DNA from: Candidatus Portnoybacteria bacterium RIFCSPHIGHO2_02_FULL_39_12
GTDB taxonomy: Bacteria > Patescibacteriota > Minisyncoccia > Portnoybacterales > UBA2143
Assembly (NCBI GenBank): GCA_001819555.1
Contig: MHMZ01000012.1
Span: 1-55,607, forward strand
DNA: 55,607 bases
Reading direction: 5' to 3'
Shown here: positions 1 to 55,607 of the stretch, piece after piece
Layout of the letters: each line of letters begins with the position of its first letter
Position numbering within the stretch: position 1 is the first letter of the stretch
Notes under the pieces: generated by a model
What the model was told of the DNA's origin: nothing
Database searches by the model: none
The model's input: the letters and a program-made list of their open reading frames with translations, nothing else
Made by a program: the position numbers and the translations under genes

Positions 1-71
1 CATCTGAATCAATCGTTTTTGGCATATTTCTTGATTCTATGGGTGTCACCTATGTATCTCATCATGTGCAG

Positions 72-133
72 CCGCACCTTTTAGGGATTTATATTTTAAT
101 TGGGGCTTTGCCCCTTATCCCTAAAAGGTGCGG
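72..133. repeat. Palindromic repeat, family H (CCGCACCTTTTAGGGA ... TCCCTAAAAGGTGCGG)
   Basis: 16-bp arms at 72-87 and 118-133 are exact reverse complements. A related CCCCGCACCTTTCGC palindrome lies at 29546-29592. Confidence 0.8.
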
Positions 134-143
134 GGCAAGCAAA

Positions 144-171
144 TTGTCCATAAAATGTTTTATGCTATACT
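144..171 (+). promoter_or_regulatory. Putative sigma70-type promoter of uvrD (TTGTCC-16-TATACT)
   Basis: TTGTCC at 144-149, a 16-nt spacer, and TATACT at 166-171 directly abutting the ATG at 172. A second in-frame ATG lies at 178, so the transcript is probably leaderless. Confidence 0.4.
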
Positions 172-2103
172 ATGACCATGAAAAGCGCCCTATCTATCCT
201 TAATCCACAACAACAAGAAGCGGTCAAAACTATCCAAGGCCCGATTTTAGTTATGGCCGGGCCGGGTGCGGGGAAAACCCGTGTCTTAACCCGCCGCATT
301 GCTTATATTATCCAAAAAGGCGTCAGGCCGGAAAATATTCTGGCCGTTACTTTTACCAATAAAGCGGCTGAAGAAATGAAAAAAAGAGTGAGCAAACTTA
401 TTGGAAATAACAGCGTCTTTCAAAAACGCCTGATTAAATGCCTGCCAACTATCGGCACTTTTCACTCAGTCTGCGTTCAGATTCTTCGCCGGGAAATAGA
501 CAAACTGGGCTATCGGAAAAACTTTATCATTTACGACTCAAAAGACCAGCTTTCCTTAATGAAACAAATCATCAAAGACCTTTTGATGAATCCCGAACAG
601 TTTAAACCGGCTACTCTTTCAGAAAATATTTCACGGGCCAAAGACGAGTTGGTTGACGCCCAAACCTACCAGAAAAGAGCCGATGAATACTGGCCTAAAA
701 AAATAGCGGAAATTTATCTAAAATATCAGACCGCCCTTAAAAAAGCGAATGCCTTGGATTTTGACGATTTGATTATGCTCACAGTCCGACTTTTTCAAAA
801 AGAGCCGGCGGTTTTAGAAAAATACCAAAATAAATGGCAATATATTCTGGTTGACGAAGCCCATGACACAAATTTTTCCCAATACCGGCTGATTAATCTT
901 TTAGCTCAAAAACATAAAAATCTTTGCCTTATTGCTGATCCAGACCAATCAATTTATTCTTGGCGCGGGGCTGATTTTAGAAATATCCTGAATTTTGAAA
1001 AGGACTATCCGGAAGCCAAGGTTATTCTCTTAGAGCAAAACTATCGCTCCACTCAAAATATCTTAGAAGCCAGCCATCATGTCATTGTTAAAAACAAAGA
1101 GCGCAAAGAGAAAAAGCTATGGACAGAAAACACGGTCGGCCCGCTGATTCAGATTGCCGAAGTAGCAAACGAACAAAAAGAAGGAGATTTTATTGTCAGT
1201 GAAATAAAAAATTTATTGAATCAACATTCGCACTCGCTTAATCTTAAGGACTTTACGGTTCTTTACCGAACCAACGCTCAATCCAGAGCCATTGAAGAGG
1301 CTTTTCTTAAAGCCAATTTTCCCTATAAAATCATCGGCGCGGTCAGATTTTATGAACGAACAGAAATAAAAGACATTTTGGCCTATTTAAAACTATTGAT
1401 TAACCCGAATGATTCAGTCAGCCTTCAAAGAGTTATCAATGTGCCGCCGCGGCGGCTGGCTAAATATAAATTGGAGCAGCTCCATTGGAGCAGTTCTTCT
1501 AAAGAACTGCTCCAATGGAGCTGCTCCAATGCGGCCAATGCGGCTCTCCGTTTTCAAGCTCTTATCCAATCCCTTTACCAAGCTAGTCAAACACTGCCTC
1601 TAAGCAAACTCATCAATCTTATTGTTCAAAAAACCGATTATGAAAATTATATTAAAAACAAAAACGAAGATGGCGAAAAGCGTTGGGAAAACATCCAAGA
1701 GCTTCTGACTGTAGCCAATAAATACAATAAAATTAAACCCCCTTTGGGGCTTTCCCGATTTCTGGAGGAAGTTTCACTTCTAAACCACGCTGATGAAATA
1801 AAAACCGAAAAAGACCTGGTCAACCTAATGACTCTTCATTGCGCCAAGGGCTTGGAATTTCCGGTGGTTTTTATGGCCGGCTTAGAAGAAAGTATTTTCC
1901 CTCATAGCAAAAGTCTGTTTGACCCGGCTCAAATAGAAGAAGAAAGGCGGCTCTGTTATGTGGGGATGACGCGGGCAAAACAAAAACTCTATCTAACCTT
2001 TGCCCAAAAAAGGCGGATTTACGGCAGTCTAATGGTTAACCCTCCTTCCAGATTTCTTTTAGATATTCCGGAACATTTGATAGAATTTTACGCAGGAACA
2101 TAA
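172..2103 (+). CDS. uvrD: UvrD/PcrA-family superfamily-1 DNA helicase
   Basis: 643-aa ORF with Walker A GPGAGKT, motif II LVDEAHDT, YRSTQNIL, TLHCAKGLEFPVVF and VGMTRAK motifs. It carries an in-frame 59-bp palindrome at 1471-1529. Confidence 0.93.
   Translation: MTMKSALSILNPQQQEAVKTIQGPILVMAGPGAGKTRVLTRRIAYIIQKGVRPENILAVTFTNKAAEEMKKRVSKLIGNNSVFQKRLIKCLPTIGTFHSVCVQILRREIDKLGYRKNFIIYDSKDQLSLMKQIIKDLLMNPEQFKPATLSENISRAKDELVDAQTYQKRADEYWPKKIAEIYLKYQTALKKANALDFDDLIMLTVRLFQKEPAVLEKYQNKWQYILVDEAHDTNFSQYRLINLLAQKHKNLCLIADPDQSIYSWRGADFRNILNFEKDYPEAKVILLEQNYRSTQNILEASHHVIVKNKERKEKKLWTENTVGPLIQIAEVANEQKEGDFIVSEIKNLLNQHSHSLNLKDFTVLYRTNAQSRAIEEAFLKANFPYKIIGAVRFYERTEIKDILAYLKLLINPNDSVSLQRVINVPPRRLAKYKLEQLHWSSSSKELLQWSCSNAANAALRFQALIQSLYQASQTLPLSKLINLIVQKTDYENYIKNKNEDGEKRWENIQELLTVANKYNKIKPPLGLSRFLEEVSLLNHADEIKTEKDLVNLMTLHCAKGLEFPVVFMAGLEESIFPHSKSLFDPAQIEEERRLCYVGMTRAKQKLYLTFAQKRRIYGSLMVNPPSRFLLDIPEHLIEFYAGT
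1471..1529. repeat. Palindromic repeat, family A, copy 1, in frame inside uvrD
   Basis: TTGGAGCAGCTCCATTGGAGCAGTTCT / AGAACTGCTCCAATGGAGCTGCTCCAA arms. Translated as LEQLHWSSSSKELLQWSCSN. Confidence 0.9.
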
Positions 2104-2116
2104 GGACGCGTTCCCG

Positions 2117-2169
2117 AGGTCAGACCCTTATTTTTGGAAACCGAGTTTCTAAAAATAAGGGTCTGACCT
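2117..2169. terminator. Strong hairpin between uvrD and rsmA (19-bp stem AGGTCAGACCCTTATTTTT / AAAAATAAGGGTCTGACCT)
   Basis: Perfect 19-bp inverted repeat starting 14 nt after the uvrD stop. It may be an intrinsic terminator or another palindromic element. Confidence 0.5.
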
Positions 2170-2181
2170 TGATTAAAATGC

Positions 2182-3111
2182 ATGAACAATAAAAATTTCT
2201 ACAAAACCCTCCTCAAAAAATACCATTTTCGGCCCTCCAAGCGTTTGGGCCAGAATTTTTTAATTGATAAAAAAGTTCTTAAAAAAATTATTGAGACAGC
2301 TGATTTATCGCCGGAAGATACTGTTTTAGAAATCGGGCCCGGCTTGGGCGTTTTAACCAAAGAACTGGCCAAAAGAGCTAAAAAAGTCATCGCCGTGGAA
2401 AAAGATAAAAGAATGGCTGAAGCGCTAAAAGAAGTTTTAAAAGATTATAAAAATGTGGAAATTATAGAGAGTGATATACTCAAATTAGCTTGGAGCAGCT
2501 CCATTGGAGCAGTTCTGAAATTCAGAACTGCTCCAATGGAGCTGCTCCAAGCCCAATTTAAACTCATAGCCAACCTTCCCTACTACATCGCCTCGCCGGT
2601 TATCCGTCTTTTTTTAGAAACTGAAAATCCGCCAAAACAAATGGTTTTAATGATTCAAAAAGAAGTGGCCCAAAGGATTTGCGCTAAACCGCCCAAGATG
2701 AGTTTATTATCTGTTTCAGTCCAATTTTACGCTGAACCAAAAATAATCAGCTATGTTTCACGAAAATCTTTTTGGCCCCAGCCAAAAGTTGATTCGGCGA
2801 TAATTAAGATTGCGCCTATTCGCTTTTTGGAGCAGAAATTTTTGGAGACAGCTCCAATAAAATTGAAGACTGCTCCAAAAATTTCTGCTCCAAAAAGCGC
2901 CATCCTTCGGGAAAAATTCTTCAAAATAGCCAAAGCCGGCTTCTCTTCCCCCCGAAAACAATTAGCCAATAACCTCTCCAAAAAACTTAAAATAGACAAA
3001 GACAAAATTAAAAAAGCCCTGCTTGATTGCGGGCTTGAGCCGGAAATAAGAGCCGAGAGTTTGTCAGTAAAAGATTGGATGAAGCTTAATGAAAAACTGT
3101 CATCTTTATAA
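2182..3111 (+). CDS. rsmA: 16S rRNA (adenine1518/1519-N6)-dimethyltransferase RsmA/KsgA
   Basis: 309 aa with LGQNFL, the SAM motif VLEIGPGLGVLT and the catalytic ANLPYYI motif. It is longer than usual because of two in-frame palindromic inserts (2490-2550 and 2823-2899). Confidence 0.92.
   Translation: MNNKNFYKTLLKKYHFRPSKRLGQNFLIDKKVLKKIIETADLSPEDTVLEIGPGLGVLTKELAKRAKKVIAVEKDKRMAEALKEVLKDYKNVEIIESDILKLAWSSSIGAVLKFRTAPMELLQAQFKLIANLPYYIASPVIRLFLETENPPKQMVLMIQKEVAQRICAKPPKMSLLSVSVQFYAEPKIISYVSRKSFWPQPKVDSAIIKIAPIRFLEQKFLETAPIKLKTAPKISAPKSAILREKFFKIAKAGFSSPRKQLANNLSKKLKIDKDKIKKALLDCGLEPEIRAESLSVKDWMKLNEKLSSL
2490..2550. repeat. Palindromic repeat, family A, copy 2, in frame inside rsmA
   Basis: The 61-bp sequence is identical to the copy at 18261-18321. 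Translated in a different frame from the uvrD copy, as AWSSSIGAVLKFRTAPMELLQA. Confidence 0.92.
2823..2899. repeat. Second palindromic insert in rsmA, related to family A (CTTTTTGGAGCAGAAATTTTT ... AAAAATTTCTGCTCCAAAAAG)
   Basis: Perfect 21-bp terminal arms. Translated as LEQKFLETAPIKLKTAPKISAPKS. Confidence 0.8.
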
Positions 3112-3117
3112 GAAGAC

Positions 3118-3564
3118 TTATTTTCTTTTAGAATGATGGCTTAAAAATACTTTAATGTAATTCAAAAATGTATCAAAATCACCTAAATCTTTTTTGACTA
3201 TTTTATACATTTCCAAAGGAGTGACATCAAAATAAAAATGGGTTAATCTGTTGCGATAGCCGGCCATTTCCGTTAAATTATTCTCGGCAAATTTTTTAGA
3301 AATTATTTTATATTCTCCCAGTTTTTGAGCAATTTCTTTATAGGCGCTCACTTGAACATGAGGAATCCGAGAAAGAATATGACTGCCAATATCAAAAACC
3401 GCCTCTAAAGCCCTCCTCAAATTATGTTCGGCAATAGCAAAATTGTCTTCTAAGGCGAATTTGCCTTGACTCATCTTTCGCATCTTCTTGAGGCGTTCCA
3501 CGCTTTTCTGAATAATATCAATCCGGTCAATAATTAGTTTTTTATTAATATCTATTTTATTCAT
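3118..3564 (-). CDS. hepT: HepT-like HEPN-domain toxin (DUF86)
   Basis: 148 aa with the Rx4H HEPN motif in YRNRLTHFY. It overlaps the upstream nucleotidyltransferase gene by 4 bp. Confidence 0.8.
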   Translation of the reverse strand: MNKIDINKKLIIDRIDIIQKSVERLKKMRKMSQGKFALEDNFAIAEHNLRRALEAVFDIGSHILSRIPHVQVSAYKEIAQKLGEYKIISKKFAENNLTEMAGYRNRLTHFYFDVTPLEMYKIVKKDLGDFDTFLNYIKVFLSHHSKRK

Positions 3565-3968
3565 ACTCTTGATAAAATTGCCTGATTAAATCTTTCCAAA
3601 TGCGGCTGAAAATCAAGATACTGCTTTAAGGTATATTCTTCATAGGCATAGCGCTTAGCCCGTGTTTTTTGATATAAGACCTCTCCGGTCTGAATGGCTG
3701 AAATCTGAACGCTTAAAGGGACAGACTGCAAAAAAACCACATCTATCTCTTTGTCTATGGGGAAAATGCGGCTAAATAATTTATACAAATCCTTAAAAAC
3801 ATTTGTTTTGTCTTTTATTTTCTCTGGCTGGGTAAAAACTAGACCAATGTCAATATCGCTCATTGGCTGAGTTCTTTTTTGCGCTTCTGAACCAAATAAA
3901 TAGACGATTTCAAGACCTATTTTTTGAAACTCTCTGATTTCTTTTTTAGAAAACATTATTTTGCCCAT
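3561..3968 (-). CDS. mntA: MNT-type nucleotidyltransferase antitoxin
   Basis: 135 aa with the GS...DxD signature (LFGSEAQKRTQPMSDIDIG) of minimal nucleotidyltransferases. Translationally coupled to hepT. Confidence 0.8.
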   Translation of the reverse strand: MGKIMFSKKEIREFQKIGLEIVYLFGSEAQKRTQPMSDIDIGLVFTQPEKIKDKTNVFKDLYKLFSRIFPIDKEIDVVFLQSVPLSVQISAIQTGEVLYQKTRAKRYAYEEYTLKQYLDFQPHLERFNQAILSRV

Positions 3969-4012
3969 GGTTTAATAGTAGCAAATAAAAATTGGATTGG
4001 CAAGGAGAATTA

Positions 4013-4245
4013 CCCCGCCCTAATTTTGCGGAATCTTAACAACCCCGCACTTATTTTGCGAGATATTCTATGGCGGCGCACTCGCTCGCCTGATGGCTCG
4101 CTCGGGGCTATTCGCCCCCTGCGCCGCGAGACTAAACGATGGCTATAACTTTACCCTATTATTGCTACTAAGTCTGGCAAAATTAAGGCGGGGTTAATGT
4201 TTGTTAGCTACTCGTCGCCTAAGGCGACTCGCAGACAAACATTAA
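4013..4245. repeat. Cluster of GC-rich nested inverted repeats
   Basis: CCCCGCCCTAATTTTGC (4013-4029) pairs with GCAAAATTAAGGCGGGG (4177-4193). There is an inner GCGGCGCA/TGCGCCGC stem and a separate hairpin TTAATGTTTGT...ACAAACATTAA at 4194-4245. Confidence 0.6.
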
Positions 4246-4249
4246 AAAA

Positions 4250-4298
4250 AGGCAGGGAGTAGTGTTTAGATGCTTCGCATCCAAACTACTCTCTGCCT
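4250..4298 (-). terminator. Intrinsic terminator of the 4363-4851 gene
   Basis: On the minus strand, AGGCAGAGAGTAGTTTGGATG...CATCTAAACACTACTCCCTGCCT is followed by a T7 run. It lies 65 nt downstream of the stop codon. Confidence 0.6.
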
Positions 4299-4362
4299 GC
4301 GGCCTCCTTCTTATTAAGTATCAACAGCATATTTGCTGTCATAAAGGAAGACCTTTTGAAAA

Positions 4363-4851
4363 TCAATTCACCTCCTGAATTTGGGAGGCGTTTATTAAAT
4401 AAACGCCTCCCTGATTGCTGTAATTTGGCAGCGGGGTTGACTGCCAGACGCCGGGACTGGCTTCGGGTCGAGATTGAGGTTGAGGCAGAACCCGGGACTG
4501 AGATACAGGCTGTCCTCCCAAGGCCCCAACGATGATTTGATCAATCACAGAGTCGGGAAGAGTTTTTACTCTTTCTCCAACTCTTTCCCCTAAAGAAGAA
4601 TAGAGCTGTTTTTTAAATCCCAACTCTACTTCCTCTTGGGGAGATGGCCCCATCAATTTGCGGCCTGCCCAAGTTACCAACGGAATCCCTATCAAAACCC
4701 CTGCAACAAGTATTAACGTCTTGGCAACTCCCGCTTCTGCGTCTTCGGGGTAGCGGGCAGCTGGTTCTCCATTCCAACTATAGGCCACTACTGGGGTAAA
4801 AACAAAACAGAAAATCAGAAAAAAAATCGAAATCTTTTTCACTTCTCTCAC
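4363..4851 (-). CDS. Hypothetical secreted/membrane protein
   Basis: 162 aa with an N-terminal signal-like hydrophobic segment and a second TM segment (LILVAGVLIGIPLV). No recognisable catalytic motif. Confidence 0.55.
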   Translation of the reverse strand: MREVKKISIFFLIFCFVFTPVVAYSWNGEPAARYPEDAEAGVAKTLILVAGVLIGIPLVTWAGRKLMGPSPQEEVELGFKKQLYSSLGERVGERVKTLPDSVIDQIIVGALGGQPVSQSRVLPQPQSRPEASPGVWQSTPLPNYSNQGGVYLINASQIQEVN

Positions 4852-4875
4852 CTCCCTTCGATAGATTGCTCCCGA

Positions 4876-5370
4876 CTAATTTTCTATTCTAAACCGAACT
4901 ATTTGCCCTATTCCTATGGAAGGAAAGGGCCGATGGGGGTCATATCTGAAGTCTCCATCGCTGAAAACTTCATAGTCCCCGAAGTGGCGGCCGTGAGACT
5001 CAACAGTGCCGCCGTTAATTTGAAGAGTAAATTCTCGCTGTTCTAAAAAACCAACGAGGTTTACTCCTCCTTCTTTCTTTGGCTGGCCTTCCCGGTAGGC
5101 CGTGACTATTCCACCGTACTCGCCGTAGCGCCGGACCGCTAAAGCGATGGAACGTTGTGGGCCTAACACCAAAGTGTCAGTCCCCAACATTCCAACAAGT
5201 CCCTCAATCTTAATCCACCGAGAGGACTCGTTGAAGAGTCCAATTCGAAGCTCCAAGGGCGGTGCCTCTATACCGCCACTTGGTCCAGACGGAGGAATCA
5301 CTATGGTTGTGCCCGCGGCACAACCGACAAAAAACAAACAAAACAACCCTGCAAAAAATCTTCTCATCAC
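4876..5370 (-). CDS. Hypothetical lipoprotein
   Basis: 164 aa with a signal peptide ending in the lipobox-like LFFVGC. Confidence 0.55.
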   Translation of the reverse strand: MMRRFFAGLFCLFFVGCAAGTTIVIPPSGPSGGIEAPPLELRIGLFNESSRWIKIEGLVGMLGTDTLVLGPQRSIALAVRRYGEYGGIVTAYREGQPKKEGGVNLVGFLEQREFTLQINGGTVESHGRHFGDYEVFSDGDFRYDPHRPFPSIGIGQIVRFRIEN

Positions 5371-5443
5371 ACACCTCCTTACGGGATTTATCTCTGACTA
5401 AAGCCAGGACTCCTGCCCGCAAAAAATTGTTTATAAAATCACT

Positions 5444-5511
5444 GTCATTCTGAACGAAGTGAAGAATCCCGTGGAATTAAGCGCCGGATCCTTTACTTCG
5501 CCCAGAATGAC
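5444..5511. repeat. Palindromic repeat, family D (GTCATTCTGAACGAAGTGAAGAATCCCGT ... GGATCCTTTACTTCGCCCAGAATGAC), intergenic copy
   Basis: Imperfect inverted repeat. It is related to 18677-18752 and to half-sites at 32744-32782 and 54075-54095. Confidence 0.8.
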
Positions 5512-5675
5512 AAGCCATATTCCATTGTCAAAGTACGCCCGCATTATACCACCTATCCCCCATATTTGTCAAGAGCTGACTTCTAAAGCTCCTTTAATGA
5601 CTCCCGCATATCAAGTCCTGTCAAGACACATCAGAGCGCTCGCGAAAAATCTGTGGATAACTATAAGTTTATTAT

Positions 5676-5704
5676 TTGGAAAATAAGTTTAAAAGAGGTA
5701 TAAT
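5676..5704 (+). promoter_or_regulatory. Putative promoter of the secretion-like operon (TTGGAA-17-TATAAT)
   Basis: TTGGAA at 5676-5681 and TATAAT at 5699-5704, 8 nt before the ATG at 5713. A perfect DnaA-box 9-mer (TGTGGATAA) lies just upstream at 5652-5660. Confidence 0.5.
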
Positions 5705-5712
5705 CATACAAG

Positions 5713-6120
5713 ATGCCATCGTTATTCTCTCTTAAAAAATTATTGATAATGGCAATTTTGATATTGGCCTTGATTTTTATATTATTCTTCTGGCCAAAAA
5801 CGCTTTTTCAAATCACAAACACCTCTTCTTTAACCATGGCCGGCAATCTCTTCGGCGGAAAAACAAAAGAAGTAATACCTTGCCTTCACCCTTTCACCGG
5901 TTTTTACATCAAGCTAAGCGGGCCAACTGCCGGTGATTTTATTTATAACAGCGGCACCTCAAAAAGTTATTTATACGGACCGCCCAACCCCAACCGTTTA
6001 GGACAATGGCTTTTGGGTTATGCGGCCGGAGATGTTAAATGTTTTACAGCCGAAAAACACGGCAAATGGCGAAATCCGAAATCCGGCACCCTTATTTTAT
6101 TTCACGGCTCAAGCATGTAA
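5713..6120 (+). CDS. Hypothetical membrane-anchored protein
   Basis: 135 aa with a single N-terminal TM segment. First gene of a long co-directional block. Confidence 0.55.
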   Translation: MPSLFSLKKLLIMAILILALIFILFFWPKTLFQITNTSSLTMAGNLFGGKTKEVIPCLHPFTGFYIKLSGPTAGDFIYNSGTSKSYLYGPPNPNRLGQWLLGYAAGDVKCFTAEKHGKWRNPKSGTLILFHGSSM

Positions 6121-6134
6121 ATGAATTCAAGACT

Positions 6135-7091
6135 ATGAATCTTTTTAAAAAACCCAAAAAAATCAAAACGTTCTTCACCATCGCTATCTTGTCTCTCGGC
6201 ATTATTATCGGCGGAATTTTAGTTTTAAGCAGTAAAACCAGTCAATCAGAAAAAAACATAATTGTCAATAACGAATCAGCTAATCAGGATTCTGACCAAG
6301 ACGGCCTTTTGGACTGGGAAGAAGAAATTTATCAAACCGACCCTAATAATCCGGATACTGATAATGACGGCTATTTAGACGGCGAAGAGATTGCCACCGG
6401 CTACGACCCGACAAAGCCGGCGCCCAATGATAAATTAAGTGAAAAAGCCATTGAACCAAGACCGGCTAAAGGCGCGCTCGCCGCCGACTCAAACTTTACC
6501 CAGCTTCTTTTAAAAAACATTGTGGCTGGGTTAATGACCAAAACGCTTAATCCCGGCTCAAGCGAAGAAAACCCGGCTCTTTTAAATCCCGCTTCTCAAG
6601 AAATTTTAGACCAATTTATCAGCCGGGCGCTTTCTGACTCCAGCCAGATTTTTCTTCCCCAAATCAAAGAAAGCGAATTAAAAATTTCCAACGACAACAG
6701 CCGCCAGGCTCTTAAAAATTACCTGACAACTTACAGCCAAATAATTTTAAAAGAATTAGAAAAGCCGGAGTTTGAAAAAACAGAGATGGCCGAGGTATTT
6801 TTAGCTATTCAATCCAAGGACTTTTCCGGCTTAGATAAAAGAATAAACGCCTATAAAAATACCTATCAAGAAATGAAAAATATTTTAGTTCCTTCCCAAG
6901 CCCTAAAAATTCATAAATTAGAATTGCAGATTCTTTTAATTAGCTTAAATACTTTTCAGGCAGTTAAAAACATTGACCAAGACCCGCTAAAGGCGCTTTT
7001 GGCTATTCAAAATCATCCAATTACGATTTCCTTAGCTCAAGAAATGGTCAAAAAAATAGACGAGTTAATTGTCAAAGAAATAGCTCAATGA
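6135..7091 (+). CDS. Membrane-anchored protein with thrombospondin-type-3-like Ca-binding repeats
   Basis: The start was moved to the ATG at 6135 (MNLFKKPKK followed by a TM segment), because the 6039 start overlaps the previous ORF. DSDQDGLLDWEE and DTDNDGYLDGEE are DxDxDG-type repeats. Confidence 0.6.
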   Translation: MNLFKKPKKIKTFFTIAILSLGIIIGGILVLSSKTSQSEKNIIVNNESANQDSDQDGLLDWEEEIYQTDPNNPDTDNDGYLDGEEIATGYDPTKPAPNDKLSEKAIEPRPAKGALAADSNFTQLLLKNIVAGLMTKTLNPGSSEENPALLNPASQEILDQFISRALSDSSQIFLPQIKESELKISNDNSRQALKNYLTTYSQIILKELEKPEFEKTEMAEVFLAIQSKDFSGLDKRINAYKNTYQEMKNILVPSQALKIHKLELQILLISLNTFQAVKNIDQDPLKALLAIQNHPITISLAQEMVKKIDELIVKEIAQ

Positions 7092-8809
7092 ATCGAAAAT
7101 TTGTCTCAATTTTTCTGCTTATCGCTTTAATCAGCTTAAACCTGACCGGTCTTTTTTATCCAAAAAACATTCAAGCTCAAACCGAAGTGCCGGTTAAGGA
7201 TGCTAAATCCATTACCACTCAAATCGCCAACGCCGTAAAAAGCCTGGCTAAAACAGCTTGGAAATACGCCAAGGACCATGCTTCCAGATGGGCGGTAAAA
7301 GTAGCTGATTGGGCTTGGCAAGAGGCCTTGGCCGCGGCTTTGGCCATAGTCAAGAAAAAAATCTTAGATATGCTGGTCAACGAGATTATTGTCTGGATTC
7401 AGGGCGGCGGCGAGCCGAAATTTATTACTGACTGGTGGGGATTTTTAAGCGAAGCAACCGGCGAAGCGGCCCAAAAATTCGTTCGGGAATTAACAGGAAC
7501 AGACATCTGTTCTCCTTTTAAGCCGCAAATCCTCATCGCCTTAGAGGAGCCGCAAACTTTCGGCCAAAGAGCCGCTTGCACCTTAGATGATATTGTGGGA
7601 AATATTGAAAATTTTTACGAGGATTTTCGCTATGGCGGCTGGGAGGGTTGGATTAAAATAACTGAACCGCAGAACAATTTTTACGGCGCCTTTCTTATGG
7701 CTCAAGACAGACAAATAGAATTAATGTCTCAAGCTAAAGAAGCGGCTCAAGCCAAAGGCATTGCCGGCGCCGGCTGGCTGGGCGATGAAAGATGCGTCAA
7801 GTGCGAGGCGCTTGACGAAGAAGCCGGAGAAATTGTGGAAGGCAATGATTCGGATGAATGTGAAGAATTATTTGAAATAGCTCCTGACACCTTCTTCTGC
7901 GAGGAAACAAAAACTTTTACGCCGGGAGACCTAGTGGGTCAGGCCGCGGCTAAAGCGGCTTTCACTGACATTGACTGGCTGGTTAATCTTACCTCTAAAT
8001 CAGAATTGGGCGCTTATTTAGCCGCCATTACCAATGCCTTAATTAATCGGGTGGTTAAAGAGGGTTTATCTATGGTCAAGGGAGTTCTCTCGGCTAATGA
8101 ACAAAACAATCCGCCTAGATATTTGCCTTCTGGCCGAACGCCTGATACCTCAATCTCATCCGCTTCGGTTGAATCAATAACCTTTGAGGATGGCTCAACT
8201 GAATCCTTAATCACTCTTGAAGTAGCCGAAACCGATGAGATTGCTATAACAATAGAAGGAAGAGAGTCAACCACTGGCCAGCTCGTCCCTTTAAGTAATT
8301 TTTCAGTGAGCGCCGCTAATGATAATCCAGCCGCGGCGGCCGTAGCGCCGGATTATCAAACCACTAACAGCCAAGGCCGAGCTATTTTTTCAGTAATGGG
8401 ACTTGAAGAAGGCTCTGCTATTATTTCTTTCCAAGCCGGCAGCCAAACCGCCACTCTATCAATTTCAATAACTGCCTCTACTTACAAACCCGACGAAGAC
8501 GAAGAAGAAACTCCGACAGATACAACTCCGCCAAACATTTCAATAACTTCGCCGCAAGACAACGCAACCGTTTCTGGCACAATTACTATCTCCGCGGACG
8601 CTTCAGATAATTCCGGAATTAAAGAAGTAATATTTTATCTGGACGGAATCCAAATAAGCGTTGTCACGACGCCCCCTTATCAAATTTCTTTTGACACTAA
8701 TACAATGGAAAATGGCCAACATTCAATCAAAGCAACGGCAATTGATTCTGCGAATAACCAAACAGATTATTCTATCATTGTTGATACGCAAAATACCATT
8801 TCTGAATGA
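7088..8809 (+). CDS. Secreted protein with two C-terminal Ig-like domains
   Basis: 573 aa with a signal peptide and an ATGA overlap with the previous gene. It has a Cys/acidic-rich middle region. The C-terminal Ig-like repeats (TVSGTITISADASDNSGIKEVIFYLDG...) resemble the C-terminus of the PBP at 26989-29619. Confidence 0.6.
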   Translation: MNRKFVSIFLLIALISLNLTGLFYPKNIQAQTEVPVKDAKSITTQIANAVKSLAKTAWKYAKDHASRWAVKVADWAWQEALAAALAIVKKKILDMLVNEIIVWIQGGGEPKFITDWWGFLSEATGEAAQKFVRELTGTDICSPFKPQILIALEEPQTFGQRAACTLDDIVGNIENFYEDFRYGGWEGWIKITEPQNNFYGAFLMAQDRQIELMSQAKEAAQAKGIAGAGWLGDERCVKCEALDEEAGEIVEGNDSDECEELFEIAPDTFFCEETKTFTPGDLVGQAAAKAAFTDIDWLVNLTSKSELGAYLAAITNALINRVVKEGLSMVKGVLSANEQNNPPRYLPSGRTPDTSISSASVESITFEDGSTESLITLEVAETDEIAITIEGRESTTGQLVPLSNFSVSAANDNPAAAAVAPDYQTTNSQGRAIFSVMGLEEGSAIISFQAGSQTATLSISITASTYKPDEDEEETPTDTTPPNISITSPQDNATVSGTITISADASDNSGIKEVIFYLDGIQISVVTTPPYQISFDTNTMENGQHSIKATAIDSANNQTDYSIIVDTQNTISE

Positions 8810-8854
8810 CAATAACAAAATATAACTTTTTAAAAAATTTAGAATAAATCGGTT

Positions 8855-11140
8855 ATGTCTTTTTCTTGGCTTAAAAATAAAAAAATACTTTTTAGTTTTC
8901 TATTAATATTTATTGTTAGTTCTTTGGGAGTTTTTGTTTTGAGAATTCAAAACGCAGACGCTGTGGTAAAAGAAGCAGTAGGCAAGGCAATCAACTGGGT
9001 GGCTGATTTTACTTTAGAAGGAATAATGTGGCTCATTGCCAAAATCGGCGCCATAATCCATACTCTTGTTTCAATATTTTTCTGGATTGCCGCTTTATTT
9101 TTACAAATGGTCTTTGGTATTGAAGAGTTTACTAAAGCCGGCGTGGTTCAAGTAGGCTGGATTTTAACTAGGGACTTAGTTAATCTGCTTTTCATCTTAG
9201 TTTTAATGGTCATTGCTTTTGCCACTATTTTGCGAATAGAATCCTATGGGCTTAAAACAGCTCTGCCCAAACTTCTTATTGCCGTTCTTTTAATTAATTT
9301 CAGCTTAGTTATCGCCGGAATTATTATTGATTTTTCTCAAGTTTTGACTCGTTTCTTTATTTCTGGCAGCTACGGGGCCCTAAGTGAACACATTGCCAGT
9401 ATCCTAAAAATCCAAAAAGTTTATGAATTAAACCCGGAAGCCAATGTCGGAGAAAAAATAGCTCAAGGATTGGGCGGAATAATAATGCTGATTGTCTCTA
9501 TTTTTTTGGGCATCTTTTTAATCTTAGCGGCGGCCGTAATCATCGGCTTAGGCGCTTTTCTTTTAATAGTGCGATTAATCGCTCTTTGGATTTTGTTGAT
9601 TTTAGCTCCTTTGGCTTGGTTTTTCTGGATTTTGCCAGCCACCCAAAAATTATGGACTGATTGGTGGCGTTCTTTTCTCAAATGGACTTTTTTCGCGCCT
9701 GTTTACGCTTTTTTTATTTATTTAGCGCTTCAGACAGCTGAAGGCGGCGGGTTTAGTAATATTATTTCTCAAGAAATGGAAAATATTGTCAATGCCGAGG
9801 GCTGGAGCGCTACTATAGCTAATTCTTTAGCCAGCACTCCGCGGCTCCTGCTTCAATTTATCGCTATCTTGGGGCTTTTGGTTGGCGGTTTAATCGCCGG
9901 CCAAAAATTAAGTCTCTACGGAGCTGATGGGACAATGAAAGTCGCCAAATGGATCGGCAAAGGCGCGGCGGGCTGGGCTAGCCGGCAAGCGACTCATATA
10001 CCACTGCCTTGGGCGCAAAGAATGGGTGGCTGGATATCAAGACGCGGAGAAGGTAGAACACAAAGGGGCGACGAAGGAAGAATTACCCAATTATTAAGAG
10101 GCGGCGGAGAGCTTTTACAAAAAACTAGAGGTCGAGGTGTATTTAGTCCGGGTGCTTGGCGAAGAGCTTGGCCCGCTTACAGAAAAGAAATAGAAGCCAT
10201 AGCTTATGCCCGGCCAACTGGCGCTCTGCGCGACCAATTAAATTTTATTTTCTCTTTAGGCAGAGCGAGAACTAGTTTTGAAGACCAAGCAATAGAAACG
10301 GAAGTTAATCGAAGAAAACAAGAAATAGCCGCAACCAACCGATCATCTCCTTATCTTTTAAGCGAATTAGGAAAAGCCGTTGCGGCTGGTCATCAGGTCG
10401 ATACCTCTGCTCTTATCCGCTTAATCTTTGAACAAAACGACCAGAATGATCTAATAACAAACACTCCATTTGGCGACCATGTTGACCATATTTACAGTGA
10501 CGAAAACTGCACTAATGTAGTTTATGATACTTTAAACCGAGTTGGCTTTACTGACGAACAGCAAGCAAAAATTGCTATGGACTTAGGTAATCTCGCTTAT
10601 ATGAGCGGCAATTATATGAATTTTGGCATGGGTAAATATGATAGCACGCAGCGACGCTTTAAGCGCGCTAGCCCACAAGAGCAAAGAGATGCCGCAGCCC
10701 GCAAGGCATCTGGCGTTAAAGCTCAAACTAAGGCTGATATGCTGCATTGGAATACGCTTGTAGAAGCAGTGCCTGTCTCTGTTGACCCAGACGGAATCGG
10801 TAATCTTCACGGAGGAGGAGAAGAATATTTAAGATATATGACGGATTCTGAAATAGGCCAATCAAATAGATTGCGTCGCGACTTTATAGAAAAGGCGGGT
10901 AGCGATAGAATCGCTCAGCAAATGAGAAACTTTTCCGATAGAGTGGAAAATGGCTATGATATTACTTATCTTGATCCGGATGGAGAAACAGTCACCAGAC
11001 ACATTTCAGCCGACACGAAACAAGCCGGGCTTATCAGAAAATTTGCTGCCCAATTAGAGGCATTAAGAACAGGCCGAAAACCCACTTGGTATGGGCCGCA
11101 AGAAGAACGTCAATATGGAGAGTTAAGATGGGTAACATAA
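8855..11140 (+). CDS. Polytopic membrane protein, VirB6/TrbL-like, with a large C-terminal soluble domain
   Basis: 761 aa. The first ~360 aa contain about 7-8 hydrophobic helices. This is followed by an Arg/Gly-rich linker and a ~350-aa hydrophilic domain. Its position next to PrgI-like and VirB4-like genes supports the call. Confidence 0.55.
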   Translation: MSFSWLKNKKILFSFLLIFIVSSLGVFVLRIQNADAVVKEAVGKAINWVADFTLEGIMWLIAKIGAIIHTLVSIFFWIAALFLQMVFGIEEFTKAGVVQVGWILTRDLVNLLFILVLMVIAFATILRIESYGLKTALPKLLIAVLLINFSLVIAGIIIDFSQVLTRFFISGSYGALSEHIASILKIQKVYELNPEANVGEKIAQGLGGIIMLIVSIFLGIFLILAAAVIIGLGAFLLIVRLIALWILLILAPLAWFFWILPATQKLWTDWWRSFLKWTFFAPVYAFFIYLALQTAEGGGFSNIISQEMENIVNAEGWSATIANSLASTPRLLLQFIAILGLLVGGLIAGQKLSLYGADGTMKVAKWIGKGAAGWASRQATHIPLPWAQRMGGWISRRGEGRTQRGDEGRITQLLRGGGELLQKTRGRGVFSPGAWRRAWPAYRKEIEAIAYARPTGALRDQLNFIFSLGRARTSFEDQAIETEVNRRKQEIAATNRSSPYLLSELGKAVAAGHQVDTSALIRLIFEQNDQNDLITNTPFGDHVDHIYSDENCTNVVYDTLNRVGFTDEQQAKIAMDLGNLAYMSGNYMNFGMGKYDSTQRRFKRASPQEQRDAAARKASGVKAQTKADMLHWNTLVEAVPVSVDPDGIGNLHGGGEEYLRYMTDSEIGQSNRLRRDFIEKAGSDRIAQQMRNFSDRVENGYDITYLDPDGETVTRHISADTKQAGLIRKFAAQLEALRTGRKPTWYGPQEERQYGELRWVT

Positions 11141-11152
11141 ATAAAAAAGCTA

Positions 11153-12085
11153 ATGAATAATTTTAAACTACTCACTCAAGAACAATTAAAAGACCCTGTG
11201 GTCGCGGAAAAAATCAAGAAATTAGCGGGGGATATTATTCGGCATATGATGACCAAAGAGGCCTATAATTTATTTTTGAACTTAGAAAAATCTTTAGCTG
11301 CCGTTAATTTAAAAACTGCATTCCCTAAATTAGCTCAGGAATATGAAAGGCTGGTTATTCAGCTAAAATTAACCGCCTTGCCTATGCTTAATAACGAAGA
11401 AACAGTTAGAGTTATTAAAGAACATTTCTTAGAGAGCTTAGAAGTTAATATTTTTAATGGCTTTAAAGTGAATATTGACATAGAAAACCGATTAACCGCT
11501 AAGTTGTTTTCTATTCCCCTAACGCCGCGAGATGACCTTCGCCAAGGGCTTCAAAGCGCAGTTCAAAACAATCAGCAAAAAATCGGTGCGCTAACGATTA
11601 GTCAATGGATTAGCGATTATAATAATTTTTCTCACCCTGACCAAAGAACCAATATCTCGCCAAGAGAATATCTGCTTTCTAGCCGACAGGTTAGCGGACT
11701 TTCCGAAGAAGATAAAAACAAGCTCTATACGCTTTTTCATGTTTATGACCATCTGCTTTTAGTCACGCCAGTGATGAGCGAAGAAGAAATGCGGGAAATT
11801 ATTGGTTCGCCAGCTCGGTCGCCTGTTCAAAAACCCATGCCAACCAAACCGGAAAAACCGGCTCTTCCATTAACCGCCCAGCCACATCCCCTTCCTCCGC
11901 TTCCGGTCCGGCCGCCAATGCCGCCATCAACCCAACCACCCCCTCCCCTATCTTCTGCTTATGAATCGCGAAGAACCATCCGTTTGCGCGATGACCGCTA
12001 TCTGGAGCCAATTGAAGAAATGTCGAGGCCGAAACAAACAGAGCCCAGAATAGAGGGGAATGTGGTAGATTTAAAAAGTCGTTAA
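11153..12085 (+). CDS. Hypothetical protein with a proline-rich C-terminal region
   Basis: 310 aa with a C-terminal PxP-rich tract (PKPMPTKPEKPALPLTAQPHPLPPLPVRPPMPPSTQPPPP), reminiscent of VirB10/TonB-type linkers. Confidence 0.5.
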   Translation: MNNFKLLTQEQLKDPVVAEKIKKLAGDIIRHMMTKEAYNLFLNLEKSLAAVNLKTAFPKLAQEYERLVIQLKLTALPMLNNEETVRVIKEHFLESLEVNIFNGFKVNIDIENRLTAKLFSIPLTPRDDLRQGLQSAVQNNQQKIGALTISQWISDYNNFSHPDQRTNISPREYLLSSRQVSGLSEEDKNKLYTLFHVYDHLLLVTPVMSEEEMREIIGSPARSPVQKPMPTKPEKPALPLTAQPHPLPPLPVRPPMPPSTQPPPPLSSAYESRRTIRLRDDRYLEPIEEMSRPKQTEPRIEGNVVDLKSR

Positions 12086-12092
12086 CATTACT

Positions 12093-12371
12093 ATGCAATT
12101 CAATATCCCCCAATTCATTGAAGTAGAAGATAAAATTATTGGCCCGCTCACCTTAAAACAGTTTCTTTTTCTGGCGGCTGGCGGAGCGATTTTATTCATC
12201 GCCTGGTTTTTCTTAAAGCTCTGGGCTTTTCTTGTCCTGGCTATTCCGATCGGTTTAATTGCCGTTGTCTTGGCTTTTTATAGGGTCAATGGCCGGCCGT
12301 TTATCGCTTTTATCGGTTCTTTGATTGGTTATCTAACCAAGCCGAGATTGTATATCTGGAGAAAGAAATAA
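12093..12371 (+). CDS. PrgI/VirB3-like small membrane protein
   Basis: 92 aa. The N-terminal IEVEDKIIGPLTLKQFLFL is followed by two TM helices, as in PrgI-family proteins. It lies immediately upstream of the VirB4-like genes. Confidence 0.6.
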   Translation: MQFNIPQFIEVEDKIIGPLTLKQFLFLAAGGAILFIAWFFLKLWAFLVLAIPIGLIAVVLAFYRVNGRPFIAFIGSLIGYLTKPRLYIWRKK

Positions 12372-12375
12372 AACT

Positions 12376-13023
12376 ATGCCGCAAAAACTATCAGCCGCTT
12401 CAATTCAAAAACATTTAGAAATTAAAGAAATCAAAGACGACGCTCTGGTCCTAAAAAGCGGGGGGCTAAGGGCAATTTTAATGTGTTCAAGCGTTAACTT
12501 TGCCTTAAAATCAACGGAAGAACAGGACGCCCTGATTTACAAATATCAGGAATTTCTTAACGGCCTGGACTTCCCTGTTCAAATTATGGTCGCTTCGCGG
12601 AAATTTAATATTGACCCCTATATTCAAATGCTTCAATTCAAAGAAAAAGAACAGGAGAACGAGCTATTAAGAGTTCAGACCGCCGAATACATTGATTTTA
12701 TTAAGGGGCTGACCGAAATGGCCAATATTATGACCGAATCTTTTTATCTGGTGGTGCCGTTTAATCCTTCGCCGATTAAAATCGGCTTTTTTGACAAATT
12801 ATTCAGCCGTGAAAAATCAGAAGCCAAAGAACAAGCATTTCAAGAATTAAAAACCCAGCTTTGGCAAAGGGTGGAGTTTGCGATAAGCGGCCTAAAGGGC
12901 ATGGGCATAAGAGCAATCCCCTTAAATACCGAAGAGATGATTGAATTATTTTATAAACTCTATAATCCGTCGGCTAAAGAAGATTTGGAATTGAAGAAAG
13001 CAAAGGAAATGCGGTTGCAGTAA
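12376..13023 (+). CDS. Hypothetical protein resembling the N-terminal region of VirB4/TrbE ATPases
   Basis: 215 aa. The pattern LEIKEIKDDALVLKSGGLRAILMCSSVNFALKSTEEQDAL is typical of the first ~100 aa of Gram-positive VirB4 homologues. It has no Walker motifs. Confidence 0.45.
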   Translation: MPQKLSAASIQKHLEIKEIKDDALVLKSGGLRAILMCSSVNFALKSTEEQDALIYKYQEFLNGLDFPVQIMVASRKFNIDPYIQMLQFKEKEQENELLRVQTAEYIDFIKGLTEMANIMTESFYLVVPFNPSPIKIGFFDKLFSREKSEAKEQAFQELKTQLWQRVEFAISGLKGMGIRAIPLNTEEMIELFYKLYNPSAKEDLELKKAKEMRLQ

Positions 13024-13142
13024 ATGTTAGAATTGTTAAATCATTCGCTTTGCTCATTTGTTAAAATTGTTAAAATTGTACAATAACAAAGCGAAGCGAT
13101 ATAACACTTCTAACATCTCTAACGATTCTAACAATTCTAACA
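13024..13142. repeat. Palindromic repeat, family E (ATGTTAGAATTGTT ... AACACTTCTAACAT), filling an intergenic spacer
   Basis: Imperfect long inverted repeat that shares its arms with 37602-37701. It occupies the entire gap from the stop codon to the next ATG. Confidence 0.75.
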
Positions 13143-14936
13143 ATGATGAAATTATTCAAAAAACGCTCCCAAAAAATAACTCAAGAAGAAATCCCAGCCA
13201 AAGAGACTTCTGTTATTGACCTTATTTCCCCGGCCGGTTTAAAAATCGGCTCCAATGAACTGCAAATTGAAGAAAAATACTGCCGGACGATTTTTATTTT
13301 TACCTATCCCCGGGTCTTGGCCACCGGCTGGTTTTCGCCGATTATTACTTTAGACCGAGAAATGAATATCTCAATGTTTATTCATCCGGCTGAAACCGGC
13401 TTGGTCTTAAAAAATTTAGAAAAAAAGACAGCCCAGGTCTCATCGCAAATAACTCTTCAGCAGGAAAAAGGCAAAGTCAGGGACCCGGTCTTGGAAACCG
13501 CGCTCAAAGACATTGAAGAATTAAGAGACCGGCTTCAGCAGGGCACGGAACGGCTTTTTAAATTCGGTCTTTATATTACTTTTTTCGCTGACTCGCCTGA
13601 AAAACTAAATGAAATTGAAAATGAAATCAGAGCGCTTCTTGAAACAAAAATGGTTTACGCCAAGCCGGCTGTTTTCCAACAAGAGCAGGGCTTTATTTCC
13701 ACCCTCCCCTTAGAAGAAGACAAGCTCCTGATTCATAATAGCTTTAATACTACTCCCCTCTCTTTGTCCTTCCCTTTTATCTCATCCGATTTATCTGATA
13801 ATAAGGGCGTGCTTTACGGCATCAACCGGCATAATAATTCTTTGATTTTATTTGACCGATTTAGCTTGGAGAATCCGAACTTTTGTTTATTCGGTGTCTC
13901 CGGCGGAGGCAAAAGCTATTTTGTCAAACTGGAAGTTCTTCGTTCTTTAATGCAAGGAACCGAAGTCATCATCATTGACCCGGAAAAAGAATATAAATAT
14001 CTGGCCGAAACAGTCGGCGGCAGTTTTATTGATATTTCTTTAAGCTCCCCCCACCATCTCAATCCTTTTGATTTGCCTCTGGTCGGCCAGGATGAAAATC
14101 CGGCTGACGCTTTCAGAAGTAATATTATCAATCTGGTCGGGCTGTTTAGAATAATGCTTGGCGGTTTGACGCCCGAAGAAGACGCCATTATGGATAAAGC
14201 CATTGCTGAAACTTACGCTTCCAGAGACATTACAGCGGAATCGGATTTTTCCAAAATCACGCCGCCTCTGATGTCAGACCTTTACACGGTTTTAAAAAGC
14301 ATTATTGGCGGCGAAAAATTAGCAATCCGCTTGGAAAAATACGTCAGCGGCAGTTACGCCGGATTTTTCAACCAGCCGACCAATGTTCAATTAAAAAAGA
14401 AATTAGTGGTTTTTAGCATCCGCGATCTGGAAGAAGAATTAAGGCCTTTGGCGATGTTTGTCATCCTCCGTTATGTCTGGAATATCATCCGCTCTGAATT
14501 GAAAAAAAGAATTTTGGTGGTTGACGAGGCCTGGTGGATGATGCGATATGAAGACGGCGCTTCTTTTCTTTTCGGCATCGCCAAAAGAGCCAGAAAATAT
14601 TACCTGGGGCTAACAACCATCACTCAAGACATAGCCGACTTTATGAAGTCAAAATACGGCAAGCCGATTGTGACCAATTCGTCGCTTCAGCTTTTGATGA
14701 AGCAATCGCCGGCCACTATTGAAGTGGTCAAAGAGACCTTTAATTTAACCGAGCAGGAAAAATATATGCTTTTGGAATCCAGCGTCGGCGAAGGCATTTT
14801 CTTTGCCGGCTTAAAGCATGTGGCGATTAAAGTGGTCGCCTCTTATACCGAAGACCAGATTATTACCACTGACCCGGCCCAATTATTGGCCATAGAAAAA
14901 GCTAAAGAAGAGCTGGCGAGAGAGGAAGGAAAATAA
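13143..14936 (+). CDS. virB4: VirB4/TraC-like type IV secretion ATPase
   Basis: 597 aa with Walker A GVSGGGKS and Walker B ILVVDEAW. The N-terminal YPRVLATGWFSPI motif is typical of the VirB4 family. Confidence 0.85.
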   Translation: MMKLFKKRSQKITQEEIPAKETSVIDLISPAGLKIGSNELQIEEKYCRTIFIFTYPRVLATGWFSPIITLDREMNISMFIHPAETGLVLKNLEKKTAQVSSQITLQQEKGKVRDPVLETALKDIEELRDRLQQGTERLFKFGLYITFFADSPEKLNEIENEIRALLETKMVYAKPAVFQQEQGFISTLPLEEDKLLIHNSFNTTPLSLSFPFISSDLSDNKGVLYGINRHNNSLILFDRFSLENPNFCLFGVSGGGKSYFVKLEVLRSLMQGTEVIIIDPEKEYKYLAETVGGSFIDISLSSPHHLNPFDLPLVGQDENPADAFRSNIINLVGLFRIMLGGLTPEEDAIMDKAIAETYASRDITAESDFSKITPPLMSDLYTVLKSIIGGEKLAIRLEKYVSGSYAGFFNQPTNVQLKKKLVVFSIRDLEEELRPLAMFVILRYVWNIIRSELKKRILVVDEAWWMMRYEDGASFLFGIAKRARKYYLGLTTITQDIADFMKSKYGKPIVTNSSLQLLMKQSPATIEVVKETFNLTEQEKYMLLESSVGEGIFFAGLKHVAIKVVASYTEDQIITTDPAQLLAIEKAKEELAREEGK

Positions 14937-14972
14937 GCAAATTTAAAAATTTCTAATGTCTGCCAATAAATT

Positions 14973-15050
14973 AGCAAGATAAGCGAGATAAGCTAATAAG
15001 TAAATTAAGCTTATTTTACTTATTTTACTTAATTTACTTATTTTACTTAC
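14973..15050. repeat. AT-rich palindromic repeat, family F (AAGTAAATTAAGCTTA core)
   Basis: Shares AGCAAGATAAGC and AAGTAAATTAAGCTTATTTTACTT modules with 44814-44862 and 49598-49659. Confidence 0.75.
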
Positions 15051-15051
15051 T

Positions 15052-15540
15052 ATGCCCGATTATAGCGGACAATTAACTCAAGTCAGACAACAAGAAGGGG
15101 TTAAAAAAGCTTCTCTACGAATAAAACTGCCGGCCTTAATCGCCCATAGAATGAAAAAGGCCGTAGCCGACAAAGAAAGCTGGGCCTGGCCTTTTGCATT
15201 TATCTTAGCTCTTTTTAATGATGGAGTTGATTTATTAGGATTAGGAGCAATCCCTATTTTAGGAGATTTTCTTGATATTTTTTGCGGAATAATTTTAACA
15301 ATGTTTCTTTGGGATATCGGGTGGACGATTAAGTGGAAAATTAGAATTGCTATTTGGTTAGCTGCTGGCTTAGAAATAATTTTGGGACTGGCTATTCTGC
15401 CGGAACTTATCCCGTTTTGGCTTCTCTCTGTCTGGTACGCTCATCATCAAGTTAATAAAAAAGCGGAAATAGCTGAAAGAGGATTGAAAAAATATAGGGC
15501 CGGCAAGATTGACCGAGAAGCCGCAGCGGAGTTTAGTTAA
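15052..15540 (+). CDS. Hypothetical integral membrane protein
   Basis: 162 aa with about 4 hydrophobic helices. It lies within the secretion-like operon. Confidence 0.55.
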   Translation: MPDYSGQLTQVRQQEGVKKASLRIKLPALIAHRMKKAVADKESWAWPFAFILALFNDGVDLLGLGAIPILGDFLDIFCGIILTMFLWDIGWTIKWKIRIAIWLAAGLEIILGLAILPELIPFWLLSVWYAHHQVNKKAEIAERGLKKYRAGKIDREAAAEFS

Positions 15541-15543
15541 AAT

Positions 15544-16233
15544 ATGTTAAAAAATCAAAAAATTAAAATCTATCTATTGCTTTTTGTCTTATGTTTTTTA
15601 GTTATTTTTTCCAGCCAAGCCCAAAGTTCAAAACCGGAGATTACCTTAACCTGGTCAACAAACAGCTATATTCCCTTTAATTATCCGGGCAAAGCTCTAC
15701 CGACTAAAGGCAGTTTAATAGAGGCGGCCACGACGATTGAATCAAAAACCGTCAATCCGGAAGCCCTGTATTATTACTGGTATTTAGATGATAATTTACA
15801 AAGAAACAAATCCGGCCCGGGAAAACTAACTTTTGAATTTTTTGCGGCCGAAGAAGCGGGTCAATCTCATCGAGTAAAACTTTGGCTTAAAAGCCAAGAT
15901 AACGGCTCAATCCTTGAAAAAACCATTGAAATTAAAATAGTCGCCCCCCAGGTCTATATCAAGGGTCCAGCTTTTATTACGGCTGAACAAGAAAAACAAT
16001 TTATTGCCCTGCCTTATTTTTTCAATATTAAAAATATCAATGAATTAAGGTATAATTGGAGTATAGACGAAAAAGAAGCCCGGGAAGCAGAGCTTCAAAA
16101 TCCAAATATTCTAACTCTAAAAATCGGCCAAGTCGCTAAGACAATAACTAAAAACTTAAAGCTTTTAACAGAAAACAAAAACAGCCCCCAACAGAAAACG
16201 GAAACTCGCTTAAAAATTACTTTAACGCCATGA
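15544..16233 (+). CDS. Hypothetical secreted protein
   Basis: 229 aa with an N-terminal signal peptide. Overlaps the next gene by 4 bp. Confidence 0.55.
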   Translation: MLKNQKIKIYLLLFVLCFLVIFSSQAQSSKPEITLTWSTNSYIPFNYPGKALPTKGSLIEAATTIESKTVNPEALYYYWYLDDNLQRNKSGPGKLTFEFFAAEEAGQSHRVKLWLKSQDNGSILEKTIEIKIVAPQVYIKGPAFITAEQEKQFIALPYFFNIKNINELRYNWSIDEKEAREAELQNPNILTLKIGQVAKTITKNLKLLTENKNSPQQKTETRLKITLTP

Positions 16234-17021
16234 AAAAATTCTCAATTTTTGTTATTATTATATTCGCCTTACTATCTGCTTATTCTGTTTCTGCCGCCTA
16301 TCAGTTAGAAACTACTTATCCCGAAATAGAGGGCGTTAAGGCCACAAGCGAATTAACTTCTTTTATCAGATATATCTATATCTACGGCTTAGCAACTATC
16401 GGCCTTGTTGCCTTGGGCGCTTTGGTAATCGGGGGTATAATGTATATGGGCGCTGGAAGCATTACCAGCGCCGAAGAAGCGAAAAAAATAATCTGGGGAG
16501 CAATTGGGGGTCTGCTTTTGGGTTTAGGCGCTTATTTAATTCTAAATACCATTAATCCGGATTTGCTTAAGTTAAAAAAACCAGAGGTGAAGTCCTTTTC
16601 TTTAAGAAAAGAAGAAGAAGCGGCTTATAGAACAGCCAGCGAACAATCGGCCCGTTCGCAATTAAGCCAAGCCGGTATTAATACAAAAAGAGAATGCCAG
16701 CCCAACGAATCTACAGGATGCGTTACTTTTGACGGTATAAGAGAAAATACTCTCAATGAAGTAATTGGCCTTAAAAGAGATTGTGGATGCGATATATATG
16801 TTTCGGGCGCAAGAGAATCCGGCCATCGCGCCGGCTCAAGAAGTCATCAAACTGGCCATAAAATTGACATTCATCTGAATGACCCCTTAAATAATTACAT
16901 TTCAGAAAATTTTAAACGGGTTGGCACTCGGCCAAGCGATCAGGCGCCACTATATGAAAATCCCCAAACCGGCAATCTTTATGCCAAAGAAAGCGATCAT
17001 TGGGATATTTTTGTTCGTTAA
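16230..17021 (+). CDS. T4SS pilin-like (TrbC/VirB2-like) N-terminal module fused to a putative LAS/M15-type zinc peptidase domain
   Basis: 263 aa with a signal peptide and two hydrophobic helices ending in LILNTINPDL. The C-terminal domain carries SHQTGHKIDIH and ESDHWDI, which resemble the HxxGxAxD and ExxH(W) motifs of M15 cell-wall peptidases. Confidence 0.5.
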   Translation: MKKFSIFVIIIFALLSAYSVSAAYQLETTYPEIEGVKATSELTSFIRYIYIYGLATIGLVALGALVIGGIMYMGAGSITSAEEAKKIIWGAIGGLLLGLGAYLILNTINPDLLKLKKPEVKSFSLRKEEEAAYRTASEQSARSQLSQAGINTKRECQPNESTGCVTFDGIRENTLNEVIGLKRDCGCDIYVSGARESGHRAGSRSHQTGHKIDIHLNDPLNNYISENFKRVGTRPSDQAPLYENPQTGNLYAKESDHWDIFVR

Positions 17022-17048
17022 AGAAAATATTATTACCTGATTAAAATC

Positions 17049-18161
17049 ATGCTCAAAAAAACTCTTATTATCTTAATTATCCTGCTTGTCCTTGTGGCGG
17101 GAACTTTAGTGGTCTATAATTTCTTCTTTAAAAAAGAAGCGGCGCCGGTCGTCACCGAAGAATTGCCTGAAGAAAAAATAACTCCTTCTCCAACTGCTAA
17201 AATTAAGCCAATTTCCCAAGAGCCGGTTTTAGCGCCGACCATAGACAATCAAAAGATTAAATATTATTTAGCCAATAACGGCAATGTTTTTGAGTCAAAT
17301 TTTGACGGCTCGGATTTAGAACGTCTTACTTCTAACGCGCTTCAAGGTCTTAAATATATTATTTGGGCGCCGAACAAGACAAAAGTCATCGGTATCTTTG
17401 AAAAAGACGGAGAAGTTAAAAAATATTTTTACGACTATCAAACAAAAAAATCAGCCCTGCTTAACCAAAATATCCAATGGCTGACCTGGTCGCCTGACAG
17501 CCGGCAAATCGCCTATCAATATTACAACCCCCAAACCCAGGAAAACTACATCAGTTTGGCCGATCCCGACGGTTCAAACTGGCAAAACGCCTTTAAGACC
17601 AGAATCAAAGACATAATCGTAGAATGGCCGAAAAAAGAGCTGATTTCTTTAAGAACCAGGCCGAGCGGCCTGGCCCAAAGCGAGCTTTATACGCTCAACC
17701 CCCAAACCAGCGCCTTTCAAAAAGTTTTAAGCGGCATTTACGGCTTAAGCGCGCTTTGGTCGCCTTCCGGAGAAAAATTTATTTTTTCCCAGACAAATAG
17801 CGACGGCCGCAATCTGAAATTAAAAATAACCAATAAAAACGGGGAGGCGCCCAAGGAATTAAATGTTTTGACTCTGCCTGAAAAATGCGTTTGGAGCCAA
17901 GACGAAAGATATGCGTTCTGCGCTGTCCCCTCGGCTCTCCCCCCTCAAGCTATTCTGCCGGATGATTATTATAAAGAAACTTTCTCAACGGCCGATGACT
18001 TTTATAAAATAAACACAGAAACCAATCAAAAAACGCTTTTAATTGAACCGGAGCAAATGGAAAGCGACTATGACGCTACTTCGCTCCTTCTCTCGCCCCA
18101 AGAAGATTATTTGTTTTTTGTGAATAAGAAAGACGGGCTGTTATACTCGCTAAAGCTATAA
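17049..18161 (+). CDS. Membrane-anchored TolB-like beta-propeller protein
   Basis: 370 aa with an N-terminal TM segment and repeated W(S/A)P(D/S)(G/S)..I(A/F) motifs (LTWSPDSRQIAY, ALWSPSGEKFIF) typical of PD40/TolB blades. Confidence 0.6.
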   Translation: MLKKTLIILIILLVLVAGTLVVYNFFFKKEAAPVVTEELPEEKITPSPTAKIKPISQEPVLAPTIDNQKIKYYLANNGNVFESNFDGSDLERLTSNALQGLKYIIWAPNKTKVIGIFEKDGEVKKYFYDYQTKKSALLNQNIQWLTWSPDSRQIAYQYYNPQTQENYISLADPDGSNWQNAFKTRIKDIIVEWPKKELISLRTRPSGLAQSELYTLNPQTSAFQKVLSGIYGLSALWSPSGEKFIFSQTNSDGRNLKLKITNKNGEAPKELNVLTLPEKCVWSQDERYAFCAVPSALPPQAILPDDYYKETFSTADDFYKINTETNQKTLLIEPEQMESDYDATSLLLSPQEDYLFFVNKKDGLLYSLKL

Positions 18162-19407
18162 TCAACCAAAAAATAATCGCCAAGTCATTTTTCCAATATG
18201 TGGTGTCTACTAAGCCGTGGATTAAGATATAAACCATGGCGGCGCTTAAAAAGCGAGAAATTGGAGCAGCTCCATTGGAGCAGTTCTGAAATTCAGAACT
18301 GCTCCAATGGAGCTGCTCCAATTTAAATCTGCTAAAAAACCAAATCAACAACAAAATAAAACCAATCAACCCAATCAAGCCGGTCTGGAGCCAAAAAGCA
18401 AGAAAAAGATTATGGGGCTGGGACGCGGCCCATTCTAAATATGGCTTAAATTTCGGCTGATAGGCCAAATAATACCTCTGAAACAAACCCGGGCCAACCC
18501 CCCACAAAAAATTGTGGGGGGTGGTTTTTATTATCTCTATGGCTGTCCGCCAAATTATTAAACGGGATTCCAAAGACGAACGGGAAAAATTAAGGATATT
18601 TTGAAATTTTTCGGTTTGGAGTTGAGAAAAAATCAAAAGAGTAATGGCCAAAGCAATAAAAGAGATAATAATTATCGTCATCCTGAGCGAAGCGAAGGAT
18701 CCCGTGGCAAAGACTATAAATCTACGGGATCCTTCGCTTCGCTCAGGATGACATCTAATGCCTACAAAAAAACCCAAAGCTACAATCAGTCCCAGCCAAG
18801 CGCCATGAGAATAAGTCAAATAAATAACAACTAACAACAAACAACTAACAACTAACAACAATAGTTTTTGCCAGCTATCTTTTAAAAACCCCCACAAACC
18901 AAAGCCCAGAATCAAAATCGGCGTCAAATACATGGCTAAATGGTTAGGCGAAAGATAAAAGGCCTTAAGCCGGCCATCATAAGTCAAATCATCAAAAAAC
19001 CAATACCAAAGACCGATCACCGCCACCCCCCCGCCGGAGATAGTTAAAGCAATTAAAATATCCCGAATCTGCTTTTGATTTTTAACTGAATCTAAAAACA
19101 CTATAAAAAAGAGCCAAGGCGCCATAAACCAGCCCTTCCAAATGCCGGCGCTCACCAAAAGGTCGGCCGAGAATAAAGTGGAAATAGTCAGACCGAGAAA
19201 AATTAAAAATATTGGAAAAACAAAAGCCGCTCTCCACTTAATAAACAAGGAACGCCCTCGCTTTTCTATCAACCACAAAACAAATACTCCATAAATGAGC
19301 AATTCTAAAATTGTCAATGGAATTAACCAGATTTTTAGCTTAAACAGATAAAGAGGTAAAACCAAAATAATTAAGCAGATTCCAAAATGGATAATCTTTT
19401 TGAGCAT
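18076..19407 (-). CDS. O-antigen ligase-like (Wzy_C family) polytopic membrane protein
   Basis: 443 aa, multi-TM, with QPHNLFLAFWLQTGLIG matching the Wzy_C HN..L....E.G..G signature. It contains two in-frame palindromes (18261-18321 and 18677-18752). Its 3' end overlaps the convergent gene by 86 bp. Confidence 0.7.
   Translation of the reverse strand: MLKKIIHFGICLIILVLPLYLFKLKIWLIPLTILELLIYGVFVLWLIEKRGRSLFIKWRAAFVFPIFLIFLGLTISTLFSADLLVSAGIWKGWFMAPWLFFIVFLDSVKNQKQIRDILIALTISGGGVAVIGLWYWFFDDLTYDGRLKAFYLSPNHLAMYLTPILILGFGLWGFLKDSWQKLLLLVVSCLLLVVIYLTYSHGAWLGLIVALGFFVGIRCHPERSEGSRRFIVFATGSFASLRMTIIIISFIALAITLLIFSQLQTEKFQNILNFSRSSLESRLIIWRTAIEIIKTTPHNFLWGVGPGLFQRYYLAYQPKFKPYLEWAASQPHNLFLAFWLQTGLIGLIGFILLLIWFFSRFKLEQLHWSSSEFQNCSNGAAPISRFLSAAMVYILIHGLVDTTYWKNDLAIIFWLIIALASITARLSYSQKTNNLLGAREGAK
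18261..18321. repeat. Palindromic repeat, family A, copy 3, in frame in the O-antigen ligase-like gene
   Basis: Identical 61-mer to 2490-2550. Translated as LEQLHWSSSEFQNCSNGAAPI. Confidence 0.92.
18677..18752. repeat. Palindromic repeat, family D, in frame in the O-antigen ligase-like gene
   Basis: GTCATCCTGAGCGAAGCGAAGGATCCCGT ... ACGGGATCCTTCGCTTCGCTCAGGATGAC with perfect 29-bp arms. Translated as HPERSEGSRRFIVFATGSFASLRMT. Confidence 0.92.
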
Positions 19408-20711
19408 AGACCTAAAATAATCATTAAAATAGCCAAAATAACCGGCGAATAAATTGCTGTTTCAAAAATACTATGAACTGAAAAATAAACTAAAGAGCTA
19501 ATTAGAGCCACATTAAGATGGCTATGCTTGTGCAATTCGAGGATGGCGCTTCGCGCAAAATTTTCTTTATCCTCGAAAGGCGCGGGGTAAAGCTGCCAAA
19601 TTGTCCCAAAAATCAAAATCAGCCAAATAATCAAAGCGAAAATGCCTATTTCAGAAAAAAGGTCCAAATAAAAATTATGAGCGGTTGCGGGATTGCGATA
19701 TTCAAAATCCGGGTCAATACTCAAAGAATAATTGCCCAAACCCAAGCCCAGCCAAAGATGCTCTCGGCTTAATTGGCCGGCTGACTGCCACATTTCTAAA
19801 CGACCAACATTGGAACCCTCTGTCAAATTAAAAGTAGAATAAAAACGGGCCGAAATGGGCGTGCCCGGAATAAAAAAAATCAATAAACTCAACAAAAGTA
19901 AAATGGCTATTTTTTTTGAATTAAGTTCTTTCCACAAAAGCAAAGCCAAAACAAGAAAGGCGGCTATCAGAGCCAGGTAGGCCCCGCGGACAAAACTTAA
20001 GGCAAGGCCGGCAAACAGCAAACAGCAAACAGCAAACAGCAATTTTTTATAATTTACAGAAATTAAATATAGGGTAATCGCTAAAGGTAAAATAAGTCCG
20101 AGATATAAACTAAATATATGCGGGTCGGAAAAAAGAGAAAAGCCGCGCATTATGGTTTGGCCGGAGATATTAACCAGCCAGCTTGGGTAAGCTAAAATCA
20201 AAGCGCCGAAATTAAAACCGGAAAAAACAGGCACAATGCTTAAAGCCCAGAAACCATAAACTTTTTCCAGACCAAAGACAAATTGAGCCAAAAATTGGAT
20301 TAAACCAATTAAAGCCATTAATCCGGCGCCCGCCGCCAAGACCCAAACTGCTTTTTTAAATTTTTGCCAATTATCAATTAAGCCGCTGACTAAAAAATAA
20401 AGAGGGAAAACAGAAAGAAAAAATAAAAATTTTCGCAGTCCCCACCAATAATTTTCAGCCGCCAAAATAGAAAGGCCGCTGATAAATAAAAAAAATAATA
20501 AGCAAATAGTTCTTAAATTGACCAGATGTGGGGGGCTTGGTTTCCCACATTTTGATATGGGAAGTTCAGCCTCCCACGTAGCTTTCGTCAACCAAATAAA
20601 AAATAACAATAAAATAAAAACCCGGCCGGAAGCTAAATCAAAGCCGGGCCAAAGATTTAAAGCAACCTGAAAAGGAAGATAAGCAATAAGGAGAAGAAGC
20701 CAAGAATACAT
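19371..20711 (-). CDS. Second O-antigen ligase-like (Wzy_C family) membrane protein
   Basis: 446 aa, multi-TM, with the AHNFYLDLFSEIGIFAL signature. Overlaps the downstream paralogue by 37 bp. Contains a heptanucleotide tandem repeat at 20011-20042. Confidence 0.7.
   Translation of the reverse strand: MYSWLLLLIAYLPFQVALNLWPGFDLASGRVFILLLFFIWLTKATWEAELPISKCGKPSPPHLVNLRTICLLFFLFISGLSILAAENYWWGLRKFLFFLSVFPLYFLVSGLIDNWQKFKKAVWVLAAGAGLMALIGLIQFLAQFVFGLEKVYGFWALSIVPVFSGFNFGALILAYPSWLVNISGQTIMRGFSLFSDPHIFSLYLGLILPLAITLYLISVNYKKLLFAVCCLLFAGLALSFVRGAYLALIAAFLVLALLLWKELNSKKIAILLLLSLLIFFIPGTPISARFYSTFNLTEGSNVGRLEMWQSAGQLSREHLWLGLGLGNYSLSIDPDFEYRNPATAHNFYLDLFSEIGIFALIIWLILIFGTIWQLYPAPFEDKENFARSAILELHKHSHLNVALISSLVYFSVHSIFETAIYSPVILAILMIILGLCSKRLSILESA
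20011..20042. repeat. Tandem heptanucleotide repeat (AAACAGC) x ~4.5 inside a coding region
   Basis: GCAAACAGCAAACAGCAAACAGCAAACAGCAA. Related (GAACAGC)n tracts lie at 43351-43376 and 45483-45513. Confidence 0.9.
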
Positions 20712-20718
20712 TTTATTA

Positions 20719-22164
20719 TTAAATATCAGCTGATTCCTGATAAATTTGCGTCAATTCGTTAACTTTTAACCCGCCGATTAAATACAGAACTCCGAAATAA
20801 GTCAAAGCGGCTGAAGTTATTGAAAGAAAAAGGCCCCGGTCTCTAAAAAAATAAAGCGGGAGAGCCATGATTAAAACGGCAAAAGAGCATTTAAAAATAA
20901 AGCTGAAAGAGGGCAATGTTTTATTGGCCCGATAAATAATTATCAGCATCAAAACAGTGACAATAAATTCGGTTAAAACCGTAGTTGAGGCCGCTCCGTA
21001 ATAAGAATACCTCGGGATAAATATAAGATTGGTCAAAACATTGATGACCGCTCCCAAGCCGTAAATATAAGTCAGGGCTTTTTGTTTCTTTAAAGCGATA
21101 ATCATATTGGAAAAAAGAGCGGCTATAAAAATAATGCCGACCGCGACAATCAAGATGTTTAAAACTCCGGCTGAAAGAATAAAATCTTGGCCGCCAATTA
21201 GATTTATTATTTGAGACGAGAGGAAAAAAACGCCGACAATCAAAGGTATAGTTATTATCAATAAAATATCCAAAGTTTTTTGGCTGATTTCCTGAAATTT
21301 TCTTCTGTTTGAAAAAGCGTGTTTTGAAAGTAGGGGCATAATCAGGCCGACAAACATGGCCGGGAAAAAAATTAAGTTCTCTAAAATCTTATAAGCCAGA
21401 CCGTAAATTCCCACGTCAATCTGATCTTTCATAAAAGAAAGCATAACCGTGTCTAGTTTAAAGTAAATCATAACCAGAATAGCGGCGATACCCAAAGGGA
21501 GCGCCTCTTTTATCAGCTGCCCCCAAAAAGAAAAGTCAAAACTAAACTTGAGAATGATATATTTTCGGATAAAAATAAGGACTAAAATAAAATTCACTAT
21601 GGCGCCGCCGACTAAGGCGCTGACAATAAACAAAAAACCGAGCTTCTCGTAGATAAAAAAGACGACCAGACCTAACTGAACCAGCCGGCTAACCACCTCG
21701 GCCAAAGCCACTTTATCCATCTGCAGATATTTCTGAAAAACGCCCATCAAAACCTGATTATTAGATAACAGCCAAAAGCCAATCGCGCCGACAAGAATAC
21801 CCATCCTAACTTCAAAAGCATAAGGAAAAAACCAAGCAGCGAGAGGAGCCAGGCCAAACGCAACCAGGCCGGCGAAAAATCTTAAAGTAAAAGCGTTGCT
21901 GATTATTTTTTCTTCATCGGCTCCGGGCTTAGAAATATCTCTGATGCAAATGGAATAAAGCCCCAAGTCGGCTAAAACCGTGAAAATATATAAAAAAGCC
22001 AAAATCGTAGTGTATTGGCCAAAGCCGGTCTGACCCAGATAGCGCGTCAAAAAACCGATAATTATAAAAGCAAGGGCTGCGTTAATAAGCCGAGCCCCTG
22101 TTGAAATAACGATATTGTAGACTATCCTTTTGACTAACACATATATTGGGAGTCCTTCTCCCAA
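20719..22164 (-). CDS. Wzx/MOP-superfamily polysaccharide flippase
   Basis: 481 aa with about 14 TM helices, adjacent to the ligase-like genes. The annotated TTG start lies inside palindrome B, so the true start may be a few codons downstream. Confidence 0.7.
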   Translation of the reverse strand: MGEGLPIYVLVKRIVYNIVISTGARLINAALAFIIIGFLTRYLGQTGFGQYTTILAFLYIFTVLADLGLYSICIRDISKPGADEEKIISNAFTLRFFAGLVAFGLAPLAAWFFPYAFEVRMGILVGAIGFWLLSNNQVLMGVFQKYLQMDKVALAEVVSRLVQLGLVVFFIYEKLGFLFIVSALVGGAIVNFILVLIFIRKYIILKFSFDFSFWGQLIKEALPLGIAAILVMIYFKLDTVMLSFMKDQIDVGIYGLAYKILENLIFFPAMFVGLIMPLLSKHAFSNRRKFQEISQKTLDILLIITIPLIVGVFFLSSQIINLIGGQDFILSAGVLNILIVAVGIIFIAALFSNMIIALKKQKALTYIYGLGAVINVLTNLIFIPRYSYYGAASTTVLTEFIVTVLMLIIIYRANKTLPSFSFIFKCSFAVLIMALPLYFFRDRGLFLSITSAALTYFGVLYLIGGLKVNELTQIYQESADI

Positions 22165-22187
22165 AATTTTGGGAGAAGGACTCCCAA
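22146..22187. repeat. Palindromic repeat, family B (TTGGGAGTCCTTCTCCCAA ... TTGGGAGAAGGACTCCCAA)
   Basis: Perfect 19-bp arms. A second copy lies in frame in argS at 50374-50413. Confidence 0.9.
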
Positions 22188-22198
22188 ATCTTATAATT

Positions 22199-22651
22199 TC
22201 ATGCCTTAGGCTTAATCACCACTCTCCTATTCGGCTCTTCACCGGTGCTTTCCGTTTCAATTTGAGAATGATTGGCTAAAACCAAATGAATAATCCTTCT
22301 CTCGTGAGCCGACATAGGCTGAAGAAAAAGAGAAGTTTTATCATTGAGCGCCCGATTAGCCATATCATTAGCCAGTTCTTTTAAAAACTCAATCCGGTGG
22401 CTTTGATAATGATTAATATCTAAAATAAACTGAAGCGGAGCGCCTAATTTCTTATTAACCAAAACTCTGGCCAAATGCTGAAGGGCCTGCAGTGTTTCGC
22501 CGGCCCGGCCGATTAAAAAGCTGGCCTCATCGGTCTTGATATTGACCATAATATTTTCGTCATCAGAAGCATCAATACTAATATCGGCCTCGAGCCGAAT
22601 CTTCTCTAATAATTCTTTAATTGTCTGCTGAATGATTTCTGAATTGTCCAT
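22199..22651 (-). CDS. jag: Jag/KhpB-like RNA-binding protein (KH + R3H domains)
   Basis: Carries GRAGETLQALQHL (KH GxxG-type) and a C-terminal R3H-like ERRIIHL. Sits downstream of yidC, as in the canonical origin cluster. The ATG at 22651 is preferred over the TTG at 22672, which lies in a repeat. Confidence 0.8.
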   Translation of the reverse strand: MDNSEIIQQTIKELLEKIRLEADISIDASDDENIMVNIKTDEASFLIGRAGETLQALQHLARVLVNKKLGAPLQFILDINHYQSHRIEFLKELANDMANRALNDKTSLFLQPMSAHERRIIHLVLANHSQIETESTGEEPNRRVVIKPKA

Positions 22652-22658
22652 ATAAAAT

Positions 22659-22749
22659 GAATCAAGAATCAAGAATCAAGAATTAACAATAAGAATCATG
22701 GATTTAATTTTTTCTTAATCCTTAACTCTTGATTCATGATTCTTGATTC
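22659..22749. repeat. Palindromic low-complexity repeat (GAATCAA heptamers) spanning the yidC-jag spacer
   Basis: GAATCAAGAATCAAGAATCAAG ... CTTGATTCATGATTCTTGATTC. The right arm encodes the last residues and stop codon of yidC (PNQES*). Confidence 0.75.
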
Positions 22750-23462
22750 GGGAGTTTCGTAAAATACTGCTGAATAATGCCAAAAAGAGTAATAACCGCC
22801 CAATAAAGAGGCAGGCCAGCCGGCAAACCAAAGGCGATAAAAACAGTCAGCAAGGGCATTAAATAGGTCATCTGCTGTCCCATTATTGAAGAAAAATCCA
22901 GACCCTTAATTTTTAAGCCGCCCCCCAAAGAAGCCGGCCCCTTAGACATCATCATTTTGGACTGAACAAACATTAAAAATCCGGCTAAAACAGACAAAAA
23001 AATACTTCTTTGGGAAAGATTAATTATCCCTAAAAACATCGGATTGAGCAATTCCGGGCGGCTGATAAAGCCGTAAAGACCGTTTAATTTTTCGGGATCA
23101 AGGCCGGTAAAAAATACTCTATACAAAGCGATTAAAATTGGCAATTGAATAAGAATAGGTAGACAGCCGGACATTGGATTTATTCTATATTGGCGATATA
23201 GCTCCATCGTGGCCTTGGCCTGATCTGCTTTGTCTTTATATTTCTTTTGAATTTCTTTAATTTTGGGCTGTAAGCCGGTTAAGGCCTTTTGGGACTTAAT
23301 GGCTTTTTTTGAAAGCGGATAAAGAAGCAATCTTATGGCCGCCGTTAAAATAATGATGGCAATTCCCAAATCATGACCCGGTAAAACATCATACAGCCAA
23401 ATCAAAACGTTGAAAAGAGGGCGGTAAAGAACTTCGTTAAAAATTTGTATTAGTAAATTCAT
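22734..23462 (-). CDS. yidC: Membrane protein insertase YidC (short form)
   Basis: 242 aa with conserved YRQYRINPMSGCLPILIQLPILIALY and GLPLYW segments. Sits between rnpA and jag. Confidence 0.9.
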   Translation of the reverse strand: MNLLIQIFNEVLYRPLFNVLIWLYDVLPGHDLGIAIIILTAAIRLLLYPLSKKAIKSQKALTGLQPKIKEIQKKYKDKADQAKATMELYRQYRINPMSGCLPILIQLPILIALYRVFFTGLDPEKLNGLYGFISRPELLNPMFLGIINLSQRSIFLSVLAGFLMFVQSKMMMSKGPASLGGGLKIKGLDFSSIMGQQMTYLMPLLTVFIAFGLPAGLPLYWAVITLFGIIQQYFTKLPNQES

Positions 23463-23468
23463 TGAAAA

Positions 23469-23810
23469 TTATTTTAAAAGATTTGCTCTCTTTAATAAAA
23501 TAGTTAAAGCGTCTTCTGTCTCTTTATAACTCTTCCCATTTATCCCCGGCTGCGTTAAAATAACCATATCAAAACCTGTTTTTATTTGCGGCAATTTTAA
23601 ACGGATAATCTCGCTTAATCGCCGCCTGATTTTGTTTCTGACAACCGCTTTCTTTGAAATTTTTAAACTAACAATAAATCCAAATCGGCTTATCTCAAAA
23701 TTATTTTCCGTTATTTTCAAATCAAGAAAACTTTGGCGATAATATTTCCCTTCTTTAAACACCCTTTTAAAGTCATTCTTTTTAGAAAGATGGTATTTTT
23801 TAGACAGCAT
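23469..23810 (-). CDS. rnpA: RNase P protein component
   Basis: 113 aa and basic, with the KKAVVRNKIRRRL (RNR-motif) region. Directly downstream of rpmH. Confidence 0.88.
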   Translation of the reverse strand: MLSKKYHLSKKNDFKRVFKEGKYYRQSFLDLKITENNFEISRFGFIVSLKISKKAVVRNKIRRRLSEIIRLKLPQIKTGFDMVILTQPGINGKSYKETEDALTILLKRANLLK

Positions 23811-23819
23811 AAACGATAG

Positions 23820-23954
23820 CTAAACCGTCAGTTTTTTTCTCTTTTTTCTTCGCCGTCTGGATAAAACCCGGCGGCCGTAACGGGTAGCCATCCGCGCCAG
23901 AAATCCGTGCACTTTTTTTCTTCGCCTCTTTTTTGGTTGATAGGTGATGGACAT
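23820..23954 (-). CDS. rpmH: 50S ribosomal protein L34
   Basis: Not in the ORF track because it is under 60 aa. Manual translation gives [44 protein letters not shown], a typical L34. Confidence 0.9.
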
Positions 23955-24215
23955 AGACTTGAGATTTGAGTATAATGTAGCATTTTCTAGTTATAGAGTC
24001 AAACTTAATTCTTGATTCTTACTTCTTAATTCTATCCCCATCTCATTCACACCTTATTCACAAAAGTGCGCTTTGATAGGTGTTTTCTTTAATCTTGAGT
24101 ATGGTATAATAACTTCACAAATAGGTCTACGCATCTCATTCACTAATTATCACGAATACAATATTAAAATATTTGCGATTATTCGCGGAGTAATTCGTGA
24201 TAATATTTATGATTT
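23955..24215. promoter_or_regulatory. rpmH-dnaA intergenic region with DnaA-box-like sites (candidate oriC part / dnaA promoter)
   Basis: TCATTCACA at 24043-24051 and TTATTCACA at 24054-24062 (the latter matches the TTATNCACA consensus). The inverted pair ATTATCACGAAT (24146-24157) / ATTCGTGATAAT (24193-24204) is also present. Gene orientation switches at this point. Confidence 0.55.
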
Positions 24216-25574
24216 ATGAACTTAAAGAATCTCTGGCAAGGCGCTTTGGGTGAAGTCGAATTAAATATCTCCAAGGCTAATTTTATCACTTGGTTTAAAA
24301 ATACTGAAATTCACTCTAAAAAAGACGGGGTAGTTATTATTAATGTTCCTAACGGCTTTACCAAGGAATGGCTGGAAAATAAATACAATAAAATTATCTT
24401 TAAAGCGCTTAGGGGCGCTTGCCCGGATATTAAAGAAATACAATTTACCATCGGCAAATACCCCCCGTTAAAACCAACGGCTAAATACAAAAAAGAGATT
24501 CAGGAAATAACTCCGGAAAAACAGCTTGATTTTGAGGAATTTAACATAAATAAAGAAACTAATTTAAATCCCAAGTATACTTTTGATAATTTTATCATCG
24601 GATCTTTTAATGAGTTGGCTCAAGCCGCGGCCTTGGCGGTAACTAAACATTTGGGCACGCTTTATAATCCTCTGTTTATCTACGGAGGAACGGGCCTGGG
24701 CAAAACTCATCTTCTTCAGGCAATCGGCAATGAATTGACGCAAAAAAACCCTTCAAAAAAAATTCAGTATTTAAGTTCCGAAAAATACACCAGCGAATTA
24801 GTTGACGCTATTTCTAAAAAAGGAATGGAAAGTTTTAAGCCGAAATACAGAAAAGTGGATGTTTTAATTATTGACGACATTCATTTTATCGCCGGCAAAG
24901 AAAAAACACAGGAAGAATTCTTCCATACCTTTAATACGCTCTATCAAAAAAATAAACAAATTATTATCAGCTCGGACAGGCCGCCTAAGGCGATTTCTAC
25001 CATAGAAGATCGCTTGCGTTCCAGATTTGAAGGGGGGATGATTGCCGATATTAGTCAGCCCGATTTAGAAACGAGAACCGCCATCTTAAAAAATAAGGCG
25101 CGGGAAAAAAATTTTGAAATTTCGGACGATATTCTTAATCATATCGCCAATCATGTTCAAAAAAATATCCGGGAGCTTGAAGGCGCCTTAAATAAGATTA
25201 TGGCCGTCTGCCAAATCAACAATACTCCTCCAAATTTAGAAGGGGTCGGTAAAATACTTTCCAATCTCATCGCTAAGCCTAAAAAAATGACTAATTTTAA
25301 AGACGTGATTAAAACCGTGGCTGAATTTTATGATGTGAATATCAATGATTTAATTGATAGGTGCCGGCGAAAAGAAGTGGTCCGCCCCAGACAAATCGCC
25401 ATGTATCTTATTAGAGAAGAATTAAACAGTTCCTTTCCTTCTATCGGAGAAAAAATAGGCGGTCGAGACCACACTACCGCTATGTACTCTTATGGAAAAA
25501 TCAAACAAGAGGTGCAAAACAATGAATTATTCAAACAAGAAATTAATCTAATAAAAGACCGGCTTTATGGATAG
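24216..25574 (+). CDS. dnaA: Chromosomal replication initiator DnaA
   Basis: 452 aa with Walker A GGTGLGKTHLL, Walker B VLIIDDIHF, sensor motifs and the C-terminal DNA-binding helix region (GGRDHTTAMYS). Confidence 0.95.
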   Translation: MNLKNLWQGALGEVELNISKANFITWFKNTEIHSKKDGVVIINVPNGFTKEWLENKYNKIIFKALRGACPDIKEIQFTIGKYPPLKPTAKYKKEIQEITPEKQLDFEEFNINKETNLNPKYTFDNFIIGSFNELAQAAALAVTKHLGTLYNPLFIYGGTGLGKTHLLQAIGNELTQKNPSKKIQYLSSEKYTSELVDAISKKGMESFKPKYRKVDVLIIDDIHFIAGKEKTQEEFFHTFNTLYQKNKQIIISSDRPPKAISTIEDRLRSRFEGGMIADISQPDLETRTAILKNKAREKNFEISDDILNHIANHVQKNIRELEGALNKIMAVCQINNTPPNLEGVGKILSNLIAKPKKMTNFKDVIKTVAEFYDVNINDLIDRCRRKEVVRPRQIAMYLIREELNSSFPSIGEKIGGRDHTTAMYSYGKIKQEVQNNELFKQEINLIKDRLYG

Positions 25575-25811
25575 TATTTTATATTCTTTATAAAATAAGG
25601 ATATATTGTTAATAATACTTAATAAAAAACTTTAAAAAATATTTATTAAGTGTTTATCTAAAAATAATCCATAATTTATTCACCTAATAATTAACAATAT
25701 ATAAAATATAAAATACCAGATATAAAATACAAAAAATCGGTTTTTCCCCAATTTTTTAAAATCTAATAATAATATTAAATTTATAATTTATATTATATTA
25801 TTAAAATTATT
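25575..25811. promoter_or_regulatory. Extremely AT-rich dnaA-dnaN spacer (candidate DNA-unwinding element of oriC)
   Basis: 237 bp, almost entirely A/T, with a DnaA-box-like TTATTCACC at 25676-25684. Confidence 0.45.
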
Positions 25812-26933
25812 ATGCAAATAATTTGTCTTCAAGAAAATTTAAAACAAGCTCTTAATATCACAGAAAGAATTATCGGACGTAATTTAACTCTACCTATTTT
25901 AAATAACCTCCTTTTAACCACCGAAAATAATCGTTTAAAAATCTCTTCAACTAATTTAGAAATAGGTATTATCTCTTGGATTAACGGCAAAATTGAAAAA
26001 CCCGGAGAAATCACAATACCGGCTAAATTATTAAGTAATTTTATTGGTAATTTGCCAAATAAAAAAATTGAGATGAGGGTCAAAGGTAGTCAATTACATT
26101 TAAAATGTGAAAATTTTAAAGCCGTTTTAAACGGCTTAGAAGCAAAAGAATTCCCTATTATTCCCAAAATTAAAGACAAGCCCTTAATTAGAATTAAGGG
26201 CGGTGTTTTAAAGGCGAATTTATCTCAAGTGGTAGAGATGACTTCTCTTTCTGATTCCAGGCCTGAAATCTCCGGCGTTTTAATGAATTTTGAAAAAAAC
26301 ACAATCAAACTGGCGGCGACTGACAGTTTTCGTTTGGCTGAAAAAATAATATCCCACAACCAAAAAGAATCTATTAATCAAGCTATGATTATTCCTCAAA
26401 AGACTATTCAAGAACTAATCAGAATTTTAGGCGAAAAAGAGGCGGCCAACGATAACCAAGGGCAGGAAGTAGAAATAATTTTAGGCAATAATCAGGTTTT
26501 ATTTAATTTAGGGGATGTCCAGATTATTTCCCGGCTAATAGAGGGGCAATACCCTGATTATCAACAGATTATCCCCAAGAACTTTACAACTCACGCCACT
26601 CTTATTCGGACTGAATTAATTAATAATATCAGAGTGGCCAGTCTTTTTAGCGGCAAGGTTAATAATGTTCAGTTTTTTATTCGGTCAAAGCCGGCTTTAA
26701 TAGAAATTTTTGCCAAAGACATAGATGTCGGGGAAAATAAGTCCCAGATTGAAGCTAAAATTGAAGGCAAAGAAATAGAGATTGTCTTTAATTGCCGCTA
26801 TATTTTAGACGGCTTAAATAATATAATGAGCGATAAAGTTATTTTAGGTCTGAATAATAATTCCAGTCCGGTTATTATCAAGCCGGTCGGCGACGCAAGT
26901 TATACCTATCTGGTTATGCCTATTAAAGCGTAA
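25812..26933 (+). CDS. dnaN: DNA polymerase III beta sliding clamp
   Basis: 373 aa. Its position after dnaA, three-domain length, and the ATDSFRLA and C-terminal YLVMPIK motifs support the call. Confidence 0.93.
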   Translation: MQIICLQENLKQALNITERIIGRNLTLPILNNLLLTTENNRLKISSTNLEIGIISWINGKIEKPGEITIPAKLLSNFIGNLPNKKIEMRVKGSQLHLKCENFKAVLNGLEAKEFPIIPKIKDKPLIRIKGGVLKANLSQVVEMTSLSDSRPEISGVLMNFEKNTIKLAATDSFRLAEKIISHNQKESINQAMIIPQKTIQELIRILGEKEAANDNQGQEVEIILGNNQVLFNLGDVQIISRLIEGQYPDYQQIIPKNFTTHATLIRTELINNIRVASLFSGKVNNVQFFIRSKPALIEIFAKDIDVGENKSQIEAKIEGKEIEIVFNCRYILDGLNNIMSDKVILGLNNNSSPVIIKPVGDASYTYLVMPIKA

Positions 26934-26955
26934 AAACTTAAACCATCTTTTAAAG

Positions 26956-26990
26956 GCCGGCTCTATTTTACAAGAAAGCCGGCTTTTTTT
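26956..26990. terminator. Bidirectional hairpin terminator between convergent dnaN and the PBP gene
   Basis: GCCGGCT...AGCCGGC stem followed by T7. Confidence 0.6.
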
Positions 26991-29619
26991 ATTCTTTTAT
27001 AATAGTTATTTCGTCTTCTTCTCTGTTTAAGGCCTCATCATAAGCGCGGACTTTGATGGTTTGTTGGGCGGAAGCAGTTAGATAAGGAGTGAGATTAAAA
27101 GTAATTGAGTAGGGCTGAATAGTGTCAGCGCCGACTAATCGGTCGTTAATAAAGAAATCAAGTTGCTTAACGCCCAAAGACGCCGAGGCCTCGGCCTGAA
27201 TAGTTAGGACGGATTGGGTAATCGCTTCGTTGTTTTTTGGGGAAATAATTTTTACTTTTAGCTGTTCTTTTTTAATATGAACATCATCGTATTCGGTCGG
27301 CAATAATTGATTATAAACCGGGCAAGGAGAATTTGAGCAGGGCGGATTTTTGGCCCAAGCCAAGATCGGGGTCTCCCAATTAAGGAATTGGGGGTCGTTT
27401 TCTTGATTTTCGGGAATCGGTCCGGTCGGATTATTTTTATCAACATAATAAAGAATTGAATGGACTTCCTGATAAATTTTTTCTTCAATTAAGTCCGGCG
27501 GGGTTAAATCTGTTGCTAATTTGCCGGAAATTTTATCAATTTTTATTTTTCTCTCAAAAGCAAATTGGCCGTTAAGGATTGGTTTGCCTGTTGTTATCGG
27601 CTCTGGCGAAGTAAATTCTTCTATTTTATTAGGCAGCGTGAACAAAGCGAGGGGCTGTCCTTCAGACTCCTGAGGGGCAGCCCCTCGTAGTTCATAAGCC
27701 CGTTTCATAAACTCATTCCAAATTGGGGCCGCCACATAACTGCCATCGCCTTGCCGCATTGAAGAGCTATCATTATTGCCGGCCCAGACCCCGGCGACTA
27801 AAGACGGCGTGTACCCGACTGTCCAGCCGTCGCGGTATTCTTGAGTGGTGCCGGTTTTAACCGCGGCTGGCCGGCCAGCTAAATAAAGATTTGAATGGGA
27901 ACCAAACATCGGGGCCCGAGCTTCTTCGTCGGAAAGAATATCATTGATTTGCCTGGCAGTTTGCTGGTCTAAAACCCGGCTAGACTTATTTTGATATTCT
28001 TCTAAAATATTTCCTTTAGCATCTTTTATTTTTAAAATAGAGGCAACCGGATGTTTTATGCCTTCAGCGGCAAAGACCCCATAAGCCGCTGTTTCGTCTA
28101 AAAGTTTCACTTCGCCGCCCCCTAAAACCAAAGACAAGCTATAACGTTTTCGGTCTTTTAAGGTGGTGATACCCATATCTTGGGCCAAATTAATAGTTTC
28201 ATTTAAGCCGGCCAAATAAAGAACCTTGACCGAAACCAGGTTGATTGATTGGGCCAGGGCTTGGCGCATAGTTATTGGCCCCCGAAATCTCCCATCGTAA
28301 TTTTGCGGCTTATATTCTTTTTCTTGGCCCGGCGGACCAAACAAACCAAAACTGGTTTCTAAATCAAATAAAACAGTTTCAGGGGTAAATCCCTTTTTAA
28401 GAGCCGCGGCGTAAGCAAACGGCTTGAAAGAAGAGCCGGGCTGACGATTGGGGCTTATAGTCACATTGAAATTGCCTTGGTTTTTAATATCAAAATAGTC
28501 GCGTGAGCCGACCATAGCCAAAATCTGGCCGGTTTTTGGGTCAACGGAGACCAAAGCGGCGTTAGTGGCCAGATAGTTCTTTTTATTATAATCAGCCCTT
28601 TGGGCAATCGCTTCTTCAGCGACTTTTTGTAAATTCCAATCAAGAGTAGTATAGACTTTTAAGCCGCCCTTTTCCACGTAATCCCGGCCGTATTTTTCTT
28701 CCAAATATTCTTGGATATACATAACAAAATGAGGCGCTTTAAAGCCGTATCTTTGAGGAGCGTATTTCAATTTTTCTTTTTTTGTTTCTTCAATTTTCTC
28801 TTCGGTCAAATAGCCGAATTTCGCCATTCGGTCTAATATGTATTCTTGGCGGGCCTTAAGTTCGTCAGTATGAGAACCGTAAGGCGAATAATAAGTCGGC
28901 GCCTTGGGCAGACCGGCTAAAAGAGCGGCTTCGGCCAAAGTCAGCTCTTTGGCCGGTTTATCAAAAAAAGTTCGGGCCGCGGCCTCAATGCCATAGGCGT
29001 TAGAGCCGTAAGGCACCTGATTGAGATAAAAGCCCAAAATTTCATCTTTGTCATATTTTATTTCTAATTCCAAAGCAAGAATGGCTTCTCTGATTTTTCT
29101 GATAAAGGTTTTTTCCGGCGTTAAAAAAGCGTTTTTAATGAATTGCTGGGTGATGGTTGAGCCACCCTGGGTTATTTTTTGGCCTCGCAAGTTAGCGACA
29201 GCGGCCCGGATTATTCCTTTTAAGTCCAGGCCAAAATGATGGTAAAAATTGTCATCTTCGGCAATAATGGTTGTTTCTTTGACATATTGAGGGATTTCTT
29301 CAATCGGAATAATGGTTCTTTTTTCCTCTCCGTGAATATCATAAAGCACCACTTCGCCGGTCCGGTCATAGATTTTAGTTGACTCTACTACCTCTCGCTG
29401 GCTGATTTTTTCCGGGTCAGGCAGGTCTTTGGCAAAATAGGCAAAAACGCCCAAGCCTAAAAAAAGCAAAAGCAAAGGAGTCAAAATAATTATTCTTAAA
29501 AGTCCCTTAAATACTCTCTTTTTTCTCCGGGGCTTTTTAAATTTACCCCGCACCTTTCGCGCAAAAATACTTTGTCTGCGAAAGGTGCGGGGTTTTCGAT
29601 AATAAATTCTTCCAACCAC
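26989..29619 (-). CDS. Class A penicillin-binding protein (GT51 transglycosylase + transpeptidase) with a C-terminal Ig-like domain
   Basis: 876 aa. GT51 motifs are EDDNFYHHFG and GGSTITQQ. Transpeptidase motifs are SSFKP (SxxK) and KTGT. The cytoplasmic tail contains palindrome H at 29546-29592. Confidence 0.9.
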   Translation of the reverse strand: MVGRIYYRKPRTFRRQSIFARKVRGKFKKPRRKKRVFKGLLRIIILTPLLLLFLGLGVFAYFAKDLPDPEKISQREVVESTKIYDRTGEVVLYDIHGEEKRTIIPIEEIPQYVKETTIIAEDDNFYHHFGLDLKGIIRAAVANLRGQKITQGGSTITQQFIKNAFLTPEKTFIRKIREAILALELEIKYDKDEILGFYLNQVPYGSNAYGIEAAARTFFDKPAKELTLAEAALLAGLPKAPTYYSPYGSHTDELKARQEYILDRMAKFGYLTEEKIEETKKEKLKYAPQRYGFKAPHFVMYIQEYLEEKYGRDYVEKGGLKVYTTLDWNLQKVAEEAIAQRADYNKKNYLATNAALVSVDPKTGQILAMVGSRDYFDIKNQGNFNVTISPNRQPGSSFKPFAYAAALKKGFTPETVLFDLETSFGLFGPPGQEKEYKPQNYDGRFRGPITMRQALAQSINLVSVKVLYLAGLNETINLAQDMGITTLKDRKRYSLSLVLGGGEVKLLDETAAYGVFAAEGIKHPVASILKIKDAKGNILEEYQNKSSRVLDQQTARQINDILSDEEARAPMFGSHSNLYLAGRPAAVKTGTTQEYRDGWTVGYTPSLVAGVWAGNNDSSSMRQGDGSYVAAPIWNEFMKRAYELRGAAPQESEGQPLALFTLPNKIEEFTSPEPITTGKPILNGQFAFERKIKIDKISGKLATDLTPPDLIEEKIYQEVHSILYYVDKNNPTGPIPENQENDPQFLNWETPILAWAKNPPCSNSPCPVYNQLLPTEYDDVHIKKEQLKVKIISPKNNEAITQSVLTIQAEASASLGVKQLDFFINDRLVGADTIQPYSITFNLTPYLTASAQQTIKVRAYDEALNREEDEITIIKE
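29546..29592. repeat. Palindromic repeat, family H copy, at the 5' end of the PBP gene
   Basis: CCCCGCACCTTTCGC ... GCGAAAGGTGCGGGG with perfect 15-bp arms. Translated as KPRTFRRQSIFARKVRG if the ATG at 29619 is used. Confidence 0.85.
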
Positions 29620-29732
29620 CTTTTTATTGTGGCAAATTTAACCCATTTTGGCAAGGAGCAGAAAATCAGTATAGGGTATTTAAAAAGGAGGTATCTTAAA
29701 CCCCCTTTTTAAAGTTATCCACAACCAACATA

Positions 29733-29761
29733 TTCAAAGTTCTGAAAATGTTCGGTATAAT
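29733..29761 (+). promoter_or_regulatory. Putative promoter (TTCAAA-17-TATAAT) with an overlapping imperfect palindrome, upstream of the LexA-methyltransferase ORF
   Basis: TATAAT at 29756-29761 lies 6 nt before the ATG at 29768, giving leaderless geometry. TTCAAAGTTCTGAA (29733-29746) is an imperfect palindrome over the -35. A perfect TTATCCACA lies at 29715-29723. Confidence 0.4.
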
Positions 29762-29767
29762 ATAATT

Positions 29768-31642
29768 ATGGCAAATCTAAAAACAACGTTAAATATGCTA
29801 ACCAAAAAACAAAAACAAATCTTAGATTATATTAAGAAGTTCATCAAAGAAAATGATTACGCCCCTTCTCTTGAAGAATCAAGAAGGCATTTTAGATTAG
29901 CTTCTAAATCTACCATCCATCAGCACATAAAAACACTGAAAAATAAAGGATATCTGAATAAACTGGATTATCAGGCGCGGGCAATAGAAATCTCTAAAAA
30001 TAAAAAATCAGACTTAATAAAAATTCCCCTGCTCGGGGCTATCGCCGCTGGGGCGCCGATTGAAGCAATTGAATTTCCAGAAACAATTAGTGTCCCGAAA
30101 TCTCAATTATCTAAATCAGGGGAACATTTTGCTTTACGCGTTCAGGGCGATAGCATGATTGATGAGGGAATTTTTGATAGAGATGTCGTGGTTATCAGAA
30201 AACAGCCGGACGCGGAAAACGGCGAGACAGTTGTTGCTTTAATAAATAATGACGAGGTTACTCTAAAAAAAATCTACAAAGAAAAAAGTCGGTTTTGGCT
30301 CCAGCCGGCCAATCCCAATTTAAAACCTATCTATGCCAAAGAATTAGTCATTCAAGGAAAAGTTATTAGCGTAATTAGAAATTACGAAAAACCAAAAGAA
30401 ACAAGAACAAAAAACAATGATAGTGAATTCGCCGCCGCGACCACAAACTACATCAACCAAACAGATATCAATTACAGAAAATCCCTAGGGCAATATTTTA
30501 CGCCTAAGTCCATCAGAGAAATGCTGCTTGAAAAACTGCCCAAAATGGAAAATCCTAAAATTTTAGACCCGTCTTGCGGCACTGGCGAATTCTTGGTCAC
30601 GGCGAAAGAGTACTTTAAAAATCCTGAATTATATGGCTGGGACATAGATAAAAAATTAGTTGATACTTCCAGAAGTCTAGTTCCTGAAGCAAGACTTGAT
30701 AAGACAGACTCTCTCCTGAATGAAGATTATGATAAATATGATTTTGTTATTGGCAATCCTCCCTATTATGAATTTAAAGCGCCGGAAAAAATTAGAAGAA
30801 AATTTGGCAGTATAATGAATGGCCGAACAAATATATTTAGCTTATTTGTCTATCAGGGACTCAATTGGCTAAAAGACGGCGGCTATCTTGCTTATGTTAT
30901 TCCCCCTTCTATGAATAACGGCGCCTATTTCTATAAATTAAGAAATTACATTATCCACAACGCAAACATTGAATATCTACATATCCTTAGAGACCCGAAA
31001 ATTTTTCACGGCGCCTTGCAGTCAATAATGCTGCTTGTTCTTAAGAAAGGCAAAAATAAAGGCGATTATTTATTCAAAAAAAATGGTGTTTTGATATTTA
31101 GCGAAGGCGCTAAATATTTACAGAGGATATTTAAAGACAAAGCAACGCTACATGATTTAAACTATCAAGTAAAAACAGGTCGGCTGGTTTGGAACGAGAA
31201 TAAAAATCTGCTCACAGATAATCCCAAAGAAGGCATTCCTTTGATATGGGCACACAATATAACGAAAGAGGGTTTGGATTTCCCAGCGGTTAATGGCAAG
31301 CCGCAATATGTAAAAAGGAAAGATTTTGATGTCGGCCCGGCGATTGTGGTAAATAGAATCACCGGCACAGTTAAAGAATCAAAATTAAAAGCGGGCTTTA
31401 TCCCGCCGGGTATGAAATTTATCGCGGAAAATCATGTTAATGTAATTTTCCCGCCATCTAAACAGGAGCAGATAAAAATGGATTTTGGGAGCAATCAACC
31501 TAAAAAAAATCTGCCTATTAAAAACATTGTTAAGCAGATATCTTCAATAAGAGGATTAAAAGTTATAAAAAACATCACTGGAAACACACAAATCTCAAAA
31601 AATGAATTGGAGAAGTTATTCCCAATTTCTCTTAATTGTTAG
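29768..31642 (+). CDS. Fusion protein: LexA repressor (wHTH + S24 autopeptidase) joined to a gamma-class N6-adenine DNA methyltransferase (TaqI/Eco57I-like)
   Basis: Single uninterrupted 624-aa ORF. Residues 1-~205 form a complete LexA: the wHTH (SKSTIHQHIKTLKNKGYL), the Ala-Gly cleavage motif (LGAIAAGAPIE), the Ser nucleophile (QGDSM) and the Lys (VTLKK). Residues ~235-624 carry the methyltransferase motifs X (LGQYFTP), I (ILDPSCGTGEFL) and IV (VIGNPPY), plus a C-terminal TRD-like region (VKTGRLVWNE). Confidence 0.85.
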   Translation: MANLKTTLNMLTKKQKQILDYIKKFIKENDYAPSLEESRRHFRLASKSTIHQHIKTLKNKGYLNKLDYQARAIEISKNKKSDLIKIPLLGAIAAGAPIEAIEFPETISVPKSQLSKSGEHFALRVQGDSMIDEGIFDRDVVVIRKQPDAENGETVVALINNDEVTLKKIYKEKSRFWLQPANPNLKPIYAKELVIQGKVISVIRNYEKPKETRTKNNDSEFAAATTNYINQTDINYRKSLGQYFTPKSIREMLLEKLPKMENPKILDPSCGTGEFLVTAKEYFKNPELYGWDIDKKLVDTSRSLVPEARLDKTDSLLNEDYDKYDFVIGNPPYYEFKAPEKIRRKFGSIMNGRTNIFSLFVYQGLNWLKDGGYLAYVIPPSMNNGAYFYKLRNYIIHNANIEYLHILRDPKIFHGALQSIMLLVLKKGKNKGDYLFKKNGVLIFSEGAKYLQRIFKDKATLHDLNYQVKTGRLVWNENKNLLTDNPKEGIPLIWAHNITKEGLDFPAVNGKPQYVKRKDFDVGPAIVVNRITGTVKESKLKAGFIPPGMKFIAENHVNVIFPPSKQEQIKMDFGSNQPKKNLPIKNIVKQISSIRGLKVIKNITGNTQISKNELEKLFPISLNC

Positions 31643-32585
31643 GGGTCAAGTCAAAAATATTCAGGCAGGGCGTTTTAATCCCTTGAGCTATATTTTTCCA
31701 GTGTAAAACTATCTGCAACAATGGTTCGGATTTACTACCCCTTATTCCCGCTATTTTACAATGAGTTAATCCTTTAGGAAAAACAATCTTAAAGTCAGAA
31801 TATTTGCTAATTATTTTATTTACCCGTTCGCCAGTATCCTCTCTTCTGACAATAACCTTGCCTTTGTGGTAATTGGCATAATAGATAAAAAGATTTTGAA
31901 CTTCTTTAAAGAAGTTTTTTTCTTTTATTAAATCGACTAACGGCTCTTTTGTGTGAATGCCCAAGGTGATAAGGATAAAAAATCCTTTAATCATCTCGGC
32001 ATCTTGTTTTTGAACGCTTAAATAATTAAGATATTCTAATTTTTCCTCTCGGTCCCTTTTCTGAATATTTTTAAGAATATCCTTAGATTTTTTATTTCTT
32101 TTTAAATTCCGTAGATATCTTGCCTTTTCTTCTCTTTGCGTTATTAAATTGCTAATTTTTAAAATTTTTTGAGGGGAACGGCTGAATTTATCTAAATAAT
32201 CATCAACCCATTTATCATGATTTTTTTCTTTGCGAAAACCGCTCCAACTTTTTACCTCGCCGACAAAAAGATAGTTTTCTGTAAGAGCGTCCTGGTTAAT
32301 ATTTGCCCTGGTTCCGATCCCTGATTTTGTATCACTCATTTTAATCTCAATAAAAATTTTCTCGCCATTAGAGATAATCAGCATATCGCCTGTATTATCA
32401 TAACGATTACCCAAGTGTTTAGCTGACGAAATATTCGTAAAATCTTTTTTAATTTGCTTGGCTACCTGAAGAGCATGAAAAAACCAACGATTTTTCTTAT
32501 CGTTGGATGTCAGAGGGTTAGAGTTTAAAATTTTCTCAATAATTTTCTCCGCCTCTTCAATCAATTGTCTTTCGTGTTTTCCCAT
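31632..32585 (-). CDS. Putative type II restriction endonuclease (PD-(D/E)XK fold)
   Basis: 317 aa, very AT-rich, and convergent with the methyltransferase with an 11-bp overlap. The candidate catalytic core is GDMLIISNGEKIFIEIK (D...ExK). It has no other recognisable domain. Confidence 0.5.
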   Translation of the reverse strand: MGKHERQLIEEAEKIIEKILNSNPLTSNDKKNRWFFHALQVAKQIKKDFTNISSAKHLGNRYDNTGDMLIISNGEKIFIEIKMSDTKSGIGTRANINQDALTENYLFVGEVKSWSGFRKEKNHDKWVDDYLDKFSRSPQKILKISNLITQREEKARYLRNLKRNKKSKDILKNIQKRDREEKLEYLNYLSVQKQDAEMIKGFFILITLGIHTKEPLVDLIKEKNFFKEVQNLFIYYANYHKGKVIVRREDTGERVNKIISKYSDFKIVFPKGLTHCKIAGIRGSKSEPLLQIVLHWKNIAQGIKTPCLNIFDLTPNN

Positions 32586-32657
32586 AATCTCTAAAATTAA
32601 GTTTAATCCTTAAATTATCGCTGGTCAATTCTGGAATAACCATCATTCCGTTATTTA

Positions 32658-32686
32658 TTGACAATAATTAAAAAGAGAGATTATAA
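32658..32686 (+). promoter_or_regulatory. Putative tyrS promoter (TTGACA-17-TTATAA)
   Basis: TTGACA at 32658-32663, a 17-nt spacer, and TTATAA at 32681-32686. Confidence 0.5.
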
Positions 32687-32703
32687 AAAAGAAAAGACCC
32701 GTT

Positions 32704-32854
32704 ACGAGTGATGTGAAATTCAATTAGTTTATTCCCTGAGCGGAGCGAGCGAAGCGAGCGAAGTCGAAGGGTCTTTAGCCTTCAATGCGGCGCCTTCGAC
32801 GCCTTACTCAAGTAATAATAGTCATTTTAAGCTAAGGAATTTCACATCACGCGT
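32704..32854. mobile_element. MITE-like element with 18-bp terminal inverted repeats and a 10-bp target-site duplication
   Basis: The TIRs are ACGAGTGATGTGAAATTC (32704-32721) and GAATTTCACATCACGCGT (32837-32854), with 1 mismatch. They are flanked by the direct repeat AAGACCCGTT at 32694-32703 and 32855-32864. The interior carries family-D-like CCTGAGCGGAGCGAGCGAAGCGAGCGAAGTCGAAGG. Confidence 0.7.
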
Positions 32855-32921
32855 AAGACCCGTTGGAATAGGGCAATAGCGGGCTCTTTTCTTTTTGGTT
32901 TTATTTAGGTATAGTAAGGAT

Positions 32922-34115
32922 ATGGCAGAAGATAAAATTAAAACTTTATTAAGCAAGGGAGTGGAAGAAGTTATTAAAAGAGATAGTTTGGAAAAGAAAT
33001 TGAGAGCGGGGAAGAAATTAAGGATAAAATACGGGGCAGACCCGAGCGCGCCGGATTTGCACTTGGGACACAGCGTTTGCTTGTGGAAATTAAAAGAATT
33101 TCAGGACTTGGGGCACCAAGTTATTTTTATTATTGGCGACTTTACCGGCCTTATCGGCGACCCTTCAGGCAGGGACAAGACTCGGCCGGCCTTATCCAAA
33201 GAAGAGATAGAAAAAAACGCCAAAACCTATTTTGAGCAAGCGGGGAAAATTTTAGACATTAAAAAAATAGAAATTAAGAAGAACAGCCAGTGGTTTTCTA
33301 AAATGGATTTAGCGGATTTTTTAAAATTAGCCGGCCAATTTACTTTGGCGAGAATTATAGAAAGAGATGATTTTAGCCAGCGCTTAAAAAAGGGAATAGA
33401 CATTGGCTTTCATGAAACTATTTATCCCCTACTGCAGGCCTACGATTCAATTATGGTTAAGGCCGATGTTGAGGTCGGCGGCCGCGACCAGAAATTTAAT
33501 CTTTTGGCCGGCCGGGAGCTTCAGAAAAAAATGGGCCAGCCAGAGCAGGATTTAATGCTTTTTCCTCTTTTGGTCGGCGCTGACGGGAAAAAGAAAATGT
33601 CAAAAAGCTTAGGCAATTATATCGGCCTGACCGAATCAGCCAATGAACAATACGGCAAAATAATGTCTATTTCTGATGATTTGATTTTTCATTATTTTGA
33701 ACTCTGCGCTCGATTATCCCAAGAAGAGATTAAAGAGATTAAGAAGGAAACGGATTCAGGTCGGCTTAATCCCCGCGACGCTAAAGCGCGTTTGGCCAGA
33801 GAGATTGTTTCGCTTTATCATGGAAAAACTGCGGCAGAAAAAGCTGAAAAAGAATTTATTCAGGTTTTTCGAGAAAAGAAAAAGCCAACCCAAATGCCAG
33901 TTCAAAAAATTAAAGCCGGCAAATGGAATGTTTTAGACTTGCTTTTTAAATTAAAATTAGCCCCAAGCAAAAGCGAGGCTAAGAGATTAATAGAGCAAGG
34001 CGGGGTGAAAATAGACGGCCGGGTTGTTAAAGACTGGAAAGTTGAAATTCAAATCAAAGACGGCTTGGTTGCGCAGGTTGGAAAAAGGAAGTTTGTTAGA
34101 TTGAAGAGATCCTAA
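32922..34115 (+). CDS. tyrS: Tyrosyl-tRNA synthetase
   Basis: HIGH motif as DLHLGH, a KMSKS motif, and a C-terminal S4-like domain. The ATG at 32922 is preferred over the upstream TTG at 32895. Confidence 0.92.
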   Translation: MAEDKIKTLLSKGVEEVIKRDSLEKKLRAGKKLRIKYGADPSAPDLHLGHSVCLWKLKEFQDLGHQVIFIIGDFTGLIGDPSGRDKTRPALSKEEIEKNAKTYFEQAGKILDIKKIEIKKNSQWFSKMDLADFLKLAGQFTLARIIERDDFSQRLKKGIDIGFHETIYPLLQAYDSIMVKADVEVGGRDQKFNLLAGRELQKKMGQPEQDLMLFPLLVGADGKKKMSKSLGNYIGLTESANEQYGKIMSISDDLIFHYFELCARLSQEEIKEIKKETDSGRLNPRDAKARLAREIVSLYHGKTAAEKAEKEFIQVFREKKKPTQMPVQKIKAGKWNVLDLLFKLKLAPSKSEAKRLIEQGGVKIDGRVVKDWKVEIQIKDGLVAQVGKRKFVRLKRS

Positions 34116-34121
34116 TCAAGG

Positions 34122-35024
34122 TCAGACCTTGGCTTGCGGCTTGGATTCAATATACTTAATCACTTTTTTAGCCACATTAAGGCCGGTTATCTGACTGAAT
34201 CTTTTAAATTGAGGCGAGCGGTTGATTTCTAAAACCCGCAATTGACCGTTTTTATCCGGCATAATATCAACGCCGGCGAATTCTATTCCAGCGGTTCTTG
34301 CGGCCGTTAATGCCAATTCTTTTAATTTTTTAGTTAATTTAATTTTTTTTGAGCGCTCGGCCAAAGGAATCTTTGGTCTATTTTTACACAAAAGAGACAG
34401 CCGCTCCATTGCGCCTAACGCTTCTTCTCCTAAAATTAAAACCCGATAATATTTTTTAGCCGGATACCATTCTTGAATTAAATAGCGGCCCGCCTTGCCG
34501 CGAGGCAGGCCCAGCCACTCTTTTTTATTTCGGCTAAAAAAATCCAAAACTTCTTTTTGGGCGTCAAACCGGAAAACATAGCGGCCTCGCATTTCTTTTA
34601 AGTGTTTAACTACCAAAGGCGGCTCTATTTTTTCTAAAGTTTTTTTAAGAGCATTTAAGCCCAAGGGAAGATAAGTAATCGGTTGGGGTATGTTTTCTTC
34701 TTTTAATTTAGTATGCATTAAAAATTTATGATGGTCATAATTACTTCCGGCTAAAATATCGTCAATAACTATTTTGTTTCTATTTTTCATGTATTCGGCG
34801 ATAATTTTTGCCTCAACAATATGCCGGTTGATGGCCCGAAAAAGAATTGCGTCAAATTCAGAAATATCCCGACCTTCTTTGGTGAAAACGAAAAGATTTT
34901 GCCGAAAACTCAAAATTAATTGATTTAAGGGTATTATTTTTAAATAATGGCTTCTTTTTTCCGCTTCTTTTTTAAGCTGTTGCGATTCAGGAGATTTTTT
35001 AGAGCCGATAAGAAGAATTTTCAT
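34122..35024 (-). CDS. RimK-family ATP-grasp ligase
   Basis: 300 aa. Its C-terminal VLEINRSPQFKRFSQITGLNVAKKVIKYI is typical of RimK-type alpha-L-glutamate ligases. Overlaps the upstream gene by 4 bp. Confidence 0.75.
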   Translation of the reverse strand: MKILLIGSKKSPESQQLKKEAEKRSHYLKIIPLNQLILSFRQNLFVFTKEGRDISEFDAILFRAINRHIVEAKIIAEYMKNRNKIVIDDILAGSNYDHHKFLMHTKLKEENIPQPITYLPLGLNALKKTLEKIEPPLVVKHLKEMRGRYVFRFDAQKEVLDFFSRNKKEWLGLPRGKAGRYLIQEWYPAKKYYRVLILGEEALGAMERLSLLCKNRPKIPLAERSKKIKLTKKLKELALTAARTAGIEFAGVDIMPDKNGQLRVLEINRSPQFKRFSQITGLNVAKKVIKYIESKPQAKV

Positions 35025-36370
35025 GATTTTTTCAGTTTAGCCAGAGCCCGCGAGCTCATTAAAACATTTTTGCTCGGGTCAACCAAAAATTGTTTTAAAT
35101 CCTTGCGGCCGACAATAATGTCGTATTTCATCTGGCTGCGGTCAGCGACAAAGGCCTCGGTTGAGACTAATTTTTTGTCTAAAATAAAAGAAAATTCAAT
35201 AATCGGCCGTTCTTCCAATCCCAACGCCCCTCTGACTTTTTTATACTTCATCGTCTCATTCAGTCCCAATTGATGGGTCAAGCTGGCGCAAATCGCCGTC
35301 CGATAAGCGCCGGTGTCAATTTTAGCCATGGTTTGATATTTATTGCCCTGTTGGTCAATAATTTCAATCGGTTCATTGATGCCGATAACTTTTTTACCCG
35401 AGACCTCTTCTAGTATCTCTTCCACTTCGCCGCCGAAAAGGTCTTGGCTGATTTTTACTCCTTTAAGCGGGCTTTTAACTTTAAGCCCCTTGATTCTTTT
35501 AAGCCGGTCAGCCAAAGGAGATAAATTGGCGATTTGGATGGAGAGGCCGGGACGAGCATTAAGCTCTGAAATAATCGGCCCTTTTTCCCGGTCAATGGCA
35601 ATATCAACGCCTAAAAAATTAAGCCGGGAAACTATTTGGGCCTGAATAGCCAACTTGAGAATTTCTTTCCATTCCGGGATTTGAAGGCCTTTTAGCAATA
35701 ATCTGGTGTCCGGCGCGTATTCAATAAGACGGCCGCGATGGATAGCCGTCGTGGTGATGCCGGTGCCTAAATCAATGCCCACGCCAATGCCTCCTTGGTG
35801 CAGATTAGCTTGACCGGAAGATTCCCTGGTGGGCAGACGCAATTGAGCCATAACCGGCACTGAATTATAGACAATGATTCTAATATCAGGAATGCCGCGA
35901 TAAACATAGGATTTTAAAAGTTTAAGCAGTTTAATTCGTTCCTCAAAAAAGGCGATGTCGGGCAAGCTGGTTAAAGAAAAAGTGCCTTCCAGTATGTTTA
36001 AAATATGATTTTCTAAATCTTTAATATCAACCAGACGGCCGTCGGCTTTTATCCAGGGATAAGGGAATTTTTTCTTGCGGCCGTAAACAACCACAATGCC
36101 TTGGCCGCCCAAGCCGCGGTTGGGCTTTAGAGTAAAAGTGGGAGGCAGAACCGTCCAGTCAAATCCTTTTAATTCTTTAATTTGCCGGATAAGGCCGTAG
36201 TTTTGAAGAATTGGCAGGCTGGCTTTTCTTAAGATTTTTTTAGTCAAGAGCTTATTATCGGCAATACGAATAGCCCTCAAGGAGTTTGAGGGCCGGAGAT
36301 AATTTAGGTTTCGGGCGTTTATTCCTAAAATATGTTGAGATTTTTTTAAGAAGGAAAGCATAGCTGTCAT
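35021..36370 (-). CDS. ATP-grasp (alpha-L-glutamate-ligase-related) enzyme fused to a C-terminal retropepsin-like domain (DUF785-type)
   Basis: 449 aa. The N-terminal GINARNLNYLRPSN...ADNKLLTKKIL matches the RimK-related ligase family. The C-terminal ~130 aa carry AKIDTGAYRTAI (DTGA aspartyl-protease motif) and IVGRKDLKQFLVDP. Confidence 0.7.
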   Translation of the reverse strand: MTAMLSFLKKSQHILGINARNLNYLRPSNSLRAIRIADNKLLTKKILRKASLPILQNYGLIRQIKELKGFDWTVLPPTFTLKPNRGLGGQGIVVVYGRKKKFPYPWIKADGRLVDIKDLENHILNILEGTFSLTSLPDIAFFEERIKLLKLLKSYVYRGIPDIRIIVYNSVPVMAQLRLPTRESSGQANLHQGGIGVGIDLGTGITTTAIHRGRLIEYAPDTRLLLKGLQIPEWKEILKLAIQAQIVSRLNFLGVDIAIDREKGPIISELNARPGLSIQIANLSPLADRLKRIKGLKVKSPLKGVKISQDLFGGEVEEILEEVSGKKVIGINEPIEIIDQQGNKYQTMAKIDTGAYRTAICASLTHQLGLNETMKYKKVRGALGLEERPIIEFSFILDKKLVSTEAFVADRSQMKYDIIVGRKDLKQFLVDPSKNVLMSSRALAKLKKS

Positions 36371-36376
36371 TTGGAT

Positions 36377-37039
36377 TTATTTCTGTTGCGGCAGTTCTAT
36401 CTTTTTAATCACTTCTCTAAAACGCCAGTATTCAGAAAGCCGCAGACCGGTCCATTTTCCCAAAAGAATATTAATAATGACCGCGCCAAAGATAATCCAA
36501 AAAGGATAAATAAAAACCAAATTCCTTAGCCAAATAGAGGTCACTACCCAATAACAGACCACTGAAAGAAATAATGTTTCAATAGTTAAAATAATCGCTT
36601 CTCTGGCCCCCCTTTCGGTCTGAACAGCCACAAATTTTTCCACCAAGGTAATCATAATTAGGATGGCAAAAATAGAAGCGGAAATCAGTCCCTTTCGGCC
36701 GGAATAAGCGCCTTCTAAAAAAATGGCCAAAATAGCTAAGGCCACGGCCGTTAAAACAATAGCCATGCGGGGGAGATAGAGCAATCGGATATATCTGACT
36801 AAAAATCTCATTAAAGTGCCGACCAAAAGAATGACAATAAAAATAGCCAAGCCGTATTTAAGTCCGGTGGCTAAAAAAGCAAAAGTAATAATCAAAGGCG
36901 CGTAGACGCCAAATCCCCTTACTCCGATTATCTGCCGGCCAAAAGCGATAATTGTCGCGACAATCGGCAGCATTAAAATTAAAATCACCGTTTCTTGCGG
37001 CACTCCCTGATTGACCATGTATTGAGTGATAAATGACAT
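36377..37039 (-). CDS. 7-TM membrane protein of the type associated with RimK-related ligase operons
   Basis: 220 aa with about 7 hydrophobic helices. First gene of the three-gene cassette. Confidence 0.55.
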   Translation of the reverse strand: MSFITQYMVNQGVPQETVILILMLPIVATIIAFGRQIIGVRGFGVYAPLIITFAFLATGLKYGLAIFIVILLVGTLMRFLVRYIRLLYLPRMAIVLTAVALAILAIFLEGAYSGRKGLISASIFAILIMITLVEKFVAVQTERGAREAIILTIETLFLSVVCYWVVTSIWLRNLVFIYPFWIIFGAVIINILLGKWTGLRLSEYWRFREVIKKIELPQQK

Positions 37040-37050
37040 AGATTAGCTCT

Positions 37051-37133
37051 ACGTTTAGGAGCCTCTACGTTTAGGAGCCTCGCTCCTAAATTCTTTTAGG
37101 AGCGAGGCTCCTAAACGCATAGGCTCCTAAACG
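37051..37133. repeat. Nested palindromic repeat, family C (ACGTTTAGGAGCCTCGCTCCTAAA ... TTTAGGAGCGAGGCTCCTAAACG)
   Basis: Duplicated arms in the spacer between ruvC and the 7TM gene. A second copy lies in the tsaE 3' end at 43863-43910. Confidence 0.85.
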
Positions 37134-37135
37134 CA

Positions 37136-37603
37136 TTAATGAATACTATTCGCACAGCAAATGGCCACGGCTAAAGCGTCAGCCGCGTCATCCGGCTTGG
37201 GGATTTCTTTTAAATTAAGCAGCACTTTAACCATTTTTTGAACTTGGCTTTTATCAGCCCGGCCATAACTTGTCACTGCCTGTTTGATTTGGAGAGGCGT
37301 GTATTCAGCTATTGGAATTTTTGCCTGGCTGGCTGATAAAAGAGCCACGCCCCGCGCCTGGCTGACTTTAATGGCTGTTTTTAGATTTTTAAAAAAGAAA
37401 ATATCTTCTACGGCAATTATATCCGGCCTATGTTTTTTAATAAGTTTAGCGATTTGTTGATGCGTTTCTTTAAGCCGTTCTGCTGTAGAAAATTGCGGAC
37501 TTGTTCTAATACATCCATAATCAATGGCTCTTAATTCACTTTGTTTTTTAATAATGGCAAACCCTGTTGCGGCGGTGCCGGGGTCAATACCTAAAATTAT
37601 CAT
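37136..37603 (-). CDS. ruvC: Holliday junction resolvase RuvC
   Basis: 155 aa with ILGIDPG, AVEDIFF and the C-terminal DAADALAVA catalytic acidic motifs. Confidence 0.92.
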   Translation of the reverse strand: MIILGIDPGTAATGFAIIKKQSELRAIDYGCIRTSPQFSTAERLKETHQQIAKLIKKHRPDIIAVEDIFFFKNLKTAIKVSQARGVALLSASQAKIPIAEYTPLQIKQAVTSYGRADKSQVQKMVKVLLNLKEIPKPDDAADALAVAICCANSIH

Positions 37604-37701
37604 GTTAGAATATTGGAGATGTTAGAATTGTTGGATCACTTCGTTTTGTTATTAAACAATTCCAACAAGTGAGCAAAGCGAACGATCTAACACTTCTAAC
37701 A
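37602..37701. repeat. Palindromic repeat, family E copy, filling the yebC-ruvC spacer
   Basis: ATGTTAGAATATTGGAGATGTTAGAATTGTTGGATCACTTCG ... GAGCAAAGCGAACGATCTAACACTTCTAACAT. Shares its arms with 13024-13142. Confidence 0.75.
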
Positions 37702-37702
37702 T

Positions 37703-38239
37703 TTATTTTAAATTACTATAAATCTCATTAACATCATCGTTTTCATCTAAGACCTCAAAAAGTTTATCTAATCGCTCTTTGGTTTTTCCGTCAGTTTGAA
37801 CAGGATATTTAGCTACCCAGTCGCCGTTCTTTTTCTCAAACAGATATTTAACACTGCCGACTTGAGCTAATTTTCCTTCATGCTTTCCCAAGATATTTTT
37901 TATTTCCGACAAAGTCCGATTTTTATTATCCGAAATTCCCTCAATAATCAAGGCAATACCTTGAGAGTCATAAGCTTCATAGCTGAATTCTTCTAATTTT
38001 TCTCCTCCTGTTTCTCCTGCTCCCCGTTTAATCGCCCGTTCAATATTGTCTTTAGGCATATTAAGTTGACGCGCTTTTTCAATAGCCGCTCGCAGTTGAA
38101 TATTTGTTTCCGGGTCTTTACCCCTTTCTTTGACCGCTACAATAATCATCCGGGAAATCTTTGAAAAAACTTTCCCCTTTTTTACATCAACAACAGCTTT
38201 AATGTGTTTTACTTTTGACCATTTGGAATGCCCGCTCAT
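37703..38239 (-). CDS. yebC: YebC/PmpR-family protein (short form)
   Basis: N-terminal MSGHSKWSKVKHIKAVVDVKKGKVFSK and C-terminal DDVNEIYSN are typical. It is only 178 aa, against ~240 aa for most family members. Confidence 0.85.
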   Translation of the reverse strand: MSGHSKWSKVKHIKAVVDVKKGKVFSKISRMIIVAVKERGKDPETNIQLRAAIEKARQLNMPKDNIERAIKRGAGETGGEKLEEFSYEAYDSQGIALIIEGISDNKNRTLSEIKNILGKHEGKLAQVGSVKYLFEKKNGDWVAKYPVQTDGKTKERLDKLFEVLDENDDVNEIYSNLK

Positions 38240-38363
38240 AGCCCAATGGTATCATTGAGAGAATTGAGGTGTCAATAAAAATAAGCCGACTTCACTCGGC
38301 TGGCCGCTCAAAAAATTAAAAAGCGGGTTGTTCGACAGAATCAGATAATCATAGTCAACTTTT

Positions 38364-39392
38364 TTACAGCAACCTATCCTGTTCTTCTCTGTTATACTTA
38401 ATTCCTAAATGCTCATAAGCCAATTTAGTGGCGACGCGGCCGCGCGGGGTGCGGGCCAGAAAGCCGAGCTGGAGGAGAAAGGGTTCGTAAATTTCTTCAA
38501 TGGTTTCTGTTTCTTCGTCAGTGGCGGCTGAAAGGGCTTGAAGGCCGACCGGGCCGCCATTGAATTTTTCAATCATTACTTTCAAAAGCCGGCGGTCAGT
38601 CGGCTCCAGTCCCAATTCATCAATTTCTAACATTTTAAGGGCTTGTTGGGTTGTCCCTTGGTCAATAATACCATCGCCTTTGACCTGGCAAAAGTCCCTG
38701 ACTCTTTTTAAGAGCCGGTTAGCCACTCGCGGGGTGGCCCGGCTGGTCTGGGCAATAATTTTTAAGCCGGCCGGGTCAATAGAAACATTTAAAATACGGG
38801 CTGAACGGCTGATGATTTTTTCAATATCTTTTTGTTCGTAAAAATTCAGGCGATAAGTGGCGCCAAACCGGCTCCTTAAAGGCGAAGATAAAAGCCCGAT
38901 GCGGGTGGTGGCGCCGATTAAAGCAAAACGGGGCAAATCAAGCCGCAGGATTTTGGCTGACGGCCCTTTGCCGATGATAATATCCAGCTTATAATCTTCC
39001 ATGGCCGGATACAATATTTCCTCAATATTTTTATTGAGCCGGTGACATTCGTCCACAAAAAGAATATCTCCGTCTTGAAGCGAAGTTAAAATAGAAGCCA
39101 AGTCCCCGGTTTTTTCAATGGCCGGGCCAGAGGTAACTTTAAGATTAGCGCCTATTTCTTTGGCGATAATATGCGCTAAGCTCGTTTTACCGAGTCCGGA
39201 ACTGCCGTATAAAAGCAGGTGTTCAACGGCCTCGCCTCTTTTTTTAGCCGCTTCAATCAGGATTTTTAAATTATCTTTGATTTTTTCCTGGCCGGCGTAC
39301 TCTTCAAACGAGCGGGGCCTTAAAGTAATATCTAAATTGCGGTCTTCTTGAAGTTCCTTTGGCGAAGTGATAGGGCTTGACAAATTATTCAT
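38364..39392 (-). CDS. ruvB: Holliday junction branch-migration helicase RuvB
   Basis: 342 aa with Walker A GSSGLGKTS, Walker B LFVDECHRL, and the TTRIGLLSSPLRSRF sensor region. Confidence 0.95.
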   Translation of the reverse strand: MNNLSSPITSPKELQEDRNLDITLRPRSFEEYAGQEKIKDNLKILIEAAKKRGEAVEHLLLYGSSGLGKTSLAHIIAKEIGANLKVTSGPAIEKTGDLASILTSLQDGDILFVDECHRLNKNIEEILYPAMEDYKLDIIIGKGPSAKILRLDLPRFALIGATTRIGLLSSPLRSRFGATYRLNFYEQKDIEKIISRSARILNVSIDPAGLKIIAQTSRATPRVANRLLKRVRDFCQVKGDGIIDQGTTQQALKMLEIDELGLEPTDRRLLKVMIEKFNGGPVGLQALSAATDEETETIEEIYEPFLLQLGFLARTPRGRVATKLAYEHLGIKYNREEQDRLL

Positions 39393-39554
39393 AGTTTGAT
39401 AGAATAATGGCGAAAGTCCGCTTGTCCGTATTGCTTCGTTCGCCAGACACGCTGACGCGAGTCATGCGGACTGGCAAAGCGTTGCAAGGCGGGCCAAGTG
39501 GTTCTTTTAATTAAGGATAACAAAAAACGTCAATAAAATCAAAAGCAGATTTAA

Positions 39555-39803
39555 TCATTGATAGTGGTCGTTGATATCAATGATTTCAATAGTTGAGTTG
39601 CCGCGATAAATAAAAATCGCCCGATATTTTCGGGTGATGCGAAAGCTATAGATTTTTAAATGTTTTGGCTCAAGAATTTCTGCGCGTAAGCTTGGATAAA
39701 AAGGATTATTCTCAAAGAGGCGCTTCTGCTTTTCAAATCTTTTTTGAATTCTATGTTTTTTGAGATAAACAGAAAGACGTTTCTTGAGTAATAGAATTTT
39801 CAT
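39555..39803 (-). CDS. RelE/ParE-superfamily toxin
   Basis: 82 aa with the YSFRITRKYRAIFIY...IEIIDINDH pattern typical of RelE/ParE-type toxins. Lies downstream of a small antitoxin-like ORF. Confidence 0.65.
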   Translation of the reverse strand: MKILLLKKRLSVYLKKHRIQKRFEKQKRLFENNPFYPSLRAEILEPKHLKIYSFRITRKYRAIFIYRGNSTIEIIDINDHYQ

Positions 39804-39809
39804 ACTACT

Positions 39810-40040
39810 TTACCGAGAACGAAAGTAAGACGATTCTTTTAGCCCCTTTTCCAAGCTCTTTAAAAAAGCCTCATTATAAAGACCAGTTTTTTGAAATTCT
39901 TTAATGATTTTTTTTGAGTCTTTAGTAGGCGGTTCGGCAAAAAAATCAACTTCAAAAAGCTTACGAACCACTTCAAACAGGTCAGCAATTCGACGAAGCC
40001 GCAGATATTCTGTTTTTGGAAGAGTAATTATTTGAGGCAT
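39810..40040 (-). CDS. Putative antitoxin
   Basis: 76 aa, located immediately upstream of the toxin. Shares a duplicated promoter with the second TA pair. Confidence 0.55.
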   Translation of the reverse strand: MPQIITLPKTEYLRLRRIADLFEVVRKLFEVDFFAEPPTKDSKKIIKEFQKTGLYNEAFLKSLEKGLKESSYFRSR

Positions 40041-40053
40041 ATTAATTTTAGTC

Positions 40054-40102
40054 TACCAAAACTAACCCTAACCTGTCAAATTTTTTCCATTTGAGTTTCT
40101 GA
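40054..40102 (-). promoter_or_regulatory. TA promoter repeat, copy 1 (minus strand TTGACA-18-TAGACT)
   Basis: This 49-bp segment is ~90% identical to 41238-41286. The -35 is at 40074-40079 and the -10 at 40050-40055, 9 nt before the ATG. Confidence 0.55.
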
Positions 40103-40236
40103 ATCGTTTTGGAAATTTAGATGGGAGAGGTTTTTGCCACGGGACTTGGAGTTCTGCGGCGGCTCCCAAGAGTTCTTTGATGAATAATTTTTTGTCCCTA
40201 TGGGGGAAAGTCTCTATGGGGGAAGGAGGCAGAGAG

Positions 40237-40554
40237 ATGAGAAGAAGCGAAAGATGTTATGAATGCAGGAAAGAAATTATAGGAGAGCCGGTATGGGGAT
40301 ACGGCTCCGATACCATGAGTTTATTTGACAAAACAGTGTACCCTCATAAGCTGTTGGGAGGACATCATGGAATTGAAAAATCCCCCCAATACGATGTGCT
40401 ATATGCGAAATATGGCACATCAAATCCTTTTCTCTGCCGGGATTGCTTGGCAGAGTTGTGGGATACCTTAATTTTTGGGGAAAACGATTTAGGAAGTGTC
40501 ATGCAAAACCCTTATCGTACCCAGGAAGGTTCTTCGCTTTTAGCGTATGATTGA
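40237..40554 (+). CDS. Small zinc-ribbon-like hypothetical protein
   Basis: The start was moved to the ATG at 40237, which is preceded by GGAGG. Two CxxC pairs are present (CYEC, CRDC). Confidence 0.45.
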   Translation: MRRSERCYECRKEIIGEPVWGYGSDTMSLFDKTVYPHKLLGGHHGIEKSPQYDVLYAKYGTSNPFLCRDCLAELWDTLIFGENDLGSVMQNPYRTQEGSSLLAYD

Positions 40555-40612
40555 ACCATCTGGGGACTATGGGCTCCGGCCATATCAGGGGAGTGAAAGA
40601 CGCACAATAAAT

Positions 40613-40650
40613 GAGGAGCTTGAGCTTCGCAACTCAAACTCAAGCTCCTC
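40613..40650 (+). terminator. Hairpin downstream of the zinc-ribbon ORF
   Basis: GAGGAGCTTGAG / CTCAAGCTCCTC 12-bp stem followed by a T-rich stretch. Confidence 0.4.
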
Positions 40651-40748
40651 TCCATTCTTTAGCTCTTCAAGATTTTTGAAGGGCTGGATGATGGAGAATC
40701 CAAAAAGATTACTTTGTAAATTTAACGGGTAAGAAGTTTTTTGAAAAT

Positions 40749-41012
40749 TTAGCGGTAAATATCTTTTCTATGAGCGGCTTCAATAAGTTTAATTGTTTGC
40801 GGATTGATGAATTCAAAAATTACTCGCCAGTCGCGAGTAATTCTAAAAGAATAAAAACCGGCTAAAGGGCCGGTTAATGATTTGGTTTGTAGAAGACGAT
40901 GAAAAGGATTTTCTTTAAAAATTTCTAGCAATTTAGCTAATTTTATCTGTTGTTTCTTCGGTAGTTTCTTGGCTGATTTAAGAAAATGATTACCATAAAC
41001 AATTTGGATCAT
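40749..41012 (-). CDS. RelE/ParE-family toxin
   Basis: 87 aa with YSFRITRDWRVIFEF and a C-terminal AHRKDIYR, which are typical. Confidence 0.75.
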   Translation of the reverse strand: MIQIVYGNHFLKSAKKLPKKQQIKLAKLLEIFKENPFHRLLQTKSLTGPLAGFYSFRITRDWRVIFEFINPQTIKLIEAAHRKDIYR

Positions 41013-41227
41013 AAATTCTCTAATTGAGAAAGAAAGGCTTTTTTATCTTTAAAAGAGTAAGTTGCTTTTTCTCGGCTTGCTTTCAAAACTTTTTCAACAA
41101 ATTCCGGCTTATACTCCCCTTCTTTTTCTTTGCCAATTAAACCGATAATCAAAGAACGTAAAAATTCAATCTCCTTTTGAAGATGAGAAACATTAGTATT
41201 GAGTTTTTCTAGGGTTATATGGCTCAT
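41009..41227 (-). CDS. Putative antitoxin
   Basis: 72 aa with a 4-bp overlap with the toxin gene. Confidence 0.55.
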   Translation of the reverse strand: MSHITLEKLNTNVSHLQKEIEFLRSLIIGLIGKEKEGEYKPEFVEKVLKASREKATYSFKDKKAFLSQLENL

Positions 41228-41237
41228 ATTTACAAGA

Positions 41238-41286
41238 TACCAAAACCAACCCTAACCTGTCAAATTTCTTTCATTTGAGTTTCTGA
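41238..41286 (-). promoter_or_regulatory. TA promoter repeat, copy 2
   Basis: TACCAAAACCAACCCTAACCTGTCAAATTTCTTTCATTTGAGTTTCTGA, matching 40054-40102. Confidence 0.55.
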
Positions 41287-41334
41287 TTTTGGGAGAACAG
41301 CTCTCGGAGATTCAGCTGGGAGAAGTTTTCAATC

Positions 41335-41546
41335 AAAACACCCGCTAAACTGTAGGCAATAAGGGCCCTTTTTTATAATTCGGGTTCGATAGGGGCTTTA
41401 TCTTAGTTTCGGGCAATCTGGCTTGCCCGCCCAAGTTTTCACTTGTGGTGAAAATTTTGGCGGGCGAGGCTGGGTTGTTCCTCGGAATGGCCTTTTCTCT
41501 CTATCCCTGAATAGAGAGTCATTGCCTGCAGTTTAGCGGGTGTTTT
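41335..41546 (+). other. 212-nt highly structured element closed by a 26-bp stem (candidate ncRNA or MITE)
   Basis: AAAACACCCGCTAAACTGTAGGCAAT (41335-41360) pairs with ATTGCCTGCAGTTTAGCGGGTGTTTT (41521-41546), with one U-G position on the plus strand. There is an internal long hairpin GCCCGCCCAAGTTTTCAC / GTGAAAATTTTGGCGGGC. The element is GC-richer than its surroundings. Confidence 0.4.
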
Positions 41547-41580
41547 AATTGGTCAGAGAGTTAGGAATTAGCTTCCTAAT

Positions 41581-43290
41581 TTATTCGCTAATCACTCTTT
41601 CTACTTCTTCTAAACTCGTAATTCCCCCAATCACCTTTAAGAGAGCGTCTTGTTTCATAGTTAATGTTCCTTTCTTTTGCATAAAAGTCAAAACTTGGGC
41701 GTGGAAAGGAGAAGAGCTGATAAGTTTTTCCATCTCATCGTCAACTGAAATCATTTCAAAAATCCCGATTCGGCCTTGGTAGCCGGTTTGATTGCATTCT
41801 TGACACCCTTTTGGCTGATATAGTTTTTTAATCTCAATTTTTAGTCCATTAAGGCCTTTTTTTATTTGCTGGATTTGTTCGGCTGAAAGTTTGGCAGTTT
41901 GCCGACATTTTAAGCAGAGTTTTCTAACTAATCTTTGGGCTATAACTAAGTTTAAACCCGAAGCTAAAATTGGCGCTTTAGCGCCCAATTCTATAAAACG
42001 CGACACAGCGCCGGCCGCGTCATTGGTATGAAGCGTGGAAAAAACCAAGTGGCCGGTTAAAGATGCCTGCAGGGCGATTTCAGCCGTGTCTTTATCGCGA
42101 ATTTCGCCGACTAAAATTACATCCGGGTCTTGTCTTAAAATGGCGCGCAGACCATTAGTAAAAGTATATCCTTTTTCTGTTTCTACTTGAGTTTGGGTGA
42201 TGCCTTCCAAATGATACTCAATCGGGTCTTCTAAGGTAATAATTTTAATTTCCGGTTTATTAACCGCTTTTAGAAAAGCATAAAGAGCCGTAGTTTTGCC
42301 CGAGCCGGTCGGTCCGGTGGTAATAATCAGACCATTGGGTTTTTTTATTTCTTTTTCAACAATTTTTAAAAGTTCTTCGGGAAAACCCAAATCTTTTAAA
42401 TCCAGGCCAATCATTTTAGGATTTAAAACTCGCAGCGCAATGTTTTCTCCGTAAGCGCTGGGGAGAACCGAAACCCGGACTTCAGTGTCGGTTTTACCCC
42501 CCACTTTTTCGGAACTGCGCTTCGCGTCTAATTTTTTTTGTTCCGAAAAAGTGGGGAGTAGGTCAACGGAGATGGTGAAACGGCCGTCTTGGGCAATGTC
42601 ATGAATATTTAATTTCAAACCGGCCAAGAGCTTTATTCTATTTAGCACTAATTGATAAGTTTTTAAAGATAAAAAAACGACATCTTGTAAAATGCCGTCA
42701 AGGCGGAAGCGAAGATTAACTTTATTTTCCTTAGTTTCCAAATGGATGTCTGAAGCATTGGTTTTGAGGCTGCCGGCCAAAAGAACTTCTACTATATTTG
42801 AAGCTTGGCCGGTCGGCAGAACCTCAATTTGTTTTTTAATATCCTCTAAATTTTTTATTCCTGCCTGAATTTTTTGCAGGGTATCCATTAATATCTCTAC
42901 TTTACCGGTAATTTCTTTGGCCGACGGCCTGACTATTTCGTAAGCCGACCAGGATTTTTCTAAGCCGGGCAGAGAAACTAAAATAAGCTTGATTTGATAG
43001 CCGGCTTTTTTTAATTCATCTATAATTTCTTTAGCCGGAGGATAATCCGGATTTTGGACGGCTAAGTGAATTTCTTTCGCTTTTTTATGGACAATGACCG
43101 CTTTGGCTTTTTTGGCTTTTTCTTCTGAAAGAAGAGATAGGGTTTCGGTTGGAATTGGAACAAAGGAAAGGTCTAAATAGGGCAAATTTAATTTAGCGGC
43201 TAAGTCCTTGGTTCTTTTTTCTTCTTCTTGTCGGCGCAGCTCTTTTAATTTTTGCTGAAGAGTTTTTGATTTAGAAGAAGCGAGGGTCAT
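41581..43290 (-). CDS. pilB: GspE/PilB-family secretion/pilus assembly ATPase
   Basis: 569 aa with Walker A GPTGSGKTT, Asp box TLEDPIE, Walker B ILVGEIRD and His box FSTLHTN. A tetracysteine motif is present (CLKC...CQEC). Confidence 0.9.
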   Translation of the reverse strand: MTLASSKSKTLQQKLKELRRQEEEKRTKDLAAKLNLPYLDLSFVPIPTETLSLLSEEKAKKAKAVIVHKKAKEIHLAVQNPDYPPAKEIIDELKKAGYQIKLILVSLPGLEKSWSAYEIVRPSAKEITGKVEILMDTLQKIQAGIKNLEDIKKQIEVLPTGQASNIVEVLLAGSLKTNASDIHLETKENKVNLRFRLDGILQDVVFLSLKTYQLVLNRIKLLAGLKLNIHDIAQDGRFTISVDLLPTFSEQKKLDAKRSSEKVGGKTDTEVRVSVLPSAYGENIALRVLNPKMIGLDLKDLGFPEELLKIVEKEIKKPNGLIITTGPTGSGKTTALYAFLKAVNKPEIKIITLEDPIEYHLEGITQTQVETEKGYTFTNGLRAILRQDPDVILVGEIRDKDTAEIALQASLTGHLVFSTLHTNDAAGAVSRFIELGAKAPILASGLNLVIAQRLVRKLCLKCRQTAKLSAEQIQQIKKGLNGLKIEIKKLYQPKGCQECNQTGYQGRIGIFEMISVDDEMEKLISSSPFHAQVLTFMQKKGTLTMKQDALLKVIGGITSLEEVERVISE

Positions 43291-43330
43291 TTCTGTTCCA
43301 CTTTAACCGATTTGAAAATTAAAGTCAAAT

Positions 43331-43948
43331 GTGATATTCTGTTTTTCAGTGAACAGCGAACAGCGAACAGCGAACAATTTAGAGATTATCACAGAAAGGG
43401 CGGAGGAAACAAAAAAATTAGGGAGAATTTTAGCCAAAGAATTACTAAAGGGAAATTCCAAAAGAAAAAAAGCAGTGGTGATTGGATTGGAAGGCGAATT
43501 AGGCAGCGGCAAGACCGCTTTTGTTCAGGGAATGGCTAAGGGCTTTGGCATTAAACAAAGAATCACCAGCCCGACTTTTGTTATTATGAAAAGATACGGA
43601 GTCCATTTTTTAGGACAAGACAAAAAGTCTCTGCCTAAAGGCAGGTCTCCTGTTTTTTTCTACCATTTAGATTGTTATAGAATAACTGAACCAAAAGATT
43701 TATTAGATTTAGATTTTAAAGAAATTATTAATAATTCTCAAAATATTGTGGCGATTGAGTGGGCGGAGCGAGTAAGAAAAATTCTGCCTGAAAATAGTTT
43801 ATGGATAAAATTTGAACATTTAACGGAGGAAAAAAGGAGGTTGATAATTCCAAGACCAGACCTTTTAGGAGCCTCGCTCCTAAAGAATTTAGGAGCGAGG
43901 CTCCTAAACGCAGTAAAAAGATCTGACCCTGGGACTGCGTCCTTATGA
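43331..43948 (+). CDS. tsaE: tRNA t6A37 biosynthesis protein TsaE (ATPase), with repeat-derived extensions
   Basis: P-loop GLEGELGSGKT and the SPTFVIM and HLDCYR motifs. The N-terminal codons run through a (GAACAGC)n tract, so the start is uncertain. The C-terminal ~30 aa are encoded by palindrome C. Confidence 0.8.
   Translation: MIFCFSVNSEQRTANNLEIITERAEETKKLGRILAKELLKGNSKRKKAVVIGLEGELGSGKTAFVQGMAKGFGIKQRITSPTFVIMKRYGVHFLGQDKKSLPKGRSPVFFYHLDCYRITEPKDLLDLDFKEIINNSQNIVAIEWAERVRKILPENSLWIKFEHLTEEKRRLIIPRPDLLGASLLKNLGARLLNAVKRSDPGTASL
43351..43376. repeat. Tandem heptanucleotide repeat (GAACAGC) x ~3.7
   Basis: GAACAGCGAACAGCGAACAGCGAACA at the 5' end of the tsaE ORF. Confidence 0.9.
43863..43910. 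repeat. Palindromic repeat, family C copy, translated as the C-terminus of TsaE
   Basis: TTTTAGGAGCCTCGCTCCTAAA GAA TTTAGGAGCGAGGCTCCTAAA. Translated as LLGASLLKNLGARLLN. Confidence 0.88.
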
Positions 43949-44814
43949 AAACATTAGTCCTAATTGACGGCAATGCCCTGCTTCATCGGGCTTACCATGC
44001 TTTACCGCCCTTAAAAACAAAAAAAGGCGAATTAGTCAATGCGGTTTATGGATTTTTCAGCGTGCTTTTGAAGTTTTTAAAAGAATTAAAGCCGGATTAT
44101 TCAGCCGTTGCTTTTGATGTGGCTGGGCCGACTTTTCGGGATTTAGAGTATAAAGAATATAAGGCTAAGCGAAAGAAGCCGCCTCAAGAGCTATATGACC
44201 AAATTCCCCGCATCAAAGAAATAGTTAAGGCCTTTAATATCCCTATTTATGAAAAGCAGGGCTTTGAAGCAGATGATATTATTGGCACGATTATTCAGAA
44301 GACCCAAGACCGAAGACCGAAGACCGAAATAATTGTGGTGACAGGTGATTTAGACGCCCTTCAGTTAGTTAATGATAAGACAAAAATTTATATTCTTAGA
44401 AAGGGGATTAAGGATACTGCTATTTATGATAAAAAAGCAATAGTTGAACGTTATGGGTTAGAACCAAAACAAATTATTGATTTCAAGGGGTTAAAGGGCG
44501 ATCCTTCCGATAATATCCCGGGCGTGCCTGGGATTGGCGAGAAAACAGCTATTGAACTGCTCAAGAGATTCAAGAGCTTGGAAAATCTTTATAAAAAAAT
44601 TGACCAGGAGGAAATAGACCCGAAGCTCAAAGCCAGATTATTAGAATACAAAGAGCAGGCTTTTTTTAGTCAATACTTAGCCACCATTAAAAAAGACGCG
44701 CCGATTGATTTTGATTTGGTAAAATGCCAATGGAAAAAGTTTGATAAAAAGACAATCATTGAATTATTTGAGGACTTAGATTTCAAGAGCTTAATAAAAC
44801 GGCTGCCCGAGTAA
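43945..44814 (+). CDS. Stand-alone 5'-3' exonuclease (Pol I N-terminal / FEN-like domain)
   Basis: 289 aa with LIDGNALLHRAYHAL, GFEADDIIGT, DLDALQL and GVPGIGEKTA (H3TH). It has no polymerase domain. Confidence 0.88.
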   Translation: MKTLVLIDGNALLHRAYHALPPLKTKKGELVNAVYGFFSVLLKFLKELKPDYSAVAFDVAGPTFRDLEYKEYKAKRKKPPQELYDQIPRIKEIVKAFNIPIYEKQGFEADDIIGTIIQKTQDRRPKTEIIVVTGDLDALQLVNDKTKIYILRKGIKDTAIYDKKAIVERYGLEPKQIIDFKGLKGDPSDNIPGVPGIGEKTAIELLKRFKSLENLYKKIDQEEIDPKLKARLLEYKEQAFFSQYLATIKKDAPIDFDLVKCQWKKFDKKTIIELFEDLDFKSLIKRLPE

Positions 44815-44862
44815 GCAGGATAAGTAAATTAAGTAGGATAAGTAAATTAAGCTTATCTTGCT
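44814..44862. repeat. Palindromic repeat, family F copy
   Basis: AGCAGGATAAGTAAATTAAGTAGGATAAGTAAATTAAGCTTATCTTGCT. Confidence 0.75.
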
Positions 44863-44882
44863 AAATCATTGACGGATATCGA

Positions 44883-45902
44883 ATGTCTAAAAAATTAGTT
44901 TTTATTATTATTTTAGCCAGTGCTTTAGGAGTGATTTTTATCTGGCAATTTGGCAGCCGAACTATTGAAGTGGTTAATAATACTCAAGACGAAAAACAAG
45001 ACATAGACTATAAGACGAGTCTGATTAACGGACTGTCTTGTCAAAATTATTCCCGTCGGCCCATAGCCGTTGTTTTGGCTGAAGATCCGGCTACCCGGCC
45101 CTTGGCCGGCTTATCAGAAGCGGATTTGGTTTTTGAGATGCCGGTCATTACCGGAAGTATTACCAGAATGCTCGCTGTCTATGTCTGCGGCGCGCCTAAA
45201 GAAATCGGCTCTTTAAGGAGCGCCCGACATGATTTTATCCCCTTGGCTATGGGTCTGGACGCTGTTTTAGCTCATTGGGGCGGCTCGCATTTTGCTTTGG
45301 ATAAATTAAACGCCGGAGTAATGGATAATATTGACGCCTTAATCAATCCCTATAATACCTTTTACCAAAAAAGAGAAATCCCCCAGCCCCATAATGGATT
45401 TACTTCTATGGAGCGATTGCTCAACAGCGCCGAAAAATTGGGTTATAGGATGGAAGGAGAGTTTGAAGGTTATCCGCATATTCAGCGAACAGAGAACAGC
45501 GAACAACGAACAGTAAAAGTTTTAGAAATTGGTTATTCTTACCCTTATAATATTAAATATCAATATAACCCGGAAACTAATTCTTATTTGCGCTGGCGAA
45601 CTAATAAGCCGGAAATAGATAAAAACAACAGCCAACAGATTGAGGTAAAAAATATTGTGGTGATGCGGGCTTTTTCGCGCCAGATTGAGGGTCCCGACTA
45701 CAATGATTTGGATATAGAGGGTTCGGGTCAATGTCAGGTTTATCAGAATGGGGAGGTTATTCCCTGTACTTGGCGGAAAAATAAAAACAACTCTAAAAGC
45801 AAACTCTATTTTTTAGACGAAAACAGCCAAGAAATTAAATTTGTCCCGGGCCAAATTTGGATTGAGATTGTTGAGCCGGGGCAAGATGTAAGTTGGAAGT
45901 AA
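44883..45902 (+). CDS. DUF3048-family secreted protein
   Basis: 339 aa with an N-terminal TM/signal segment. RPIAVVLAEDPATRPLAGLSEADLVFEMPV..ITRMLAVY matches the DUF3048 core. Contains an imperfect (GAACAGC)n tract at 45483-45513. Confidence 0.75.
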   Translation: MSKKLVFIIILASALGVIFIWQFGSRTIEVVNNTQDEKQDIDYKTSLINGLSCQNYSRRPIAVVLAEDPATRPLAGLSEADLVFEMPVITGSITRMLAVYVCGAPKEIGSLRSARHDFIPLAMGLDAVLAHWGGSHFALDKLNAGVMDNIDALINPYNTFYQKREIPQPHNGFTSMERLLNSAEKLGYRMEGEFEGYPHIQRTENSEQRTVKVLEIGYSYPYNIKYQYNPETNSYLRWRTNKPEIDKNNSQQIEVKNIVVMRAFSRQIEGPDYNDLDIEGSGQCQVYQNGEVIPCTWRKNKNNSKSKLYFLDENSQEIKFVPGQIWIEIVEPGQDVSWK

Positions 45903-45909
45903 GATTACT

Positions 45910-46833
45910 ATGCTTATTCTTCTTTACGGCCAAGACACTTACCGATCTCGGCAAAAATTAAATGAGATTATTGAGCAGTATAAAAAAATCCATCAAAGCG
46001 GATTGAATTTGATTTGGCAAAAAGAAAACTTAAATTTTGAAAAAATTAGAGAAGCAATTGAGTCGGTTTCAATGTTCAACGAAAAAAAATTAATAATCTT
46101 GGAAGATATTTTCCAGAACAATGATTTTCAGGAGAAATTTTTTGAATATGCCAAAAAAAGCAAATTAAAAGAGAATAAAGATATTATCGCGGTCTTATAT
46201 GAAAAATACCGGATGCCAGAGACAAAATATAAAATACTGACATCTATGTTTCAGGAATTTAAACCCTTAGCAGGTTTTAATTTAGTCAATTGGATTGAAA
46301 AAGAAATTAAAAACCAGTCAGGACAGATTGATAAATCAACGGCTCAAAAATTGGCTTTTTATCTCGGCAATGACCTTTGGCAAATGAACCGGGAAATAAC
46401 CAAGTTAATTCATTATCAGCCAAAGATTACTTCAGAGAGTATTGATTTATTGGTTAAGCCCAAGATTGAGCCAAATATTTTTCAAGCCATTGACGCCTTG
46501 GGGGAAAAGAATAAAAAAACAGCTCTCAAGCTTTTATATCAGCATCTGGAAAAAGGCGACAATGAAATCTATTTATTGACCATGCTCGCCTATCAGTTTC
46601 GCAATTTAATCAAATTAAAAAGTTTAATTGAGCAAAATACGCCTTATTATAATTTGGCCAAAAAAGCCAAGCTCCATCCTTTCGTCGTCAAAAAAACTTC
46701 AGCCCAATTGAAAAACTTCAGCTTAAACGAGCTCAAAAAGATTTACCAAAAATTATTAGAAATAGAAGTAGGCATCAAAAAAGGCCGCTTGGAGCCAAAG
46801 GCGGCCTTGGATTTGTTAGTGGGAGAGCTCTAG
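45910..46833 (+). CDS. holA: DNA polymerase III delta subunit
   Basis: 307 aa with an N-terminal LLYGQDTY motif. Its length and helical C-terminal domain are typical of HolA. Confidence 0.75.
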   Translation: MLILLYGQDTYRSRQKLNEIIEQYKKIHQSGLNLIWQKENLNFEKIREAIESVSMFNEKKLIILEDIFQNNDFQEKFFEYAKKSKLKENKDIIAVLYEKYRMPETKYKILTSMFQEFKPLAGFNLVNWIEKEIKNQSGQIDKSTAQKLAFYLGNDLWQMNREITKLIHYQPKITSESIDLLVKPKIEPNIFQAIDALGEKNKKTALKLLYQHLEKGDNEIYLLTMLAYQFRNLIKLKSLIEQNTPYYNLAKKAKLHPFVVKKTSAQLKNFSLNELKKIYQKLLEIEVGIKKGRLEPKAALDLLVGEL

Positions 46834-46834
46834 A

Positions 46835-47179
46835 TTATTTTACTGCCTCAACAATTTTTTTAAAAACCTCCGGCTGATTAGCGGCTAAATCAGCTAATAT
46901 TTTTCGGTCCAGTTCAATTTGGGCTTTTTTTAATTTATTGATAAATTGGCTGTAAGTTAAGCCATTGGCGCGGCAGGCCGCGTTAATTCTTATTTGAAAA
47001 AGACGGCGAAATTCCCGCTTTTTTCTTTTGCGGTCTTTATAGGCGTGGGACCAAGCGTGCACTAAAGCGTCTTTGGCCAGGCGGTATTTTGATTTCCGGC
47101 CCCATTTAAAACCCTTGGCATATTTAAGCAAGTGCTTCCGGCGTTTATGGGCTATTTTGTGGCGTTTAATTCGAGGCAT
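46835..47179 (-). CDS. rplT: 50S ribosomal protein L20
   Basis: 114 aa starting [28 protein letters not shown]. Confidence 0.95.
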
Positions 47180-47187
47180 AGCACTAA

Positions 47188-47361
47188 GAGGTCATTTCAA
47201 AACTCAATCTGCTGCAATTTTAGATTTTCGGCTGCGACTGCGTCAGGCTTCGCAAAAATACTTTCATCATAATTATATTATGATTCAAGTATTTTTGCTC
47301 GCCTTCCTTGTCTCGCTCGAAAATCTAAAATTTCGCGACGAAGGAGTTTTGAAATGACCTC
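47188..47361. repeat. ~174-bp long imperfect palindrome inserted between rpmI and rplT
   Basis: The outer arms GAGGTCATTTCAAAACTC (47188-47205) and GAGTTTTGAAATGACCTC (47344-47361) are perfect. Inner arms include TTTTAGATTTTCG / CGAAAATCTAAAA and GCAAAAATACTT / AAGTATTTTTGC. Confidence 0.85.
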
Positions 47362-47440
47362 AAAGAAATTAGAATTATGAATTAAGAATAAAGAATGGGA
47401 ATATAGAATACTGAATTTAGAATAAAAAATAAATTCTATA

Positions 47441-47508
47441 TTCTAAATTCTTGATTCCCATTCTAAATTCTTGATTCCCATTCTAAATTCCAAATTCTAA
47501 ATTCTAAC
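47441..47508. repeat. Tandem 20-bp duplication (TTCTAAATTCTTGATTCCCA x2) plus a degenerate ATTCTAAATTCCAAATTC tail
   Basis: Perfect 20-mers at 47441-47460 and 47461-47480. The repeat abuts the rpmI stop codon. Confidence 0.85.
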
Positions 47509-47698
47509 TATACGGCAACATTCGCCGGATTTTTTTCCCGCTTATCCGCTGAAGTTTTTTTGTTTTGCGCTTGCGTCGGGTTTTTTGACCCGATTCCTTG
47601 GCGTTAAAATGGTTCTGATGGACAGGGCGCCGTAAAAATTTTTGTCTGCCGGTAATTTTAATTCTTTTTAAGACAGATTTTCTGGTTTTGAGTTTCAT
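47504..47698 (-). CDS. rpmI: 50S ribosomal protein L35
   Basis: 64 aa starting MKLKTRKSVLKRIKITGRQKFLRR. Overlaps infC by 4 bp. Confidence 0.93.
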   Translation of the reverse strand: MKLKTRKSVLKRIKITGRQKFLRRPVHQNHFNAKESGQKTRRKRKTKKLQRISGKKIRRMLPYS

Positions 47699-48207
47699 TG
47701 TTTTGCTATGATAACATTAAATCCCCGGCCTTCTCTTTTTATTTCTCGCTCAATAAAGACCTCAACAGGAATCAATTGAATGAATTCTTGTAGTTTTTCT
47801 TTGGCTAAATTTTGGAATTGGAAGCTTTTTTCCCGTCCCTTTAAAACGATTTCTATTCTGATTTTATTTCCTTTCTGAAGAAATTTTTCCGTTTGTTTGG
47901 CTTTGGTTTCCAAATCATGCCGGCTAATGCGAAGACTGATTCTTATTCCCTTAACTTCTGTTATTTTCTGTTTGGTTTTTTGCCCTTTTCCCTGTCTGGA
48001 TTTTTGATATTGATATTTCCCAAAATCAATAATTCGGCAAACAGGCGGTTGGGCTAAAGGAGCTATTTCAACTAAGTCCAAACCTCGTTCTTTGGCTATT
48101 TCAAGGGCCTGATAGGTTTCCACAATACCTAAATTCAGGCCTTTTTCGTCTATTAGCCGTATGGGACTTATCCTTATTTGATTGTTGACTCGTGGTTGTT
48201 TTATAAT
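47695..48207 (-). CDS. infC: Translation initiation factor IF-3
   Basis: Core sequence NNQIRISPIRLIDEKG...CRIIDFGKYQY...KGIRISLRISRHDL. The ORF is open up to a TTG at 48270, but conservation begins near an ATT at 48207-48205, and IF-3 genes classically use AUU-type starts. The start is uncertain. Confidence 0.85.
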   Translation of the reverse strand: MIKQPRVNNQIRISPIRLIDEKGLNLGIVETYQALEIAKERGLDLVEIAPLAQPPVCRIIDFGKYQYQKSRQGKGQKTKQKITEVKGIRISLRISRHDLETKAKQTEKFLQKGNKIRIEIVLKGREKSFQFQNLAKEKLQEFIQLIPVEVFIEREIKREGRGFNVIIAKQ

Positions 48208-48405
48208 GGCTATTTTAGAGTGGTCTATACTCAAAATAGTTCGGACGCACTTCGCCGCCGCAGGCGGCAAGGTATGCCCCCCGCGAAATTCCGAAATCGC
48301 GGCTCCGCCGCGCCGATGACAATTTTCACCCTATGGGTGATCTCCCGAAGGGATGACAAGTTTTTCTTTGACGACAAATTATTAAAAAATCTTATGACAA
48401 AAAAC

Positions 48406-49065
48406 TTATTTCGTTACCTTAGCAACTCGCACAAATTCTCTGACTTTGTCTATATCTTTTTCATGACTTCCAGCTTTATCAGTTTTAGTTTTAGAGTCCA
48501 CACCAAATGGTCTGACTTTCAAGATAGCTTTCGCTATATTGTTCGGTCCAAGCCCACCGGCAAGAATAACGGGAATAGAAACGGATTCAACGATTTTCTT
48601 GCTTACACTCCAATTATGCGTTTCTCCAGTTGCTCCCACTTGGGTATCGCCCTTCTTTTGAGTATCGAGAAGCAAGTAATCAGCAACTCCATCATATTGC
48701 TTCGCCAACTCTACACTTCTTTCATCTCTTACTGGAATGCTTCGCATAACCTTGAGTTTAGGAAATTGTTTTTTCAAAGTTCGTACATCAGCTGGCAAGA
48801 GAAATTCGGGGGCCGTACCCAAATGCAAAATGTCGGGATTAGTTTTATTCACAGTTTCAATTATGTCTTCTAAATTTTTTGAAAGCGACAACACTACCTT
48901 CTTTGCCGGAGTTGCTACGCCTTGCAAAATTTCTTTTGCTTGTTCTGGACTAAATTCCCGGGGATACTCGCCTTTACCAACTAGCACACCAATGTGGTCT
49001 ACACCAACTTCGACAAGATTTTTAGCCTCATCAAAATTTTGTGCTTCATAGATTTGAGTAATCAT
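48406..49065 (-). CDS. Phosphoribosylanthranilate isomerase (TrpF)-like TIM-barrel protein
   Basis: 219 aa. The C-terminal IPVILAGGLGPNNIAKAILKVRPFGVDSKTKTD resembles the TrpF LAGGL...GVDVSSGVE phosphate-binding end. No other trp genes are present in the window. Confidence 0.55.
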   Translation of the reverse strand: MITQIYEAQNFDEAKNLVEVGVDHIGVLVGKGEYPREFSPEQAKEILQGVATPAKKVVLSLSKNLEDIIETVNKTNPDILHLGTAPEFLLPADVRTLKKQFPKLKVMRSIPVRDERSVELAKQYDGVADYLLLDTQKKGDTQVGATGETHNWSVSKKIVESVSIPVILAGGLGPNNIAKAILKVRPFGVDSKTKTDKAGSHEKDIDKVREFVRVAKVTK

Positions 49066-49198
49066 AAAAAATAAAATTGATTAAAAAATTTTTTTCCCCC
49101 AAAAGCAGAATCGCCAACTGATTTTTTCGCCCAAAATTCAATACGAATTGGCCGCCGAGCGAAGCGAGGCGACTACCTATTGTTTGCAATTTCCTAAA

Positions 49199-49590
49199 TG
49201 GTGGAGATGGCGAGAGTTGAACTCGCGTGTAGAAAACCCTTCTAAAATAATTCTACAAGCTTAGCTTGATTTATGATGAGAATTAAAAATTTAAAATCAA
49301 GCAAAATATTCTTAATTCTTGTCTTGTATTTTTTCAATAATTTATTCAAGACGGCTAAATTATCTATCTCGATAATTTGACACCCAAACTAACTTATCGA
49401 GAGTCAGTTAGCCGGATGGCCTACGGATTTAAACGTAGGCAGGAATTAAGCTTGGAACGTTAAAGATTGAAGCAATAGCGCTCTTAGCTTTGGAAAATAA
49501 GTTTGCACTTATATTTTGCCAAAAGTTTAGCGAGATTTTGAGCTCGGCTTGCTTATTTTAAAAACGCTTCTATCGAAACCCGGCATCCCC
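49199..49590 (-). ncRNA. ssrA: tmRNA (SsrA)
   Basis: On the minus strand the 5' end is GGGGATGCCGGGTTTCGATAGAAGCG and the 3' end is GCGAGTTCAACTCTCGCCATCTCCACCA (T-arm plus acceptor with CCA). It is adjacent to smpB. The predicted tag ORF at 49506-49429 starts at AAGU-GCA-AAC and ends at a UAA in a hairpin loop. Confidence 0.88.
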
Positions 49591-49597
49591 ATTATGA

Positions 49598-49659
49598 ATA
49601 AGTAAAATAAGTAAATTAAGTAAAATAAGTAGATTAAGCTTAATTTACTTATTTTACTT
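49598..49659. repeat. Palindromic repeat, family F copy, between ssrA and smpB
   Basis: AAGTAAAATAAGTAGATTAAGC / GCTTAATTTACTTATTTTACTT. The right arm encodes the last codons and the stop of smpB (KVK*). Confidence 0.8.
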
Positions 49660-50095
49660 TCAAAGCCCTTTCCATCTTTCGCTCTGCTTCTCTTTTTTTA
49701 ATCTTTTCCCGTTTATCTATTTTTCTTTTCCCTTTGCCAACGGCAAACTCCAGCTTGACCATTCCTCGCTTAGTATAAACCCGCAGGGGCGCTAAAGTCA
49801 ACCCTTTTTGTTTGATTCGGCCAATCAGAGTTTTTATTTCTTGTTTATTAAGGAGCAGTTTTCTCAAGCGATTTGGCTCATAATCAGCCGGCGTGTTTTT
49901 TGGCTGATAAGGAGAGATATGGGCATTGATTAAAAACGCTTCATTATTTTTAATGGCGACATAAGTCCCTTTAAGGCTAAGATGTCCGGTTTTGACCGCT
50001 TTAACCTCATAGCCGGCCAAAACTATGCCCGCTTCATAGGTTTCTAAAATTTCATAATCGTATTTGGCCCGGGGATTAACCGCTAAGGTAGGCAT
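49649..50095 (-). CDS. smpB: SsrA-binding protein SmpB
   Basis: 148 aa with KAKYDYEILETYEAGIVL.G.EVK, NAHISPY and RKLLLNKQEI motifs. Confidence 0.93.
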   Translation of the reverse strand: MPTLAVNPRAKYDYEILETYEAGIVLAGYEVKAVKTGHLSLKGTYVAIKNNEAFLINAHISPYQPKNTPADYEPNRLRKLLLNKQEIKTLIGRIKQKGLTLAPLRVYTKRGMVKLEFAVGKGKRKIDKREKIKKREAERKMERALKVK

Positions 50096-50146
50096 ATTTT
50101 AAGTTTAGCACTAAAGAAAGTATTGAGTAAATGCGAAGAATAAGAT

Positions 50147-51811
50147 ATGATGAGAATTATGATTAGGGAAGAAATAAGGGAAATAATTCAAGAGGCAGTT
50201 AGGCGGGTGCAACAAGAAGAAAAATGGCCGGGTTTTAAGATACCGGAAATTCAAATAGAGCATCCGGAAAACGCGGGTTTTGGGGATTACTCTACTAACA
50301 TATCAATGATTTTGGCTGGATTGATTAAGAAAAACCCAATGGAGATAGCGAAATTACTGATAAAGTATTTAGATTTGGGAGTCCTTCTCCCAATTAGGAG
50401 AAGGACTCCCAAATCTAGTCCCAAATCAAAATTTAAAAAAATTGAAATTGCCAGGCCCGGTTTTATCAATTTTACTCTTTCTAAGGATTATTTACAGAAG
50501 CAGATTAAAGAAATTCTAAAGCAAGGCGATAAATTTGGTCAATTAAAAATAGGCAAGAATAAAAAAGTTCAGGTAGAGTTTATTTCAGCCAATCCCACCG
50601 GGCCCTTAACCGTAGGCAATGCCCGGGGCGGGCCTTTTGGCGATGTTTTGGCTAATGTTTTGAAAATGGCCGGTTTTAGAGTAGAAAAGGCCTATTATGT
50701 GAATGATTACGGCATGCAAATTTTGACTTTAGGGCATTCGGTTTTAAAAGACAAGGAGGCGAAATACAAAGGAGCATACATTGACGAATTGAGTAAAAGA
50801 ATTAAAGAAAAAGACCCGGAAAAAGCCGGGCAAAAAGCAGCCAAGATTATCCTAAAAGAAATGATTCAGAAAACCACTGTTCGTTTAGGTATTAAATTTG
50901 ACGAGTGGTTTAGCGAGCAAACGCTTTACGATTCAGGTCAGGTTGAGAAAGCCCTAATAACCCTAAAAAAGAAAAATTTAATTTATGAAAAAGAAGGCGC
51001 TTTATGGTTTAAATCGTCAAAATTCGGCGATGAAAAAGACAGAGTGGTTGTTAAGGCCAACGACTTTAAAACTTATTTAGCCGGCGATATCGCTCATCAT
51101 CTTTATAAATTTGAGAAGAAAAAGTTTGATAAAGTTATTAATATTTGGGGCGCTGATCATTATGGGGATATGAAACGGCTTAAAGGGGCTATGGAGTCCT
51201 TTGGACATAAAGATAAATTAAAAATAATTTTTTTACAGTTTGTCAGTTTATTAGAGAAGGGCGAGGGAATAAAGATGTCAAAAAGAGCCGGCGTTTATGT
51301 AACCATGGATGAATTATTGGATAAAGTAGGGATTGACGCGGTTAGGTTTTTTTTCCTGCAGAAGTCGCCTGACACTCATCTGAATTTTGATTTATCTTTG
51401 GCCAAAGAGCAGTCAGAAAAAAATCCGGTTTATTATGTTCAGTACGCGCACGCGAGGATTTGTAGTATCCTTCGGAAAATCCCAAATCAAAAATCCCAAA
51501 TCCCAAATAAATTCCAAATTCCAAATTCCAAATTCAAAAATTTAACTAATCATTTTGAACTGAATTTAATTCGTCAGCTAATCCGATTTCCGGAGATTAT
51601 TGAAGACATAATTAAAGATTATCAAGTTCAGCGTTTGCCCTATTATGCTCTGGATTTAGCCGCAGCTTTTCATAAATTCTACAAAGATTGTCGGGTGCTT
51701 TCTGAAGACAAATTATTGACCCAAGCGCGATTGGCTTTAGTTAAGGCAACTCAAATTGTTTTAAAAAATACTTTAGAGATAATGGGCATTAGGGCGCCGA
51801 GTAAGATGTAA
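50147..51811 (+). CDS. argS: Arginyl-tRNA synthetase
   Basis: 554 aa with SANPTGPLTVGNARG (HIGH-region equivalent), an MSKR-type motif (KMSKRAG) and YVQYAHARICSILRK. Contains in-frame palindrome B (50374-50413) and a low-complexity insert (51478-51540). Confidence 0.92.
   Translation: MMRIMIREEIREIIQEAVRRVQQEEKWPGFKIPEIQIEHPENAGFGDYSTNISMILAGLIKKNPMEIAKLLIKYLDLGVLLPIRRRTPKSSPKSKFKKIEIARPGFINFTLSKDYLQKQIKEILKQGDKFGQLKIGKNKKVQVEFISANPTGPLTVGNARGGPFGDVLANVLKMAGFRVEKAYYVNDYGMQILTLGHSVLKDKEAKYKGAYIDELSKRIKEKDPEKAGQKAAKIILKEMIQKTTVRLGIKFDEWFSEQTLYDSGQVEKALITLKKKNLIYEKEGALWFKSSKFGDEKDRVVVKANDFKTYLAGDIAHHLYKFEKKKFDKVINIWGADHYGDMKRLKGAMESFGHKDKLKIIFLQFVSLLEKGEGIKMSKRAGVYVTMDELLDKVGIDAVRFFFLQKSPDTHLNFDLSLAKEQSEKNPVYYVQYAHARICSILRKIPNQKSQIPNKFQIPNSKFKNLTNHFELNLIRQLIRFPEIIEDIIKDYQVQRLPYYALDLAAAFHKFYKDCRVLSEDKLLTQARLALVKATQIVLKNTLEIMGIRAPSKM
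50374..50413. repeat. Palindromic repeat, family B copy, in frame in argS
   Basis: TTTGGGAGTCCTTCTCCCAATTAGGAGAAGGACTCCCAAA. Translated as LGVLLPIRRRTPK. Confidence 0.9.
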
Positions 51812-52034
51812 TGGATTTTCTCAAAATTTTCAAGCCGATAGACGCAGAAAATTTTGTTAGAAAACCTTTACCGAGCACTCAGCGTGAATTATCTAAACTT
51901 TTGTTATAAATCAATAAACTTTGGTTTAAAGAATATAAGCTGGTAGTTCACACTGAGTGCTCGGTGCTCAATTTTGCAGCGAAATTTTGTTCGCTCAAAC
52001 AAAGTTTTCGCTCCAAAATTTCGATAAAATTGGC

Positions 52035-54959
52035 ATGCAGGAAATTTCTAAAACAGAAGAAAAAATACTGGAATTTTGGGAGCAAGAAAAAATCTTTGAG
52101 AAAACGCTTAAAAACAGGGAGAAAAACAAATCCTACGTTTTTTACGACGGTCCGCCTTTTGCCACTGGTCTGCCTCATTACGGCCATATTCTGGCTTCAA
52201 CTATTAAAGATGTGATTCCCAGGTATTTTACGATGAGGGGCTTTTACGCGCCTCGGCGCTGGGGCTGGGACTGCCACGGTCTGCCCATTGAAAATATTAT
52301 TGAACAAAAACTAAAAATCTCCGGCAAAAAGCAGATAGAAAAAATCGGCATAGAAAAATTTAATTCCGCCTGCAAGGAAGCGGTCTTAGAATACGCTGAT
52401 GAATGGGGTAAAATGGTTCGCCGCATTGGTCGCTGGGTGGAATTTGAAAATTCCTATAAAACAATGGAAAACAAGTATATGGAGTCGGTCTGGTGGGCAG
52501 TTAAGCAAATCTGGGATAAAGGATTGATTTATCAAGGAAGAAGAGTTTTGCTTTACTGCCCCCGTTGTGAAACGCCGATTTCTAATTTTGAAGTGGCCAT
52601 GGACCAAAGTTATCGCGACTTAAAAGAAGAAACAATTACGGTTAAATTTAAAGCTAAAAATCCAGAGAAATATAATTTGCCAAAAAACACTTATTTTCTG
52701 GCTTGGACAACTACCCCCTGGACCTTGCCGGGCAACGTAGCTTTGGCCATTGGCGGAGATATTGACTATATTTTAGTTAAGCAAGGCAAGGAAAATTATA
52801 TTTTAGCCGAGGCGCGCCAAGGCGCGCTTAAAGGGAATTATCATCTTATTAAAAAGATAAAAGGCAAGGATTTAGCCGGCCTTGAATATGAGCCGCTTTT
52901 TGAAATTGAAAGCATAAAAAAGACCGACGCGAAATCCCACTATGTAGCCGCAGCTGACTTTGTTTCAACCGAAGAAGGAACCGGCCTTGTTCATATTGCG
53001 CCGGTCTATGGCGAAGATGATTATAATTTGGGCCTTAAATTGGGCTTGACGGTCGTTCCTCTGCTTAACGAACAAGGCGTGTTTAATAAAAAAGCGCCCA
53101 AATTTATTCAGGGAAAATACTTTGAAGAAGCTGAAGAGCCGATTAAAAATGACTTAGAAAAAAGAGGCCTGCTTTACAAAAAAGAAGAGATGGCTCATTC
53201 GTATCCTTTGTGCTGGCGCTGCGAAACCAAACTTTTTTACAACGCCATTCCGGCTTGGTTTATAAATATCCAAAAAATCAAGCGCCGGCTTTTAGAATTA
53301 AATGAAAAAATCAACTGGTACCCGGCGCACCTAAAACAAGGTCGGTTTAAAAAAGGCATTGAGAGCGCGCCGGACTGGAATATTTCCCGCAATCGCTACT
53401 GGGCCACGGCTCTTCCGATTTGGCAGTGTGAAAACAGGAAATGCGAGCATAAAATTTGTTTAGGTAGTTTTAAGGAACTAAAAGAAAAAGCTATAAATTA
53501 TAAACAGGTCTATCAATCGGAAAGATTAGAAGAAGTTGATTTGCATAAGCCCTATATTGACGCGATTAAATTAAAATGCGCAAAGTGCGGCAAGGCGATG
53601 TCAAGGATTCAGGAAGTCATAGATTGCTGGGTTGAGTCCGGCTCAATGCCTTTTGCCGAACTTCATTATCCTTTTGAAAATAAAGAGTTGTTCAAAAAAC
53701 GTTTTCCGGCCCAATTTGTGGCTGAATATACTTCTCAAACCAGGGCCTGGTTTTATGTTATGCATGCGGTTTCAACGATTATTTTTGATAAAGCCCCTTT
53801 TGAAAATGTGGTCGCCACCGGCAATATCTTAAACGAAAAAGGCGAAAAACTTTCCAAATCAAAAAGGAATTTTCCCGACCCTTGGGGGCTCATAGAAAAA
53901 TACGGAGTGGACGCTTTGCGTTATTATCTGATGAGTTCTGCGTTGATGAAAGCGGACGATTTATTTTTTAAGGAATCAGAAGTTGACGAGGTTTATAAAA
54001 AAGTGATACTTATTATTTCCAATGTTTTGTCTTTTTATAAAATGTTTGAAGAAGGGACAGGAAAGAGGTTATTGCCTGAGCGAAGTCGAAGGCATACCTT
54101 GTCTCAAAAAAATATTCTTGACAAATGGATTTTAGCGCGGCTTCACGAGCTAATTAAAAAAACAACAGAGAGTATGGATAAATATAATGTGGTTTCCGGC
54201 GCTCGGCCGATTGGCGAATTTATTCAGGATTTATCTGTTTGGTATTTAAGAAGAAGCCGGGAAAGAATAAAGAGCGAAGATAAAAAAGATAAAGAACAAG
54301 CGCTGGCTGCCCTCCGCTATTCGCTTTTAGAACTTTCAAAAATAATGGCGCCAATTACTCCATTTATAGCCGAGCATTTATACAAAAATACAGGCGGAAA
54401 AAAAGAGAGCGTTCATTTAGAAAATTGGCCAAAATACGATAAAAATTATATTGACTCCCCTGTTCTGGAGAATATGAAAACCGCAAGAGGTATTGTTAGT
54501 TTGGCTTTGGAAAAAAGAGCCGCGGCCGGCATTCCGGTCAGACAGCCCTTAAACTTATTAATCATTTACGGGCAAAAACTATCCGATGATTTTGTCGTTC
54601 TTATCAAAGACGAAGTAAATATCAAAAAAGTAGAATTTAAGAAGCAAAAAAAAGAGCTTAGAGTAGAGCTGGATACCAAAATAACAGAAAAACTTAAAAA
54701 AGAAGGTATTTATCGCGAATTGGTTCGTCAGATAAATGATTTGCGAAAAAAAGCCGGACTAACCATTAAAGACAATATCTTGCTTTATTTTGAAACAGAT
54801 TCTAATCTTATTTTATCCGCGATAAAGAATTTTGAAAAAGAACTAAAAAAGGCGGTAATTGCCACGCAGATTAAAAGAGAGAAAAGAGAAACGCAAGAAA
54901 ATAAAGAACTTCAAATACAAAACGAAAAAATTTGGCTCGGTATTGACAAATCTCAATAG
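52035..54959 (+). CDS. ileS: Isoleucyl-tRNA synthetase (type 2-like)
   Basis: The start was moved to the ATG at 52035 (MQEISKTEEKILEFW). HIGH motif as PHYGH, KMSKS motif as KLSKSK, and zinc-knuckle pairs CPRC and CWRC. The protein is 974 aa. Confidence 0.93.
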   Translation: MQEISKTEEKILEFWEQEKIFEKTLKNREKNKSYVFYDGPPFATGLPHYGHILASTIKDVIPRYFTMRGFYAPRRWGWDCHGLPIENIIEQKLKISGKKQIEKIGIEKFNSACKEAVLEYADEWGKMVRRIGRWVEFENSYKTMENKYMESVWWAVKQIWDKGLIYQGRRVLLYCPRCETPISNFEVAMDQSYRDLKEETITVKFKAKNPEKYNLPKNTYFLAWTTTPWTLPGNVALAIGGDIDYILVKQGKENYILAEARQGALKGNYHLIKKIKGKDLAGLEYEPLFEIESIKKTDAKSHYVAAADFVSTEEGTGLVHIAPVYGEDDYNLGLKLGLTVVPLLNEQGVFNKKAPKFIQGKYFEEAEEPIKNDLEKRGLLYKKEEMAHSYPLCWRCETKLFYNAIPAWFINIQKIKRRLLELNEKINWYPAHLKQGRFKKGIESAPDWNISRNRYWATALPIWQCENRKCEHKICLGSFKELKEKAINYKQVYQSERLEEVDLHKPYIDAIKLKCAKCGKAMSRIQEVIDCWVESGSMPFAELHYPFENKELFKKRFPAQFVAEYTSQTRAWFYVMHAVSTIIFDKAPFENVVATGNILNEKGEKLSKSKRNFPDPWGLIEKYGVDALRYYLMSSALMKADDLFFKESEVDEVYKKVILIISNVLSFYKMFEEGTGKRLLPERSRRHTLSQKNILDKWILARLHELIKKTTESMDKYNVVSGARPIGEFIQDLSVWYLRRSRERIKSEDKKDKEQALAALRYSLLELSKIMAPITPFIAEHLYKNTGGKKESVHLENWPKYDKNYIDSPVLENMKTARGIVSLALEKRAAAGIPVRQPLNLLIIYGQKLSDDFVVLIKDEVNIKKVEFKKQKKELRVELDTKITEKLKKEGIYRELVRQINDLRKKAGLTIKDNILLYFETDSNLILSAIKNFEKELKKAVIATQIKREKRETQENKELQIQNEKIWLGIDKSQ

Positions 54960-55066
54960 TGGCGTTATTATTCAGATGCCAAAAAAAATAGGTTTTTTGG
55001 CCCTCCTTAAAGCATCTTAGGGGGAATTGTTTTTTAAAATTTATAGGAGGATAGGAGGGACTGGCT

Positions 55067-55607
55067 ATGAAAAGAGAGGTAGTCGGTAGCATGTCAGAAT
55101 GGTCTGGCGTGCTCAAAGATCTCTTCCGTCAGATTGATGATGGAAGTATTGGCCTGGGGCACATTCAGGCTTTGTTGGAGCGCAGAGATCCTTTTGCGGC
55201 GGAAAGTTTTCAAGGGTTAGTCACTGAATGGGAAGGTTTTTACCAGGATACTTTCGGGATTAAAGCAGATTTTTCAAATCTGCGAATTCCGGAAAAACAA
55301 CCCGGTTTTAACCGGCTTATCATTATGGCCGAAGGAATGACACCTCAACGGCTTTATGATAAATGCGGAGAGTTCTTTGCTTGCTGGAAATGGACCGGTG
55401 ATTCCCTCGACAACGTTGTCGCTTATTCAGAGAGAACCAGCAAAAATGGCGCTTATGCTGTTTGGGTTCGCGACCGCGTGGAGGCAGACGAAGAATTTAA
55501 AAAGCTCTCGGCAGACGAAATAAAAGCAAAAAACATAAACACTGAGACTTTAGAAGAACGCTTCATACATGAATTAAAATATTTTAGAGAGACCAGGGCG
55601 CATTTAG
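55067..55607 (+). CDS. Hypothetical protein (partial, runs off the window)
   Basis: ATG at 55067 is preceded by GGAGGGA and is open for 180 codons to the window end. It is GC-richer than its neighbours and has no recognisable motif. Confidence 0.45.
   Translation, partial: MKREVVGSMSEWSGVLKDLFRQIDDGSIGLGHIQALLERRDPFAAESFQGLVTEWEGFYQDTFGIKADFSNLRIPEKQPGFNRLIIMAEGMTPQRLYDKCGEFFACWKWTGDSLDNVVAYSERTSKNGAYAVWVRDRVEADEEFKKLSADEIKAKNINTETLEERFIHELKYFRETRAHL

Follow-up and report, generated by a model that had tools for sequence, protein, structure and literature searches.

A LexA head fused to an adenine methyltransferase in a probable type II restriction-modification cassette of Patescibacteria

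Introduction

In restriction-modification (R-M) systems, methylation must outpace cleavage both upon entering a cell and whenever unmethylated DNA arises by repair or recombination. Self-limiting control of the methylase is elsewhere the job of C-proteins or of helix-turn-helix (HTH) domains of the M.SsoII type. After DNA damage, type I R-M systems alleviate restriction via proteolysis of HsdR, and other defence systems employ separate damage-responsive regulators; to our knowledge, DNA-damage sensing by type II R-M systems has scarcely been described.

Autoregulatory methylases with an N-terminal HTH form an established class, exemplified by M.SsoII (PMC6100179), and GTTC-N7-GTTC is listed as a direct-repeat LexA box of the alphaproteobacterial type (PMC8565304). 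CRISPR is mostly missing from Patescibacteria, and among the candidates for their defence against phages restriction-modification is a prominent one (PMC4742961; 2026 CPR methyltransferase preprint). Here we analyzed a 55,607-nt stretch of Candidatus Portnoybacteria DNA (contig MHMZ01000012.1; hereafter the window), in which one gene joins a LexA repressor to a DNA methyltransferase (MTase).

Results

An intact gene joins LexA to a DNA methyltransferase

The gene and its parts are as follows.

29795..31642, + strand: lexA::N6-adenine methyltransferase gene, encoding 615 aa when read from the conserved ATG at 29795
29795..29983, + strand: LexA winged-HTH (wHTH) DNA-binding domain (residues 10-72 of the 624-aa ORF; Pfam LexA_DNA_bind PF01726, E 9e-17)
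30026..30367, + strand: S24 autoprotease and dimerisation domain (residues 87-200; Pfam Peptidase_S24 PF00717, E 2e-29)
30047-30052, + strand: predicted cleavage site Ala94-Gly95, within the S24 domain
30152-30154 (Ser129) and 30266-30268 (Lys167), + strand: catalytic dyad of the S24 domain
30368..30472, + strand: linker between the S24 and MTase domains, and the junction for exchange of the methyltransferase tail
30473..31123, + strand: gamma-class N6-adenine DNA methyltransferase catalytic domain (residues 236-452)
31124..31639, + strand: C-terminal ~170 residues, presumed target-recognition domain, conserved within the family

The original prediction of an uninterrupted fusion ORF holds, as the frame is intact over 624 codons (29768..31642, + strand) and full-length relatives occur in many assemblies. 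Its upstream end is a non-conserved ATG at 29768, which is ATA in orthologues of 92% identity; it is the second ATG (29795) that is conserved as the start, so the gene is not leaderless and the leaderless promoter geometry proposed earlier has to be abandoned. Relatives of 610-625 aa, full length and 65-100% identical, make up at least 120 protein clusters from independent Patescibacteria assemblies (JGI, ENA, NCBI and Logan), and the same fusion ORF is present in each of 11 orthologous loci (L001-L007 and L081-L084). In database entries these proteins go under 'LexA' or under 'adenine methyltransferase', and no entry gives the two names together.

The expectation of a complete LexA, with wHTH, Ala-Gly site and Ser/Lys dyad, was borne out. 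Besides the two Pfam domains, the NCBIfam lexA equivalog TIGR00498 scored 200.6 bits against a cutoff of 110.95 over residues 10-206 of the fusion, and a profile of the fusion aligned from residue 2 to the full length of LexA crystal structures (3k2z of Thermotoga maritima, 6e-46; 1jhh of E. coli, 3e-31). The IAAGAPI, GDSM and TLKK motifs are present in the translation, and A94, G95, S129 and K167 are invariant in 78/78 LexA heads spanning 55-100% identity, a strict retention not easily accounted for unless cleavage is under selection. Judged by its sequence, the head thus bears every hallmark of a working LexA, its LexA half being complete and apparently selected for self-cleavage. With LexA of E. 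coli and T. maritima it has in common the wHTH and S24 domains, the Ala-Gly site, the Ser/Lys dyad and a candidate operator in its own promoter, whereas the fusion adds a C-terminal DNA methyltransferase of ~400 aa.

About 35 aa, close to the ~30 originally estimated, separate the S24 from the MTase domain, which matches N6_Mtase (PF02384, residues 236-452, 3e-18) and Eco57I (PF07669, residues 314-413, 6e-17) in Pfam and MTase_II in PADLOC (1e-47). The motifs LGQYFTP, DPSCGTGEFL (with the FxGxG-type DPSCGTGEF) and VIGNPPY are all found in the translation, and together with these matches they uphold the assignment to the gamma-class adenine methyltransferases. CamA, M.TaqI and M.BseCI are the PDB relatives of the catalytic domain (E 1e-11 to 1e-14) and share with it the motif order X-I-IV with NPPY. 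In contrast to these enzymes, the C-terminal recognition region of the fusion has no detectable relative: no Pfam match to TaqI_C (PF12950) was obtained at E up to 1, no PDB sequence relative extended beyond about residue 448 (residues ~449-615 of the 615-aa protein), and the model of this region had a pLDDT below 50. The TaqI_C-like recognition domain named in the original prediction was therefore not supported here; a TaqI_C domain is present in two other LexA fusions (P0160 and P0166).

The convergent partner is a predicted restriction endonuclease

Downstream, the fusion gene meets a second reading frame, and both lie in a cassette with sharp boundaries.

31632..32585, - strand: ORF2, predicted type II restriction endonuclease of 317 aa, HinP1I-like fold, unnamed family
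32385-32387 (D67), 32346-32348 (E80) and 32340-32342 (K82), - strand: invariant catalytic candidates of ORF2
31632..31642, no strand: 11-nt convergent overlap of the fusion gene and ORF2, kept in orthologues
29707..32628, no strand: whole cassette, comprising promoter/operator, lexA::methyltransferase, convergent nuclease gene and its promoter

The convergent ORF with an 11-bp overlap was correctly described, and no terminator hairpin was found at the junction of the two genes. None of its 227 homologues bears a name and neither Pfam nor PADLOC has a model matching the family, but D67, E80 and K82 are invariant across the homologues and lie on core beta strands of the AF2 model (pLDDT 85.5), D67 preceding strand 68-72 and E80/K82 being held by strand 75-84, as anticipated for a D...ExK core. 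A fold search with this model returned HinP1I as the sole significant match (E 2.9e-4, probability 1.00, with modest TM-scores of 0.35/0.42). ORF2 thus resembles the HinP1I/MspI-type PD-(D/E)XK endonucleases in fold and in the placement of D...ExK on adjacent strands, whereas it has 12% sequence identity to HinP1I, is 70 aa longer and contains an extra helical insert. On this structural model, ORF2 is predicted to be a PD-(D/E)XK restriction endonuclease, in agreement with its initial reading as a nuclease. It adjoins the fusion in 11/11 orthologues and always accompanies this MTase type.

Alignment with L082 gave 88.7% nucleotide identity over exactly 29707-32628 (2,922 bp); outside, there is no homology and the flanking genes differ. 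The neighbours of such cassettes include defence-type genes (AbiJ_NTD4, DUF3644). The MTase_II methylase and its endonuclease-fold partner move as a single 2.9-kb cassette, as fits the R-M module originally proposed, and both genes are passed on and swapped together, since a different tail cluster comes with a different partner cluster.

A conserved direct repeat occupies the promoter spacer

Upstream of the two genes, the following elements were located.

29715..29723, + strand: DnaA-box-consensus 9-mer TTATCCACA, 10 nt upstream of the -35
29733..29738, + strand: -35 hexamer TTCAAA, of TTCAAA-17-TATAAT (10/12 matches)
29739..29756, + strand: candidate LexA operator, direct repeat GTTCtgaaaatGTTCggt, in the 17-nt spacer between -35 and -10
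29756..29761, + strand: -10 hexamer TATAAT, with another TATAAT overlapping it at 29761-29766
32600..32628, - strand: ORF2 promoter-like site TTGACC-17-TAAACT, with neither LexA operator nor DnaA box

TTCAAA-17-TATAAT is the top-scoring promoter-like site within 29550-32950. A period-11 repeat, TTC-N8-TTC, was found in 67/77 regions upstream of lexA heads, compared with ~5 in shuffles and 3-15 for other spacings. In the window the element reads GTTC-N7-GTTC (29739-29753), against a family consensus of nTTC-N7-nTTC; it is this element, and not the palindrome TTCAAAGTTCTGAA over the -35 taken for the operator in the original prediction, that is conserved family-wide. It matches the alphaproteobacterial direct-repeat LexA box exactly (PMC8565304), although the host lineage differs and the flanks of the half-sites change along with the recognition helix: HQH helices go with TTCGGT (13/13), HKH with TTCGC (6/6) and aromatic variants with TTCTA. 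Such co-variation could in part be co-inheritance of adjacent DNA. Compared with the HQH-type consensus TTCGGT, the first half-site of the window, GTTCTGA, is degenerate. A spacer repeat that is conserved and co-varies with the recognition helix points to a LexA head that regulates its own promoter, with this repeat as the operator.

In unfused homologues of the MTase, the corresponding promoter spacer holds TGAAC-N4-GTTCA, with the GAAC-N4-GTTC core of the classical LexA box; of five occurrences in 783 kb of loci, four are promoters of these homologues, which hints independently at LexA control over this MTase family. Regions upstream of nuclease genes had no operator of their own (0/63), so the nuclease appears not to be under LexA control. 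GTTC-type operators were likewise absent from the recA promoters of six Patescibacteria loci and of the fusion-carrying L037, and a link to the classical SOS regulon is thus not supported by the seven loci. The exact 9-mer TTATCCACA occurs in 49/77 lexA-head upstream regions, at 5.2/kb versus 0.018/kb in the rest of the 783 kb.

One LexA head precedes many tails

The survey of CPR genomes suggested in the original prediction found the architecture widely in Patescibacteria; the fusion is not a one-off but a member of a large family. All 36 long LexA-headed cluster representatives have a DNA MTase domain, the heads being fused to at least four kinds (N4/N6, D12, gamma-N6 and C5), and nearly all sampled lexA relatives are DNA methyltransferase fusions, usually with a matching convergent nuclease. 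Recognised restriction endonucleases are among the convergent partners (MvaI/BcnI at 1e-48, BsaWI, Bsp6I), and each of two stand-alone lexA genes lies directly upstream of a DpnI-family nuclease. Between L014 and L081, promoter and head are 88.6% identical in nucleotides up to about codon 200 and unrelated thereafter, which reveals a tail swap; for 18/78 heads the nearest neighbour bears a different tail. The LexA head and its promoter act as a constant platform, behind which methylase/nuclease pairs have repeatedly been exchanged. No paper describing a LexA-methyltransferase fusion was found in the literature searched; the original prediction had likewise known of no R-M methylase covalently linked to an autocleavable SOS repressor.

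Discussion

Taken together, the locus is probably a compact, transferable type II R-M cassette of ~2.9 kb whose methylase is autoregulated via a damage-cleavable LexA head. It resembles M.SsoII-type MTases (PMC6100179) and C-protein R-M systems in that a DNA-binding domain belonging to the R-M system itself is placed on a promoter operator and would set the timing of methylase against nuclease expression. Unlike in the M.SsoII type, the head is a LexA wHTH with an S24 protease rather than an HTH_3-type domain and adds a cleavage switch; and whereas M.SsoII-type M and R genes are divergent around one shared regulatory region, here they are convergent and overlapping, with an R promoter free of operators. 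The cassette works like the M.SsoII class but is not a member of it. With type I restriction alleviation and damage-responsive defence regulators it shares the concept of DNA damage feeding back on restriction or defence, except that these act through HsdR proteolysis or separate regulators, while here the sensor would be a covalent part of the methylase.

We infer a dependence of the LexA head on RecA, and a physiological outcome, along the following lines. The fusion would dimerise via its S24 domain and repress its own promoter, which would make the methylase level self-limiting. In a naive cell the promoter would be fully open and the methylase made first, and its transcript, with no terminator between the two genes, would run antisense through the nuclease gene and delay restriction; this interference cannot be the universal logic, since the partner is co-directional instead of convergent in ~6 of ~70 fusions. 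Upon DNA damage, RecA* filaments would stimulate self-cleavage at Ala-Gly and part the wHTH from the S24-methylase fragment, consistent with the detachment envisaged earlier. The promoter would then be derepressed, methylase output and antisense transcription over the nuclease gene would rise, and restriction would be alleviated while repair generates unmethylated sites.

The same switch might serve damage-triggered suicide in the manner of abortive infection, with RecA*-induced cleavage destabilising or inactivating the methylase and a constitutive nuclease cutting newly synthesised, unmethylated host or phage DNA and killing the infected cell. Operator-free nuclease promoters, strictly conserved cleavage competence and the adjoining defence-type genes agree with this, and the cleaved fragments may be protease substrates like those of E. 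coli LexA, which ClpXP and Lon degrade. We nevertheless hold it unlikely, because cleavage would leave the whole methyltransferase domain intact behind S24 and also derepress the promoter, so that methylase synthesis should rise, and because no degron was identified.

Equally, the fusion could be the housekeeping SOS repressor, an unlosable gene on which R-M cassettes hitch-hike with no regulatory meaning for restriction. The equivalog-level match to TIGR00498 would suit such a role, no second lexA was found within the window, and hardly any lexA relative in these lineages is unfused. Several observations make this doubtful, however: head and promoter travel with the mobile cassette into differing genomic contexts, several loci contain two LexA heads at most 13 kb apart, the recA promoters of the seven loci examined carry no operator (in each of these respects the head departs from LexA proper), nuclease coupling persists even where lexA stands alone, and unfused MTase homologues bear a LexA-box-like palindrome of their own.

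That the head serves for DNA binding and dimerisation only, like the HTH of M.SsoII, its response to RecA* having been lost, would accord with the established N-terminal-HTH methylases (PMC6100179) and with the operator-free recA promoters of the seven loci, but is very unlikely given the Ala-Gly, Ser and Lys residues kept in every one of the 78 heads down to 55% identity. An assembly or frameshift artefact, refuted by identical ORF architecture in the at least 120 independent clusters from four assembly sources, or a prophage repressor-methylase gene, for which one IMG/VR contig (L085) with a LexA-N4/N6 MTase fusion would speak but against which stand the other viral-contig relatives (at most 44% identical and mostly stand-alone) and cassette neighbourhoods without phage genes, has next to no probability.

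An R-M cassette autoregulated by LexA would place the canonical damage sensor covalently within the methylase, a design that recurs across hundreds of independent sequences and spans four methylase chemistries. A single purified protein and a single promoter fragment would then suffice for a direct test of how type II R-M systems sense damage. The constant LexA head also offers an easy handle for discovering R-M pairs, including the unnamed nuclease family of ORF2 with its 227 members. More tentatively, in Patescibacteria and some genomes labelled Omnitrophota or Gammaproteobacteria, LexA may possibly act less as master of a repair regulon than as a modular controller head that damage can cleave and that serves restriction systems, with a constant promoter-operator-LexA unit placed before interchangeable methylase/nuclease cassettes or methyl-directed nucleases (DpnI); RecA* would then directly reset the balance of modification and restriction, and the DnaA-box-like element may tie these modules to replication.

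A lexA-headed methyltransferase gene with an intact reading frame

The fusion gene, in which a LexA part (head) is followed by an N6-adenine methyltransferase part (tail), was found to encode 624 aa without interruption. Its Pfam domains and the elements surrounding it are as follows.

29768-31642 (+): lexA-methyltransferase fusion gene
Residues 10-72 of the fusion: LexA_DNA_bind (Pfam)
Residues 87-200 of the fusion: Peptidase_S24 (Pfam)
Residues 236-452 of the fusion: N6_Mtase (Pfam)
Residues 314-413 of the fusion: Eco57I (Pfam)
31632-32585 (-): ORF2, 317 aa, predicted nuclease, convergent with the fusion and overlapping it by 11 nt
29739-29753: candidate operator GTTCtgaaaatGTTC, direct repeat GTTC-N7-GTTC
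29715-29723: DnaA-box copy TTATCCACA, upstream of the fusion -35 box
24216-25574: dnaA
25812-26933: dnaN

Residues 10-206 scored 200.6 bits against the NCBI LexA equivalog model (cutoff 111), and the family profile matched LexA crystal structures end to end (T. maritima 3k2z, 6e-46; E. coli 1jhh, 3e-31). By every sequence criterion, the head is thus a member of the LexA family, in agreement with the original prediction of a LexA-type winged HTH joined to an S24 domain. The assignment of the tail to the gamma-class adenine methyltransferases held equally, as residues ~218-448 aligned by profile with the catalytic domains of lmo1582, EcoR124 HsdM, CamA, M.BseCI and M.TaqI, and PADLOC placed the tail in the type II R-M methyltransferase class (1e-47). 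The TaqI_C-like TRD that had been proposed was not recovered: Pfam found no TaqI_C match in the fusion, and no relative was detected for its last ~170 residues. A full-length AF2 model was discarded, because its pLDDT of 53 made it unusable for the C-terminal domain and for a fold search.

Patescibacteria assemblies in JGI, ENA, NCBI and Logan yielded at least 120 protein clusters (610-625 aa, 65-100% identity), and eleven orthologous loci that were fetched contain the same ORF. An assembly or frameshift artefact was rejected on these grounds, and the fusion stands as one gene rather than split lexA and methylase genes. The gene is not leaderless here, as had been suggested from an ATG at 29768, because the second ATG (29795), which gives a protein of 615 aa, is the start in all orthologues and by gene callers, and the first is ATA in the 92%-identical relatives (L082-L084).

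The head retains its cleavage residues and is preceded by a direct repeat

The Ala-Gly bond and the dyad Ser and Lys, all present as predicted, were retained in 78/78 heads. The palindrome TTCAAAGTTCTGAA, initially put forward as the operator, was rejected, as only its 4-nt arms pair and the palindrome is not conserved; its place is taken by the direct repeat GTTCtgaaaatGTTC. The strongest promoter-like site of the region consists of TTCAAA (-35) and TATAAT (-10), and this repeat occupies the spacer between them exactly. GTTC-N7-GTTC has been published as a class of direct-repeat LexA box (PMC8565304). Across the collection, a TTC-N8-TTC repeat (that is, nTTC-N7-nTTC, period 11) was found upstream of 67/77 head genes, compared with ~5 in shuffled sequence and 3-15 at other spacings. 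The half-sites tracked the recognition helix, with HQH accompanying TTCGGT (13/13), HKH accompanying TTCGC (6/6) and aromatic variants accompanying TTCTA; such tracking is what direct readout would predict, and co-inheritance of the adjacent DNA could contribute to it.

Two further matches in the window were dismissed. A PWM match at 4810-4834 (-), which scored above the window's own operator, was attributed to chance in T-rich sequence because it lies in the first, Phe/Ile-rich codons of ORF 4363-4851, and a second GTTC-N7-GTTC at 16630-16644 is intragenic, with 0.73 matches expected by chance.

The exact DnaA-box consensus (TTATCCACA/TGTGGATAA) occurred in 49/77 lexA-head promoters, stand-alone lexA included, and was ~280-fold enriched there relative to the rest of the loci. 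Its distance upstream of the -35 box is 5-20 nt; both orientations are found, and some promoters have a copy on either side. Another copy in the window (5652-5660, -) stands ahead of a TATAAT-N8-ATG promoter belonging to an ORF of 135 aa (5713-6120) that has no annotation; a third, at 30951 within the methyltransferase gene, was dismissed as not conserved in orthologues. Upstream of dnaA itself, only DnaA boxes with one mismatch were seen (23856, 24054). Both the operator and a DnaA-like box were absent from the nuclease-gene promoters (0/63).

The convergent partner resembles a type II restriction endonuclease

The family of ORF2 comprises 227 proteins, all unnamed, and has no Pfam or PADLOC model. 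A Pfam NERD match was set aside, as it scored 22.5 bits against a cutoff of 22.1 and covered residues 100-166, outside the catalytic core. Three residues, D67, E80 and K82, are invariant in the family and lie on adjacent strands in a confident model (pLDDT 85.5, pTM 0.80). When the model was compared with the PDB, a single structure matched it significantly, that of HinP1I, a type II restriction endonuclease (E 2.9e-4, probability 1.00, TM 0.35/0.42). The nuclease fold originally proposed for this ORF is supported by the predicted structure. Every fusion orthologue has a convergent ORF2 homologue behind it (66-87% identical), and a 35%-identical homologue lies behind an unfused methylase relative in L008. 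No terminator-like hairpin was found between the convergent genes.

LexA heads carry varied methylase tails

The main new result is that LexA heads are joined to varied methylase tails. A survey of CPR genomes for the same architecture, as had been proposed, found it widespread, with the at least 120 clusters of the fusion itself and other methylase tails besides. In the fetched loci, a DNA methyltransferase is attached C-terminally to all but four of the 78 heads; these tails fell into at least six unrelated clusters. When the library was clustered at 50% identity, a DNA methyltransferase domain was present in 36/36 long LexA-headed representatives (N4/N6 in 25, Eco57I/N6 in 6, D12 in 5 and C5 in 2). 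Host labels were mostly Patescibacteria, with a few Omnitrophota and one 2-Mb contig labelled Gammaproteobacteria.

A particular downstream partner goes with each tail type; in 62 of ~70 cases it runs convergently and touches or overlaps the stop codon. The partners recognised by Pfam are restriction enzymes or other nucleases: MvaI/BcnI (1e-48), BsaWI, Bsp6I, MutH/Sau3AI-like and HNH. Stand-alone lexA genes also have such neighbours. In L074 (6001-7380) and L080 (6001-7386), a DpnI-family methyl-directed nuclease follows 19-25 nt later on the same strand, and in L044 (3220-4617) a NOV_C-domain protein comes directly after, again on the same strand. DpnI-family methyl-directed nucleases need no methylase. 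The coupling of lexA to restriction in these three loci involves no methylase.

Four loci have two LexA-headed genes within 13 kb (L003, 1-5221; L034, 4374-8985; L073, 1651-7866; L064, 721-5719). The first holds two complete LexA-methylase/nuclease cassettes in tandem, and the last a stand-alone lexA alongside a fusion. L014 and L081 have 88.6% DNA identity that begins at the promoter, extends to about codon 200 and gives way there to unrelated sequence, and for 18/78 heads the nearest head bears a different tail. Tails have thus been swapped behind a constant head.

The cassette is mobile relative to its surroundings

Alignment of the window with its 92% relative L082 gave 88.7% nucleotide identity, confined exactly to 29707-32628, with no shared sequence beyond. 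The cassette (fusion plus ORF2 with their promoters) lies between PBP1A and TyrS; dnaA and dnaN are ~3 kb upstream, and the window therefore covers an origin-proximal region. A conserved chromosomal position was rejected, as these flanking genes (PBP1A, TyrS and the dnaA/dnaN side) were absent from all related loci; in close relatives, the pair stands beside AbiJ_NTD4- or DUF3644-type genes. A prophage origin was also rejected, since viral contigs hold only distant relatives, except L085.

Other features of the window were recorded as follows.

34122-37039 (-): just beyond TyrS, a RimK-like ATP-grasp gene, an ATPgrasp_ST gene with a Zn-protease-like domain and a 7TM_transglut membrane protein
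49199-49590 (-): tmRNA gene; the tag peptide predicted for it, ANLFSKAKSAIASIFNVPSLIPAYV, is long and lacks the usual LAA-type ending
3561-3968 (-): small Pol-beta-type nucleotidyltransferase ORF, 135 aa, overlapping the same-strand ORF 3118-3564 by 4 nt; from layout alone, one might guess at a toxin-antitoxin-like pair

A LexA-type site at unfused methylases and a different palindrome at recA

In unfused relatives of the window methylase (57-60% identical), the -35/-10 spacer contains the palindrome TGAACtttcGTTCA, at the following sites.

L008 4492-4505: TGAACtttcGTTCA
L010 1478-1491: TGAACtttcGTTCA
L011 69-82: TGAACtttcGTTCA
L012 5960-5973: TGAACtttcGTTCA

Its pattern, TGAAC-N4-GTTCA, is the core of the classical GAAC-N4-GTTC LexA box and occurred five times in 783 kb, four of them being these promoters. 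The finding points to LexA-type control of this methylase family in trans as well. Each of the four methylases has a convergent partner of about 320 aa, of which only that in L008 is related to ORF2; the L010 partner had no detectable kinship (hhalign probability below 1%), and tblastn found no ORF2 relatives in L011 and L012.

No second lexA and no recA were found within the window. An operator at recA, as expected of a LexA regulon, was not seen in the loci examined: the candidate operator was absent from the recA promoters of six Patescibacteria loci and of L037, in which a fusion lies 3.7 kb from recA. These promoters share a different palindrome, TGATA-N3/4-TATCA. In the recA loci L165-L170, recA (gene at 2501) has a conserved ftsK - rodZ-like - recA - ndk context, with a common TTGCC-N~17-(G)TGATAcAATATCA(C) in the 230 nt upstream of recA, the palindrome lying over the -10 box; L166, L167 and L170 also have TTTCG or TTTCTAT repeats of period 7-9. 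The palindrome and repeats may be the site of a different regulator. In L037 (1261-7866), a leftward string of a 769-aa gene, a rodZ-like gene and, at its end, recA diverges from the LexA-methylase promoter region, and a shared divergent control region is therefore possible.

Discussion

We propose that the fusion would dimerise via S24 and repress its own promoter, making the methylase level self-limiting. In a newly entered naive cell, the promoter would be open and methylase would be made first; the methylase transcript would run antisense through the nuclease gene and delay restriction. Upon DNA damage, RecA* would stimulate Ala-Gly cleavage and free the wHTH from an intact S24-methylase fragment; the promoter would be derepressed and the balance shifted towards modification, as a restriction-alleviation response.

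Damage-triggered suicide, as an alternative outcome, seems to us improbable. That the head is a housekeeping LexA carrying a passenger methylase is likewise unlikely, given that the heads are mobile and multiple. A head acting only as an HTH and dimeriser is hard to reconcile with the strict conservation of the cleavage residues.

A self-limiting, damage-responsive LexA-methylase module would work in the manner of R-M systems that are of the M.SsoII type or controlled by C-proteins. It belongs to neither class, however, differing in domain family and gene arrangement and adding a protease switch. No LexA-methyltransferase fusion was described in the literature searched, including a 2026 preprint on methyltransferases in 12,552 CPR genomes, although the study of the Patescibacteria SOS network by Sanchez-Osuna, Barbe and Erill (2017, Environ Microbiol 19:3465) may mention one. 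What appears novel here is an R-M system whose putative controller is a covalently attached, predicted self-cleaving SOS repressor. This LexA-headed R-M design is widespread and open to direct testing.
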